This document shows positions 1 to 64,000 of a stretch of DNA of 64,000 bases, in pieces (the first letter of the stretch is position 1; the number at the start of each line of letters is the position of its first letter). This DNA comes from Raillietiella orientalis. Taxonomy: Eukaryota. Position numbers and translations under genes: made by a program. Below the pieces are notes generated by a model. It did not search any database. It saw only the letters and a list, made by a program, of their open reading frames with translations, and was not told the DNA's origin. The stretch lies in NCBI GenBank assembly GCA_036172245.1, contig JAYWIR010000020.1:2232001-2296000 (forward strand). The letters are read 5' to 3'.

Positions 1-300
1 CATCCGGGGTTTCTGGCTTCCACCAGAGCCGCACACCCGAAGCCAACCGAGGCCAACGAGATCACCCTGACACGTCCATTTCTTGGAGTCTGGATCCTTC
101 CTCCGGGCAGAATTCGAACCCTCGACGCGCGCCGCCGCGCGTCGCCGACGTGGCCTTCAAAGTGGGGCCTCCCCCCTTCCTCCTGCATCCCGCCATCTCA
201 AGGAACACTGGTGAACACTGGTGGTCCATGAGAGCTCCAATCGAGCATACAGCTCTGTTGGAGCTCGCCGGATCCTGTCAGGGAAAGGAAGTAGGGGATG
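1..300 (-). mobile_element. Decayed L1/Tx1-like LINE 3' fragment (probably continues beyond the window edge)
   Basis: Shares DNA blocks, in the same order, with the element at 55700-56050: ATTCGAACCC(T/A)CGACGC...CGCGCG at ~112 vs ~55760, and AACAC(A)TGGTGG(T/A)CCATGA...GCTCC at ~214 vs ~56001. Minus-strand translation gives a broken C..(M)DHH-VF-LE motif resembling the zf-RVT tail. Boundaries are approximate. Confidence 0.4.
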
Positions 301-3300
301 GGGCCGAAGGAGGCGGAACTCTGGGGAAAGAACATCCCCTTACCCCATCGACATCCTGATAAAAAGCCCGCCGTCGTTCCCAGAGGCTTCTGGAACGGCG
401 AGCCGAGAGGCCATCTACCTCCAGGGCGAATCCAGACGAGGAAATGGAGGGGGAGGCGATCCACGAGATTTTGCGGATCGCTCGGCTGCAGGGAGCCCCT
501 CTCCCGGAAGGACAAGGAGCGGCAGCAAAACCAGGGTTGCCGGCGGGAAGGTCCCGACGGCGGGGTTCGCCAGCGGCGGAGCTCAGCGCCTCCTCCTCGA
601 GCTCCTCGCCGGAGAAAATCCCCCTTTCTGCACGCGCAGCAGCACCGCGAGGGAGGCGTCGGCTGGGTCGTCGCCACGGCAGCGCCTTTCCCCTCATCTG
701 CATCCGGACCATACGTGGGACAGAGACTTCCCTCCCCCCTTTCCCTCCCGAAGAAGAAGAAAAAAAAAAAGTCAGCGCTCCCGGGGAAGGGGGTCAAACG
801 CAGCTCGAGGATTACCGGTAATCCCCGAGACCTCAATCAGCCGCTCGCGACAATGCGGCGGGCGGCTGGCGGAGTCCCGGCCGTCGCACGAAATCAGGAC
901 AATCTGATGCATTTGTTTTGTTCAAGGATAACTCGATGCTGGAAGGGGGAAGGAAATTAAAACTCCGGGATTAGCTCCCGATGCGGACGGCCGAAGCGCT
1001 AATGTGGGCCTCGCACGAACGAGAGGCTTCCCTCCCCGTCCCTCTCCTTCGAGGGCGACCACGGACTTGGACGCCACCGTCATCTTTCTCACTCTTGCCC
1101 CTGGGGTCTCGCTTGGGAGAAGGATTCCTCGAGGAGGATGCAAGCTCCCCTCTCAGGAGAAAGCCTCCCCGAACCCGACCGGAACGTCAGAAGCTGCCCC
1201 GAGGGGAATGCCCCGCATCCCTGCTGGGGAAGGAGGAAAGGGGGCAGAATTGCACTCGGACCCGTGCTCCTGGATCTGGCGAACGACGGGATTTCTTGGT
1301 TCAGACGCCGTTTCCCGCATCTTTGGCTCTGTCCACACCACCGCGGGTTCTTTGCTCCTTCGGGAGTCGCAGAAACTGCTCCTGAGTACGGGGCCTTTGG
1401 GGCAGCAGTTGGCTGCTCCGTCTGGCTACAAAGAGAACTCGATGAACGGTTGCTACAGCGGGGGCAGCGTTTTCTTCCTGGAGCTCTTCTCCCATCTTCT
1501 GCGAAAGACATCCGTGGCTGCAAGAAAAAAAAGAAAGGAAGAAATGGAAAAAATTTCGTTCCCTCCCGGCGCAGCGCGCCCTCTCAGGACAGCCCCGTTC
1601 GGCTCACCCGCTGCTGCCCGTGCCTTCGAACGGGAACCGTTTTCCCTCCCGAAATTACGAAACAGGCTTTCCGCCGAATTTTAATAATTGGGACACTTTT
1701 TTTTCTTCCCTTGCCTGGTTCAGGGGCCATCCATCTATCTGTTGCTTCCCCTTTTCCCGGCAAAGGACTCGTTATGAATACGTCAACCGATATAAATAGC
1801 CGGCCGCGTGAACAAAGAAAACGCTGCTGATGGAGGGAAGCGGACGTTTAAAAAATGAAGCGCATTTTGCGCTTCATAACAACTTTAATAACAACAAACA
1901 AAAAAACATCTGTGTCCATTTATAACCTTTTTTTTACTATGGCAAAGATTACTGGAAACATTCACAAACAGTTCCCGGCTTAAAAACACGGTGGCGAGAA
2001 AAAAAAAAAAGGAAAGCAGGAAGAAGAAGAAGGGGGGAAAAAGTAGCAAAGAGCTTCAGATGTGGCAGGCGCAGCGGAGTATTGGAAAACAGGGAGGGGG
2101 GGGGGGAAGGAGGAAAAAGGAAAACACCAAAGTGCCATCTCGTCTTTCCTGCTGCTGCTGCTGCTCCTCCTTTCTCAGGCCTTCCTCGTGGAGATGCGCG
2201 CAAACGGAGAGGGCGTCCGGAGGTTGCTGGGACGAGTTCGTTCCGCGAGGGGTCGGGAAAGGAAGGGAAGGCGCCGGCGGAGCCGCCACAGCTTCCGCGT
2301 CCTCCCATCTCCAGCGGCGTCGAAGAACCGCGCTCGAAGACGGCGTCGATCGGCGGCTTCCGTTCCCTCGCCGACTTCCTCCTTCATGATGAAACAGGAA
2401 CTCGCCGCCATCCTCACAAGGGTGCGGAGGACGCCCTCCAGTCCCCCCAATTTTATTTTTTTTTTCGTATGTATATACATCCGTTTTCCTTTTCTTTCTC
2501 AGTGGCAGGACGCTTGGTCCTGCCACTGACATCTGTGTTTATTTTCTATGAATAAACGCTCCGGCCGCGCAAACGGGCGTCGACCTTCTTCCTGGTTTTT
2601 CCTAGGTCCGGTCCTCCGGCTGAAGGCCCGCGGCCGCCTGTCTTCGTCCGACAAGAGGGGGAGGATCCCGCCTGCGCCGCCCATTCTCAGTCTTTGATCC
2701 CGCGGCACCTCAAGACATTTCCCGTGATGCTGCAAGGTCGAGCAGACCCGCACCCGAGGCACCACGCGCGACACTCGCCTGTTAGCTGTCCCGCGTGACA
2801 GATCACGCTGACCCGAATCGGAAAGTACCGCGGTGACGCAGCAGCACCCTCGCCGTTGCCTTCCGTGCGACCCTTTTGTTCCAGGACTCGACCCTGCGGC
2901 CGCGAGCGGTCCCGCTCAAAAAAGGGACGTCCGTGCAACCCGGCGCGAAGAGTTTCCCATCTCGCTTGCAAATTATCGATCTCATTCCGGTTCCGTTCCA
3001 GAGACTCCACATGAAAATCGCGTTCATCAATCTCCACCTTATTAACGTCTGCTCGCGGCTCTGTGCGCGGCATCGATTCTGCGTATCCGCCTACGTGCCA
3101 TCCTCCCCTGGTTCGCCTTCCGTTCGCATGGCGGCGGCGGCGGTGCCTTCCAAAATCCTCCCCACCAGGGCTCCCTTCCGGCCGGAGATCTGGTTCGGAC
3201 TCATCCCGTTGTCCCGGATGAGGATTCCGGTTCGGCGGGAGCAGCGGACGGCGGTCTGCCGGCTCCGCGCCTGCGGACGAACGGTGGCAGAGGCATCTGA

Positions 3301-6300
3301 CGGCATTCCGGGAAAACACCTTCCTTCGCGTGCGTTTTTTGTTGTTGTTTTTTTAGAATCCGGAGCTACGAAATAAAGATACCGAATTCTAATCTGCGTT
3401 CATAACTGGAACGGAAGACATACTGTGATAGCTGTCTAAGGAAGACCGGTAGCGCTCGTTTCGTTTGCATCACAATGCGCTGTCGACCAGGGGCTCGAGC
3501 ATAATAAAAAAGTTATGAATCAATTACGATTTCATTTTCTCCTGGGCCGTTTTCTTTTTCGAAGAAGCTCATGATTTAGAACTCAGCCCGACTCAAAGGG
3601 TATAAACGTACCGTTACAGCACGGCTGTTTTTGTTCCTTCCACGGATCAAAGTGACGGGCTGGCCTGAGACCAGTCCGGGTAAGACGTCCCGTCTTGCTC
3701 CTTCGTGTTGTGTGTTTTCACGTTTCTATCTGTTCTCTTTTAACAAAGCGCTCTTTAACGAGTTTCCTCTGAACGATTTTTTTTCCTTTTTCCTTTTTTT
3801 CCTTTTCATTGACAGCACGAAGTTATTTTCTTATTGTTCACGCGAATGGACCAGCAGCATTCCCCTTCCTATATATCTCCAATCGATATGCTATCTTAAC
3901 AAGGAGGGAAGAGTGGAGAGAGAGAGAGGGGGGGGGGAGGGAAGGAAGAAAGAAGGAAAGGAAGGAAGAAAAATCTTCGTTGCTGAGCCTGGAGGGAAGG
4001 AGGCTGCGATTCGGTAGGCAGTTTCGAACCCCTTGGAACCAGCAGTAGGGACGGGTGGGCCCGCCGGCGTTTGTCGCTACGAAGGAACCTGGAAGCGAAG
4101 GACGCCCGACCTCTCCGCAAAACTCCCCGGATCCAGCGGGAACGAGCGGCTCATGCGACCACGAAATCGCTCATCCCCGCGTTCACGAACCGGGCGGAGC
4201 TGAGCTGCCCAACTCGGCAGGCGAAGAACGAAAAAACCAACCAACCCGCCACCTTCGAAGCGGCCAGTTCCCTCTTCTATGAGGCTCCCCTCCTCCGTGC
4301 CTTTTCGCGTTCCCCTTCCTTCCCCCTTTGTTTCACGGTCGCACTCCGAGCTCTCGAAGCACTTTTTTGCGGAAGCCCTACGCTAATTTGTTAGGAAAAT
4401 CGCTTTCTCGTCGGTGGCCCTCACCGCTTTCAGCCTATTCCAAAAGTAGTAAAACTTTCTAATGGAATTGATTGCGGCTGTGGTGCAGATTTTTTGGAAA
4501 ATCTTCGAGAATGCTACAGCTCGAGGGACCTGCAGATTTTCTTCTTCTTTCCCTCTCCCTCCCCCCTCCCCTACTTTCCTGGAGGTTATCTGCCCTGTTT
4601 GAGAAAGGAAAGAACCTTCCCTGCTCCTCTTCGGAAACTGCCATGCAACTGTAGTAATTCCTGAACTGCCCTCCCTTTTTCGGTCTGCAAGCTTTGCTAG
4701 TTGGACTCTGCTCCCGATTTTGCGCGATCCCTCTCGTCCCGATACAAACTCATCAGGGGAAAGCCCTGGGCACGTTTAATCCGTTAGCAGCAGGTAACGG
4801 GCATCCTGCAAACGGAGCATCCCTCGCGTAGCTCTTCATGCAACCACAGGAAATTCTGATCGAGGGCTTCCGCTTCCTACAGCAAGCTTCCTGACAAACT
4901 CGATGGTGTCTCCGGCTTCGATTTCGGAATGGAAGTTGCCACGCTGCCATCTCAGTCAAGCAGCTTGGGAAAATCCGTCCGCTGAAGATATGCGGCTAGT
5001 GAACCTTCTTCTCTCCAGACGAGAAGATCTTCACTTCTTGTTTCCTCCGGAGAGACCTGTCTTTGGTCAGTTCGTACGCCTGCGGTTCTCGCTTTGACGA
5101 GTGCCATCAGTTTTCCAAAGCGGGATCGGGAACCGACCGTGTTCTTGACCAAAGTACGAAAATGGCCAGGCAGAGTTAACTAAACAGTCAGAGTTCCCTT
5201 TGCCGACCTTCAAAGGAAAATCCACTTCATCATCAGGTTTGTGGGAACCTACTCGATTCGGGTCTCTGTTTGTCCAAAAGTTTCAATCCTCGCAGAAGGA
5301 AAGGTATGCCGATGTCAGCTACAAAAGAATTGCAGCCGAGGACGGCGAATAGAATGCCATTCTGTCATTATTCTCTTCAGACGTTCTGTTCCGCTGGAGG
5401 GAATCCTCTCAGAATTCAGCCGTCATCAACAACTTCGAGACATCGAAGCTCCTTCCTGATTCGATCTTATTCGGGAGCATCTTCCTACGTGAACGGTGCA
5501 GTCACCCTCTCCAGACAGATCGGGTTCCAATCAGGAGATTTTATTCAGTTAGAGTGACCACTTCTAAGTGCATCCCAACTCCGTAGTCCACCCACCCTTC
5601 CCCCCCTCCAAAAAAAAGTTGGGGCTCGCAAACGTTGAGAACTCGGATTTCGAGCGAACCCTTTCGCTTTCAACATTGCATGTTTACGTCCCAAAATAAG
5701 CAAAAGTAACGTTTGTCTCGGTAACAGAACGATGGTTCCCTAGCTGATGAGTTTCTCCCGAGTCCATCCTCCTTCCTATTCCATTCCTGGTCCTGAAATC
5801 CCAGCATTTGAAAGCCGGCTAGATACGATGCGCCTTCTAAATTCGTTCTTCGAAACACCATTTAGATTGTCTCTTCAGTTCAGACCGGAAAGCAACACAG
5901 AGGTCGAGACAATGAGTCGGATGAAACTCAAAAGATGGAAACCAAGCACTTTGCACTTCGCAAATAAAGATTAGAATTGCCTGAGTTTTCATCCTTTGAG
6001 ATCTGGCATTCTCCACGATGATTCTGGAGGCAGTCTGTTGAGATGGAAGAAACAGAAAAAGAAAAAAATTATTAAAGAGAACGAAGGAACACAAAGCCTT
6101 CCCCCCCCCCTCTCTCCTTCTGAAGCCAAGGAGACATGCATTGCACTCGGATGCAGAGAAAATAAATAATTAGATGATGAACAAGAGGGAGCGCTTCATC
6201 TTAGCAACGGTCGCACCTCTCAACTAGGAGTGGTAAGATAACCTTTAGCGATGAAACGTAGACCCAATTTTTCAGAGGCTTCTCACAGTAGAAAAAGGAA

Positions 6301-9300
6301 GTCCCGTGACGATGTTTGTTTTCGAAGCAGGCACCTCGCCAAAAGTGGAAGCTGAGAAATTTGGAAAAGGATGGTGTTCCCATTGACTCATGGACCGTGG
6401 CGGCAGCCCAGGACACGCAGGTTTGAAGACGTCCTGGCTGTGTCTGCGTGTCAAAAAGGGGAACGGCGTCGCGTGCGTTCATAAACACAAAATAATAACG
6501 ACAGAGGAGAGTTGAACTTCACTATGCAATGTCTTGAAAGTCTGCAGTGTGTTGAAATGCTGAGGAAAAATGGTGAAGAACGAAAAACATAAATAGGAAG
6601 GCAAAGAAGCGAAGAAATAAGGAGAAGCGAAGAAGACCTCATAATTATTCTCTTCCGATGAACGCGAAAGCACTGGAAGATTTTGCATTGCTCAGCACAA
6701 GGGCGGAAGAAACTGGAACCCAGCAATGTGTTCGAACTAAAATCATTAGCGGTACAGCGCAGTGAGACAGAAGAAATCATGACAGATCGTCCTCGCGTGT
6801 ATCCTTGCCTGGTCACCATCCGCTGAAGCTGGATACGTTTTGCAAGGAGATCCATTTCAATTCTCCGCGATGCATCTCCATTCGCAAACTCAAATCACAT
6901 CCAAGTGGAAGCAGGGAATCTCGATCCTCTTATCATTATATCTAATTTTTCCGTGGCACTTGGAAGCTTCGCCACCCTAAGCAGGCTCAGCAACCACAGA
7001 AAATCATTAAAGGAGGATAACGGTCGAGCAGCTGTTTCCTCGGAGGCTTGCAGTTCTTGCGGCTGCTGTGAACGCTTCTCTAGAGATTGCAGTAACCGAA
7101 AATTATTCCGGTGCCCCATGTGCTTTGCATTTCTTGGAGGAAAAAAAAAAAAAAAAAACGAAATACTTCGATGCATCTTGCAGATGGAATCCTCACTCCT
7201 TCTACGCAGTAATCTCAGTTGATTGCTTATTTACAAGTAGGCATTTCATTAAAAAGCTGAGATCTATACAAACGCTATTTGTCCAAGAGGAACGATGCTG
7301 CTTTATATGAACCTGGAGGCGGTTGCTAAGCAATCCTCCTGCTTTGAAACTCATGAATTCATAAAAGAGATGCATTTGGGAGATTCGAATACCACGCATT
7401 AAATAGCAGGACAGTAATGGAATATGGAATCTGATTGCAAGAGAATATTTCAAAAGGATTCAGTTTGTACACTGATTGAGTTCTCACGAATTTTCAGTAT
7501 TTTTTTCTCAGCTTCATATCTACTCACTGCCACGAGAGGACAACGAGGCTTGTGGAACATGTATGAGTTTCGCAAACGAAGATGTGGTAAATGCAAACAA
7601 GAGCAGAACGAGGAATAGAGAAAGCTCATCCACGCCGAGAATTCTTTGGAGTCTCACAACTCTAACCTGAAGACCGCGGGATTCTGGAACGCACGCTGCG
7701 TGGGTATCTCAACCCGACGGAGGTACGTTTTCAGAAGAACGCAGTGCTGCGATCAAACAAATGCATAAGAACCAACTGGCTGGAAAAGAACTTCTGTGGA
7801 AGTGGAGAAACTGAGTGCTCGATAATTACCAAACTTTATCAGCTGTTGGCGCCATGCCGATCGTTCGTTATGGTTATGCTTGAGTGTGCGATTATTTGGA
7901 AGAAGGAGAAGAATAAAAAAAAAAACATATCACACAGGATACAGAAGCCATATTTTGGTGATTATAGGAATGTTAGCAGAGACAGATGTAGTCAGGGAGG
8001 AGGCACGTGAATTCTTTCCCGTTGGTTTTCGCTTCGGTTTTCGATTCTTCGCAACTGTTTCCCTGATTCCTTCATTAGCTGGAGACGGGACCGTGCTTTT
8101 TGAAGAAACCATCACGAGAAAAGAACGTACCTTGCAGCATTCAGGAGACGACTTCAAGACCAGAATGGTACTTTAGGAAAACGAGTTTGTTGAGACGAAT
8201 ACGTAGGCGGGGAGAAGGGGGGGGGAGTGGAAAGAAAAGTAATCGATAGTAATTATGGGATTTGTATTTAGTAGTCCAAAACATCCTTCTCAGCTGTTCT
8301 ACACAGTCGTATTGAAATCTAGCAAGCAGCGTATGATTTACTCTTTTTCATCTTAAATTCTAGTTTCTTCCTTTTTCTTGGAACAGAACTAAAGACTTTC
8401 GATGCTCAAAGTGAACATAGGAATGCGTCAAAAGCATTTTAAAATGATTTTATGTAGCCTCCTTTTCCGTAATCTTGATGCAGAAGTAGTTCACAATAAA
8501 AAGTAACAAACATTCATATCCACTAGATCCACAAGTAGATTCAAGCTGAGCTTTGAAACGTCTACCATCTGGAAGCAGTCGTTTCACTTAGTCCACGAGA
8601 CTCTTTTCTACCTTCAGAAGTGCATGAAACGAAGCACAACTTCAGGCCGAAAACTGCTATTCTTATATCGGTGGAAATGTAATGTGATGCTTTTGCCGAT
8701 TAAATCTTATAAAATTGCTCAGTTCTATAATCGACGCATGCAAAGCTGTATTGAGGAAATGGATACTTGCAATCTAAGAAACTCTTTGTCAATGAAGTAC
8801 AGAATATGAAAAAGTAAATCAAAAAATCAAACAGTAAGCCTCTAAGTTTTGTCAATAATTCCTCCAGCCCGCATGCGAAACCACGGTCTGCACGGTTTAA
8901 TCTAATGTGATCATGAAGTCTGGGGTTTCAAATGACTTCTGATGAGGCTTTATTGGACCAGCCAGGCATGACTAGACGTGTGATTCTGCTCATTCGTTGA
9001 TCCTCGTTGTCATATGGGGAAGCAATGCGGTCCTCGTTCAGTATGGAAGGCAGTACATTAAATAGTTCTAATTAAAGTATTCTTTGTTCAAGAATTCAAT
9101 TTAAGATTTAGGGCAATCTTTTATCTCATGTGCGTATTAAAATAGAAAGATTCCCCTACGTATGCTCTTCCTCACCCTGGTGTTGACCGATTACACACAG
9201 ATTCGTATGTCGACACGCAGGATGGCTTCTCTAAAAATTCGTAGATCACAAAATAGCGATTCATGGGATTAAAGTAGATTGTCAGATGGATGATGGTAGG

Positions 9301-9939
9301 CTTTCTCAAATAAACCCGCTGATGAGAACAAACAATAAATTTACGAGGAATGTAGACTTGCAATTTAAGAGTTCGTCATTTATTACAGTTTTTGCTTCTT
9401 GATTGTGCACAAAAGGTTGAAAATAAATAGAAACATCCATTTGCATTTTCATAATACAAGACATCCATTATTCATGTATGTTTTTAGAATTTGAAATTTC
9501 TTTTATGTTCTATGTAGCGTTTCTCTTTCTGTTTGGATGGCAATCACTTATCAATAATATTAATAATCCTAGAACTTTAACAAACTCAACATTACTGTTA
9601 AGAAAATATGAAACTGCTGATTACTTTGAAAAATAAAAATAAAAAATAGAAACACTTGGAACTCATTTGCTTTCGAAACGATTGCTTACATCGTCAGAGA
9701 TTGCACAGTTGCCTTTTACGACTCACAGCTACTAGTAGGACGAGGTAATCGTAAAAGGTATGACCAATGCTTTTGTAATACTGTTTGGAATTAGCTACTC
9801 CGTCTTTACACTCAAAGAAAAAAATTACAGCAACTGTCCCTTATGATGTTCTTTTATTTCAAATATAAAGATATTAAGGTATTCTTCGCATATGTTTCCC
9901 TTGAGAACATACATGAGTATCATCATATCATGAGATGTG

Positions 9940-10049
9940 CCTCATGGATGTATTGGCTGTAGTAGAACTGCTTGTTTCACATTTATCTAAGTGCCAGTTA
10001 GATAATGTGCTTTGGACTGGTTTATATGTTGCAATCCATTCCCAGATCG
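9940..10049 (+). repeat. Degenerate direct duplicate of coding sequence at 12322-12447
   Basis: CCTCATGGATGTATTGGCTGTAGTAGAA...TTGGACTGGTTTATATGTTGCAATCC is present at both positions. The upstream copy lacks GAA, AAG and a 10-nt block, and the 10-nt loss shifts the frame. Confidence 0.9.
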
Positions 10050-11371
10050 TTAAATCTAAATGTGACTTGCATCCATCTAATTTTTCCTTTGTCTTTTGTT
10101 TATTCTTGAAGGCATTCTTTTTTCTATGAACTCTAGAGTGAGAATCTTGAAAATCCGAAAACTCCAGCAAAGCCGAATTTATTTTGTTGACATTTCATAA
10201 TTTGAAAAAACACTTTACCGAACATTATTATCATACGGAGATTTTAAAGATACGTGCAACTCCCTCAGACTGTAATGATTCTGTTCTTGCTGCCTTGATA
10301 AATAATTGGGGAAGTTTGAAGGTGATGGAATAGCACCGTGATAAACCGCTATTTAATGTGAGATTTTGAAGACATCTGGCATCCCAGCATGCAGCTTGTT
10401 TTGAAGTGGAATCTGCAGAACTTTTCAGGAGCAAAACGTGGTAGTCGAGTCCGTAGCATTTGCTGACTTCTTTAAAGTGACTTGGAAGCGACATGTGTGA
10501 GATGCTGGAGTATTATCGTCGTCTGGAAACGAAACTTTGGACCCTTAACATTTCCCCCGAAAAGGAAAACATAGTATCTTTAATTGTCAACGAGATGAAG
10601 AGTGATGGTCACATCAATAAAGAAATTTGCACACTTCTAGATTCCGCAAATGTATGTTGATTTACATTTATTGGTAATAAATTGGCATTTGGGAACGTGA
10701 ATGACTGGTTTTCATTTTTTTCTAAAACCGAAAAATGACTTTTAAAGATAACGAGAACCTCAACTCGTAAGACTGTTGTAATGTAGCTGATTCCAAGGTT
10801 TTGTCAATTCTTTTGGAAGAAATTATTGGTTTGATGTTTATTTTAATTTCCTTCTTTATTTAGATTGAATTAATTATCCTGCCGCGTCCGAATCAACACC
10901 ATTCAGATAATATAATTTGGCAGCTTCTGCTGAAGCACACTTTTGAAATAATTTTTAAAAATAACTCCATAAAAAATTAACATCATTATCCCCAAGATAA
11001 ATTTTATTTGGCAGATCAGATCACCTCTTAACTAATCTGTTACCCCTAAGTTCATTTTTCATTATCAGCTTCAAATATTTCCACCTTGAGACACCTTACT
11101 TTCACATCTAAAGTGACTAAAAACCTATAGTTCAAAACCTGTTTATTTCCTAAATTTCTTGTAGATGGTGCACAAGAGTATTTCCTCAAACAAAATAAAA
11201 CAGTTGTACAATTTTGGCAGCTAACAAAATAACCAATTCTTATGATAGTGTAATCAAGATCTGTTGGCGTTTTTAACAGTTTTGTACAGACTTCCTAAGA
11301 ACATATTAGTTTGCTGGCACATTGCATGATTGATGAAGTGTTTAGAAATATTAATGCACTTTGTTATGCAG

Positions 11372-14327
11372 GATTTGTCAGAACTATGTGAAGGCGCACC
11401 AACCCCAAATGTCATGATTGCATGTTTTTTTTTTGCTGCCAGTGAAGTAAGTCAATTGCAATCCAGTTAAAGTATCTAGTTTTGCATGTTGAACTAATTA
11501 GCTTGGAATGAAAGAGGAACAGAGAAGTCAAATGGATAAGTTTCTTAGTTATCTGGAGAAGAAAGTTGTGGCAAAAAATGTAGCATTGGAATTATGTAGT
11601 TGCATTTCATGGATCTTTGTACAAACCACATTATACTATCATGTGAGTATTTTACAAATCGAACATTTCATATTTCCATAGGAACTATCACATATGCACC
11701 TGGATTTTTATTTGTATTCAGCACTGAATCAAATTCATCCTGTTTTAAGTGCAGCATGCTTCATCATCTTAGATTCCATTCTTAGTACTAAGTCTGCCCT
11801 AGTCAGGTTTGCAATCTTTACATTGGTGATTCATTTGATAGGGCATCTGCTTGCAGTGACTATCTGACATTACACTTCAACAATGTTATTCCAAGTTGTG
11901 TGCTTCTTGTAATGGAGACTCTTGCATCTCTATGTGAGGATGACTTGGTACTCTTGGCTGATAAAGTGAGCTGGCTTAGGATTCAGAACTGATGCAAAAT
12001 TTAGGGATCTGTTCTTTTACAAAGAATATTGTCATGCTCTGCAAGAGGGTCTATGCAGTCCAAATGGCTATGCATCCTCCTTTTGAGGAAGATTAGCAAG
12101 AGCTGTTGGCCTTCCTTTGATGAGCGCAATAAGTTGCCTATGAAATATTTGCGGGATATAACGTGGTCTCAGCTGACCCATGCTACTTGTGCCTTGTTTT
12201 GCTATCTGTTTTACTTGGATTTGGTGAAGGCGTCAGATACTCAAAGTTCCCATGTTAATCTAAATGGATTAGATACTATCATCAAATTGGGATCACTTTT
12301 TCACTCTTTGGATTCTCCACACCTCATGGATGTATTGGCTGTAGTAGAAGAACTGCTTGTGTCACATTTATCTAAGAAGTGCCAGTTAGATAATGTATAT
12401 ATTCGTGCGTTGGACTGGTTTATATGTTGCAATCCGTTCCCGGAGCGATCTTTGAAATTGGGTACTGCATTAAGTCAAGCAGGCAAAACACTGCAGGAAA
12501 AATGGATGTGTGGCCACATGTCTTTGAATATTGTTGGACAACATCAGTACTGCCATTTACCATGTGAGTGTATGAGTAATGATCAAAATTATGGAATCTG
12601 GTTAAAGCTTTTCAAGAATTCCTGTCTTCACTGGCTTCTAGTCATCCTGTTACAGATGTGAGAGATCGCTCTGCACTCATGCTTCATGGTAGCTTAGGTC
12701 TTCGGCTGCAGAGAGAAACTTCAGTGCCTGCTTGGAAAAATTTTTTACCATTCCTTCATGTAATTCATGTCCCAGATTTCCTTTCTTTCCATTTGCAAGA
12801 TGCTGCACAAATGTCTCCAGCCGAAATTTCTGGTAGCTCCCTGCAGCAGACATGGAATTGCTCACTTCACGTACACCCCAAAAACTGGTCTATACTTCCT
12901 TCTAAGCTATATGGTTGGTATTTTCTAATTCTCAGTTTTGTGAAACAAACTGGTATACATGGAGATAATGGTGATGAATCACATATGATACGATAACTTT
13001 TCCTTGCATTTTAGTGTCCCTCTAATTTCCATGTTTTCATGTACAGCAAACTCACTATGTTTGCTGAATCATCTTATTACAACTTAGGTCTGATCAGTAC
13101 TATACATAAGTCATGTAGCTTGCGAGTATTTTTGTCATTACGAAAGTTTGTTTTTGATTTATTGATTGGCTTTTTCCTCTAGTAGTTTTCATGATACATG
13201 TTCAAGCATCTGTAAAAAACGTTCTTGCAATGATTGTACAGTGTGGGATTTATCATTTTTGTTTGCATGTGGACTGTAAGCTTTACTTTGTTGTGAAGAT
13301 AATGACAGACAAGGTGTGCTTTTTACATAATTGATTGCATTTTTTTAAATAATCAGTGGAACTCTGTTCATCAACCAACATGCTGGGAACAAATAAATCG
13401 AAGCAACTGTTTGAAAGAGTTGCTATATTGAAAAAAAAAAGAAGTTAATGGAAGATTATAAAAATTCTCAGGATTAAGTGGACAGATCCCCGAAATTCTA
13501 ATTCATTTACTTATAAATTACTGAAAAATGCCAACTTTGGGTGTACACAACGTTCAAGTTCTGTTTGCAAATAAGGCAGTCACTTGGAAATGTTCTCACA
13601 TGAATAAATGTCATTTTATGTGGTGTAACAGTAAAATACGGTTACTGTGAATTGAAAAATATTTTGTAGGTGTGGTTCTTACTTTGCAACCAAAACATGA
13701 CAGTCTTGTGATACCAAATGTATTTGTTCCCTTTTTGGATAAGCATGTTTCTTATTATCCTTTGAGGGTGCATTTTGAATTACAGCATCCTCTGCAAACT
13801 ACAGTTCAGATCTAGTAAGGATAACTCCAGTGAAAGAAAAAGATCTTTATTTCTAGAAGTGCCAACTTCTCAGATTCTGAAGGGCATTCATATAAAAGCC
13901 AACTTCCATCTTTGCAGTTATCATCTTGTCACTTGTGTGCATCTTGTGCTTTTCAAGGTACTTAAAAACTGTATTGCTCACTTATTAAATCTGAATTATG
14001 CATGGAATCTTAGAAAAACACTCATGGATTCAGTACTGGAAACAACTAGAGGTATCCCATGTTGTTACTCTTCATCTCCAGCCCAATCAGCTGATGGAGC
14101 ATTTGCAGAAACAGTGGAATCATTGTCTGATGTTATGGTCAGATGATGTAGAAGTTTTGTACTTAGCATTTCAGTTGCCTCCACATTTGCAAGTTCTAGC
14201 TAAAATCAAATTACTGCCAACACGTTGTGTTTTTAACTTTCGTCTTGATGATGATAGATTTTTGCCCCTTATTAATGATATTATCCTTGAAATGGAAAAT
14301 AGTTTTTTAAAAAGTGATCAGCATTAA
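11372..14327 (+). CDS. Unidentified multi-exon gene encoding a Leu/Cys-rich, probably alpha-helical protein; 5' end not defined
   Basis: Phase-compatible GT-AG exons 11372-11446, 11502-11642, 11682-11806, 11842-11965 and 12005-~12563 join into one open frame (DLSELCEG...LGMKEEQ...ELSHMHL...ASACSDY...GSVLLQRIL...). Each intron removes an in-frame stop or a frameshift. A last exon 14175-14327 (LPPHLQV...KSDQH*) follows a 37-nt intron. Exons at 12.6-14.1 kb are only partly resolved. Confidence 0.65.
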
Positions 14328-15416
14328 AAGTTATTAAATTACTATGGGTAGTTGAACTTATTTGATGTCACCCATAAGTATTGAAGACAAATGCAATTTC
14401 TAAATTGTTTTATCATTTAGAACTATGCAGCTTATTGATCTTGGGAATGAAAACTGCTTGAATTTACAATAAGTTGCGATGTAAAGTCCCAAGTTAGCCT
14501 TTCAAAAGAAGCATTATCGAGAAGTTATGAATTGTTTTTGGTCTCTAGAATTAGAGGACAAAAATTTCAAAGTTAGCTGTCCAAAACAAAGTATTTTTGG
14601 TCTCTAAAATTAGGCACCAAGAATAGTTCATGATTATTCAATAATGCTTCTTAATTATAGATTCTTATTGCAGCGTATATTGTAGTAAAGCACAAGCAAA
14701 AACATCCAAAAATGTGAAGGCTTAAAATTATTTTTGGATTCATGAATGCAGCCTTGGTTATTGCTGCATAAAACAAGAAGTGTAAAAAAAGAAACTCAGT
14801 TGTTCCTGAAAGATCATAGGGAGGTTACATGACAGATAATGAAGTACACACACTCATATGCCTTCAGGAATGCTATCATATTTTGTCACAATATACAGCA
14901 AAACGTGCTAACGGAAAGCTGTTTTTACTAAAAATGGAAAACATTTTCATGAAAAAGGTTTTTTGGAAGCCATTCTAATTTGCTGCTGCTTCAAAATTAA
15001 CTCAAAATTAGAATTAAGTTGAAATATCATAGAAATTGACACAGGAAATGGTATATTCAAAAGAATAATGTAGATCCATCTCTGCAAATGTAATACTGGT
15101 ATTCAGCACTATGGCCAATGGAACAATGTCTTTTTTCATACCACCTTGCATGCTAACTTCTTTTTACCATTTTTTCAACACCACGTTTTTTATTCCATCT
15201 AAAATCTGGATACTCAGCATACTTTATTCCAACTTTAAAATTGATTTCCCTTTTTTTTTTTTTGTCTCCTACTAAAAGCAGAAACCATTTCCTACACTTT
15301 TGCAAAAGCACCTGAATGTGTGCACATATAGTGAACTGACTTGGTTTTCCCAAGACCAGAAACTAGGAGTAAAATAATCTATGATAAGTTATCGACAGTC
15401 ATCCATTAGCATATAC

Positions 15417-15422
15417 TTTATT
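15417..15422 (-). terminator. Polyadenylation signal (AATAAA) of RACK1
   Basis: TTTATT on the + strand, 6 nt beyond the RACK1 stop codon, implying a very short 3' UTR. Confidence 0.65.
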
Positions 15423-15427
15423 GCCCA

Positions 15428-16838
15428 TTAGCGGGTGGGAATAGAAACCTGCCACACTCGAATCAAATTATCAGAATATCCTGCAAATAATGTCTGGCCT
15501 TCTGCAGACCAGGCAATGGACAGGCACTGGGGAAGTTCAGCATAGTTTGTAGTTGTGATCACTTGAGGTCTCAATTCATCCACCAGATTCTTGTTTTCCA
15601 AATCCTAAAAGAAGCACCAACATGAATGCACACACCCTGATTCATGTGCAATCTTACCCAAATTTTGATTGTAGAGCCAGTGGCAGCACACAACCAATAA
15701 CGATTTGGAGAGAAGCACAAAGCGTTTATTGGAGTTACATGATCCAATGTGTAAAGGCGTTTGCCTTCATTGAGATCCCATAACATTGCTTTTGAATCTT
15801 TTCCACCTGATGCACACAGAGAACCATCTGGAGACACAGTAACTGTATTCAAATAGCCTGTATGATCAGCATGATTCTTTTTTAATTTACAATTTGTTAA
15901 ATTCCACACCTGAAATGGAAAAATAGACCAATTAAATTGAACTCAAAAATGAAAGAACTTACCTTAACTAACTTATCCCAACCACAAGAAACAATGATTG
16001 GATTATTGTTATTAGGTGAAAAACGCACACAGCTCACCCAATCTGTATGCCCTTCTTCCTAAAATACCCCAAAATTAAAACAAAATAAAAAAAAAAAAAT
16101 TCTTACCATGATAGTATACTTGCATTGAGCTAATGTATTCCATAGCTTGATGGTCTTATCTCTACTTCCAGAAACAATCTGCCTATTATCAGCAGAAAAA
16201 GCAACACTGAGTACATCCTGTAAACTTCAAGTTTTAAATTTATAAAAAAAATAATTCGACCTTACTTTAGAATGATCTTCAAATCGTCTTGCTGTCTTAC
16301 CAGTTTGTAAATCCCATAAACGCAGGGTTTTATCCCAGGAACCCGACAATGCAAAATGTCCATCGCTTGACATTACAACATCGGTCACAAAATGGGAGTG
16401 ACCATGCAACCTTTTCAATGGAATACCATAGTTCGTTTCATCTCGTGTCAACTTCCAACTTATTAACGTTTTATCTAATGTTTAAATATTTCGATATTAA
16501 AGAGTGCAAGAACTTGAACATAATTACAACAGCAAATTACAGTATACATTTCAGTATTTCGGTAATTAAATACTAAGAACAAATGTTACACAACATCACA
16601 ATAATGCTCATCTTGAAAGTTTGCAGAAAGCATACAAAAGGCAAATCTCATTGAAACAAATAATCAATTTTTGTCCACACTGAGAAGAATACAAAATACT
16701 AAATACAGTACGAAAGCCATAAAATATACCTCTAGAAGCTGATAATATCATATCAGGATATTTGAGATTTGTTGCTATTTGTGTCACCCATCCATTGTGA
16801 CCCCTCAAAATTCCACGCAAACTCATTTGTTCTGTCAT
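15428..16838 (-). CDS. RACK1: Receptor for activated C kinase 1 (40S-associated 7-bladed WD40 protein), 317 aa
   Basis: Exons 16838-16730, 16474-16266, 16217-16107, 16058-15963, 15909-15658 and 15604-15428, all GT-AG. Translation: [23 protein letters not shown]...SASRDKT...GHSHFVTDV...[13 protein letters not shown]...[13 protein letters not shown]...[13 protein letters not shown]...[15 protein letters not shown]. Confidence 0.98.
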
Positions 16839-16952
16839 GGTTGTTCAGTGAATGTTGCAGCCTAAATTTAAATGTTATCCTCAGAAACACTGCTTACTAT
16901 TCATCAACACAAACACGATCAAAGCGACACGTCCAGTATCGCCTTTCCGTTT

Positions 16953-16962
16953 GGAAAAGGAA
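16953..16962 (-). promoter_or_regulatory. TCT / 5'TOP-like polypyrimidine initiator of RACK1
   Basis: Minus strand TTCCTTTTCC matches YYCTTTYY, about 115 nt upstream of the ATG. This initiator is characteristic of ribosomal-protein-class genes, including RACK1. Confidence 0.6.
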
Positions 16963-19900
16963 TGCCACATTCTCCAAGTAATTCGAATGTTTTAGCGAAA
17001 TAATGTAACGAAATCACTACTGAACTGTTAATATATTATGTGTAATATTACATCAATAGTATCAGTAAGGAACTCTGAATTATAGTGCTAATAATAATAG
17101 CACAAATACTTCCTCACTTTCAGTGTAGATAGAGAATTTACAATGCAAGTCTGAATTTAATCTATCCTCTGATATACCAATAACCCAATTTAAAATGTTC
17201 TTACAGAAGAGTGAACACATATTTATCAGTGTTTTGGTTTGCATACAAAGTGGATAAATAAACTAAGAAAATAAGGAAACTCGAGAGCCGAATTAGTGAA
17301 AAGCAAACAGAACTCTTCGAGTATCCTCTTCACTGCGAAGTCAACAGGTTCTCTTCTGGCATAAATGTGCATAAACACATGAACACACGTTTTTAGGGTG
17401 CGCGCCTATTTGAGAGAAGTTTGTCTGGTAAAAATGCTACAAATCTTGCGATCTTATAGGCTAAAGAAGAGATGAGATGATGGATTCGAATAAATCTCAG
17501 AGATCTATTTTAGGTAAGATATTCTGTAATTAAAACCAAATTATAAACAATGAATTCTGAAAAGGATGAATTTTCCAATGAATTTGATACTTGTGTCAGT
17601 TGCTTTCTCATAATCCTCTCTCCATACGTTTATACAACGATCTGCATTTATAGCTCTTGATACAACGATATTCCCATAGCTGGTTTATAGCATCACCATA
17701 CTGATTAGAAAGACTTTGCCACAAAGGAAAGTTTCCTCATTATTTACTTTATTTGGTCATTATGATTCCGAAAATTGATTTTGTTTCCTCCACATTATCT
17801 CTCCTTCATTAAACTGATCAAATGCAACTGTGAGCAATCATTCGAAAGGTAGTAAACGATTTTCTCAGAATAAAAAGTGATAACTAACAAAACAAACTAG
17901 TGTTATTCACAGTATTAGACACTAAGATGCATATTATGAATGATAATCAGATGTAGGTATGCTTCTATGCTAAAAGTTACAAATAACTAAAATGGTCAGC
18001 AGAGAACAAGCAACGGGTGTCTTATTTTCTCAGTGTTTGTATAAAGATGATGCTACAGTTCAAATTTAATAAAGAGCTGAGTGATGAAGAAAATCAATTT
18101 TTAAAAATGGAATGAGGAAATCATAGTTATTACTAGGATATGATTTCAGAAACTTTTGAATCACTCAGAACTCTTAATGAACTCTTTAAGTTCGTGCAAT
18201 CAAAATTGTCTTTACGATGAAACCGACTCGTGCATGTACATCTACATTAAGAATGCATTCAGAATGCATCCAGATTCATGGAAGAAAAAAAGACCCAACT
18301 TGAAAATGCTATCATGGAAAATTGAAAGAATCCCATGAAAACCTGCAAATTCTCTTCCGATGCAAATGGGGAAAATAGAAAGATGTTTCTTCTGTTTCGT
18401 TTGGGAAGAGTCATGTGAAAAGTGAAAAAGAATCAATCATGGGGTTCTTTGTTGAAAGCTAATGCCAAGAAAGCTGAAAAGAACGCCGAATAAATCACAA
18501 TTTCAACGGATTTTCTGTCTAAAGAAAAAGCAACACAAAACATGGCAAGACTATTTTGGCATGATTTTCCTTGAGAATATGGAGGGCAAAATCGGAAAAA
18601 TCAGCACCTGAAAACAGAAGGGAGAAAAAAGCATAGTATGACAAATCTTTCTAAATGAATTTAAGGAATGTCATGGTTGACACTCTTCAGTCTTGTACTT
18701 TTAAAAAAAAAAAAACTGCAAATGTTGCTTAATGCTAATGCTCAAAGTCTTTGTAGAATATTTTCCTGGAATGTTTCATAGTGCACAAATAGATGCCCCA
18801 AAAGCATAACAAAATATCGAAGACCATAATAGCTACCAAACTTAATAGGCAGCATTTTAGTTGTTAAACAAGCAGTTCCTTTTGAAAAATTTCTGGTCAT
18901 ATCTCGTGAGACAACCCTCATAAAATTAATTTTCAATATGTAGATGGCATCTTTAAATTCGGTGGTCTCGACGTTTCGGTGTTCAATAATGCATTACCAC
19001 CACCACGAAGCAAAGAAATCATCATCTGCTGACATGCATCACCCAGAACCAGCATAATTTTGCCACAGTGGCTCATCTTGCACACCGGCGATGATCAAGT
19101 TTTATTCTGAATTACTCAGGCGAGCTTGGTTTTCAGTAAGGAATTTCAAATGTATTCGGATCTATTTTCAAATTTATTTTTAAAGACTGCTCCACAGCTT
19201 GCGACTTGGATGAACACTGTGGTGTGCTCTATTTGCAGATAAGTAGCATTTGCTTGCAAATATTTCTGTCTTTCCCTTTCCAACTTCGCCTTCCCCTTTT
19301 GAAAGATCATTTACAAAATTCAAATTACGAATCGATTCTTAGTTCTAGCAATGTTTCCACCTTCACACTTATCGGTATGTAAACATACTGCATTTAGATT
19401 TGTGCAATTATCTGCGAATCGGTCAGGGGGAACTGAGTGTTCGCAGTCTCCTTATGTGTGCACACAAGCACATGTGATTTCTTTTTTTTTCCTCCCTTGG
19501 AACTTTTCAGCAATGTAGGAACCCTATGTGTTCGAGCGAAAATTCACCGAACTCGTGTGGCACTTTTGTCCGCTTCTTCCAAAATCCAAGTTAGGTCGAT
19601 GAATGGGAAAAACAAACAACGCGCCTACAAACCGAGCAAATGTAGAAGAAGTCTCAGGGAACTCTCAGACGACACGCAGTTCCAATAACAGCCATGGATT
19701 AAATTGAATTCACCGACGATCAGAGAACAAAATACTTGATTACGTGATGAAATTCAAAATGATTTTTTTCCTTCTTTTTTTAATACTCTGAATTTGATGT
19801 TTGCAATTCAGAGCTGTGAACATGCAAAATCCAGCTTGCATTTAAAATAAATTTATTTTGTCTACAAGGGAAATTTGGACTGCAGGTTGTATAAGTGCTT

Positions 19901-22608
19901 TGAGCACAATTATTTATCGCATCTTACTGACTGGAAAATTGAAAATTGGAAGTCAAATGCTTCCATTAGCTTTTCTCTGAGTCATCAAATCAGTTAATTA
20001 TGAATGCATATATTATGGGTTAATACATTACACATCCGAACAAGTTTTTCCGGTATCTGTAATTGTTATTTATTGGTTATGAATTCATTTTTCGCATTGC
20101 TCAGTGTAAACACTTTTGAGGGGGAGAAGAAAGCAAACATGAAATTTTGGTTCAATTGCGTTACCAAGCGATAGTATCTTTGCAATCGTAAAGCTTTTTG
20201 AAGAGGATTTCCATACAGACGAGTCTTAAATTTTGCCTTTGGTTTTCCTAAATGAGTCCTAAATGTTCATCGAGTTTAGCGCAATAGATTGTTGCATTAA
20301 ATTTTGAGACATTTCTTTACTTATTAGTTACATTAATCCCATCGATCGGATGGCATTGTCTCAAAAGAACTTTAGAGTCTACTTGTATACAATATAAGTA
20401 ACAAATACAGTTGGTAGAATAATAATATATGTTAAGGCTTTGCTTGATAGTAATTTTATCATTGATATGATACATCATTTATTTTTCGTGTCTCTTTACC
20501 TTATACAGAGTAAAGCAATACAGATGCTTAGGAGATAGTTTAAGAGTATTAGAATAATGTTAATTAATAATGAGTAATAACATAGAGGTTGAGCTGGGGA
20601 AAATTCTACCATTGACAATGGTACACATTGAAAGTTAATTGTACTATGTGCACTGAAAGAGTGTGCCCATAAGTGTAAAAACAGGAAAAGGAATAGTCAT
20701 ACAACTTCTACGACGTTGTATCATAAAGGAAGATCACATGAGAGGTGTGATGGTTATGAGTAATGACTTTTAATCATGAAAGAGAGAGAGAAGGCCAGAT
20801 ATTATACGAAAGCCATGGAATCCTGTAGCGACGAAGAATGTGTAGAGTCAAACATGGAATCTTCAACGGAAAATGCGAGTATAAAATATTTTGTGATTAG
20901 AGTTGCGATGAATCGAAGACCGATGGGGATAGTAATAAATAGGCAAAATTAATGTAAGAGAGAAACTTTTTTTTTTTTTTTTCCCAAGAGGGAATGATGT
21001 GTCCACGTAACTAAAATGCCTGATCTTAGAAGAACAGTGTTGAAAAGTGGTACTTGCATAGAGGATGGTGAAGAGGTATTAGAAGGGGTCAAGAAAAACT
21101 CAGTTGTGGATCGACTCTTAATCTAGAGTGGAAAAATGATCTGATGAAGGAGACGAATTAAAGTGATTTCTGAGAAAATAAATATGATCCTTGCAAATTC
21201 GAACGTTTTTCTTATTTTAATTGGAAGAAATACCCATAAATGAAGATTCAGATATAATATATCTGACTCGTCAAAAAACTGTAAATGAGAATTGCTTTCT
21301 TTTTGGGAAAAATAATTTTACATAGGATCTCATAATTTAGAATATACATGGCCCAAAAAGTGCACTATATACTGAAAATGAGGTTATCAACTAAAGTTCT
21401 GAATCGTTGAAATGTCGTACTGAAAAATGGAGGCTTTATAAAAAGTATCAGTTATCATCTAAGAGCCTTCAGATGAATTTAAATTTCTTGCAGACACGTT
21501 TACTTTTCCGTATTTGCAATCTGATGGTTTATTTTGATGTAGTAGGGGAATCACTTTTTTCTAGAACAAGAAAAGTAAATCTGAGAATAATCTAGAAGAA
21601 TAAATCTTATTTGGTTACTTCTTCTCCTGATCAGCGTACTTGTAAACCATCCTTCTCTGCATCATTATGATGTGATCTCAACGATGCTAATCTACTGCAT
21701 AAATGATATCTAATGCAACCTTTGAAGGTTTAAACAATTACATAAAGATGTAAAGATTGCCAAGGCCTCGAAATGCAATCTTCAGATCAACGAATTCAAA
21801 TTCAATCTTCAACTAAAATGTTTGAAACCAGCAGGTTCTGAGCCTGATTTGCCCCCTCCCTTACTGAACGTCTTGCCCCTTGGAAATTTTTGACACGGAA
21901 ACGATCGCTTCCAGCAAAATTAAGAACTACAATCTGCATGATACTGCAATGCTTTCGTTAGATCATTATTTAATTGTCGATTCTCCTCACCTATTTGGCG
22001 TCTTTAGTAAACCAGAAATGAAAAACAACTGGTTTCTAACACTTAATTCAATACATATCGTGGGGAGCGAGGGGGGGGGAGGAGAAAAGAAGGAACAAAG
22101 CTGAATGCTGAAGGCAGAGTGTTCGAAACCAGGTTTTGAACACTTTGCTTCCGAGTGGGGAATAGAAAAAACACGACGGATTCTCCACATCTGATCGTAT
22201 TTCTAAATAATTAATGGCGGGTTAATTGCAATGCAAATGAACAGAATGTGGAATCGGAAAAAAATGTGGACTTCGATTTTTACAGGAGGGGACTCAGCTT
22301 CCAGGAAACGGTTCCTCGATTTGCCCCCAAATTTTGCATGCCCAGTTCCGTGTTTGCTTATTGAAAAAAAGGGATCCAAAATCATTTCGAATAAATTACA
22401 GGCCCTCTGCAGAAAATGATAGCAGCGCGATGTAAGCGAAGCTGCAAGGCTGGTTCTTTGAAAGAGGTTGACACAGACTCGAAGTAGGTGTGAGATGCCT
22501 TGCAAAGTAATGTATGGAGTGGAAAAATAGCATTCATGGGAAGATTTTCATTAACATTTGTATTAATGCTACTTTCAGCTTTCGAATTGTAAATGAGTTC
22601 CATTTCAT

Positions 22609-22641
<33 letters not shown>

Positions 22642-23193
22642 AGCTTAAGCATGCATTCAGTGTTGCGTTAGAATGTATTTATATCGAAATCGTACAGTAA
22701 TGGCATGTTTTATTTTCATGATTGCAGGGACTGAATTTGTGTACTAATATGTTATGTATGTAACTTCTGAGTAAGGTAGGAATCTGCACAAGCGTTTCTT
22801 ATTTGGTCTCATTTTAAATTGCAATGTTTTTTGTTGTTCTTGGAAACAATGCTGTTTTGATATTATATTACTCAAAGATAATGTACATTATTTGGGATGA
22901 TGGTGTCAATATGTGTTAGTACGAAGCGTGCAGGCTTATAATTCTGGCACGTAAATAAAGTAGGTATTTAGTTAATATTTGGCAGCAAAATTCGATTTCA
23001 GTTTTCGATTTCACATCAATCTTAATTAGATCTCAAATTAGAAAGTTAGTCAGATTTTTTTGTTTTTGCAAAAGGATGTTTTTTTTTTTTAACATAGTTT
23101 TATACCTGCAATGCATTAATTTTACGGTTCCGTCCATTACGCCCGTTTTTTTGGAATGGAAATTGTAATTCTTGTCAAGCATCAAGCTGATCC

Positions 23194-23513
23194 GTGAGTA
23201 TAAGAAAGGGGAAGCTATGTTTTATAAAAAGTCCCTCAAACGTACATGAATTTTCAGTGGATTTTGTTGAGATCGGTTTTAATTTGTATTTCGTTTCCTA
23301 GATTTTATAGTTTAGAAAATTTGGAATGTGTTTGTTTTTTTATACCAAGTTACAAGTGTGCATATGAAATGTGGACATGAAGGTCAAGGTTTTTCAGATG
23401 ACATTTGTTTTTATTGTTAGTATTGCCTTCATCGAACGCTTTTAATAAAGCCAAGGACAAGGTGTGCAAATTTTTGCCAAGTTCAGATTAATTTTGATGT
23501 TGCTTTTCTTTAG
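23194..23513 (+). other. Probable 5' UTR intron of the PP2A catalytic subunit gene
   Basis: Strong donor CC|GTGAGT at 23194 and acceptor TTTTCTTTAG| at 23513, 28 nt before the ATG. Confidence 0.5.
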
Positions 23514-23541
23514 AAGTATTGGAGTATTTGTCCTTTTAAAC

Positions 23542-24737
23542 ATGTTGCCGGAGAAAAGGGCGGAACTCAAAGAATTAGATCAGTGGATTGCACAGCTTGG
23601 TGATTGCAAACAGTTGCAAGAAAATCAAGTGAAAGTATTGTGTGAGAAGGTAAATAGTTAGTTGGAAAGTACTGTATAATGATGAATAAAAAGGCAAAGG
23701 AGATTCTTTCTCGGGAATCTAATGTCCAAGAGATTACCCCTCCTGTAACAGTATGTGGAGATGTGCATGGGCAGTTCCATGATCTTATGGAGTTGTTCAA
23801 AATAGGGGGAAACTGCCCTGATGTGAATTACTTGTTCATGGGAGATTATGTAGATCGAGGATATTATTCTGTGGAAACTGTCACACTGCTTGTGGCTCTT
23901 AAGGTAACTGACGATTATCTACATCAAAAAGTTAATGGTGTTATAGGTGCGTTACAAAGATCGTATCACCATTCTCCGTGGCAACCATGAGTCTAGGCAG
24001 ATTACTCAAGTGTACGGTTTTTATGATGAGTGCTTGCGTAAATATGGAAATGTTAATGTGTGGAAACACTTTACTGACCTGTTTGACTACCTGCCCCTTA
24101 CTGCCCTAGTAGATTCTACCATATTTTGTCTGCATGGTGGTCTCAGTCCCTCTATTGATACACTTGACCATATTCGTGCCCTAGATAGGCTGCAAGAAGT
24201 CCCACATGAGGTCAGCAATGTTTTTATTTTATTCAAGGACATTGGTGCATTCATTTATTTAGGGACCAATGTGTGATCTATTGTGGTCAGATCCTGATGA
24301 TCGAGCTGGTTGGGGAATTTCTCCACGTGGAGCTGGGTACACATTTGGCACAGATATTTCAGAGAGTTTCTGTGCCACAAATGGACTGAAGGCAGTTTCA
24401 CGTGCTCATCAGCTGGTGATGGATGGATTCAACTGGTCAGTGGTCACACCTAGAAATAGTCTTGCAATTCTCATCTTAGGTGTCACCATGAAAAAGTTGT
24501 CACCATCTTCTCTGCACCTAACTATTGCTATCGTTGCAGTAATCTAGCAGCTATCATGGAAATGGATGAAAACTTGGACTTTGTGTTGTAAGTATTATTC
24601 CCATGCTCCCGCGTTTGCCCGGCCCCTTTTGGCCCCATAAAACACGCCTTTGTGTGTGTTTCAGCTTGCAATTTGACCCTGCCCCCCGCCAGGGTGAGCC
24701 TTTCACGGTCAAGCGCACTTTGGATTATTTTCTCTAA
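23542..24737 (+). CDS. PPP2C (mts): Serine/threonine protein phosphatase 2A catalytic subunit, isoform with last exon A (tail ...[16 protein letters not shown]), 311 aa
   Basis: Exons 23542-23649, 23694-23903, 23947-24210, 24263-24435, 24480-24587 and 24665-24737. PPP motifs GDVHG, GDYVDRG, RGNHE, HGGLSP, RAHQL and SAPNYCYRC are intact, and the N-terminus is PP2A-type (ELDQWI...LCEKAKEIL). Confidence 0.95.
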
Positions 24738-24916
24738 TACGAGTTAGTTTGCTCGCCCCTCCCTCAATGCCTGCCTTTCTCCTTTCCGGACTAGGTCAAG
24801 TTGTACTCCCTCTTCCCATCCTAGTGTGGGGTTGAGTGTTGAAACAAATAAAATTAGCACAGAATATAATGCCTTGTAAGGGTTTTCCCAGGGGCCGGGC
24901 AGATTGGGAGCTGGGA
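24599..24916 (+). promoter_or_regulatory. Long-range intronic RNA duplex (24599-24627 with 24890-24916) enclosing PP2A last exon A
   Basis: TCCCATGCTCCCGCGTTTGCCCGGCCCCT pairs with AGGGGCCGGGCAGATTGGGAGCTGGGA: 27 pairs (3 G-U), two 1-nt bulges, and a perfect 12-bp core TGCCCGGCCCCT/AGGGGCCGGGCA. Both arms are GC-rich islands in AT-rich introns. Confidence 0.8.
24847..24852 (+). terminator. Proximal poly(A) signal for PP2A last exon A
   Basis: AATAAA 110 nt after the exon A stop codon and upstream of the exon B acceptor. Confidence 0.7.
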
Positions 24917-24953
24917 TTGACAGGATACCCATCAAGTGCTGTCCTTCTTTCAG

Positions 24954-25026
24954 CCTCAAATTTGAACCCGCACCACGCCGGGGTGAACCCCATGTAACCC
25001 GTAGGACGCCTGAATACTTCCTCTGA
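24954..25026 (+). CDS. PPP2C (mts): Alternative last exon B of the PP2A catalytic subunit (tail ...[23 protein letters not shown])
   Basis: Acceptor TCCTTCTTTCAG|, same phase 2 and same 73-nt length as exon A, open to TGA. It matches the canonical PP2A tail [19 protein letters not shown] more closely than exon A does. Confidence 0.93.
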
Positions 25027-25102
25027 ACATTGCCACTAGGACCCAATCTGCACGCCGTCCTTTATTCCTCGTTTCTGGGCATTTAACACCAGACCAATAG
25101 CC

Positions 25103-25108
25103 AATAAA
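25103..25108 (+). terminator. Distal poly(A) signal for PP2A last exon B
   Basis: AATAAA 77 nt after the exon B stop codon. Confidence 0.7.
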
Positions 25109-28100
25109 AAACCATCTTTTGTGCTATCAAGTATTCATGGCCTTTGCCTCACAATATGGTCAAATAACACAACCTGCATGTAATTGGGATCTTGGATGCT
25201 TATACGATGGGTATCCATGCCAGGAGTGTTTGCCTGTGGCAACTATGATCTGTATGTTAATAAAGTCTTACCTTGGGATCTACATTGATCAGGATATGGT
25301 CCCTTTTGCACTGGAACAGAATCCCTTTAGTGGACAGCAGCAGTAATTGAAAATTGGGAGAATCATTGGCTATAGTTTGCCTGGTGTGCCAGTTGCAATA
25401 GCTAAGATCTGTCACACAAGGCTGCAAAGGCACTTGGCTGTGGAAATGTTGTTCCCAGTTGTCCTCATGTAGCCTGATAAAAATTATTGCTTGTTGGAAA
25501 TTGGTAGTCTATTCTCAACCTCTGTTCATAATCTAAATAACCAGCAACTTCACAGCCAGAATGGGTCAGATTTCTTATGTAAATAATAGTCTGCAAATCA
25601 ATAAATGGAAAATAGACTTTTGCAATGGGTTACATGGAAAATCTTAACATAATTGCATTGCAGACAAGGTCTTTGATTGATTAATGCATATGACTCAATA
25701 TGAATGTGATTGGGTGAGGCAACTGAACATTTGGAGGATGTAAACATGGGCATTGCATTAATGTGACTGACTGTATTGAAATGTTTTTTTGAAGTGGATT
25801 AACAGATAAACAGTCATATCTAATGTCCTAAACAATGAAATCCTAAGAATACTGCGTATTTTGGAGATAATTTCTGCATTGATTCTGTAATCTTGAACAT
25901 CAGAGTTTTGGATTTTGAACCCCATATTAAATTTTCCAACAATAACTCCATCAATCACTCAGCTTGATGTGTGCTGCAGTCTTAGAATTCACATGTCAAA
26001 AAACTCACTTTCTGCAAAATGAAGTTCACAGTTTGAACCCATCAACTACTTTTTGCTACAGTTTTTCCACCTAAATCAGAAATCAATAGGATTTAAAGAA
26101 AATGGAAAGTCATGAAGGGAGGAAGGGGTTTGATCTTACAAGAATCACTGCATAGAGGGATGCTATCAGCATCCTTGGCATTTTACATCTTTGTAAGAGG
26201 CAACTGAGTAATCCCCTCTATGAAGAGGTTTGCTAAACTGGTGTGACAGTTAAATAAAACTTCCCAATGCTATAAAAGACTTCATAAATAACTTTTCAGC
26301 ATCTAAAGAGAAAAGGTATTCTGATGGTTCAGTAGTTCATACAGACTCAGTCTTTGTAAACATATTAGATTAATTGATTAACGTTTCATTAAATCTCCTT
26401 AGATGGCAGCTCGCATTTTCTTTGTTATTATATCTTTGAGAGAATTTCAGATGTTTCAATTAATGAATATCATAAATGTATGGAGTATCGAAAAAATGTA
26501 TAGCATCGCACACCATAGTAAGGTTCATAGTAAACGTAGTAATGCCTTTTCTAAAGATAAGGAATTTAGTGATGGATATAACAATAGTTTAATTTATAGT
26601 CTTTTTTAATATACATATGCAGAATTCAATAAAAAGATGCTTGTTTAAGATCATTTACAAAATTGTTACCAGGGATAACCGACAAGTTTGGGCTATATAC
26701 TGAATTCTAACCGAAAGTATGCATAATCCGACATACACAGTCATGTAAGTGGTATTTTGAAGCTTTGGCAAATGACATGGGGGCGCAGCGACACGCTCAA
26801 GCATGGAAACGTTTCCTCACTTGGACAAAGGCACTTTGAAATGGTCACAGTGCACAACCGATAAAAAGAAGAAAAGAAAAAAACGCACAGCCGAAATTTT
26901 AAAAGGGCACTCCTTCCGTTTTTTTTTTCAGATTTTTAAAGACGAAATGTGAAGACCAAATGCGTTCATTATCGGAATTCTCGTGAGAATGCAATATTCG
27001 AACGCCACCGTGCTAACAGTACTACTGATATAAGTAACGACCTTGCAAAGTAATTAGTTTTTACCATTTAGGTACGAGGATTTCAGAAGACCATTTAAAT
27101 GATCTTTTCCGAGATTATCATCCGATTAAGTTGCAAAAACTGAAGTCGTGCTTTCCTGAGTGAATGAATCGAATGAATCGTCAATGCATGTACAATTCAT
27201 GGTCTGTACACCTCCAAATACTTGTCCATCTCCCACAAAGGGAATTTCGACTTCGATTCAAAGAATCTGACTGAGGATTCAAGCAAGGGTTCATCAATGA
27301 AAGCATTTTACATGGAAAAGTAAAATAAATGGGTCATACTGAAGGTACAGATACAGTTCCCATCATGATAACAGGCTTTCCTAACAGGCAAAGACAGTGA
27401 TGGCAATGTAGTGCTGTTGAGTAAGATAATGGAAGTATTTGAAGAGAAGTTCTTCCAGAAAAGGCTATTCTCAATTTGAAGTGCTGGCAAGTGGGGCACA
27501 TCTCAGGACCCACGATGCGCAGCTACATTTCCGGAAGCTCTGCGGCTGCTTCGTATTTCTTTCAGGATATTTCAACGTGTGCTCCTTTTTTTCCAAAATT
27601 TGGGATGTTTCAGTAAAACACTGTTTTCCGTGAGAGGAGCTGCTTTGCCCCCAACGTTTTCTGAGAACGATGTCTGTCGAGACCTTTGACCACATTTGAT
27701 GTGGAATATGAAGGTAGCCGATGAAAGCGGATTTTAAGCAAGGATGGGAAAACACCGATAGCCATTACAGCCGAAAGAACGTGCACCCCTAATTCTCCAA
27801 AGAGACAGATAAAGAGAAACAAAGTTCAGAAAGAGAAATCCAAAGTAGGCTTTCGTGTGATTATCGTATCTGAATGCGAATTCCGAATCCATCCCTTCGA
27901 ACTCCCCTCCCCTCCCCATGGAGGCAGCAGCCATATGGAAAACACACAAAACGGTTTCGAAGAAGTATGATTGATTACGTTAGGGCCCTTTACTCGTACA
28001 TTAACGAGGGAAATTTCATTCCCATCGATTCAGCTCTTCGCACAATGTACGCGACGCTTAAGCACACCCAACTTGGAATCCACGCATCATCTCTTGGAAT

Positions 28101-28573
28101 CTTCTCGCAGACCTTCATTCCGGCACGCCCTGGACGTGCGCCCTTACGCCACCACGAGGTCAGCGGATGGGGGCAGCCCAGGTTGCCACCAAGTTTCAAC
28201 CATCTGCAAAGGTTTTACGTGCCGCACGCTGAGCTTTCCATATCCAACCATCGCCCATTTGAATAGGTGATTTTCCCTGCTTCGCACGCGTGGTAAAGCG
28301 ATTTGGCTTTTCAAGTCAGTTCAACCTGGACAAGGCTGAAGTAACTGCTGAAGGCTTCTGCAGTTCCTAACATTCCTCGGCATTCTTACACTTCAGAGGA
28401 GGGTGCGTCAGTACTTGATGTCAATCACACATCGATGAGGAACCTTTCAGTTAAAGCGACTGTCAAACCATTCTTCTAGCAATCTGAACTCTCGGAGCAA
28501 ACAAGGCAGGTTTCAAGGGAGAGGAAAAGAGATTCCGCACCAAGTTCCACGTGATTCGTTCCCCGCATTTGCG

Positions 28574-29756
28574 TCAGTGCATCGGTTTCGATGTTTCAGG
28601 GAAACCCCCAATGCCATCCGGATACAGTACAAATAGACAGTCCTTCATCGCAATCACCTGACTGCTAGCAGTTCTTATGTACTCTTTCCCCCATCCTCGA
28701 TGGATCCAGATGGATTTTTGTCCATAGTTTCGGAGTTTCCTCGCGCAGGTTATGAACCGAGGCACGTTCTCCCCAAAGGCAAATCCTTGGTTTCTTTCGA
28801 AAGTATCCGAAATACTGAAATGCATGCATACTTTTTTCGAAGGGAAATGCACATTCCTATTCTCCACTTGGAAGAACAGGCATCTTTTTTTTTTTTTTTT
28901 TTGTCCACCAGCGCAAAAATGAACATTCAGACTTGTGGAAACGCAGTCTGAACCGCTTCCCGAACGGTAAACACGCTTGCCCTTGTGTGACTTAAAGCTT
29001 GCTGGCGGTTTTAGGGTAAGTGGTATATGTGATCAAATTGTACACAGTCAGTAGGCAGTGTAGAGAATTCGTTAAAATTCGTTAAAATGAGAATGTACTT
29101 ACTAATAATTTGTGCTTTCTGTTTGCTTCTTCTCTGAGAGCAAGCTCTTGAAACAAAGGGGATCGGATTTGTAGATTTGCCGAGACAACTTTCCCTTCTA
29201 AGTGTTTCTCCAACTCTCTAAGGAAAAATCATGTTGTTCGACAGCTGTCACCGGGGAAAACAACAACAACAAGGTACTTTTTTTGATTCCTTTTCATGGC
29301 TTCAAATTCATCTTTCGTAGGAACATGACTGCGACCTTTGTGCCCTAGGCTCACCAACTGTCTTGCAATCTCTTCAGACTGAAAAAAAAAAAAAAAAAAA
29401 ATGATATTTTGCTTTTGGTTCCAGCTGATCGTGGCTAACGAATGTTTTAACACTTTAACTTCGTCGCGGACATCCTGCGAATGCTCTCGGATCACACAGA
29501 CGTGTGCGCGCATACATGATGTATAAGAATAATCATTGTGTGTGTACGTTTCTGGGGACGCATGCTTTTGGGGTCCTAGTCGATGCGTTGGAATGGTTTT
29601 TTCCCACCCTTGGTTTCCTATGCTTATGGGACACTGGCGACTTTCATGTGGGAAACTATATTGCGCCCCAATGGAATTCTTTTTCAAACACTCTTGGGGC
29701 ACTCCAATAACCCGATGTGTTTCCAGTCCAGGTGCCTGTTTTTTCTCTCTCTCTTC

Positions 29757-29791
<35 letters not shown>

Positions 29792-31966
29792 CTCACACAC
29801 GTCCTTTGTATCCCCGTGATTTTTTTTTTTTCTCTTCCAAGTGACGAGATTTTGTCTTTCCAAGTACAGAGTGTAAAAACCTGCGCTCGTTCACCGCGCG
29901 AGCGTGAGATTTCCGAGGCACCTCGAAGGCTCATCTGCCATTTGCACAGCACTTTGCAGGGCCAAGAACGGCGACGCTTATTTCGCTCTCAACATCTCCA
30001 GAACATTCCGAAAACATCTTCCACATAGCAAGAATTGTGCTTGTTCCTGCTCTTTTTATGCCTTGCCACAGATGCACAGGTGCAGAGCACAGCCGATGCT
30101 GTGAGACGATGTGGTGCACATCTCCGCGCCCTCGTATTCGTTCGGGGGAATTTTTTCTTCAGCAAATAAATAAGCCGGATAGTGAGTAATACGAGAAAGA
30201 GGTGGTCTTTTGCAAGTCGCCCAAATCTGACATTTCATTTGCTTCGAGGAGTTGGTTCATGAGCTTCATGTCTTGCAAGAATTTATGGCTCTGGAAGTGG
30301 TGTTTCCTGGAAACATGGGCGCTCCGAGACTCGTGCTGTGGCTATCGTACACGTGTTTTAGAATTCTGATTTTGATTAATTAGACAACCTGAAATGTCGC
30401 CAGCAAAAATGGCTAACGCGAACTTTTCGAATGGATGAAATGCCTATACTCAATAACTGAAGACTTTCTCAATTAGATACCTGAGAGCAAAGTCAAACGA
30501 TGCTTACCGATTCAGAAATAGATTTTTTCCTAATTAACATTCTGTTTTAAAGGTAAGAAAATTCGGTGGTAAGAAAGCTGAAAACCCCATTATAGAAATA
30601 AAAGCAAGGAAAAGGAATCTTTGGGTAACCAAAAAGGAACCCGCATCAAATTTTACCGAATGAATAAAGTAACTTTAAGAATCAAGAGAATCGCTGTTTT
30701 CTATTTTGCAAAAGATTATTTATCTATTACTGTGATCGCATCTACCTGAAACCTTTTCATACCCCACAAGATACTGGAAGCAGCGAAGGAAGAGGGATTT
30801 TCCATCGACTCCGAAAGCATTTTCCTGTGTAAGCTCTGCAAGTGTGACGGATTTATAAATCAAAATCATGTTCCACGAGCCTCTAAATTTGCTTTCAGAG
30901 TGCAAAACGTTGTCCTGGATGAATGACGTTTATGGAATAAGCCATTCATGGCATTCAGCAAGCCTGGCATCCAATTTGGAGTGCTCTGGAGGGATGGTGT
31001 GTTAACCTTAAGATTCAAGAGTTCGCTTTATCGTCACACAGGAGAGGAGGACGGAGGAGGAGGAAGACGGGCAAAGGACGAATCTCCCAGTAGGTGAGGT
31101 CCGAACTTTCGCCTCCCCGTCCGGGACTCGACCCCCCTTGACGTTGGAACCGGCAGGTATCGACTGCAGTGGCCCCATCCCCAAATGTTGCACCAGACCA
31201 GCTGACAACCTCAGAAACGAAGAGGAACAGTCGCTAGGCTTCCGAAATTATCGAAACGAGCAACCTCTACATTTATTTGAGGTCCAATTAGGGAAACTCA
31301 AACCTCGGTTGGTGAGTCAGAATGTTCGTGCTATTGGAAAAGTGTGTTTGCATAAGATATGCTCTTCTACTTCGGTGGGAGTTCTGCGAAACCAGGGTCG
31401 AATGGCAACGAATGCACCTATTAAATGACTTCTTAAATTGACCGGTTGCCCGAAGAACTGAGCTCTTTTATGGGTTGCGCGTTTTATCCTATTTACGATC
31501 CCACCACTTAGTATGTGTATGGTCTGAATGTACTCTGCTGGCCATTAGATTTCGTTGGAAAATTCAAATCCATTTACCATTCACTGCAAACTAAAGCTCT
31601 CGAACCCCTTAGGCGGTCGTATTCATAATTCCATGGATTGGATTGAAGCCGACTACGGAAACAGGGGCAAGCTTTTGGAAAAAACCCACGATAGGAATTC
31701 ATCCTTATACTTCGGAAATTGGACACGCTGAAATTTCGTTGTTGTTTTTTTTTTTTTTTTTCCTTCTTCTGAGTCTAATTTTTGGATACATTTGGAATGA
31801 GCTCGAACGAAAAACAGTCGGGAACACACAATTGCAGACGATCGGCACTCATTAAAATGAAGCAAAAACTTACCTCCAAATAAAACAAATCAGTGGGGGT
31901 CACGAAGGAATCTAAATACTCTTCGTATGTTTTGTGCTTCCCAACATCATCTGTTTCAGCAATCAT
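28574..31966 (-). CDS. CFAP299: Cilia- and flagella-associated protein 299 (C4orf22)-like; N-terminal exons clear, C-terminal exon uncertain
   Basis: Exon 1 31966-31874 MIAETDDVGKHKTYEEYLDSFVTPTDLFYLE|GTAAGT. Exon 2 29378-29278 SEEIARQLVSLGHKGRSHVPTKDEFEAMKRNQK follows a poly-T CAG acceptor. These match the CFAP299 pattern YEDFLDSQIT..DLYYLE-DE.LARQLVELGYRG....REDFEARK. Candidate exon 3 (28814-28574) is phase-compatible and open, but not recognisably homologous. Confidence 0.7.
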
Positions 31967-34900
31967 TTTCCCCCGGTACGAATCTGCTTAATTAGCGCAC
32001 TCTTCCAATTTTCTGTGGGGCTGATGCTCTCCCGACGCGGCCTTCCCGCCGAGACCCCCGGCAACTCACGCCCTCCATTGTTGCTTGGTTTTGCCAGAAG
32101 TTTTTTTTTTGATTTTTAAGTCTCGATTTTCTTTTCCTGGAGATTTTCGCCGGGTTTCCCCTCCACGCTGACCACGTCACCCACCTCCTGCTCCAGCCTG
32201 CAGAAGGAAGATTGCAATTTATAAAGTTCGATCTATCATTCCCCTCCAAGGCATGCCCGCTATGCAGTTACATGTGGAAAAGATGGAAAATCGATAAGCT
32301 GCTAATTCGTTAATACTCCTGGCAGTAGATGTTCGAACAGAGACGAAAATGCCTGGTTAAATAACGCGCACACAAAAAGTGAGAAATGTTTTTTTGAGAA
32401 CTCGGATCGTGTACGGTGCTCCAAAGGTGTCAATATGTGTGTGTGTGTGTGTTTTTTGTTTGCATTAAAAACCATCAGACACAAAAATCATCGATTATCA
32501 ATTAATACGTTCCGTGTCTGCTCCACATTAACTGTAATGGAAGTACTCAAGTTCCGAGTACATTTCCTTTTTTGCTTTTTACTTCCAATGCTTTAGATTG
32601 TTGGTGATTACATATATCTTTTAGAGTAAGTTAGCTCCATGAATACGAATCAGTCCATACCGCGAAAAGGAAAATCATGTGTTTGATAATAAATTCATTC
32701 TCTACTCTAAGTCAATTTCGCTTATTTGAGTAAATAAATACCCACAGGGCGCAAGAACAGATTTTGTCTCAGTAAAATCTGTTCTTGTGTCCGGTGGTTT
32801 TGCTGCGTTGAATCCAATAGATAGGTTGTGTAATTCAGAATTTCGAGAAACTTTCAAGACCAGCTGCTGAAATGTTAGATGCGCAGTGGTGGTGACGGCC
32901 GTGACGAAATCACACAATGTTCCCAAAAGACTGTGTTCACAAATCAAAGGAGAGGTATAAGCTAAAGGAGCCCAGTATCAATAAAAATCATCTGAGCATC
33001 ATTTGTCAAGTTTCCGGTTCCTTCCTAGTGATACAGTTTCGCCCGGTTCGAGAGCATGCCGAAAGTGAGAGAAGTGTTGCACAATTCTTCCGTAAACGAA
33101 TGCCATTTTTCAAAACACCAATTCGAGCAGCATGAGCTGCTAAAGTCGTATTAATCCCTGATCAAAAAATCGCCGATCAAGCTTTCGTGTTTTTGTTGAA
33201 CAGGAGTGTTTGAATGACGGCCTAGTTTCAGTGTTGTGAAACTAAAAGCTATTTAAATGATAAGAAGAGAAAGTGAGAAGCAGCATTATAAACAACCATC
33301 TGGGGCGATATCAGTTGCTATTCGTCGAATTTCAAATTTTTGTTTATGAGACGGTTAACAGAGGTCCAGTCCTACATATTCTGACACCCAGAAAAGATGA
33401 TCGGATTCCTGTAATGAATTGGATAACATTACGAATGATATCTTAATCTTACATTACTGGTCAAAAATAAGATATATAGCTGCTACGTTTTTGCACTGAG
33501 AAGCCAGACATATGCTATCAAAAAACCGGTGCTTGCAGTTGGTCAAGAGATGCAGCAAGCATTTCGTCTGAAGAACCAAAAACTTTTTCAAACGGTTTGT
33601 TCCAAAGAAAGGAACATATTCCAAACCAACAAGTTTTGTGTGTCTTCCACTAGGCACTGTAGCGAAGGAATTGCTGTTTCGGTCTCTGCAAATTCCTTTT
33701 TGTAGCCGGAGTGAGTGCGTTAGGTTGAGAGTAGGGACCACAAATGATATCGCAGCTAAGAAATGTTCCGGATAGTCATACGGAGCAAATTCATACCGAA
33801 AAAATCACTGCAGATCTTCAGAATGATTAAAAAGAAGAAGAAAAAGGGGGAAAAAAAGGGTCCATAGCTGGTCGTGGTAGCACGGGTACAGTTTGGTTGT
33901 TTCATGCTTGCAACTGAAGTCCAAAGGTAAAAAAAAAGATTCACCGAAAACGTACAAGCACCATCCGAAATCTGCCAGTAATGCAAAGTCCATGTTTTAA
34001 GACGAATGTGGATGGACAGCTGGAAAAGAAGGCTACAGACGTTTGCAAGTGGGTTGCAGTCCTCATGACTTGCCGACGCAAGCTTCCCGTTCTGCAGTCT
34101 ATTGCAGATGAACTTGAAGATGCCAGCCCTCTGATAATGACGAATCCACTCACTGATTGCGTAATGCAGTGTCGCTTAGACTGGCTCAAACAAAGCAATG
34201 CAAGGACAGTGGAGGTAATTGCTAATAACAATCTGCAATCCGAAGAACGTTCCCAAAATTTGCGTGATGGCAAATGGGTTGCATTTGATACCATTTCACT
34301 GGCTGCATGAAACTTCACGAACCCAGTCCAGAATCTGTGTTCAATCAGCTGTTTCCGAAAGGAAACACTCCTACTGACATGTACACACAAAGCTTGGTCA
34401 GCATCTGAAATCAAATGTGGATTTTTTTTTCTTTTCCTTGGGTTTTCCTTACACAACTTTTATGCAATCTCTTTCGAAGTATTCACTTCTCTCGAAGAGG
34501 ACAAGGTCCCGTGAGTACGCAGCAAGTGGAACAGGACGAAGACCAATTTTTGCGGGATAAGCAACATCGACAAGTTGTTCAGGCTACCAGGATTCTCTGT
34601 TTTCTATGTCTCCTGCTGTTTGTTTTCGACGGAAAATGCACTCTGCTATCTACCATCGAGGACTGCTTTTGCCGAGTGCACATGCTGTTCTTGGAAACGC
34701 CATTCGCTCAGCACGGATGCTTGCTGAGCGAATGGCACTAGCGAGTGGGTTCTCATCTGAATCAAGCCTTTCTTGCGACTCCGAAGAATGTTGGAAAACG
34801 ATGAGATGATCTTCGACCTTTTCTTTTTTCTTTTTTTTCCTTTTTTTGCGTGTGTCCTATTTCTGCTGCTGCAGTGGCACCGACACGCTTCGCCCCCTCC

Positions 34901-37319
34901 CTGACCGCACAAGAACAAAAACGATCCGAAGACAACTGAAGCATTTCCTGAAGCGTCAGCCGTTACTCGGTCACACCGAAATGTCAAGATGGAGTACGCA
35001 AAAATTACCGCTAAGTGGTCAGTAGCGTCAAGTGATCGTAAGTCCAGTGCCCGAAAATTCCCATATCGATCTCGGCGACGGAAATCTTGGCTCTCTGTAA
35101 TAACGCCTCCAGGCGCTATGTCACGACCAAATCCCGATCCATAGCTGCGGGTTGCGGGAGGCACACGCGCCATGAGCGAGCCTGCTAGAGAGAAAAAAAA
35201 CAACCGGAAGGCAGATGAATTGCGATTCTTCCCAGAGTCTTGTCGATGTTTGGTGCGCTGGATCGGAGGGGGTTTCGCTTGGCCTCCAGCATTGGTCTCG
35301 TCTATCTGCTTTCCCTGTTTGAGAAGATGAGGAGGACGAGTTCCAGCCTAGCACCTTGCCCTAGCCCGTGTCTTCCATGTGGACACAGCGACCACCTGAT
35401 AACCGCCGAGACGCGCGCCATCTCCAAGGAAACGGATTTTCTCTGTGAGTTCCGTGACGCTGTCGAGGATGTCTAAATTTCCTCGTGACCTCAGACGATT
35501 CACGAAGCACAGGCGGAGCATAGGGTGGGGCACTGCCTCTGTCCCAGGAAAGTCCTTTCTGTTTCCCATCGGAGATGGCCAGCCTCCGCGGTGATTGCAA
35601 GACGCAGCATGCATCAAGTTGGCTTGGACAGTGGCAGCCGCAACTCTGGAAGCCGAGTTCCCTAATTCCTCCACAGCCGGGTGCTGATGCTGATGCCGAC
35701 GGAAGAGCGGTAGAGATGGCTGAGGGAAAGCCCAGCGAGAGGTCCCGTCTTGCTGGAACCAGAAGTTCCTCTCCAACAGAAGCACCTATGACATTATCGA
35801 GACATCCTTCGTGGTGAAAGATGCGAGGCTGTCTCTGAACGAGCACAAAAGCCTTTTAAAGATGGAAAGTGAAAGGGGGGGGGGGAAGAAGGTTTTGCCA
35901 GGCAACCGAGATGCGGCCAGAACTCGTGAAAGCGTTTCACGCGCTGTTCTCAAAGGTCGAAAGTACCGATGCAGGCTGTTGACCGGCTCTTGATCTCAAG
36001 GTGCTGAAAAATGTTCGGGAGATCGGAAGAGCGTCGGCGGGGGCAATGCGTGGGACGTGAACCTTCCAGAGCCAGCGAAGCTGCAGCTGTTGGGGTCGCC
36101 GCCAGGGTAGGACAATCCTTCACGCCGAGTAATTGATTCGCGGATCTCCTTCCTCGCATTTATTCACACCGATCCACGCCTTGGAGAGATCGGGCTGCTG
36201 AAGGATCGAGTGCTGACGTCATGCTCGGAAGCCCTTCGCCGGCGGCTAGTGCTCGAGACGCCTCCTCTCTCGGTGGAGAGCTACTCTTCGCTCTCGTTGG
36301 ACCAGCGCCTGAGATGAGATAGGTTTTTGCTCTCTTCCTTTCGCGTTTTCGTGGGAGGATTCTGGCGACAAGAACGTTTCCACCCTTCGGGTCAATTGAC
36401 TGCGGGTCAAAACAATAAGCGGCCTGTCCTGACCAGCTACAAAGAAACGAAGCGGTCGGCTGGGGAAAGCCGGCCAGCAAGGCCTCTTTCTTTCCCTTTG
36501 TCCGGCAATCTGATACGAGAACGGCGTATCGCGTGGCTGCAGGCAGGGGACCCGCAAGGTGCCATCTCGAACGCCCCGGAGCAAAGTCTGTTTTCTTGCG
36601 CAACCTCCGGAACCGAAACCTCCTCGGGTTACCTTCGCGCTACCGCAGCTTGCCGGGAGCCCGACGCCTCGGTCTCTCCCTCTCTTCCTCCTCTCGAAGC
36701 GCGGGCGCTTGCCCCGGGCGCGCACAGGACCACCCTCTTCCTGCGCCATGGCCCTCGGCCACCTGCTCGGTCTCGTTGCACCGACTGGGATCGCTTCCCC
36801 TCTGAACGCAGACCTTGGGACAGCCTCCTCGAGTGCCCCGCAGGAAGAACAAAAATACGCACGCACGCATGCGCGCAACTCACCACGCCTCTCCAGATGC
36901 TGCTGCCGCGTGAAACCGCCCTTGCGGACGGGCCTGCGCTCGCCCTCTCCGGAGGGACCACGGAAGGGAACCGCTCTTCGAGTTCGTTCTTCTGAAGGAC
37001 TTCCCCGAAGGGAGCACGCGCTCTCAGCAGCACGGCGAGGAACCCCCGGGGGATGGTCTTCCTCGAGAAGCCGATCCGGGAGACCACGGCTCGGATATCC
37101 CGAAGTGAAACTCATGGGGGAGGCGCTCACTTTTCCGTGGCTCCGCTGATGTCTCGGGCGGGGGGGAGCCTCCCTGTCGGAACTTCCTGGGAACAGCTTC
37201 CGCGTCAACCTCCCTTTGTGCTGCTGTCGAGGAGCCGCGTCGACAGCAACCTGTTCGCTCGCACGCAGTAGCGATCGAGGAGTGCACGGGCGACAGGATA
37301 AAAAACAGCACCCATGACG

Positions 37320-37450
37320 GAGGAGGAGGAGCAACAAAAGAGGAAGAAACGACAATGGGAGCTGCAAGAGAAGCAGCAACGACGGTGAAAGCAGGAGCAG
37401 CAGACACTAGCAAGAGCAGCAGCTACAGTGGAAGAAGCAGCACCAGCACT
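37320..37450 (+). repeat. Low-complexity (GCA/GGA)n-like tract
   Basis: Degenerate AGCAGC/GGAGGA runs, which produce spurious Ser/Ala/Leu-rich ORFs. Confidence 0.6.
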
Positions 37451-37499
37451 CATAATGAAAGCGATACTATAACAGCGAACATTCTTCGTTCATTCCATC

Positions 37500-37690
37500 G
37501 AAGGACTTCTCCGAAGGGGCGCGCTCCCGGCAACCTGGACAGGAATCCCCCTAAGGAAGGATCGGATCCATGCCACAAACCGGAGGGGAACTCGGAACCC
37601 TCCGTAACTCCTGGAATGACCCCGGAGGGACCACCCCCAATTCCGGCCAATCGACAGGGTATCCGGACTCCAGAGCGCGCACAAGCGCTA
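37500..37690 (-). mobile_element. Decayed LINE-like repeat fragment related to 54300-54520 and 50050-50300
   Basis: CAAACCGGAGGGGAACTC...CTCCGTAACTCCTGGAATGACCCCGGAGG aligns with CAACCGGAGGGGAGCTC...CTCCGTGATTCCTGGAAGGACCCGGAGG at ~54403. Minus-strand translations are VIPGVTEGSEFPSG...GSDP and VLPGITEWELPSG...GADP. Confidence 0.55.
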
Positions 37691-39099
37691 TGTCAGTGTC
37701 GTTATGTCACCCTTGTCGTCACCTGCAGCCTTGCTCTTTGCTTGCCCGGAAGAAGGTTTGGATGGATCGGGCATGCAGGAGGCGGCTCATTGGTTGGCGG
37801 GCCCATACTGTTTCTGGAGCTGAGATGACCCACGAAGTCCACCCATCGGAACCCCATTGCTTGCTAAACGAGAGGCAGCGCGTCTTCCATTCTTTCATCT
37901 GCCGAGTGCAAACCGTTGACCGTGATGTCTGGTCCCGTGGAGATTGACAGTAAGCGGCCGAGAGGTTCCGCTTCTGCCAAGGACTCCTCCCTGGGCACCT
38001 GGATCGCTGCCAGCAGCCTTTCCATTCCTCGTCGAACCCGCAGGCGAGCAGTCTGTCATCGTGGCCACCTCGCGGTGGCGCTGGGGGTAAGACCCACCCC
38101 GCGAACGGTCGTTCGGGGGTCCCTGGCTCCGGCCATGGAGGCAGCCCCTGACGATCGAGCGAAAGAGACCTCCTTCCTCTCGAAACGGAGTCACGGGAGG
38201 CTCAGCTCTCGGATCAGCAGCATCCGAAACTCCGCGGAAGTGGCGCGCGGCACCAGGCTTGGCGCATGGAGCGGTCGTCATCAGGGGATGAGTGGCCCGT
38301 CCCTCCCCTCAAACAAGGCGTTTGCAGGATGACGGTAATCGCTCCGAGAGCCGCCTGCAAAACTGCGCAGCCGGTGACGTAAGCCGGAAGCCGGCACCTC
38401 AGGTCGGCGGAGGCTTTGCTGAATTTCGGGACCGCCATCTTGAAGTAAAAATAAAAACAAAATGGCGCGTCGCAAGCACGACTCCTCTTCAGCACGTTCC
38501 ACGCGCACGCAAACAACAGGGAGAAACCCGTTTGTTATTTTGAAGAGGCTCCTGATACTGCGTCTTTACGCGCACGTGACTCCAGGTTCGAAATGCTGAA
38601 CCGAGCCGTGCAGGAACGTGAGGTCATCATCTGTTTCACGATTCCAACTAGCTGCGGGCTGCCGTGTCCTGTGGCGAACCTCACTAAGTAATAGCTTCAG
38701 GTGCACTCACCAAGGTATCCAGGCAACCAACCAGGCTTTCCTCATGAACGGAAGCATGCTGATCTCGATCACGTAAAAACCTACATGGACCGTTTCCTTT
38801 GAACTTGCTCAAAACATCTCAGAGTACCGAAGATCAGCTGGTTCTCATTCCGATTCAAGAGGAAGGACGGTTTGTTTGTCAGGAAAGACACAGAAAGAAC
38901 CACTGGACGATTGCTGAAGGTCCTGGGAGCGCTTGGAAGCTTTGTCGCTCGATGCTCTCAGCCTCACCATTTACTTCTAGCATGCATGCACGTTTTTTTT
39001 TTTCTTCTAGCTTCGAGGGTTTCATGCGAAGCACTGGAGAGCCAAACGAGATTCTTCAGGCTGCAGCCTGCACATCTTCCACGCAAACCAGCGGAACCA

Positions 39100-39960
39100 G
39101 CCACAGCGCGATCTAGGCGCTCTGCCTCGAGAAGTAGCTGCCCGTGGTCAGGGAGACGCAGATGGTCGCACAGCAGCTCAAGGGCCGTCAGGGTCGCGTG
39201 CCGACCGGTGGTCCAGAAGAGGGCGTGGTCGGGGGCACCACCGCCAGTCCGATTGAGCTCAGGCGAGCTGCTGGGAATCCCACAGGAAGAACTCGAGTGG
39301 TCCCAGAGCCGAAGAACAACCGGGTCCTCCCCCTGAAGTGGCAGGAGTCGGTACTTTGCTGTTGCACGGGGGCCTCCCATGCAACGTCCGTTGGCCTCGC
39401 TGGACCCGGGGGACGGTGAACCACAACTGTTGCAGATGCTGGAAGCGGGAATCCCAGCTCCTCCACCTGCTTGTAGACTGTGTTGCCTTCCATCCCCTGT
39501 AGTTGCGTTACCCAACGGCCCTTTGCGAACCAACGGACGGTCAATCCCAGGAACGCGATGAAGGACCTCTTCGTGCGCGACGCCCTTTCGCCTGCCGCAT
39601 CCCCAGAAGCTCTTTGCTGATGCCTACAAGGGATTTGGCGTCCTGGAGATACGCGAGAGGAGGACGGCGCGATAGAGGTGCCATCTGTTTCACTCTGCGC
39701 TTCCTGCGGACGACAGCCAGACGCCCCCAACTGGCGCATACTCGGATGGGACCCGCCAGAGTCCTGGAAAGGATGCAGAGGACACCCTACAGCACCCGGT
39801 GATCCCTTTCCTATCCACACTTATATATTTTATTTTATTTTTATTTTTGTTTGCTCCTCCCTCCCCCTCCGCTGACGAGAAGGACCTCGACGGCCTGTGT
39901 ACCGTTTAATCGGCAGGTTCCGAGCATTTTTGGACGATATAGGGCCGATGGCCCTACACG
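39100..39960 (+). mobile_element. L1/Tx1-like non-LTR retrotransposon 3' end (zf-RVT region plus 3' UTR), decayed
   Basis: Frameshifted LHGGLPC...NCCRCWKRESQLLHLLVDC zinc-binding motif. 39269-39958 is closely similar to 57808-58499. Confidence 0.75.
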
Positions 39961-41743
39961 TGTATGTTTATTGTTTTTTAAAATAACCGTCTCGGCTTGA
40001 GTGAGTGCTAAACCGCCAGTCCGAGGTCTCCGTTAAACCCGGTGAGGTGCCTTAGTCTGGCGTCGCACTCATCCAGCGACTGCATCTAGTGGTGGCCTTC
40101 ACTGGAGATCAGGAAGACCCTTACGTGCACTTCCCGTGTGAACTTCTGCTCAAGCAGCCCATGGATCCTGTCCAGGTCGCTGGGGGGTCTCGGTCTCCGT
40201 TCCCCGCAGCATGGTCCTGGAGGAAAGAGGGGTAGCAGAGGAAGGGAAAGAAGAGGGGGAGGGGAACCGAGATATCCCGCGTGGGACCCCGGAGTGGGAA
40301 AAAAAGCGAGGTGGACTGAGGACTGAGGGGCGGAGGCACACGCGCACGCCTCCCTGGCTGCTGTCGGCCTCCTCATCTGCGATGGATGCGAGCACGACCG
40401 ACCCGATGGGTCGGTTCGGGGGGTGAAAGGGGGCGCCGACCGACGAGGACACGCGCGTACACCCTTGCGCTGCAGTAGCAGCAGCAACAGCAACCACGCA
40501 CGGTACGGCGACAGGTGCCGCGCGCGCTCTGTTCCGCTCCTCAAAATTCTTTTTCTTCCAGACGTGCTCGTAATAGAAATGGAAGGGGAGGGAGGGGAAA
40601 GCATTCTTTGGATGGGAGCCTCTTAGTCTGGGAGTCTTAAGGGGTAGCATTTTTTTAAGCAATAAAAAGATCAACACCCGAACGAAGAAGAAAATCCGCT
40701 TGTTGGGTTCCATGAAAAAGGAAGGTCTTTCTAACTGGGTGGTATTCCCAGCTGGGTGGCTGGTGATCCCGAACGACAAGGTAACTATTCCACCACATCC
40801 TCGTGTTGCTCTTCGTATCGCGCGAATTTCTTGGGCAGACTCGATTCAGCGTGGATATCGGTCGGAACACCACTTCTCTTGCAGCATCGAACGTGCGCCA
40901 AGAAGACACAGGCTCGTGCGGGAGCTTTGTGGAAGTAGATGCTCCATAGGATCAAGCTCTCCGTAGGTCAGAGGCCATTATGAGGCGAAGTCAGCACTTG
41001 TTTATGGGACGTGGGAACGAGTCCGAAAGAAACGCAACAGCGCGACTCCTGTTCTTACCAGCGGCCGGCAGCAAGATATCGTATCTTTTCTTGACGAATT
41101 ACCGACTGGTCTGTCGGAGCCAAAAGGTCTGCCTATCTCTTGCCTTTCCACAGCCGCAAGGTGGTCCTTTTTTTTTTTATCGTAGAGCAAATGAACGCTA
41201 CCACTGAGGAGGGGCACCGCGATCCACTTGGTCGAGCTGGGCGCTCGCAAATTTCTTCCTCTTGTTCGCGTTTGCTGGTTCCGCCTTCGTGTGTAACCTG
41301 TCTCGTTCGAAACGGCAAATGTTTATTTGGAAGAGACGGAGGAATCGCCGATTGTCCGGAGAAGGAGAAAACTTAAGCAGGAGCAGCCTGGAAACCTAAC
41401 AGTATCCAAGTTTCATAATAGTAATGATAATAGAAATCTTCAGTCCCAAAAGCAGGTTTCTATCGGATGCCACCGAAATATTCCTTTCCAGGAGGTTCCG
41501 ATTCATCGAGAAGTGCGTCTCGTGTGTGACACAATGATGCACTGTTCGGAAGATAAATGCTCTCCGTCCAAGGTCAATTGGAAAGATGGAAATCTCGAGA
41601 GAAAACAAAGTGCCAATCGAGCGTAGAGGTACGCAGGACGGCATGAATGGCGCGGGAGGTTCGATATGTAGAAACACGTGTGGTTTCTGCACGCGAGATC
41701 ACGAGTGAGCTTGACACGACTCGGACGTAGCTGGTTTCAAAGA

Positions 41744-44700
41744 ATGCAACTCCGTGGAAAGTGTTGTGTGTTTTCCCTCCTAACCAGTATTTGCATCTAC
41801 TGCGTGGCGGAACTAACGGAGTCTCCCGAAGCCAAGACCGCTGCTACCACCGAGATAAGTACGATTTTTGTTGACTCTTTGGGGGAAGATCCCGGAAGCT
41901 GGAGCGAACCTTACCCGAGCACGGGAACACTTCTGACCACGGAAGCAGTGCCCGTAGTCTATGATGCGCGCGCGGTGTACGGCGAGGAGCTCTTCGTTCC
42001 AAAGTGCTGTCCGAAGAACAAACTTTTCAACATGTCGCAGAGAGCTTGCGTTCCGAGGCCACCGCTGACCGAATGGGTGCCAAAGGTTTACGCTAGCGAC
42101 TACATCCCCCTGTTCAAGTGGAGGTACCACCCAGAGTCCGTGGATTTTCAGCCTGAGCACATGATCCTGCCTTGCCATCCGTCCATTCTGCTGGAAAACG
42201 ATTTTTACTTCCTGGACACTGGAGAGCTTTACGTACCCTTCCTGTTCAGCACAGAAAAGTTCGATCCCCATTGCTTTTGCTTGGATGATCTCGCTATCGT
42301 GAATCCAATATACGGAAATGAGGAAATCGTACCTGGGGCCGGGGTGTGTCCATTTCTGGATGCAAACTACACCGTGTTTAAGAAATGCTGCCGCAAGGAC
42401 GAATTCTTCGACACGGAGAAATCTGTTTGCGTCCCTCGGCACCTGCAGTACCGTTCCGACATCCAGGAAATGCTGAAAAGCAAGAGGTATATTCCGCAGC
42501 AGGGTTTCCCGTCCTTTTGCAATCCCATCATACTGGGATCTTCCGAGTATGCGAGCAGGATCAGATTGAAATACCACGTGGACAAAGAAGGTTCGCTTTC
42601 ATTCGACTGCATGAGCAAGACATATGGCTTGAACAGCTACTGCCTGGAGGATTTCCTGTACCCAAAGTCCAAGATTGTTAGGTTACAAGGATTGGTTTGT
42701 GATATGGACTCTATCGACGAGGAAACATTGGAAGAATTCATCGCGCCGAACGCATCATGTGTCTCCTTGCTGTTTTCTGCTCAATGCAACGATAGCAACT
42801 GCGTTCCGAAGTGCTGTTCCACGAATGAAGTCTTGCTGGACGGCATCTGCATCAATTCGAACAGCTCGGAGGTCGCGGATTTCGTGTCCCGAAAGATGGA
42901 ACTCGATGAGCCGTTGAGGTATCGCTCTTGGTTCCCCCTGTGTCAAAATATCATCAAAGTCGTCATGTACGATGAGGTTTCAAGTTCAAAGTATCCTGAG
43001 CTTGTGACGGATGAGTTTCACTTACTACCTGACAACTCGCTGAGGGTTGTGAACCTGAAAGATGTATTATCTTGTGATGACGAAAGAATCCTCGTTCTGA
43101 ATGTATCCGAGTATTGCCTCGAAGCAGCCATCGTGCCCGTTTACGGGAAGCAGACTATTCAGAAAGCCGCAATGGTGTGTTTGCTCTTGCCCGAAACAAA
43201 AGAGCAACACTACGACACTGTGATTATCGTCTTCCTAGTCATCTCCGATGTGTTTCTCTTCATAACATTCATCATATACCTATTCGTGCCAGAATCAGGA
43301 GTGCAAACTAAAGGGAAGAAAAGATTGATGTGCATGACTCTGTTCGGACAGATTCTGATTTCGTACATCCTCGCCCTGTTCTTCGTGATGCTTATATTAC
43401 TGGTCCAGCAGTTCATCCCTCCTCTCATAGACGACATATCGTGTTCTTCTCTGGGTAAGAAAGCTTTTTACAATTTCGACGCCCTGCTTGCGTGTTTCTG
43501 TTTTTCCTTTTTTCTTCTTCATTTGTCCTTTCATCGCTATATTTGAATATTTGAGCCGAGATTTGAGATTCTTCGATGGATGAGGAGATGAACGAGCAAG
43601 ATACTTTCGCATCTCGAGGTGCCGTCATTCCTGAAGTATCTATCTAGAAGCGGCACTTTTATTTTGGGCTTTGGTTTGCTGGCATCAGACGATTTACGAA
43701 GGGGCAGTTGCGAACTTTGGTGGCGTGGTTTAGAACTGTGGTAAGCTAACGCGGTGACGGCTCGTTAGCACGCTGCCGTGTGTTACAGAAGGAAGAGGAC
43801 TAAGATGATTCGCTTTCCTGGCGCCTCGGCTTCTTTTGGACAAGGGAACCGATAACGAGCCGCGAGATTCCGATGCAATAACTCGATAATAGTCGGAGGT
43901 TTTGGCAGTACAAAGGTCAAACCCAGCGAGACGACCGAAGAAGTTCCACTACTTGTCGAACTGCTTGTGCAATGTCGTCACACAAGCAGTTCGACTTCTT
44001 TGACAGGTTTCAGTTTAAAGGCTGGCTGAAAACTCAAAGCCCCACGTAGTGAGTGCGACTGCTACACTACATGTGGCGGGAGCATTCCCCTGAACGCATA
44101 GCCCACGCATACCGCGGTTATTTCCTGAAGCTCCGAATTCTAATGATTCTGAGTTCGGGGACGAATGGTCGAATCTGGATGATGAATTCCCGAGGTTGCT
44201 TTGCTGGCGTGCGCTCAATCGTTGGTGCCGCCATGCATGCTGGTGCTCTCTGGGTCTCGGCTGACTCGCTGCATAGTCAGCTGGATGCGATCACGCTATC
44301 TACTTTATTGGCATGCATGCTCTGCTCATGTACGAAAGAGGCAGAGTCTCCAGAAGCGGATTGGAGTCCAGCTCGTCCAAGATCCGTTCCGATCTTTATA
44401 ATTAACTGGTTTGCCTTCGGATGCGGCAAATGCCAGAGTTCTTTGCAAGCATGAAGGACTGGATACATGATTTTGATGGATGGTTAGCTTCCAGAATGCG
44501 AAGAGGGCAATAATTGAAGCCAACATTTGCACTTATTTCTTTCGACCTTAGGAGCCGCAGTTCTGCCAGAGTTGCAGCTCGGTCTCCATACCAGATGCTA
44601 CATTCGGCGCTTTCCACTTCCACCTGGGTGTTTCTATCCACAGATTCCTTTCTCCAGCAGTCCCTCTTCCCCCTTTCCCTTCGACACTCGTAAAAGCCCG

Positions 44701-47700
44701 AAAGACAACGGCATGCGTGTCGGGCTGTTCCTCCCTGAGCTTCCTAGTTCCTTACCGGAAGGCGCTTTTTTGCAGGAGGGAACAAAGAGTGTTCCCTCTC
44801 CAGAGATGGACTCCATACCTGGCATGGAAAAAGAAAAAAAATGCTGCGTTTTCCGGGAACGGAAACCAAAGGCACGCATGCACATGGCAAGAACGCGGTG
44901 TTCTGCAGTGGAGACGAAGAACGCGAGGCAAGCTCGGCAACGTTCAAAGCCTTTTCGAAAGGCTCTGCCTGCTGCTGCGCTGAAGATGCGTGCGCCTACT
45001 CGCTTTCTCTGCGGTGCACAAACTAACTGAGACGGTTTTTGTTCCGTCCTTCTATGAGGGTCAAACAGCCAGCAGCAACCGTTTTTTTTTTACCCGGCAT
45101 CACTTGGGGATTCCGCAATGGCAGAGCGAGACTCTGATACCGGGGGCTGGTAGCTGCGTTTAAGAGCACTTGAGCGAACACGACCGTGTCGGACACATCC
45201 GCTTCATCGACATGGTGATTGCCTGGCTGCCTCATACAGTGCCGCCTAGAGCGAACCACGAAAAGGATTCCGATGAGGAGGGAGCATGATGTACGGATCC
45301 TCCATCCATCGGTCTCCGCTAGCCGTAATCCCTCGAGGACCTTCGCGTCAGCCTCTTAGAAAAGAGCCAAAGAGAGCTCTCACGAAGCGAGGAAAAGGTG
45401 AGAGCCGCAAAACCTCACGCGGTGTCCCACTTGGAGACGGTAAACTTTCCGGTGCTGTTCAAGTGATGCTTGGGATGACGGCTGGGAAAGTGGGCTCAGC
45501 AGATGCAGGCGCGGGAGATGCGCGGGCACCCCTATTCAGTCGATTCTTCGAGCAGCATCACAGGAGGCTCCGTTCTTGGAGGTGGCGACTATACAAAACG
45601 AGGAGCGCTCGATTTCAGAGGAAGCACAAGTTCTCATCTTCCAATTTTTCTGCTCGCGGGTGGGACCGGCGTCAATAATCTGTGGTTCTCCCCATCAAAT
45701 AAGCAACTCCGAGGCGCTGGGGTTCCGCAACAAGACGAGTCCTCTCGGCAACCAACTAGAGCCGCTTTTCCGGATCTCTTCCTCGGTGGACAGTTCCATG
45801 CCGAAGATGTAAACACTTCTAACTGGCACCTCAGGGGAGAAGTTCGTTCGGTACTCCAGAACCGTAAAAAAGGATATTCTTGCCTGTCCAAGTGGAAAGC
45901 AAAGAGGTCCTCGGGCTATTCGCTGGGCTTTCACCGTTGACTCAATGACCCTAAAGGCCTTTCTATTCGAATTTGCAGTGGCCTCCAGCCGAGTTTTCTC
46001 TATTCCAGCGCGCTAGTACGCTTGCCTTGTGCCTTTCGAGGACACCGTCGAGGAGCGCGTCTGAAAATCTCGTACGAGGATCCACGAATAACACGCGTGC
46101 ATGCACGATGCGGTCCTCCTTTCAGGAAGATGGCCTCAATTCCTCTTCCTTCAGTCTCTTATAGGAATGCTCCAAAAAGTTCCAAGACGTTCTCTTTCCT
46201 TGGTAGATATCCATTTGCTGTTGTGGTTGGCGTGTTCGAAATTCTTTGAGCAGAAGAGATCGTTACGAAGAAGCAAAGAATGCTCCTGGAATCCCCTTGG
46301 GTGTTGTGGCATGAGAATACACTTCGAATGTGTATCAAATGCAGTTTCTCTGTAGGTTTGTACGCAGCGTACAAATTTTGTCGAAAACGATCACAAACTG
46401 ATATGCATCTCCGATCCGGAAGTGATCTTCAGGATGAGAAAACACCGGGAGAACCGTTTTGAATCCCGAGATGAACTGCGATCGTCATTAAGAAATCCCA
46501 CAGGCATTCCCCTGGTTCCTGGTGGTGCTACTGCTGGAACCGCAACAAAGTAGTGTGGTTTGCCGGACGAGACACGCTGAAACAACAAATCCCTTTTAGA
46601 TGGCCTTTCGAATGTTCCGTCAGGAAGAGAGAGAGGTTCTTTGAGTCTCCATGACAATTGAACGAGCCTGGTTTCAACGCCGATGCCCTTCTACCCATTG
46701 AAATTCGGGGCGACTGCTTAGGAAAACGAAATCCTGAACAGCTGTCAGCGGAGCCGGTTGCAGGAGAATGGGAGGTGGGGATATCGCCGAATTAGCCTGG
46801 TTCAGCTACCATGCTCCTGTCTCCGTGACGATAGGAAGGGACCAACAATTTCCACAAGAGGCGAAGGAATGCAAATGTTCGTCTTCCACCACCTTTGTAA
46901 GGATGCACACAACTCTGCAACGGAGGCTAAGGGGCCAGAAGCGACTCAGAAGCACGGCAGAACCGTCTGGCTCGCCGATTCTGAGTGAAGACCAAGCACC
47001 TGTTGGAGGTTGCTTGCGCTGGTTCACTCCAATTCATCCGGACCACAGATCGACCAAGATGAAAACGTGGGGCAAAGCAGCTTTTCACGCTGAGGAGTTC
47101 TTATGGCAAAGTCCTAAACCGAGTCCATCGGGCTGCTGAAACAAGCCAAAGCGCACGGATTTCTTCGAGGGAAGATTATTTTTGGTTCTCTGGAAAGGAA
47201 GGCGAAGAGTCGCCAAACCGTGCAGCTCTAATGACTGCAGGATGCACATGATAGCCCAACTTTCTTTTCCTGAAACATTACTCTCCCTCAACACCCTCTT
47301 CACGCCTCTTCTTCACTTATAAATTTGACCTTATTTGGTTTAATGGGATGACCATCATCCACTTCGTTTTCGCTCAGCAGACAATCCTGACGTACCTGGC
47401 AAATCAGTCGCTGCACTCTTAGGTTATTCGAGCGTCAAGGTCACTCTCTAATCCTAAATGTTTGTCCATCCATGTCCTGCCGCGTTGCGTGCTGCACGGA
47501 ATGCTGCGGAATGTTCCCAACGCTACCATCTGTGTTTTTCCTTGTCTCCTTATCCTTCCTTATACGCGTTCACGTGCTTGAGAAGGTACAGAGATGCCCC
47601 AGGGGTGCACGCAAGATCGAACTCCCAAGAATACCGGCTCGAGGAAAGGAGAAATCAAATGGTGCCGGTCCTTTTTTCCGGACTCAGGATGGAGCAGCGA

Positions 47701-50700
47701 AAGCGGGCTTCAAGGATAGGAGAGAGACCTGGCTGCCAGTTCTTGTTCTCATGCCGTCAAGGTCGACCAATTCCGCAGACGCCTGGCTGCTCAGAGATCG
47801 CAGAGGGAGCACTTGGCGAAAACGAAAAAGAAAAAGAAGGGAAAAAGGGAAGCTGGAAGGAAGGCAGCAAAGACAGAAAGATTTCCACCATCGAAGTATC
47901 AAGATCGACTACTCAGAGGGGACATTCGGTTCCGGAGATGATCCTTCTTGGCATGCCGGTATGCTTCATCAGCACCGTCTCTCTGCGACGAACTGCGAGG
48001 CATTCTGACAGAAGATCACATGCTGGGAGGCCAAGCCAACAGAAGGTGCACACACGACTCGTGAATCCACACAACCGGCTTCGCCGCCACTCCAGATGCA
48101 AAGTAGGTTGCTTCTTCTTACAGGTACATCTGTTTCGCTGCTGTCGTTTCCAATGGCGAAGTCCCTACCATCGAGGAAAGTTGGAAGCACGTTAGCCGCT
48201 GCTCAATGGCGACGGGAATCGGTGGCTGTCGCATGAACAGGGTCGTTCGCCTGCCTAGAAAAGGTGGGTGGGTGGTTCTCCGATGCTTTGAGGAATCGTC
48301 AGTGAGAGCGCATCTGTGTGGTGCTCGCGTGGAGAGCACGCGGCCAAGTTGCACTTTGAGGAAGACAAGGAGGGGAGTGCCGTTGGGAATTCGAGCACGG
48401 CGAGTGTGGTGGCAGAGGAAGCTCTGCTGTGCGCGAGAACACGTCAGCCTCGCAATGGGTAAATGCCCTTCTCCTCACCCACCTCAACCCCATTGGAGGT
48501 TTGATGTCCTCCAATTGGCTGCTTTCGAGTATATCAGGGGCGAACCAGAGATCCGCAGCAAGCAGCAAGCCCCGAAGCAGAAGGTATGCAAGTTCGAAGG
48601 GAGAAGTGTGCAAAACAGCTGTTTCGACCATGGCGACGGCGGGCGGAGCTCCATCTGCACATCTGCAATAGTCAGCGACGGTAACAGTGGTCGCTGAAAC
48701 CTCTTTCGCAGTTGGGAGAGGTCCAAGTTGCTCAAAGAGGGGGTGGAATTTCTGGTGGGAGGTTAAGAGTCGGGCGTCCGGGCTTGTGTTGCGCTGGCGA
48801 CGACGGTGTGTGGGGAAGTGGATGTTAAAATTAAACGCGCGGTAAGAGGCGGGGGTACTGTGCCGCTCTGCAGTGCGAAGATGCTTGCAAGAGTCGCATC
48901 AGCTTACGTGGGGGACGTCAGAACAAAGGAAAGGGACCGCGTGCATGTACACGAGAGCAGCTTCCTCTTCCCGACCGTTCCGCGGTGTGAGAGTGGATGG
49001 CCACTCTCTCGGGAGTGCTCCCAGGGTGTTATCCGGCAAAGCGATGCAAAAGTCGCTCCTTGACACTACCAGCTGCCGTCCACATGCACGGAGGGGGGCT
49101 GCTACGTGTGCGGGCGCCAAGTCCCCTTGGCAGCTCGCAGGGGGCGCAGCGCCCTCACTGCGCTGCCTCCTCTGTCGGCTAACCGTTCCACCTGAAAGAA
49201 AGCCGCGGTCTTCCGTTAGGGGGTGGCTGCTCATCAGAGTCTTTGCTTGCAGGGTTCCTCATGCTGTACTTCGTGCTGGCCACCTTCTTCTGGTGCAACG
49301 TCATGTCGATCGACCTGTTCCTCGTGTTCGGGTAAGTCCTGCGGGGTCTCTAAGGGGCGCGGGAGGAAAAGAGCTCCTCCCCGCTACTTTCTCCCATTTC
49401 CTCTTCCTTTTCTCTTTTTCTTCCTTTCCTCCTTCTCTCTTCCCCCCCCCTCTTTCCCCTCTTCCTCTTCCCCCCTTCGCCTCATTTTTCGTTCGGCGCG
49501 CTTTCCACCACAACCACTCCCCGCTGGGATGTGCCCAGGCCTGCGAGGACGAGCGCCAAGGCCGGAAGGTTCAAGTTCTACTGCTTGTGGGGCTACGGAG
49601 GTCCTCTACTCATCACGGCCATGGCCATGGTCGCCGAGTTTGTCGACGACGTGGCTCCATGCTCTTTCAGGCCGCGGTTCGGGAAGTACAAGTGCTGGTT
49701 CGCCTGTAAGTACCGCCGTCTCCTGGTCTCAGTTCGGGCTGCCTCTCCCACGTGTCTCCCGTAGCGATCGAGGCGAAAACGGCGTTCTTCCTGCTTCCTG
49801 TCGGCGTGCTGCTTCTGGCTAACCTGTGCTTCTTCTGCATCACCGTCTACAAGTTGCTGACAACGGGACCATCCGTGGATCGGGAAAGCGCGCGGGAGGT
49901 CAACGAGTGGAAGCAGAGGTGACTGCGGAGACGACTTCCTTCCTTCTCTCTCAACTCTCCCGATTCCATCCTGGAGTTCTCGAACAGAAGAAGCAAGCGA
50001 GAGGGGTAGGGGGTCTGAGGGAGGGGGGTTATGGTGGCTGCGAGGTTGCCGCGCATCCCGGAGAGCAGCGTGGCTACCCCACCGTTGGTCGGAAACGCCT
50101 CCGGCTCCTGTGGGACCACAGGGGCGGGGTGAACTCGGAACGACCTATTCCCTGGAAGCACTCAGCGCCGTCCCGCTGCCTCTTTGACCTCTTTCCCGAT
50201 GTGGAGTCGTGTCTGCCCATCAATGTGACCATCCAAACGGGAGCACTCGTCCACGACGTGGTCCTCTCCCAACTTCTGTGGAGACCACCTAAGGGCAACT
50301 CCTTCCCTTTTCCCAGACTCCAGCACGCGTGCGCAGCCGGCAGGTCTCTCTGGTCCAGGCGGTGCAGGGATAAACGTCGTCATGGGAGCAGGAGAATGGG
50401 AGGTGCTTGATGTCCGGTCTCAGGAGTCACAGAGGAGCGCGAGAGCCGTCACCTCAGACGCTTCCGTCCCTCGCACTTCCTCCTCCTCTCCTTCTTTCCT
50501 TCCTCCTTCTCCTCCTCCTTCTCCGTTTCTGAAGATGCGTTTTTCTTCCAGGATGATCCAGCGACTAAAATTCAGCGTGAAGTTGATCCTCATCATGGGC
50601 ATCTCGTGGATCTTCGAGATCATCAGCCATCTTACGAGGAAGACCTACGCTTTCGTGATTTTCCAAACGTGCAACTCTTTGCAAGGGTTGATCATCTTCA

Positions 50701-51381
50701 TCATCTTCATTTGCAAAAAAAACATCATCAATTTTCTGAAGCTCAAGCTGGTGGAGGTCATCAACGCTCCGGTGGTCCGCCGCAGCTCCGCCAGCCTGAG
50801 CAACATAACGAAGAGGATGACCCTGTCCACGGAGAAGAGCAGCAACGATTGCTTCGAGTCCGGAGCATCGAACGACGAGAGAGGAATCATTGCGTACGGG
50901 AGGAAGATGTCAAATGCCATCAGGTGGGCCAATCACTCGGTCCGCGGCGTGGCAACACGAGGACTTTTACCCTTAGGCAACACTTGGACAGGATGCATCT
51001 GTTTTCAAATTCGTCCGAGGAGAACACAGACCCACAGACCAGGAACAACAGCGAAGACACCAGAGACGTTGTGGTTCACGTAGAAGCCATTCAGGATGAT
51101 GCCAAAGCCTTCAGCATGGGGGACCCTCCTTCAGCCAAAAATCCCGGATTCCCGAAAGGTCAGAAACGAACAACTTTCGGAGGGACCGAAGGACGACCTT
51201 ACCGTTAGGCAAAGAATGCCTAGCTGACGATGACCCAGACTGGCTGCCTTCTCCCGGCCCGAGAGATGCTCCATCTGCAGCTGCAAAGAGAAACGGTGTC
51301 GCCCAGGAGACTGCCGAGGAGAGCGTGCGGACCACGATGAATTTCATCATACATCGTTTGACAGGCAGGGAGGATTGCTAA
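41744..51381 (+). CDS. mthl: Methuselah-like class B GPCR with signal peptide, three Cys-rich ectodomain modules and 7 TM helices
   Basis: Exons 41744-43454 (ectodomain, TM1-2), 49253-49331 (TM3 YFVLATFFWCNVMSIDL), 49539-49705 (RFKFYCLWGYGGP...RPRFGKYKCWF), 49765-49918 (FFLLPVGVLLLANLCFF) and 50552-50923 (KLILIMGISWIFEIIS...NSLQGLIIFIIF). All are GT-AG and phase-compatible. Tail exons (~50977-51158, 51209-51381) are less certain. Confidence 0.9.
49990..50400 (-). mobile_element. Decayed LINE-like fragment inside intron 4 of the mth-like gene
   Basis: GGGGTGAACTCGGAAC (~50127) and GGAGACCACC (~50280) are shared with the repeat fragments at 37585 and 55710-55800. Boundaries are approximate. 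Confidence 0.45.
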
Positions 51382-54199
51382 GCCCACAAAGAGAGGGAGT
51401 GTTTCGTCTCCGAAAGTGTGAGGGCCATTTCAAGCGGTTGCTCACTCGGTGGTGCAACCGCTCTGCGTGTTCATCAGGAGGCCCCCGTCGCACCACCCTC
51501 ACTATGGAAGCCGCCCACGACGGAGGTGACCTTGGCGAAAGAAACTCGTCGGAAAGCCCCCTCTCATGAAAGCCGAAACGAATGGATACGGAAAATGGAG
51601 ACCGAAAGGTGTTTCGCGGGAAAAATCCGAGGCCTTCCGAACCCTGCGTTTGCCATCTTCGCTCGCGCCCTGCCTCCGTCTGCTTTCGAGCCGGAGAAAG
51701 CCACTTTGCCAAAGTCGCAGAATTCTGGAGTGGATCCTCGGTCCCTACTCGTTTTAATTTGAGAAGCGGCACAATCTCGGCAGAAGAAGGAGGGGGTGCG
51801 CATCCAGCAAGAAAGCGAACGCACGGAAGTATTCCGCGCTTTGGTCAGCACAAAGTAGGGTCGCCCTGCGGGCATGCGGCGAAAGGAAAGCAGTACTTCG
51901 CATTTCTTGCCTCTGGACTGAGAGGAGTACTGTCATTTGCTGCTTCAGAAAAAATTCGACAAGATTCGCACATCGGCACCAGCAGTACGGTACGGTACAC
52001 GTGCACGATCCTCTACGGCAGCGCCTACTGTGTGCGGCGCATCGCTCCCATGCAACATCAGCCAGATGACAGACGGTTCCGCGCTGCGATCAGCGTAGCA
52101 AAGACAAATCCGAAGGCAGCAGCGTGAGAGATACAGCCAATTCTCTCTTCCTGCCCTCCACTAGGAGACTCTTCATTCCGGAGGGAGAATCCGTGAAGAG
52201 GAAAACTTTGCAGTTTCCATGCGATCATCTGTGACTACACGTTTAAGTTTCGCGGTGGTGTGCCTCGGAGCCCATCTGCGCGATCCTGAAAGGACAGCGA
52301 TGATTCCTCCATTCGCGCACTAAAGATCCACGACGCGTTTCTTGTAAGCAGGGCTTCCTCGAGGAAAACAGAAGGGGGAGGGAATGAAAGAAGGGCGGCG
52401 TTGGCACGGGAGATCGTGGTGGTGCCCGATCTGCCTCACGAGAAGAGTGTTCCTTCACACACGGAGAGAGAGGGACAGATGTCCTGGACTTCTTGAGAAG
52501 AGAAACAGACCCGGTCGGGACTTGAACCAGCTGCAGCTACAGCAGTTCCTCTTCGCGCTTCCGCACAGAGCCGCGCGTGTCCCATGGTTGGCTGTCATCG
52601 GTCGTTCGATGAAATTCTTTCTCCTCGTGCCAACCATGCTGTTTCGCCTCCCGCCATCGAACACAGAACCTGTTGGCTCTCCCTCTCTGTGCTGCCTTCG
52701 CAGCTTTTGGCACCGAATTAAGAAGGCCGTCGCATGCGCTGCTGCCCGCGGTCTTCACGAGTTTGCGTTCTAGGTTGCCCTGGAAAAGATTCCCTGATTC
52801 ACTAGAACCGAATGCTGCACAGCATTTTTCTGGAAGAGGACGGTGCAAACCCCACTGTTCGCCGCTACAGTTTCAGCGCCCTTAGCATTTATAACTCGTA
52901 CTGATGATTTCCAACCATCCAGCATGCGTGTGGGAGTGGCGCACGGACGCGCAGTGCCCTCTTCTGGAAACAGCCAAAGTCCATTCCTGCTGCTTCACCC
53001 CTTCCTGCCAACTCTCTTTCGCAGTTGCAACTTTATTCTAAGCACACCATGACGCCATACGCGTGTCCTCATCTTCCAGAAGGAGATTTTAGGTTCCCTC
53101 ATCGTATGTCTGCCATGACGTTTCCTTCTCTCCATCTCTAGGCATGAAACGGAACAAGAGCAGCAAGGGTCCACTCTTGCCACAGCATCGCATAAGCTGG
53201 CAGTTGACACCATAAAGCAAAACAGGACGGCAGGTCACTGCTGACATATTTTTAAACCGCTTTCTTTCGGTTGTGACGCACACAGCAAAGACTTTAAGAA
53301 AAAAAAACAAGAGGGATACCAATGAGGATAATGTATGCCCCTTCTGCTTGCGGGTGTAGCAAGTGGAAATCTGAATTTTTTTTGTGATTCTCAGTTGGCA
53401 CGAATGATGGTACTCCTGATGTCGTTACAGTTGCGTACTCCTAACCAAGAAGAATGTGATGCTCACTTAAAAGAGTTCCTGAAGTGATGCAATACATGTG
53501 AAGACTGGCTGCAGCGGCGAGTCCTCTTCTTTCTGAAACAACCAGAAAGAAGGGAACCAAAAACATTGGTCCAGTTTAAAATCCCGAACTATCAGAAAAA
53601 AATGAATATATACGTTTATTATGTATATTAATATACAGGTTTGATCTGTAGATTAATATATATTATGATGATAAAAAACAAATACGTATGCTCCTTGTGT
53701 GTAATTACATGTATGTTTAGATATAGCCTGATAAATAAATTTATTTTAACGCACATATTTATTGATATTTAGTAACATACATGTAAGTAAAGATAAAAGA
53801 ATCATGATTCATCTGAATTTGTTCGGGATTTTGATCTTCACCGTCTAAACATGTAGCTTTGGCATGAACCTCGAAGAAACGCACAACCCATCATCATTGC
53901 TCGCGGAGGTGGTGTGGAAAAGTGCTCCGTTGTCCAAACTGTTATCTCGAACCTCTAGTGGCTAGCGTCACCAGCTGCAGATGCTGGAAGAACGTCCTGA
54001 GGGCTGTCAGCGTGACTCTCATTCCCTTGGCCTTCTTATGCTTACCATCTCCATCGGCTGATCTCTAGAAGGATGTGGATCCGCACCTTGAACGAACTGG
54101 CAACCAGCATGTCGAATTTCGAAGGCGATGCTTTATCACTCGGTTGCACCGGGGCGTTTATTCTGAAAAAGAACAAACCATCTGGGAACTCGGTCCCCG

Positions 54200-56100
54200 G
54201 ACCAAAGGACAAGAAGTTTAAGGGGAGGGCTGCACGACGCGCCGGTCGGTACTCCGAACGTCCGGGACGGGAAGGAGGGGACAATAAATAAATACAAAAA
54301 AGATAGGGGGTGGTAGGGGATGATGGAAATCCTTTTCTGTCTTCGCAGTTCTTCGCAGGAGGGTCTTCCCAGAATGGGGGATCCGCTCCTTCACAACCGG
54401 AGGGGAGCTCCCACTCCGTGATTCCTGGAAGGACCCGGAGGTCGACTCCCATTTGTCCCGGCCCTCATCGGGGGCACTCGGTTTTAACCGCTGCCAATGC
54501 CGCACCCGGATGAATGTAGGCCAGTGGTTCCCAAGCTTTTCAAGTAGAGGGCCAAATCTACTATTTTCAGTACTTGGGCGGGCCACAACGTTATAAAATT
54601 ATCAAGGTTTATAAAGTTATAAAAGTCTCGTGCAATATCATTCTTAACTTTCAGCAACCAAATTCTAAAACTGTAAAAGCTGTCAGTGTCAGTCCTACAC
54701 TACCGTCATGTTCTGTTTCAAATCAGATGTTCATTTAACAATTTTAAATCAGTTTTAAAAACCGCTATAAATGTAATTAATTTAGAATTGTAACTGTTCT
54801 TCACCACAAGTTACTGAAGTTCAGATGCCAATTTATCAATGCCTGGGCACAAAACTGTCGTGCCTAAGCGCAGCAAGGTTACTGTCAGTGAGTCTGGAAC
54901 GTTGCTTGTTTTTTATAATTGTCATTGCGGAAAATGACTGCTCGCATCTATAAGTCGAACCAAAACGACAAACATATCTTTGTGCAAATGAACGCGAGTG
55001 TTCAAATGGTTCGACAGGCGATAGTCGCCAGAATGAGATCATATGGTCAGCTGAAGGTGAAGAAGGCAGCTCCAGGAATTTGCATTTCAAATCAATTACT
55101 TCGTGCTGAAGGTTTTCCTATAATTGGCAGATCTTGGCATCTGGAAATACGAACGGATTGATGATTTATATCCTCCTCCGTTGTGAACACTTGAAATCTC
55201 GACTGAAAGATATCCAGAAGACTTTCCACTTTAACCTCGTACTGTGACAAGATTTCTTTTCCATCACAAGTGTCTTCGGAGTTGGAAACGCCTCTAGAGT
55301 CCCTTCTATCATCTGTCCTACAAACAAGTGAAGTTTCATTTTAAATGCAGAAATTTCATCTCACAAATTTACGAACAGTTTGTCTTTTCCGTTAAGCCTC
55401 GCATTTAAAGAGTTTAAATGAGACGTGATGTCCACCAAAAATGTCAGGTCATTAAGCCAGTCACCGTTCTGCAGACATTCGCGTTCTGCAGGCAATTCAT
55501 CTATTTCAGACAAAAACAGGTAGAGTCTATCAGATGAATTGCCTGCAGAACAACTGTTTATTTGAACGTCAATAAATTTCTGCAATTATTAAAATATATC
55601 ATATTACATATTGAGGTTTCGCGGACCACTTTCTGAAAGCAGACGGGCAATAAGTTGCCCGCGGGCCGTGGTTTGGGAACTTCTGATGTAGGCCAACCAG
55701 CGTCATCTTGTGGGGTGAACTCGGAACCCACGACGCACTGAGTCGATTCCTTCGGAGTATTCGAACCCACGACGCATGGCGCCACGCGCGGAGACCACCG
55801 TAACCACACGGCCTCCGACGCGGCTAGGGGGTGGTAGGGGACAAAGGTCTTTTGCTTCGGCCGTTCCTTCTTCTCACAACCGGCGCTGAATGCCGGAGGT
55901 CTCCTTCCTGATTTGTTCGCTGATGTGAGGGCACCTGGTAGCTGTCCTCATGCTGGAGGGTGCAATCCTGGCGATCTCTGTTGGGGCCGCTCGCGACTCC
56001 AACACATGGTGGACCATGACGATGGCTCCGATGCAACAGGTCGTTGGCCATGACCGCACCTAGCGAGAGGTCGTCTCGAGTGAAGAAGCGACGCATAGTG
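54200..56100 (-). mobile_element. Decayed L1/Tx1-like LINE 3' segment interrupted by a hAT insertion
   Basis: Removing 54522-55693 rejoins a reading frame (...QDDAGWPT|FIRVRHW...). It has a broken LLHSRRPL...C...HHVLE zf-RVT-like motif near 56000-56100. Its 3' architecture (C-rich, T-rich, CCCTCC, GC-rich) resembles the copies at 39.8 and 58.4 kb. Confidence 0.55.
54522..55685 (-). mobile_element. Internally deleted hAT DNA transposon (Buster/SPIN/Charlie type), 1164 bp
   Basis: TIRs CAGTGGTTCCCAAGC / (revcomp) CAGAAGTTCCCAAAC. Perfect 8-bp TSD ATGTAGGC at 54514-54521 and 55686-55693 (nnnTAnnn). Subterminal GCCCGCGGGCCG. Transposase remnants WLNDLTFLVDITSHLNSLNARLNG and FGSTYRCEQSFSAMTIIKNKQRSRLTDSNL (hAT dimerisation domain) carry stops and frameshifts. 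Confidence 0.95.
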
Positions 56101-57299
56101 ACGATGGCGGTGCCTCCCTGGTGCAGGAGCGCTGAAGGCAGCCTCCGCCACAGTCTTTGGAGGGCACGGCAGTCGAAGAACAGGAGCGGGAGCGATTCCA
56201 CTGCTCCGCACCTGCTACAGTTCCGGAAGGCAAATCCCCCGGAAACGAGGTGGGCGCGCTGATTGCAATGCAACAGCACAATGCAACAGCAGCAGCGCGT
56301 CCTGCTCTCAACGAAGGGTGAACACAAAGGTGTCCACGCAAGAGATAGGGACCACCACTTCTCCGGGGGACACACTCAGGAGCTCACTGCTCCGAAGGAG
56401 TGGCGGCGTCTGCCAGCTCGCTCGTCTTCCAGCCGCCCAAGGGTCCGGTTTCTCCAGCAAGCGCGTAGGAGACCATCCACCCCGCCGGTAGGCAGCTGTC
56501 ATCGCTTGCCCTCAGAGCAGACAGCTCTGCGGCAAGGGGCGTGGCGACCAGGCGTGTCCACTTGTCCTGGTTCAGCGCATCCTCCAACGGACAGCTCGGG
56601 GAAGCCGCACACAACGAAGTTTGACGAGCGGCGCTTTCTGATATGCGTTGCCCAGGACGACAACGCCCCCTGTTGCCACGCGTTGCAGTTCCTTGGGCGG
56701 CCGGAGATCCACGATCGAAGGCAATGCTGACGAGCGCTTTCAGGAATTCCGTTCTTCCTCCCAGGCCGCAGATTAGTCTTCGTTGCGGGATGGTGCATCG
56801 CTTCCACAGAAATTTGACCACCTCAACACAGCGTGGTTCGAGGAATGGGCAAGCCGGCAAGAATGAGAAACCTCCACCTTTTTTCGAGAGCTCCCTGAGC
56901 CAATCCGGCAGTGCTCCAAGCACAATCGTGTGCTTTGCGGAGGGTTGCTATGAGACGCCGCTTGCAACATGTCCCTGAAGCGATACACACAAATATAATT
57001 CCTGACGAAACCTAGCGCATGTTAGAGGCTGTTTGGCGGCGGTCTTCGCGAGTTGCGGGTCCGTATATCCGCGCGGAGGATCCACGGCTACGGCTGGAAA
57101 TGGGTGCGTCGGGGTTTTTCGCGCCCTCCCGCGCGGAATGACGCTGGTTGGTCTGCAGCCTTAGGGAGCGGCACTGATGAAAGCGGAAAACCGGATGCTT
57201 CCGTTGACTTCCACGAGTAAGAGAGATTCCTTGAGTAACACTCCTTCGTTCTCCGAAGCCTTCCTGGATTCATACGGTGGTCCCTCTAGGGTGATCCCC

Positions 57300-58673
57300 T
57301 AACTTGAAGAGTATTCTTGATACCTGGTCAGGCGAGCCACCGGCTACGCGGGACTGTCTTCGTTTCTGGCAAGGCGGCACAGACTCAACATGTCCAGCTG
57401 TGGACTGGAGCTCCAGAGAATGGCCAAGCTAATCAGGACCAACAACTGGATCTTCTTCCAGCCCGCGAACGGTAGTGCCTGGTTGCAGGAAACCGTTCGC
57501 ACGTGGGCCAAGAACATGGAAGCGAGACCGGTGATGAGGCAGCGACTGCTGCACTCCTTCTACAACAGGCGCTCCCTGAAGGACGTCATCGTGCAGCCCA
57601 CCACGTGTGCTTGGGCGCAAAGAACCTGCCTAGCCGCGGCAGTCTCCTCCCTCAGGGAGTACGTGGGCAGTAACCAACCGGTCAAATGGGAGGTCAGTTG
57701 CGAAAAAGGTGTTTAGACGAAGAAGTTAGGTTGTTGGATCACGGACCAGCTTACGGACGCTGCGACCCCAAGTGCCCCACCGAAAGGACTATTGTGCTGG
57801 GGCAAGGTGCTGGGAATCCCACAGGAAGACCTCGAGTGGCCCCAGAACTGAAGAACAGCCTGGACCTACCCCTGAAGTGGCAGAAGTCGGCACTTTAGCT
57901 GTTGCACGGGGGCCTCCCATGCAAAGCCCGTCGACCTCGCTGGACCCAGGGGACGGTGAATCTCAATTGTTGCAGATGCGGGAAGCGGGAATCCCAGCTC
58001 CTCCACCTGTTTGTAGACTGTGTTGCCCTCCGTCCCCTGTAGTTGCGTTACCCAACGGCCCTTTGCGAACCAACGGACGGTCAATCCCAGGAACGCGATG
58101 AAGGACCTCTTCGTGCGCGACGCCCTTTCTCCTCCCGCATCCCCGGCAGCTCTTTGCTGATGCCTCCGTGTGATTGTGGCGGCTTGGAGCTACGCGAGAG
58201 GAGGACGGCACGACAGGGGCGGCATCTGCTTCGCCCTGCGCTTCCTGTGGACGGCAGCCAGACGACCCCACCTGGCGCATACTCGGATGGGACTTGCCGG
58301 CATCCCGGAAAGGATGCAGAGGACGTCCTAGAGCACCCGGTGATCCCTTCCCTATCCACAGTTATATATTTTATTTTATTTTTATTTTTGTTTGCTCCTC
58401 CCTCCCCCTCCGCAGCCGATGCGGACCTCGCCGGCCTGCGTGCCGGTTACTCGGCAGGTTCCGAGCATTTTCGGACGATGTGGGGCCATCGGCCCTACAT
58501 CGTCCAAAAATGTATGCTTGGCGTGACCAGGTGACAAAAACTAACTTGAAGAGTGAAACGCCCCCGGGTGGCGTGGACTGGTGTCAAAAGGGCTTCATTA
58601 GGCTCTAGGTGAACCGAACTTCTTGAGTACTTGGCGAACGAAAAAAAAAAAGAAGACCCGAAAAAAAAAAAAA
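57300..58673 (+). mobile_element. L1/Tx1-like non-LTR retrotransposon 3' end with structured 3' UTR and A-rich tail, decayed
   Basis: LHGGLPC...NCCRCGKRESQLLHLFVDC motif, upstream ORF2-like remnant at 57390-57716, about 690 bp shared with 39269-39958, and A runs at 58641-58673. Confidence 0.75.
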
Positions 58674-60501
58674 GCTGAAAGGAAAACAGGGAGATAGAAA
58701 AGAATCCCGAAGGATCCATCTTTCTAAACTAAATAGTAGCGATGTCTCCATTAGGTCGTTTACTCCCAAAATGAATGCGAGCGACTCAACCCGTACAGGC
58801 CATCGCCGGTATTAGGAAAAGTCAAATCTTCATCGGAAACCTGCCGTGACACCGAGAAACGAAAGGATTGGTACAGAACAGGATAAGTAAGTGAATGTCG
58901 ATGAACAGTGCGCTAGAGGTGTTTCCGTCTGGGTCGAGGACGAGTCAAAGTGCAGCTTGGAATCTGGTTGATTATCGGTGAGGTCCTTGGGTTGGCGGTG
59001 GTCTGCCAAGTGATCCTTTCTGCCGAGAAGGCAAAGGATGGAAGAACGGGATGGAAACCAAGAAGGAATGAGGTAATGAGAGCTGGGACGAATTTCCCCA
59101 CTCGATGATCGCCTACCAGGATGTGATTGGCGATTCAGAAAACTCCGCATGAAACGGAAACCCCTCCGCTCGCAAATCCGGCCGATCCAAAGAGAAAACA
59201 AATCTTTGGGGGATTCCCTCAGAGTTCCGCTGCTCAACAGGCTCGTCAGCATCGATGTTTGGAAAAGTTTGAAGCTTCCCTTCTCGAGTGCTTCTTACAG
59301 TTTCTCCTGATCTTAAGGCACGGTCTGTTTCATCGCCAAAGGGAGGACAAGTTGCAGGATGATTCACTGGAAGATGGTATCCTGGTTGCAAGCAAAGAAA
59401 AGGAACTCTCGACTTTTCGAAACCGAATCAGCTCTACATCCTCCGTGATGTCTTCTTGTGGTTCAGATATCATTGAATGTCCACAAAGCGACCACGACCA
59501 CGACAGTCCACAAACCACTTTGTTAGTCAATGCAGCATCCTTTTTTCTCTCCCATTCCTTCGAATTGGGTTCGTGTGGGGGATGATTCAAGATCTTCTAT
59601 GCTGTTCTACCGTTTGAACAGAAACGCAGATGTTAGCTCGTGGAACTACACGAGGACTTTCTGTTCAGTTTTCTGCTTTGCCTTTTTTTTTTTTTGCATT
59701 TCTACATCCAACCTCGTTCGAAATTAGGAAATTTTTATGCAGTCGTCTTTTTGGGTTGCCATCAACATTCGAATTTTCTTGAACAATGATCTTTCTCGTG
59801 CTTTTTTGCTCTTAAACTTATCTCTCTCTCTCCCGGGAGCTGTAAAGCAAGCGATTCGTGCAACTGAGTAAACATCCAGATTTTTCACCTCTTCCTCAAG
59901 CGAAATTCAGGGTGAAATAGCCTTCTGGAGTGCACCTTCATGAACTCAAGCTGGAAGTTTCGAGAAGCGCGCGTTTGCTTTAAATCTCGATTACCATTCT
60001 CCACCTATCCACGACTGAATGTGTTCTGGAAATTCATCTCCAGTGTTTATTTACACATCCAATTCTGTCTTGAAACTCTTCAAAAGGCATTTCTCTCCAG
60101 TCTTCACTACCCTGTTGCTTTTGCAATCAGATTTTCCCCATGGTTTGTAGGCAATTCGAACAAACCATATAAGCCAAGAATGTAAAAAAAAACAAAAAAA
60201 CAAGGAGAGAAAAGAAAAGATAAAAACCTGCTTGCCTGCAGCTTTCAGATTTAATCTCATGAAAATCTGGAAAAAAAATGGACGAGTTCGTATTGGAGTA
60301 CCCTTTTCTCTCAGTTCAGTCTGAATCTCTTCCCAACTCTTTCAAGACATTGGTTTGTAAGACTGTTCCTGTTTGTACTCCTGTTTCCCATTCTAATCAC
60401 TCAGGAATTCATGCTCCTTCGAGTATGGGTCCACAATCAGCAGCCAAGCATCAAGCTGATACTCCCCACAGCTTGTGGTATAAAACATTCAATTCTTAAT
60501 A

Positions 60502-61412
60502 CGAGGTGCATCTCAAAAGAAAGGACGGATCGGATATAAAGAAAGAACAAATAAGAGACACAAAAGTGTATTCGTGGTTGTTCTAAACACATACGTCCCC
60601 ATTTCATTTTTCCACGTGGTCACCATTTCTTTACAACCACTTTTGACACCGTGGAAAGAGCTTTTTTTTAACCCTCTGCATGAAATTCTCCTCCTGGGAG
60701 TTCAGCCGGTTCAGCAGCACCGAGGTTTCAACTCCTCACTTTCCCCCTTCGAATCGTTGAGCCACTCCTGGAGGTGCAGGAAGGCGTGGTAGCCACTGGG
60801 TGCGAGGTCAGGACTGTAAAGTGGGTGATCGAAAAAGTCCCCATCTGAATTTCCGAATTGCCTGGAGTGTGCGGACAGCGGCAGTGTGTGGGACCAAAAG
60901 GGTGCGCTTTTGGTGGACTTTATGGAGCCTGGAACAGCCATCACGTGGCAAGTCTGCTGTGTAGAACGCTTTCCAAACTTCAGCAGAACCGACGACGTGG
61001 AATGCTGAGGTCCGGAACCGTTCTTTTCCTTCACGACAACGCACGCCTTGGCAACAACACATGCTGTCCGCACACTCCAGGCAATTCGGGAATTCAGACG
61101 GGGACTTTTCGACCACCCACTTTACAGTCCTGCCAGCTGACTACCACGTCTTCCTCCCTGCACCCCCAGAAGTGGCTCAACGATTCGAGGTGAGGTGAAC
61201 GACAAGGTGGGGAGTTGAAAACGGCAGTGCTGAAGGCGGCGGAATCTCATGCAGAGGGTTGCAAAAGGCTTCTTCCACGGTATCAAAAGTGGTTAGAAAG
61301 AAATCGTGACCACGTGGAAAAATGGGGACGTATGTGTTTAGAACAACCACTTTGCTTCTCTCATTTGTTCTCGTTTTATGTCCGATGGGCTCTTACTTTT
61401 AGATGAGCCTCG
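60502..61412. mobile_element. Palindromic non-autonomous mariner (Tc1/mariner) derivative, 911 bp
   Basis: Starts TA|CGAGG and ends CCTCG|TG. Arms 60502-60879 and 61063-61412 are diverged inverted copies of the transposase 3' end (HPLYSPDLAPSGYHAFLHLQEWL; EGCKRLLPRYQKWLERNRDHVEK). The spacer holds KGALLVDFMEPGTAIT and LFLHDNAR. Confidence 0.92.
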
Positions 61413-64000
61413 TGTGATTGATAGATCGATGGCCACATCGAAGTCGTGTCGTTGTCGCGCCCTTCCAGCTTTAGAAATCTTTGCTGCCTCTCAGGGAATC
61501 AGCTGACTCGACGTGCCGCAAATAACGAAACAAGAAGCAACGGCCGGTTTTCTGCTGCCTCCTGGATTATCATGCCATTGGGTACGATTTTCTGGAAATG
61601 GTCGAGATTCCGTTGCTGACCCAAGAGTCGCTAAGACGGAGAAGGAGCACCTTGCGAACACGGGTTCGCAAGGTGCTCCTTCTCCGTTTTCTCAGAATGG
61701 AAGCAATGTTCTCAAAAGTCTTTGACGGACTGCCATGCCTTTCGGGCATGTTTACCTATTAAATTCTTCCATAACAAATTTTCTATCTAGAAAGGTATCT
61801 AGAAAAGTAGGTTCCAAATTCTCCGTTATTTTTTTCCTATGGCAATAAAATTTATTCAAAGAACTTTTGCGCTCAAAGAACTACTCTGGGGCCTGTGAAA
61901 CGATCTGGCGCATTTTTTGGACATGAAAAAATATCGTCGAATAAAGGTCTTTTTTTTTTTTTTTTTTTCTAATCGCTCACAAAGAGCTCAAAGCAAAGCC
62001 GCCTTGCCTTTCAGCCAACTAGATGGCTGCTAAGATTTTCCTTTACAGTTTCCAATGCTTGTCTGATTACGCTCTCCAGTGAGAGAGTCCGTGTTTGTTT
62101 GTTTGTGAAGTATTCCAATTCGTGTTCTTGATTTCCTCTTCCGTGTTTCGAAGCGTTGGATCCAAGCTCCTTTATTCACATTCCGCCTCTCGAGGTCTTG
62201 CTTGTCCCCAGCTCAGGTTCTTTTTTGTTTTGCTGACTAACTGTAACTTCCTGGAATGATGGCTTGCACCATTTCACAATTTCCTTCCACTGCCATCCTG
62301 TCCACCATCCGCATTTTTTCGGGAGCGCTATTTATTTCTCTTCAGTTCTTGCAGTGATATGCATCGAGTTCTCATTAGTCTGAAGATGGTCATTAACGTC
62401 GACTGACTGGACGCGACTCACTTCCTTTTCCTTTTTTGCTGATGGTTCACGCGCTCAATTTATGCGCCTTTAAAATTCTATCCGCTGCTTCCCCTTTACC
62501 TTTTTGCGCTTCATTGAGAAATATCTATCTTCACGTTCATATTCAAGTTTTCATCTTCTCATTACTACTTTCACGTAAAATAAAATAAAAAAAAAAGAAA
62601 GACGTGCAATAAATCGATGCAAGTAGTCTTCTCGAGATTCCAAACAACAGACCTCATAGTCACCACCAGTTGATAAAAACGTTCCAAGTACTACGTGGCT
62701 GTAAACACTCATGTGCGAGCGGGGGGGGGAGAGCACCTACCAATCCTCACGAATGCTGAGATAACATGGTCTTCTACGTGCGGTTTGTATTACGGTTAAG
62801 GTCCTCATCATAAGTATTCGGCCTGCTTGCTTATTTACTGATCGGTTCCTCTACTTCTCGGTATTTGATTTCGCCTTCATCCTCAAAAATCCGCTGCCGA
62901 CCTCCTAACAGTTTCACAAACGGTTCCTGAGCATTCTAAGGGTAGCAGACAACTCGAGTGGTCAAGATGCTTTCTCAACAGTAAAGTATGTAAACTGTGT
63001 GACCGGTAATGATGGTTTATCGTGTCAAGTATCTTCAAAAGCTTGCAATGAATCCTGCTGTACCACGGAGAAAAGGATGGGACTTGTCGCAAAATCCATC
63101 CTACGCGCTTATTCCTTGTGTTTTTGCGATCTCTGTTTTGACAGGCAGCGCTTTTTTTTTTTTTTTTTTAAAAAAAAAAAGAAAAAGAAAAGTGTTCCAT
63201 AAATCTGATTAAGAACTGAATTAAATTTTTTGCTGCTTGAGAAAACAGAGAGGGGCAAACGTGAAAACCGTGACGAAAGCAAAGCTCTGTACGATTCTGT
63301 CACTGACGTGCTCAGGAATCAGTGAGTTTAAGTTTGAGTGGTCTTGGAGACAGCAGAACATTCGAGGAACTTTCCATTTGTACGCTGCGAATGCTTTCGC
63401 ATCCATCAATGTGGCACGACTTTTCCTCAAACTAAATAAATTCTCTGCGTTACGAAACAAGCAAGCGTCCACTTGGCATTAGCAACGTCAGTGATATAAT
63501 TATGATGCACAAATGTAAACACAATACTCATCTTTTTTTCCTCCTTTTCTAGATTACCTCTCCACTGTCTTATTTCCATCTCCATGATAGCTGGGAATGC
63601 GTACCTCTCCCTCCCTCCGCATCTCCAAGTGGGGAAAAGAGCTCAGCATTGTTCTTTAACAGTGCTGTTCCTACGAATTGCGATGACAGTGGTCAGTACA
63701 CCAATAAACCTACTGGACGGTTCAGGTGCCTCGGCAGCGAGACCCACTTACTCGTTGGAGGCTCTTTCTCCCAATGAAAGAAATCCCAGTCTCTTCACTT
63801 CGATGAAGCAGACACGGTGGAATCCTGCTGGAGAGTAAGATTTTGTTTTTCAGCAGGCTAAGAAACACAAAAAGGTCGATGTTGCTCGAAAATAAATACG
63901 AGCAAAGTCTTCCAACAGGAATATTCCAAACACAAACACACACTAAAGTCGACTACTTCCGGTGATTCCGAGCTGGAATGAAACGTACGGGATAAATGAA

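Follow-up and report, generated by a model that had tools for sequence, protein, structure and literature searches.

A PP2A catalytic-subunit gene of Raillietiella orientalis with two homologous terminal coding exons and a predicted RNA stem around the first

Gene structure and identity

A single intact gene for the catalytic subunit of protein phosphatase 2A (PP2Ac) lies on the + strand at positions 23542-25026 of the 64,000-nt stretch of DNA analysed here (the window), and it closes with two homologous terminal coding exons. All the features described below are on the same strand. Upstream of the start codon, a 5'UTR exon (23336..23461) is delimited by its contig-covered part only, the contig covering 23336-23459 and joining 23512; this joint also places a 52-nt 5'UTR intron (23462..23513), which has GT..AG ends when the cut is shifted by +2. 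Coding exon 1 (23542..23649) starts with the ATG at 23542 and contributes 36 codons, and coding exon 2 (23694..23903) carries the GDVHG and GDYVDRG motifs; both are supported by translation, the spliced model and tblastn, and a contig spans 23742-23905 of the second. Coding exon 3 (23947..24210) carries GNHE and HGG, while coding exon 4 (24263..24435), placed by translation and the spliced model, is 86% identical to its best listed relative. Coding exon 5 (24480..24587) was defined from the sequence and the spliced model. It ends in TT, the first two bases of a split Phe codon, and is followed by a GTAAGT donor at 24588; a contig joint departs from its last base, 24587. Spliced to either terminal exon, the gene gives an open frame of 936 nt encoding 311 amino acids. 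The introns elsewhere in the gene are uniformly short (52, 44, 43, 52 and 44 nt), and the G+C content of the tail region (0.47-0.545) contrasts with that of introns 1-4 (0.25-0.41).

The catalytic motifs GDVHG, GDYVDRG, GNHE and HGG are all intact in the translation. Exon 3 matches the Pfam Metallophos family (E 7.4e-17), and among solved structures its best relative is human PP2Ac alpha, aligned over residues 105-192 with 183 bits, compared with 124 bits for a calcineurin chain and 96-98 bits for PP1 chains. The initial annotation had named the product a PP2A catalytic subunit, and these matches bear that identification out. Chains named PP4c or PP6c are absent from the 60 matches listed for exon 3; the separation from these two enzymes is provided by the tail and by the named top matches of the exon 4 search. 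When two full-length PP2Ac proteins were compared with the 64-kb window by tblastn, one upstream exon set and exactly two tail segments were recovered. The idea that the tails belong to two separate genes is ruled out by this single upstream set. A Pfam scan over the 148 open reading frames of the window gave matches in two only, adaptin and WD40 exons, and an Rfam search returned no match.

The gene shares its catalytic motifs with canonical PP2Ac (human PPP2CA; structures 2IE4, 2IAE, 2NPP and 3DW8, among others), and both of its tails likewise end in YFL and have Thr at position -6. It differs from the canonical enzyme in that a single gene carries two alternative exons for the tail, and its identity to the nearest proteins compared is about 83% over the full length. 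This divergence is high for an animal PP2Ac, and the gene may encode a side paralogue instead of the main enzyme.

Two homologous tail exons under past selection

Downstream of exon 5, terminal coding exon A (24665..24737) ends in a TAA stop and terminal coding exon B (24954..25026) in a TGA stop. Each exon is 73 nt long, has the same phase, follows a TTTCAG acceptor and is equipped with its own AATAAA signal, beginning at 24847 for A and at 25103 for B. The first base of both exons, a C, completes the Phe codon (TT|C) left open by the ...GTG TT end of exon 5. The exon A 3'UTR (24738..24862) contains the AATAAA at 24847-24852, and a contig end at 24862 gives a weak hint of the poly(A) site; the putative exon B 3'UTR (25027..25125), with AATAAA at 25103-25108, is drawn from the sequence and its 3' end is provisional. 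This arrangement of paired 73-nt exons in one phase, each with an acceptor and a polyadenylation signal, had been proposed at the outset, and the sequence, three-frame translation and spliced models agree on it.

A 42-nt direct repeat, 79% alike and with a period of 289, links the two exons, and their flanks gave no convincing alignment outside the exons. Over the coding part, 30 of 69 bases differ, while 14 of 23 residues are shared; the two predicted proteins have residues 1-288 in common and are distinguished by 9 of the last 23. Synonymous change has reached saturation (pS 0.80) and nonsynonymous change is much lower (pN 0.32); 10 of the 14 shared residues are written with different codons. 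Neutral simulations, 200,000 starting from A and as many from B, arrived at 14 or more identical residues at frequencies of 1e-5 to 2.5e-5, and in no case was this accompanied by an intact frame. Because this many residues are kept at saturated synonymous divergence, a result that neutral drift almost never gives, both exons must have been held by selection. Purifying selection has thus acted on both tail exons in the past, as had been suggested from their synonymous differences, with a test that covers only 23 codons and is blind to the date of a recent loss.

The same figures bear on whether the duplication could have arisen in assembly or the resemblance by chance; no favourable points were found for either. 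The recoding of 10 of 14 shared residues, the different stop codons and the presence of only two tail segments in the window argue against both chance and a near-identical assembly duplication. Duplicated or collapsed reads would be nearly identical, whereas here 30 of 69 coding bases differ and the flanks do not align. Exon A and its splice are also found in contigs whose sample shows four listed differences from the assembly at other places, and the pair of tail homologues, in phase and separated by 289 nt, is the only one in 64 kb, which chance cannot account for. On base divergence, contigs and tblastn, artefact and chance are rejected, and the probability left to them is negligible.

The tails compared with other PP2A catalytic subunits

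The tail encoded by exon A ends in TLDYFL and that encoded by exon B in TPEYFL. Among 126 complete PP2Ac tails compared, 86 end in TPDYFL and 11 in TPEYFL, the ending of tail B, and 125 have Pro at position -5. The earlier description of this tail as nearly invariant calls for some qualification in view of these counts. Tail B matches the T-P-[DE]-Y-F-L ending; its Glu is found at that position in 14 of the 126 tails, most of which have Asp. It agrees with the reference tails at 19 of 23 positions (83%, tblastn) and departs from the commonest animal tail among those listed by three conservative differences only (K, E, E). Tail A matches the same ending except for the proline: it has Leu at -5, in place of the Pro of 125 of the 126, and retains T, D, Y, F and L. 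On the sequences compared, tail B is an ordinary variant and tail A (TLDYFL) the unusual one.

Searches for tails resembling A made use of a 54-residue in-frame read-through of the intron and exon A. This query yielded six candidates, none of them scoring, and not one of its 590 pattern matches in metagenomes was confirmed.

The position of these differences matters in light of what is described for PP2Ac. The last six residues of PP2Ac determine the choice of regulatory subunit through phosphorylation of the Thr and carboxymethylation of the Leu: phosphorylation of T304 by CDK1-cyclin B prevents B55 binding, and methylation of L309 increases the affinity for B55 and B56 (PMC12557939, PMC10770906). 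The terminal Leu, which is the carboxymethylated residue of human PP2Ac, is present in both tails. As presented in these two sources, control of PP2A operates by modification of one fixed tail (PMC12557939, PMC10770906).

RNA evidence for exon A

Contigs of one public sequencing run, whose type is given as RNA by guess (share 0.10), cover part of the gene; they have a gap at 23972-24559 and do not extend to 24896 or beyond, so that exon B lies outside their range and they have no bearing on its use. One of these contigs, 223 nt long, joins 24587 to 24665 across a GT..AG intron with 0 differences from the assembly and extends to 24862, about 10 nt beyond the AATAAA of exon A. The proposed junction 24587-24665 is thereby confirmed to the base. 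The join between exons 5 and A, together with the continuation past AATAAA, indicates that exon A is used. A second GT..AG joint from contigs of the same run is the one in the 5'UTR. Outside the exon A contig, four differences from the assembly occur, the three in coding sequence being at synonymous third positions, and these show that sample and assembly do not agree in every base. We infer, on good grounds, that one gene gives rise to two isoforms, by way of a putative splice to exon B.

An alternative is that exon A alone is used today, with exon B persisting as an ancestral terminal exon that was made redundant by its upstream duplicate too recently to have decayed. In its favour, exon A precedes B, carries an AATAAA and is the one that the contig links to exon 5, and the 366-nt intron that would lead to exon B is unusual in a gene whose introns measure 43-52 nt. 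Against this, synonymous sites are saturated, yet exon B keeps 19 of 23 reference-tail residues, as well as its TTTCAG acceptor, its stop and its AATAAA. Conservation of B at saturated divergence means that it was selected for nearly the whole time since the duplication, and that any silencing must be very recent. Exclusive use of A would moreover leave the gene making only a tail that lacks the proline found in 125 of 126 tails. Current use of exon A alone is accordingly considered unlikely, and the structure of the intron, described next, adds a further point against it.

A predicted long-range stem around exon A

The region between exon 5 and exon B is predicted to fold into a 27-bp, GC-rich stem that pairs 24599-24627 with 24889-24917 and encloses 24628-24888, the whole exon A cassette. 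The left arm (24599..24627) begins 11 nt past the donor and ends 37 nt ahead of exon A; it is supported by a fully matched core (12/12), the MFE and centroid structures, the duplex calculation and the pair probabilities. The right arm (24889..24917), found by the repeat search, fold, duplex and pair probabilities, lies 27 nt past the contig end and, like its partner, 37 nt ahead of the exon that follows, here exon B. The stem has a predicted energy of -54.3 kcal/mol and pair probabilities of 0.88-1.0, and the 12-mer of its arms has no copy beyond these two sites in 64 kb.

Several controls indicate that this pairing exceeds expectation for the composition. The intron fold reaches -124.3 kcal/mol compared with -101.1 +/- 5.4 for shuffled sequences (z -4.33; none of 100 shuffles equals it). 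For the duplex that the two flanks form, the value is -64.6, compared with -38.1 +/- 5.0 (0 of 400 as low). When the same geometry was slid along the window, 1 of 623 places was as low; in a GC-matched subset the figure was 1 of 164. A possible pairing of the right arm with the exon B 3'UTR, which would have made for mutually exclusive structures, was rejected, being no better than shuffles (28 of 400 as low).

With the stem formed, 11 + 37 unpaired nucleotides would separate the exon 5 donor from exon B, an effective intron of 48 nt that agrees with the 43-52 nt of the other introns in the gene. If only exon A were in use, a stem with this property would be left without a role. The folding model points to the stem as a putative switch between tails A and B.

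The arms may, however, have another nature. The sense stem is only slightly more stable than its antisense counterpart (-54.3 versus -49.3 kcal/mol), and for this reason they may represent an inverted repeat at the DNA level. One account built on this possibility takes exon B as the normal last exon and the A cassette (~24600-24915) as an insertion with terminal inverted repeats that captured a tail exon from a paralogue, the repeats being relics of that event and the A isoform a tolerated by-product with no selected regulatory role. The near-equal stability of the two strands fits such an origin, as do the 27-bp imperfect inverted repeats at both cassette ends, the ATT found at either end (24597-24599 and 24916-24918), the roughly 47 nt of ordinary intron that remain once the cassette is removed, and the occurrence of other inverted-repeat or foldback elements in the window (14506-14652 and 60574-61350). 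A three-base flank match is nonetheless weak evidence, and the arm 12-mer has no further copy in the 64-kb window. Exon A also keeps its frame, length, phase, stop, FDPAPR..GEP block and DYFL ending despite 43% base divergence, and it is spliced and equals an independent contig over all 223 nt. An origin by insertion, which would be compatible with use of both exons today, is quite improbable as an account in which A is a mere by-product.

Occurrence in relatives and comparison with known systems

The gene has no close relatives among the sequences compared. The exon 4 search gave 4433 matches, of which the best 120 listed reach 86% identity at most, and the nearest of 80 metagenome loci is 85% identical. 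Best identities of 86% (exon 4), 85% (metagenome) and about 83% (full length) are too low for a comparison of the two-exon layout or of covariation in the stem. A regular-expression scan found a second tail in 0 of the 80 metagenome PP2Ac loci. By tblastn, a + strand tail is present in 77 of these loci; 300 nt or more follow it in 57 of the 77, and an intron precedes it in 13. None of those 57 carries a second same-strand tail exon, which indicates that the layout is not general, in a survey that is weak since most loci are transcript-like. An apparent second tail in one locus (L071) has the opposite orientation, lies at a distance of 3.5 kb and belongs to another gene. A search of literature listings found no published account of alternative PP2Ac tail exons.

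The layout itself corresponds to a described class, the substitution of tandem duplicated C-terminal exons, in which adjacent homologous exons, such as the 3' exons of tropomyosin, are swapped to give homologous C-terminal peptides (Genome Biol Evol 2022, PMC9741552). Exons A and B are adjacent and homologous, have compatible phase and each complete the frame. In humans, 77 of 236 tandem exon substitutions are C-terminal swaps, and most of the residue changes are conservative (PMC9741552). The terms 'PPP2' and 'phosphatase' are absent from the main text of that paper, and what sets the present case apart from the class as described there is that the swapped peptide is a 23-residue tail bearing the regulatory marks of PP2A. 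As we read it, the gene belongs to a known kind, tandem C-terminal exon substitution, of which it would be a new instance.

A counterpart to the stem is found in intron 4 of Drosophila Nmnat, where complementary boxes likewise lie on either side of the proximal acceptor; splicing there leads into an alternative terminal exon that carries a separate poly(A) site (Raker et al. 2009, PMC2724269). The Nmnat stem draws the distal acceptor near and is required for its use, and the two routes differ in the C-termini of the proteins (PMC2724269). In the present gene, unlike Nmnat as reported there, the predicted stem takes in the poly(A) signal with the rest of the cassette, and the two exons are homologues, each of them terminal. 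The Nmnat stem is backed by mutagenesis and by conservation across 12 species (PMC2724269), whereas the one described here is a prediction. In human genes, inclusion is lower for exons that conserved complementary regions enclose in stable long-range pairings; one looped-out example is an alternative terminal exon of FGFR1OP2, and a link between RNA folding and the suppression of intronic polyadenylation has been proposed (Kalmykova et al. 2021, PMC8052449). These human pairings were defined by cross-species conservation (PMC8052449), in contrast to the present stem, which is known from one sequence.

Proposed mechanism and significance

The reading favoured here, with a probability of about 0.55, is that the terminal exon was duplicated long ago and that both copies have been kept as alternative ends of the message, with use of exon B aided by the stem. 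Along the route seen in the contig, the exon 5 donor is joined to the nearer acceptor, adding tail A, and the message probably ends at the poly(A) signal of exon A. On the other route, RNA polymerase II would transcribe beyond the poly(A) site of A, allowing the stem 24599-24627/24889-24917 to form and to loop out the acceptor, exon and poly(A) signal of A. The donor would then stand 48 unpaired nucleotides from exon B, a normal intron length, and exon B would be used, giving a near-canonical tail ending in TPEYFL. The Thr of tail A would no longer be a site for proline-directed (CDK1-type) phosphorylation, because the Pro after it is replaced. Exon choice could in this way bias which B-type regulatory subunits join the enzyme.

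A more far-reaching version of the favoured reading is put forward tentatively. The gene would make two PP2A enzymes, one with a near-canonical Thr-Pro tail and one with a Thr-Leu tail that CDK1 and other proline-directed kinases could not mark, in a ratio set by the RNA stem, so that the choice of holoenzyme (B55 versus others) would be made through pre-mRNA processing, a layer of control undescribed for this enzyme. This is possible, although doubtful.

If the favoured reading is true, the composition of PP2A holoenzymes would be set genetically at the level of splicing. One gene holds two selected tails that differ at the very residue that makes the Thr proline-directed, and, if both are produced, they would constitute a natural experiment on the roles of this Pro and of the upstream basic patch. 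The stem offers a simple, testable handle on the putative switch. Its 11 + 37 nt geometry would also illustrate clearly how a far acceptor may be reached in a genome whose introns are minimal.

The gene and its two terminal exons

The window contains a single intact PP2A catalytic-subunit (PP2Ac) gene on the + strand (23542–25026), in which five common coding exons (23542–23649, 23694–23903, 23947–24210, 24263–24435 and 24480–24587) are followed by two homologous terminal exons, A (24665–24737) and B (24954–25026). Exon 3 carries a Pfam Metallophos match (E 7.4e-17); among solved structures it scores highest against human PP2Ac alpha (183 bits over residues 105–192), ahead of PP1-type chains at 96–98 bits. 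Exon 5 ends with the two opening bases of a Phe codon, followed by a consensus donor (TT/GTAAGT, 24588), and the first base of both A and B is the C that finishes this codon; either exon completes a 311-residue frame. Each terminal exon measures 73 nt, follows a TTTCAG and codes for 23 residues plus a stop, with an AATAAA of its own downstream (at 24847 for A and 25103 for B). The coordinates and translations of A and B in the initial annotation proved correct; sequence, translation and spliced models agree with them. A whole-window tblastn search with two full-length PP2Ac proteins as queries recovered the upstream exon set once and just two tail segments, A and B. Locally (24500–25100, the tail exons and their surroundings), G+C is 0.47–0.545 with an excess of C on the + strand, and introns 1–4 lie at 0.25–0.41. 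An A-rich run with about 26 consecutive A (22607–22635) is found upstream of the gene.

Transcript data over 23300–25800 come from one public sequencing run, X1, available as Logan contigs (share 0.10; kind given as 'RNA?', a guess), which yields three contigs. The first joins 23459 to 23512, and moving the cut by +2 gives a 5'UTR intron with GT..AG ends at 23462–23513; exon 2 is covered by the second. The third (223 nt, 0 differences) joins 24587 to 24665, also across GT..AG, and reaches 24862, ten bases beyond the AATAAA of A. The two GT..AG joints identify this material as spliced RNA, so that exon A is genuinely in use. Sample and assembly are not identical, as the contigs depart from the window at four places (23413, 23547, 23831 and 23846); the three coding differences (23547, 23831 and 23846), read by eye, fall on synonymous third positions, and the contig over A and its 3'UTR is identical. 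Contig cover ends ahead of exon B. The proposal that one gene makes two catalytic isoforms accordingly holds for the A form, which is spliced to exon 5 through the 24587–24665 joint, while the B form is a prediction.

Age of the duplication and selection on both copies

Exons A and B form a direct repeat of 42 nt with 79% identity and a period of 289, and alignment of their flanks gave no convincing match outside the exons. The copies differ at 30 of 69 coding bases, with a Nei–Gojobori pS of 0.80, beyond saturation, against a pN of 0.32. Identical residues number 14 of 23, and 10 of these 14 are written with different codons. A neutral simulation (31 random substitutions per exon, 200,000 runs from each of A and B) left frame and stop intact in 11–12% of runs; 14 or more residues stayed identical in a fraction of 1e-5 to 2.5e-5, and the two together occurred in 0 runs. 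The sequence comparison indicates that the two copies are old and that what has been conserved in both is the peptide rather than the DNA, although with 23 codons these values would also fit one copy having been lost very recently. The earlier suggestion of selection on both tail exons is borne out by pS, pN and simulation alike, within the bounds of 23 codons.

A predicted stem around the A cassette

A feature new relative to the first reading is a predicted RNA stem that encloses the A cassette, the segment with the acceptor, exon A and AATAAA. Its core is a GC-rich inverted repeat matching at 12/12 positions (24616–24627 and 24890–24901), and the full stem pairs 24599–24627 with 24889–24917 over 27 bp at -54.3 kcal/mol, with 18 G-C, 6 A-U and 3 G-U pairs (counted from the printed pairing) and two single-base bulges. 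Minimum-energy and centroid folds of the 366-nt donor-to-B interval both contain it, with pair probabilities of 0.88–1.0. This interval folds at -124.3 kcal/mol compared with -101.1 +/- 5.4 in 100 shuffles (z -4.33, 0/100 as good), and the two-flank duplex reaches -64.6 against -38.1 +/- 5.0, with 0/400 shuffles as low. The stem is only slightly stronger on the sense strand (-54.3 vs -49.3).

A control moved an equal geometry along the window: of 623 placements, 1 was as low, and of the 164 in which both flanks had at least 50% G+C, also 1. This sole better placement is probably a near-perfect large foldback at 60574–61350, with nested inverted arms of 25–62 nt that are 88–100% complementary. 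Smaller hairpins lie at 14506–14652 and 61633–61690, and the arm 12-mer has no further copy in the window.

The donor is followed by 11 nt, the left arm (29 nt), 37 nt and exon A, and then by the right arm, 37 nt and exon B. The A intron thus measures 77 nt, or 48 plus the 29-nt arm, and a closed stem leaves 48 unpaired bases from the exon 5 donor to exon B; the other introns of the gene are 52, 44, 43, 52 and 44 nt long. The A cassette could have entered the gene as an insert carrying terminal inverted repeats: an identical ATT stands next to both arms, excision of the bracketed segment would leave an intron of about 47 nt (as read from the sequence), and other inverted-repeat elements are present in the window. 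Such an origin is compatible with present use of both exons.

In the most likely mechanism for the choice between A and B, two routes would compete during transcription. In the first, for which the X1 contig provides the evidence, exon 5 is promptly spliced to A and the transcript is then cleaved at the poly(A) site of A. In the second, transcription would continue past A to the right arm, allowing the stem to close and to loop out the acceptor and poly(A) signal of A, and exon 5 would then be spliced to B over an intron now of normal size. Both the use of exon B and the role of the stem are what we infer from this arrangement. Drosophila Nmnat offers an experimental precedent for this logic, as an alternative terminal exon there has a poly(A) site of its own, and complementary boxes are described as flanking its acceptor, the proximal one; distal splicing dropped sharply when either box was destroyed, and compensatory changes restored it (PMC2724269). 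Human exons inside stable complementary regions are likewise reported to show lower inclusion, with an alternative terminal exon of FGFR1OP2 looped out (PMC8052449).

The tails compared with other PP2Ac sequences

A set of 126 complete tails was drawn from the 120 best-listed protein matches and 80 metagenome loci. TPDYFL occurs in 86 of them and TPEYFL in 11. Counted from the C-terminal end, position -5 is Pro in 125/126 and Leu once (L031, a divergent metagenome sequence), and Glu stands at -4 in 14/126. Tail B, ending in TPEYFL, is an ordinary variant, since its ending, its Pro and its Glu all recur in this set; K, E and E are its only departures from the animal tail that is commonest among the matches listed. 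Tail A, ending in TLDYFL, is the unusual one, as it is without the Pro and the basic stretch ahead of the Pro site is altered.

Several public PP2Ac predictions from other organisms (P0004, P0016, P0042, P0080 and P0107) end at the last-intron site of this gene, with tails of the type …KYNL, …KYSL or …KYTL. These endings may come from reading on into an intron at that site, in which case the tail exon would be an independent unit of old age across many lineages. They suggest that a phase-2 intron ahead of the tail is widely shared and that automatic annotation often loses the tiny tail exon. Among the metagenome PP2Ac loci, 57 extend at least 300 nt beyond the tail; a second same-strand tail exon was found in 0 of these 57, and a clear intron before the tail in only 11. 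By this survey, the two-tail-exon layout is not widespread. The metagenome contig L071 carries one PP2Ac tail on the + strand (2540–2608) and, 3.5 kb away on the - strand (6133–6204), another, divergent one ending …RRTPDYFL, probably a convergent paralogue. The collections searched yielded no close relative: matches reach at most 86% over exon 4 among the best 120 of 4433 matches and at most 85% among the 80 metagenome loci, with full-length identity to the nearest proteins, which are animal-type sequences, of about 83%; the gene may be a divergent paralogue.

The remainder of the window

G+C alternates within the 64 kb between blocks of 0.50–0.60 (1–6000, 34000–41000, 44000–52000 and 56000–58000) and 0.33–0.37 (8000–24000). 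The G+C-rich blocks hold many long overlapping ORFs on both strands, with 0 Pfam matches among them. Pfam identifies an exon for an AP-complex beta-appendage C-terminal domain (13995–14324, +), for which a 'longer' mode search of a large protein collection returned no homologue, and a WD40-repeat exon (15574–15942, -). A single-exon ORF of 622 residues (41678–43546, +) resembles a Methuselah-like receptor: with a score of 0.93, 'Methuselah N-terminus domain-containing protein' is its nearest atlas cluster, in which arthropods are the commonest taxon. Cys-rich motifs recur in the ectodomain of the ORF, and hydrophobic segments lie at its end. A Pfam search of this ORF gave no match. A weak 7tm_2 match at 50382–51080 (E 0.004) falls below the cut-off. 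Taken with the AATAAA signals and the animal-type sequences nearest to the PP2Ac gene, the adaptin, WD40 and receptor ORFs suggest that the source is an invertebrate animal whose introns are very short.

Likely consequences for PP2A regulation

Both tails retain the Thr and the terminal Leu, and Thr-Pro is present in B alone. CDK1 is proline-directed, and the A form should therefore escape the CDK1 mark on the tail Thr. According to reviews, binding of PP2Ac to B55 is blocked once CDK1-cyclin B has phosphorylated T304, and L309 methylation confers higher affinity for B55 and B56 subunits (PMC12557939, PMC10770906). If the A form escapes the T304-type mark, holoenzyme assembly would be biased.

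Tandem duplicated exon substitutions are described in human genes, where homologous C-terminal regions are swapped in 77 of 236 events, and tandem 3' exons occur in tropomyosin genes (PMC9741552); 'PPP2' and 'phosphatase' are absent from the main text of that study. In full-text literature outside subscription journals, a search for PP2Ac tail exons that are duplicated or used alternatively returned no paper. The present case is best placed within this known kind, with an unusually clear predicted RNA switch and a target peptide of high regulatory interest.

What the first reader, a model, noticed from the sequence alone, without database searches (positions are those of the whole stretch)
24599..24916. 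27-bp intron-intron RNA duplex that would loop out PP2A exon A and its poly(A) site
Seen in sequence: 24599-24627 is complementary to 24890-24916 (27 pairs, 3 G-U, two 1-nt bulges, perfect 12-bp GC-rich core). A possible 9-bp extension (AAAAC..CCTT 24639-24650 with AAGGGTTTT 24878-24886) covers the likely branch region of exon A. The duplex starts 11 nt after the donor and ends 37 nt before the exon B acceptor, bringing the two together. The downstream arm lies just past the proximal AATAAA, so cleavage at site A would remove it. Established: flanking complementary boxes control exon or terminal-exon choice in arthropod genes such as Drosophila Nmnat and Dscam. Inference: competition between proximal 3' processing and duplex formation selects the PP2A tail.
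Basis: partly seen in the sequence, partly recalled or inferred. Interest (0 to 1): 0.9.

Follow-up and report, generated by a model that had tools for sequence, protein, structure and literature searches.

The report
RNA bridge flanking alternative PP2A exon
Two GC-rich stretches on either side of the first of two alternative last exons of an arthropod PP2A phosphatase gene can pair into a very stable 27-base-pair RNA helix that would loop that exon out and favour the second protein tail; this kind of splicing control is known from fruit flies, but it has not been shown to work here.

Summary
24599-24627 pairs with 24890-24916: 27 bp, 3 G-U, two 1-nt bulges, a 12-bp perfect core, -53.4 kcal/mol. 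It beats 1000 of 1000 shuffles. Its mean pair probability is 0.98. It is the strongest compact local duplex in the 64-kb window apart from one transposon-like foldback.

The gene is a six-exon PP2A catalytic subunit with two homologous last exons. Exon A (24665-) ends in ..RTLDYFL and exon B (24954-) in ..RTPEYFL. Synonymous sites between them are saturated (pS 0.80, pN 0.32). One RNA-type contig joins exon 5 to exon A and stops 10 nt past AATAAA, before the downstream arm.

The constitutive introns are 43-52 nt. The exon-B intron is 366 nt, but only 11+37 = 48 nt lie outside the helix.

The best reading is a Nmnat/PGRP-LC-type RNA bridge that loops out exon A and its poly(A) site and promotes exon B. 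Exon B use, conservation and function are all untested, because no relatives' genomes could be reached. It is a new member of a known kind. The new element is the target, the PP2A tail.

The parts
24480..24587 (+). Constitutive exon 5 of the PP2A catalytic-subunit gene; it ends in phase 2 (..DFV + TT)
   Evidence: tblastn of P0097 on the window; intron table with GT..AG ends; a contig of run X1 covers 24563-24587 and splices from 24587
24588..24598 (+). Shared donor (GTAAGT) plus the 11 nt that precede the helix
   Evidence: Sequence; joint 24587->24665 with GT..AG ends
24599..24627 (+). 5' arm ('docking' arm) of the 27-bp helix; 29 nt, GC 0.72, inside the 77-nt intron 5A
24645..24664 (+). Acceptor A region: a U/G-rich tract (TTTGTGTGTGTTTCAG) ending in AG at 24663-64
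   Evidence: Sequence; splice joint to 24665
24665..24737 (+). Coding part of alternative last exon A ([28 protein letters not shown])
   Evidence: covered at 0 mismatches by the X1 contig
24738..24862 (+). 3' UTR of exon A with AATAAA at 24847-24852. The RNA-type contig ends at 24862. This is a probable cleavage site but only a weak hint, because contigs cannot prove an RNA end
24868..24889 (+). U/GU-rich stretch (..TGCCTTGTAAGGGTTTTCCC) between the probable cleavage site and the 3' arm. It is a candidate downstream element of poly(A) site A (inference)
   Evidence: Sequence; mean unpaired probability 0.54 with the helix present and 0.41 before arm 2 exists
24890..24916 (+). 3' arm ('selector' arm) of the helix; 27 nt, GC 0.70; lies 28 nt past the contig end and 37 nt before exon B
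24917..24953 (+). Last 37 nt of intron 5B: TTGAC (24917-21; fits the YTRAY branch consensus, a motif recalled and not scored), then the pyrimidine tract CTGTCCTTCTTTCAG and acceptor B
   Evidence: Sequence; branch-site assignment is inference
24954..25026 (+). Coding part of alternative last exon B ([28 protein letters not shown]), in the same phase as exon A
   Evidence: both splice forms give an open 311-aa protein
25027..25264 (+). Presumed 3' UTR of exon B with AATAAA at 25103 and 25259
   Evidence: no RNA evidence

Best explanation
The two arms form an intramolecular RNA bridge in the PP2A pre-mRNA. The bridge promotes the distal last exon B by looping out the proximal last exon A.

Shown: the arms pair with very high predicted stability. 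They bracket acceptor A, exon A and its AATAAA in a 262-nt loop. Exon A is spliced in at least one RNA-type data set. The two exons are old duplicates that both kept their reading frame.

Inferred: once the 3' arm is transcribed (about 28 nt after the likely cleavage site A), the helix draws the common donor next to the exon-B branch site and acceptor. This turns a 366-nt intron into one with only 11+37 = 48 nt outside the helix, which is the size class of this gene's constitutive introns (43-52 nt). At the same time acceptor A and poly(A) site A are put inside a loop, with the U/GU-rich stretch after site A at the foot of the helix. If exon A is spliced, or site A is cleaved, before the helix forms, or if the helix is kept open, tail A results. 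If the helix forms first, tail B results. The outcome is a choice between a ..RTLDYFL and a ..RTPEYFL tail on the phosphatase.
For: - Helix: 27 bp, -53.4 kcal/mol, with a 12-bp perfect core.
- Against chance: 0 of 1000 shuffles reach the observed inter-segment duplex (-71.8 against mean -41.1, sd 4.7). The fold of the region has z = -4.33 with 0 of 100 shuffles as good.
- Pair probability: mean 0.98, minimum 0.85, in three contexts. Adding the 3' arm lowers the MFE from -82.6 to -120.6.
- Each arm is the other's best partner. Arm 1 against 2.9 kb downstream scores -54.3, next best -34.1. Arm 2 against 2.9 kb upstream scores -53.7, next best -39.4, which is at acceptor A.
- Window rank: third locus of about 6350 start positions, behind only one foldback element.
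- All 3 non-Watson-Crick pairs are G-U on the sense strand and there are no mismatches. The sense duplex is -53.4 and the antisense -48.3.
- The arms are compositional outliers: GC 0.70-0.72 against 0.25-0.41 in the gene's other five introns. Intron 5A minus arm 1 is 48 nt, and intron 5B outside the helix is 48 nt, against 43-52 nt for the others.
- An X1 contig joins 24587->24665 (GT..AG), has 0 mismatches over 223 nt, and ends at 24862, 10 nt past AATAAA.
- Exons A and B are homologous (alignment score 39 against shuffle mean 13.8, 0 of 300). They share 14 of 23 residues, and 10 of those 14 use different codons. pS is 0.80 and pN 0.32. This argues for long purifying selection on both exons.
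- Mechanistic precedent: Nmnat box 1 / box 2 mutations and compensation (PMC2724269, passages), and docking/selector pairings at 3' variable regions (PMC6191721, discussion).
Against: - No relative's locus could be examined, so there is no conservation or covariation evidence at all.
- No RNA evidence bears on exon B.
- The exon 5 -> A joint exists in RNA although the helix is predicted at P about 0.98 at equilibrium. So the helix does not shut exon A off, and its in-vivo occupancy is unknown.
- GC-rich parts of the same window give loose duplexes of -75 to -89 kcal/mol in an 80 x 360-nt scan, where this region ranks only 10th of 1588. Compact helices of -40 to -47 also occur there. Part of the stability is therefore simply GC content.
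- The strand asymmetry is modest (5 kcal/mol).
- The helix starts only 11 nt from the donor, so it could hinder donor recognition rather than help.
Confidence: 0.55

Rival explanations
1. The inverted repeat is real DNA but has no role in exon choice. It would be a neutral, fairly young local rearrangement or the ends of an inverted-repeat-bounded insertion that happens to flank exon A.
For: Other inverted repeats exist in the window, for example the foldback at 60.66-61.27 kb and 60-nt arms at 14506-14652. A 3-nt direct repeat ATT abuts both arms (24597-99 and 24916-18, read) and could be read as a target-site duplication. There are no conservation data.
Against: The 12-mer core and the intron sequences have no other copy in the 64-kb window. 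The segment between the arms contains an exon homologous to exon B in the right phase, which an inserted element would not be expected to carry. All three departures from Watson-Crick pairing keep pairing on the sense strand. The arm positions leave 48 nt on each reckoning, matching the gene's intron size. A 3-nt repeat in AT-rich flanks is weak evidence.
Confidence: 0.25
2. The helix forms but acts mainly on 3'-end processing or on the donor, not as a bridge. It might hide the U/GU-rich stretch after poly(A) site A, or the nearby alternative pairing of the 3' arm with acceptor A might mask that acceptor, or the helix might damp use of the shared donor 11 nt away.
For: The 3' arm starts 28 nt after the contig end at 24862, right after a U/GU-rich stretch. 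The 3' arm also pairs with 24661-24686, which covers acceptor A and the start of exon A, at -38 to -39 kcal/mol. Its reverse complement matches that stretch at 19 of 24 positions, and 3 of 300 shuffles score as well.
Against: AATAAA stays unpaired (0.98) and the U/GU stretch is not more paired with the helix than without it (0.54 against 0.41 unpaired). The alternative pairing is about 15 kcal/mol weaker than the main helix. These effects would in any case push the same way, towards exon B, so this is a variant of the main reading more than a true rival.
Confidence: 0.1
3. Exon B is an unused relic, or exon A a minor by-product, so the gene makes essentially one tail and the helix has nothing to select between.
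For: Only the exon 5 -> A joint has been seen. No A-like tail was found in 41 recognisable tails among the 120 best PP2A hits, nor with the A-tail query.
Against: Exon B keeps an open frame in the right phase. Its tail matches the reference tail of P0097 at 87% against 74% for exon A. It has a clean pyrimidine tract and two downstream AATAAA. Synonymous sites between A and B are saturated while 14 of 23 residues are kept, which is unexpected if either copy had been free to decay.
Confidence: 0.1

Closest known systems
Drosophila Nmnat intron 4 box 1 / box 2 stem (Raker et al. 2009, PMC2724269; passages read)
   Same: A common donor is followed by a proximal acceptor leading to a terminal exon with its own poly(A) site, and a distal acceptor giving a different protein C-terminus. 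Complementary boxes surround the proximal acceptor. In Nmnat the stem is needed for distal-acceptor use, shown by disruptive and compensatory mutations.
   Different: [quoted passage not shown] Here the 3' arm lies beyond the poly(A) signal and the probable cleavage site, so the whole terminal exon with its processing signals is looped out and cleavage would remove the arm. The two exons here are homologous duplicates and the introns are tiny. Nothing has been tested functionally here.
Docking-site/selector pairings at 3' variable regions: Drosophila PGRP-LC, CG42235, Pip (Pan et al. 2018, PMC6191721; abstract and discussion read)
   Same: An intronic element just after the constitutive donor pairs with an element upstream of a distal 3' cassette and activates it. 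There is interplay with cleavage/polyadenylation and transcription kinetics.
   Different: Those systems have several selectors competing for one docking site. Here only one strong partner exists (next best -34 and -39 kcal/mol), and the proximal exon has no selector of its own.
Docking/selector control of internal mutually exclusive exons (Dscam, 14-3-3 zeta, srp and others) and its origin by duplication of exon plus stem-loop arm (Ivanov & Pervouchine 2018, PMC6071210; abstract read)
   Same: Tandemly duplicated homologous exons, with RNA pairing between the intron after the constitutive exon and the intron before a variable exon.
   Different: The exons here are terminal, so exclusivity comes from polyadenylation. 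No competing selector set is present, and no sign was found that the arms arose by the duplication (no direct repeat of an arm).
PP2A catalytic subunit C-terminal tail regulation (Leu309 methylation, Thr304 phosphorylation; PMC8630191 passages; PMC3903491 abstract in listing)
   Same: Both tails keep the ..T-x-[DE]-Y-F-L end, so the methyl-accepting terminal Leu and the Thr and Tyr are present in both.
   Different: In known systems the tail is varied by modification. Here it would be varied by exon choice. Tail A replaces the Pro after the Thr by Leu and changes five further residues relative to the reference tail. My three literature searches found no report of alternative PP2Ac tails.

Membership tests
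Long-range intronic RNA stem controlling alternative terminal-exon choice (Nmnat type) | Two complementary boxes in the same pre-mRNA that bracket the proximal alternative acceptor | tested here: met
   27-bp helix 24599-24627 x 24890-24916; acceptor A at 24663-64 lies inside
Long-range intronic RNA stem controlling alternative terminal-exon choice (Nmnat type) | Stability beyond what composition gives | tested here: met
   0 of 1000 and 0 of 100 shuffles; P(pair) 0.98; third locus in the window scan. In the looser 80 x 360 scan it ranks only 10th of 1588
Long-range intronic RNA stem controlling alternative terminal-exon choice (Nmnat type) | Boxes conserved or co-varying in related species | not testable with these tools
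   No genome is held for the window. Metagenome scans gave 0 loci for the A tail and 24 distant, single-tail loci for the B tail. Protein searches found no close relative
Long-range intronic RNA stem controlling alternative terminal-exon choice (Nmnat type) | Both alternative 3' exons are used in vivo | tested here: inconclusive
   The exon 5 -> A joint is seen in one contig of run X1. Nothing bears on exon B. Codon evidence suggests both exons are maintained
Long-range intronic RNA stem controlling alternative terminal-exon choice (Nmnat type) | Disrupting the stem shifts the isoform ratio and compensatory changes restore it | not testable with these tools
   Needs a minigene or genome editing
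Competing docking-site/selector system (Dscam, 14-3-3 zeta, PGRP-LC) | Two or more selector sequences compete for one docking site | tested here: not met
   Arm 1 has one strong partner (-54.3); the next best in 2.9 kb downstream is -34.1
Competing docking-site/selector system (Dscam, 14-3-3 zeta, PGRP-LC) | Variable exons are tandem duplicates | tested here: met
   Exon A and exon B alignment score 39 against shuffle mean 13.8, 0 of 300; 14 of 23 residues shared
PP2A catalytic subunit (PPP family, PF00149) | Full-length similarity to PP2Ac with the metallophosphatase domain and a ..YFL C-terminus | tested here: met
   Exon 3 is 91-94% identical to the best of 7581 hits carrying PF00149. tblastn of P0097 covers all exons. 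Both splice forms are open and 311 aa long
Inverted-repeat transposable element (MITE-like) | Multiple copies; terminal inverted repeats flanked by a target-site duplication | tested here: inconclusive
   No second copy in the 64-kb window. Only a 3-nt ATT repeat lies at the arm ends. The genome-wide copy number cannot be tested

The most novel reading that the evidence does not exclude
A single arthropod PP2A catalytic gene encodes two versions of the regulatory C-terminal tail. One has the usual Thr-Pro and one has Thr-Leu plus five further changes. The RNA bridge would be the switch that decides, in competition with proximal cleavage/polyadenylation, which tail is made. PP2A holoenzyme composition (for example B55-type against other regulatory subunits) would then be set at the level of pre-mRNA folding and not only by tail methylation and phosphorylation.
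Probability: 0.3. Interest if true: 0.75.

Novelty: new member of a known kind. Interest (0 to 1): 0.55.

Why it matters
The PP2A catalytic tail decides which regulatory subunits the enzyme binds. In the passages read from PMC8630191, B55 subunits depend on C-terminal methylation, and Thr304 phosphorylation in mitosis disrupts B55 binding. A gene that offers two hard-wired tails is a natural experiment on this 'tail code'. Tail A keeps the Thr, Tyr and terminal Leu but loses the Pro that follows the Thr. By inference from general knowledge of proline-directed kinases, this would remove that kind of control.

An RNA helix that picks between the tails would add a well-defined, easily mutated case of structure-controlled choice between splicing and polyadenylation in a gene with minimal introns. 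There the idea that a helix restores a short 'effective' intron length can be tested cleanly. The mechanism itself is not new (Nmnat, PGRP-LC).

Tried and rejected
- Own genome: none is held, so paralogues, copy number of the arms and relatives could not be searched.
- Earlier notes of this scan: nothing by place, sequence or words.
- Sequencing runs: one search listed a single run, X1, with a small share of words and no holder on record as RNA. When laid, it gave three contigs. Exon B, its UTR, exons 3-4 and the arms have no cover in X1. This says nothing about their expression.
- Metagenome scan with a degenerate pattern for the A-type tail: 0 loci.
- The same scan for the B-type tail (TPEYFL): 24 loci. 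All have a single tail. tblastx identities to this gene's main coding exons are mostly about 60-83%, and in many of the loci the coding exons run together. They are distant PP2A genes (protist-like is my judgement from the low identity and the names of the hits) and useless for intron comparison.
- Protein search with the ORF that ends in tail A, longer proteins only: 2 candidates, none scored.
- Protein search with exon 3: 120 listed, best 94% identity. Of 41 recognisable tails, 0 are A-like and 31 are identical to the commonest tail.
- Protein search with the ORF that ends in tail B: 21 hits. The few that carry a source name are a choanoflagellate and a brown alga, and none is a close relative.
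- Shorter proteins were not searched.
- Rfam on 23300-25700: only two sub-threshold chance-level rows (SNORD60 at 21.8 bits against a cut-off of 42, mir-320 at 18.3 against 55.5).
- Origin of the arms by the exon duplication: no direct-repeat relation between the arm regions and the exon B flank.
- Literature: three searches for alternative PP2Ac tails found no such report. Subscription journals and supplements were not covered.

Full report
**What is at the locus**

The + strand of 23.5-25.3 kb carries a PP2A catalytic-subunit gene. Exon 3 alone (88 aa) finds 7581 proteins at E <= 1e-20. The best listed hits are 91-94% identical and carry PF00149. A 309-aa reference from that search (P0097) aligns along all exons.

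The coding introns are 44, 43, 52 and 44 nt, and a 52-nt intron lies in the 5' UTR. All are GT..AG with GC 0.25-0.41. The 5' UTR joint is also seen in RNA-type contigs.

After exon 5 (24480-24587, donor GTAAGT at 24588) come two homologous last exons in the same phase. Exon A (24665-24737 coding) ends ..[11 protein letters not shown]. Exon B (24954-25026 coding) ends ..[11 protein letters not shown]. Either splice gives an open 311-aa protein.

A neighbouring 624-aa ORF (41672-43543) looks like a Methuselah-type receptor whose nearest clusters are arthropod (score 0.93). I did not try to name the species.

**The observation**

The core 24616-24627 / 24890-24901 is 12 nt and 100% complementary. 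The full arms 24599-24627 and 24890-24916 give 27 pairs with two 1-nt bulges at -53.4 kcal/mol. Read from the sequence, these are 24 Watson-Crick and 3 G-U pairs with no mismatch.

- The helix is part of the MFE and the centroid fold of 24588-24953 (-124.3 kcal/mol, z = -4.33, 0 of 100 shuffles as good).
- The best duplex between intron 5A and the stretch from stop A to acceptor B is -71.8. In 1000 dinucleotide shuffles the mean was -41.1, sd 4.7, best -58.8, and 0 of 1000 reached it.
- In the partition function the 27 pairs have mean probability 0.98 (minimum 0.85) in three contexts of 366-548 nt. Adding the 3' arm to the growing transcript drops the MFE from -82.6 to -120.6.
A different 5-bp extension reaches 0.33-0.39.

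**How unusual it is in this DNA**

A compact scan (30-nt arm against the next 450 nt, every 10 nt, + strand only) puts this helix third among loci at -50.1 in that register. Only two parts of one foldback at 60.75-61.19 kb rank above it. The next locus is -47.3 in a GC-rich block.

A looser scan (80 x 360 nt) is dominated by GC-rich blocks and ranks the region 10th of 1588. GC content therefore explains part of the energy. The shuffles show that it does not explain the complementarity.

Each arm is the other's best partner by about 15-20 kcal/mol within 2.9 kb. Neither the 12-mer core nor the intron sequences recur in the window. Rfam has nothing above threshold.

**RNA evidence**

One public run (X1, coded; 'RNA?' is a guess, but its contigs skip two GT..AG introns) holds a 223-nt contig. 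It joins 24587 to 24665, matches with 0 differences, and stops at 24862. That is 10 nt after AATAAA (24847-52) and 28 nt before the 3' arm.

This shows that exon A is spliced. It is a weak hint that exon A is cleaved before the arm, because contigs cannot prove an RNA end. Nothing in that run covers exon B, and this is no evidence either way.

**Are both exons real?**

The acceptor regions and 5' parts of exons A and B align (score 39 against shuffle mean 13.8, 0 of 300). They share 14 of 23 residues, and 10 of those 14 use different codons. Nei-Gojobori gives pS 0.80 (saturated) and pN 0.32.

With only 23 codons this is a small sample. It is still what an old duplication with selection on both copies looks like. 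Exon B matches the reference tail at 87% and exon A at 74%. The commonest tail accounts for 31 of the 41 recognisable tails among the 120 hits, and none of the 41 is A-like.

**Geometry and proposed mechanism**

The helix starts 11 nt after the donor and ends 37 nt before exon B. Directly after it comes TTGAC, which fits the YTRAY branch consensus (recalled, not scored), followed by a clean pyrimidine tract. Outside the helix the 366-nt exon-B intron therefore measures 48 nt. Intron 5A without its 29-nt arm is also 48 nt. The gene's other introns are 43-52 nt.

The arms thus look like GC-rich additions (GC 0.70-0.72) to two minimal introns. I infer that the helix lets a machinery tuned to very short introns use the distant acceptor. 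At the same time acceptor A (a U/G-rich tract), exon A and AATAAA are enclosed in a 262-nt loop.

The 3' arm is made only after site A has been transcribed. A weaker alternative pairing of the 3' arm with acceptor A and the start of exon A (-38 to -39 kcal/mol; 19 of 24 matches, 3 of 300 shuffles) would act in the same direction.

Every step after 'the helix is predicted' is inference.

**Comparison with what is known**

The nearest case is Drosophila Nmnat. There, boxes surround the proximal acceptor of a terminal exon, box mutations cut distal-acceptor use and compensatory changes restore it. [quoted passage not shown] Here the 3' arm lies beyond the poly(A) signal.

PGRP-LC, CG42235 and Pip use a docking site and several competing selectors at 3' variable regions, with the same interplay with polyadenylation and transcription rate (PMC6191721, abstract and discussion). 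Here there is one pair only, so the competing-selector criterion is not met.

Ivanov and Pervouchine proposed that such pairings arise when an exon is duplicated together with one arm of a stem-loop (PMC6071210, abstract). I found no trace of that origin here.

**What could not be done**

No genome is held for the window. The two metagenome scans and three protein searches reached no close relative. Conservation is the decisive computational test and remains open.

Three literature searches found no report of alternative PP2Ac tails. These searches do not cover subscription journals or supplements.

**Verdict**

Reading it as a Nmnat/PGRP-LC-type RNA bridge that favours exon B fits every feature I could compute, but it rests on prediction and analogy. 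I give it 0.55. A functionless inverted repeat remains the main rival at 0.25. It is a new member of a known kind. Its appeal lies in the target, the regulatory tail of PP2A.

Noticed in passing
window 60664-61266: A large foldback: nested inverted repeats with arms of 25-47 nt at 88-96% complementarity (I2, I3, I5, I10). These are the strongest duplexes of the window (-62 to -139 kcal/mol). It overlaps a minus-strand ORF (60711-61121) whose motif recalls mariner/Tc1 transposases (recalled, not tested).
   Followed up: partly
window 41672-43546 (+): A 624-aa open frame with a cysteine-rich N-terminal part and a hydrophobic C-terminal part. The nearest Atlas clusters are Methuselah N-terminus / 7tm_2 proteins, commonest phylum Arthropoda (score 0.93).
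   Followed up: partly
window 24650-24659: A (TG) run immediately upstream of acceptor A (TTTGTGTGTGTTTCAG). UG repeats at 3' splice sites are binding sites of TDP-43-type proteins in other animals (recalled). This is a possible second layer of control of exon A.
   Followed up: no
window 24661-24686 with 24890-24915: The 3' arm can also pair with acceptor A and the first 22 nt of exon A (-38 to -39 kcal/mol). Its reverse complement matches that stretch at 19 of 24 positions.
   Followed up: partly
window 24621-24636: GGCCCC occurs twice, 4 nt apart (GGCCCCTTTTGGCCCC), at and just after the end of the 5' arm. The GGGGCC of the 3' arm could therefore slip to a second register. The 5-bp extension 24631-35 x 24880-84 has probability about 0.35.
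   Followed up: partly
window 14506-14652: An inverted repeat with 60-nt arms at 75% complementarity and a 27-nt spacer (I1). It may be a small hairpin element.
   Followed up: no
window 23336-23905: Contigs of run X1 differ from the window at 23413, 23547, 23831 and 23846 (all transitions) and confirm a 52-nt GT..AG intron in the 5' region (23459->23512). X1 is therefore the same species but probably another haplotype or strain.
   Followed up: no
window 1-5000, 34600-40800, 44000-60000: Long GC-rich blocks with overlapping open frames on both strands and no obvious coding signal. They give many loose RNA duplexes of -75 to -89 kcal/mol.
   Followed up: no
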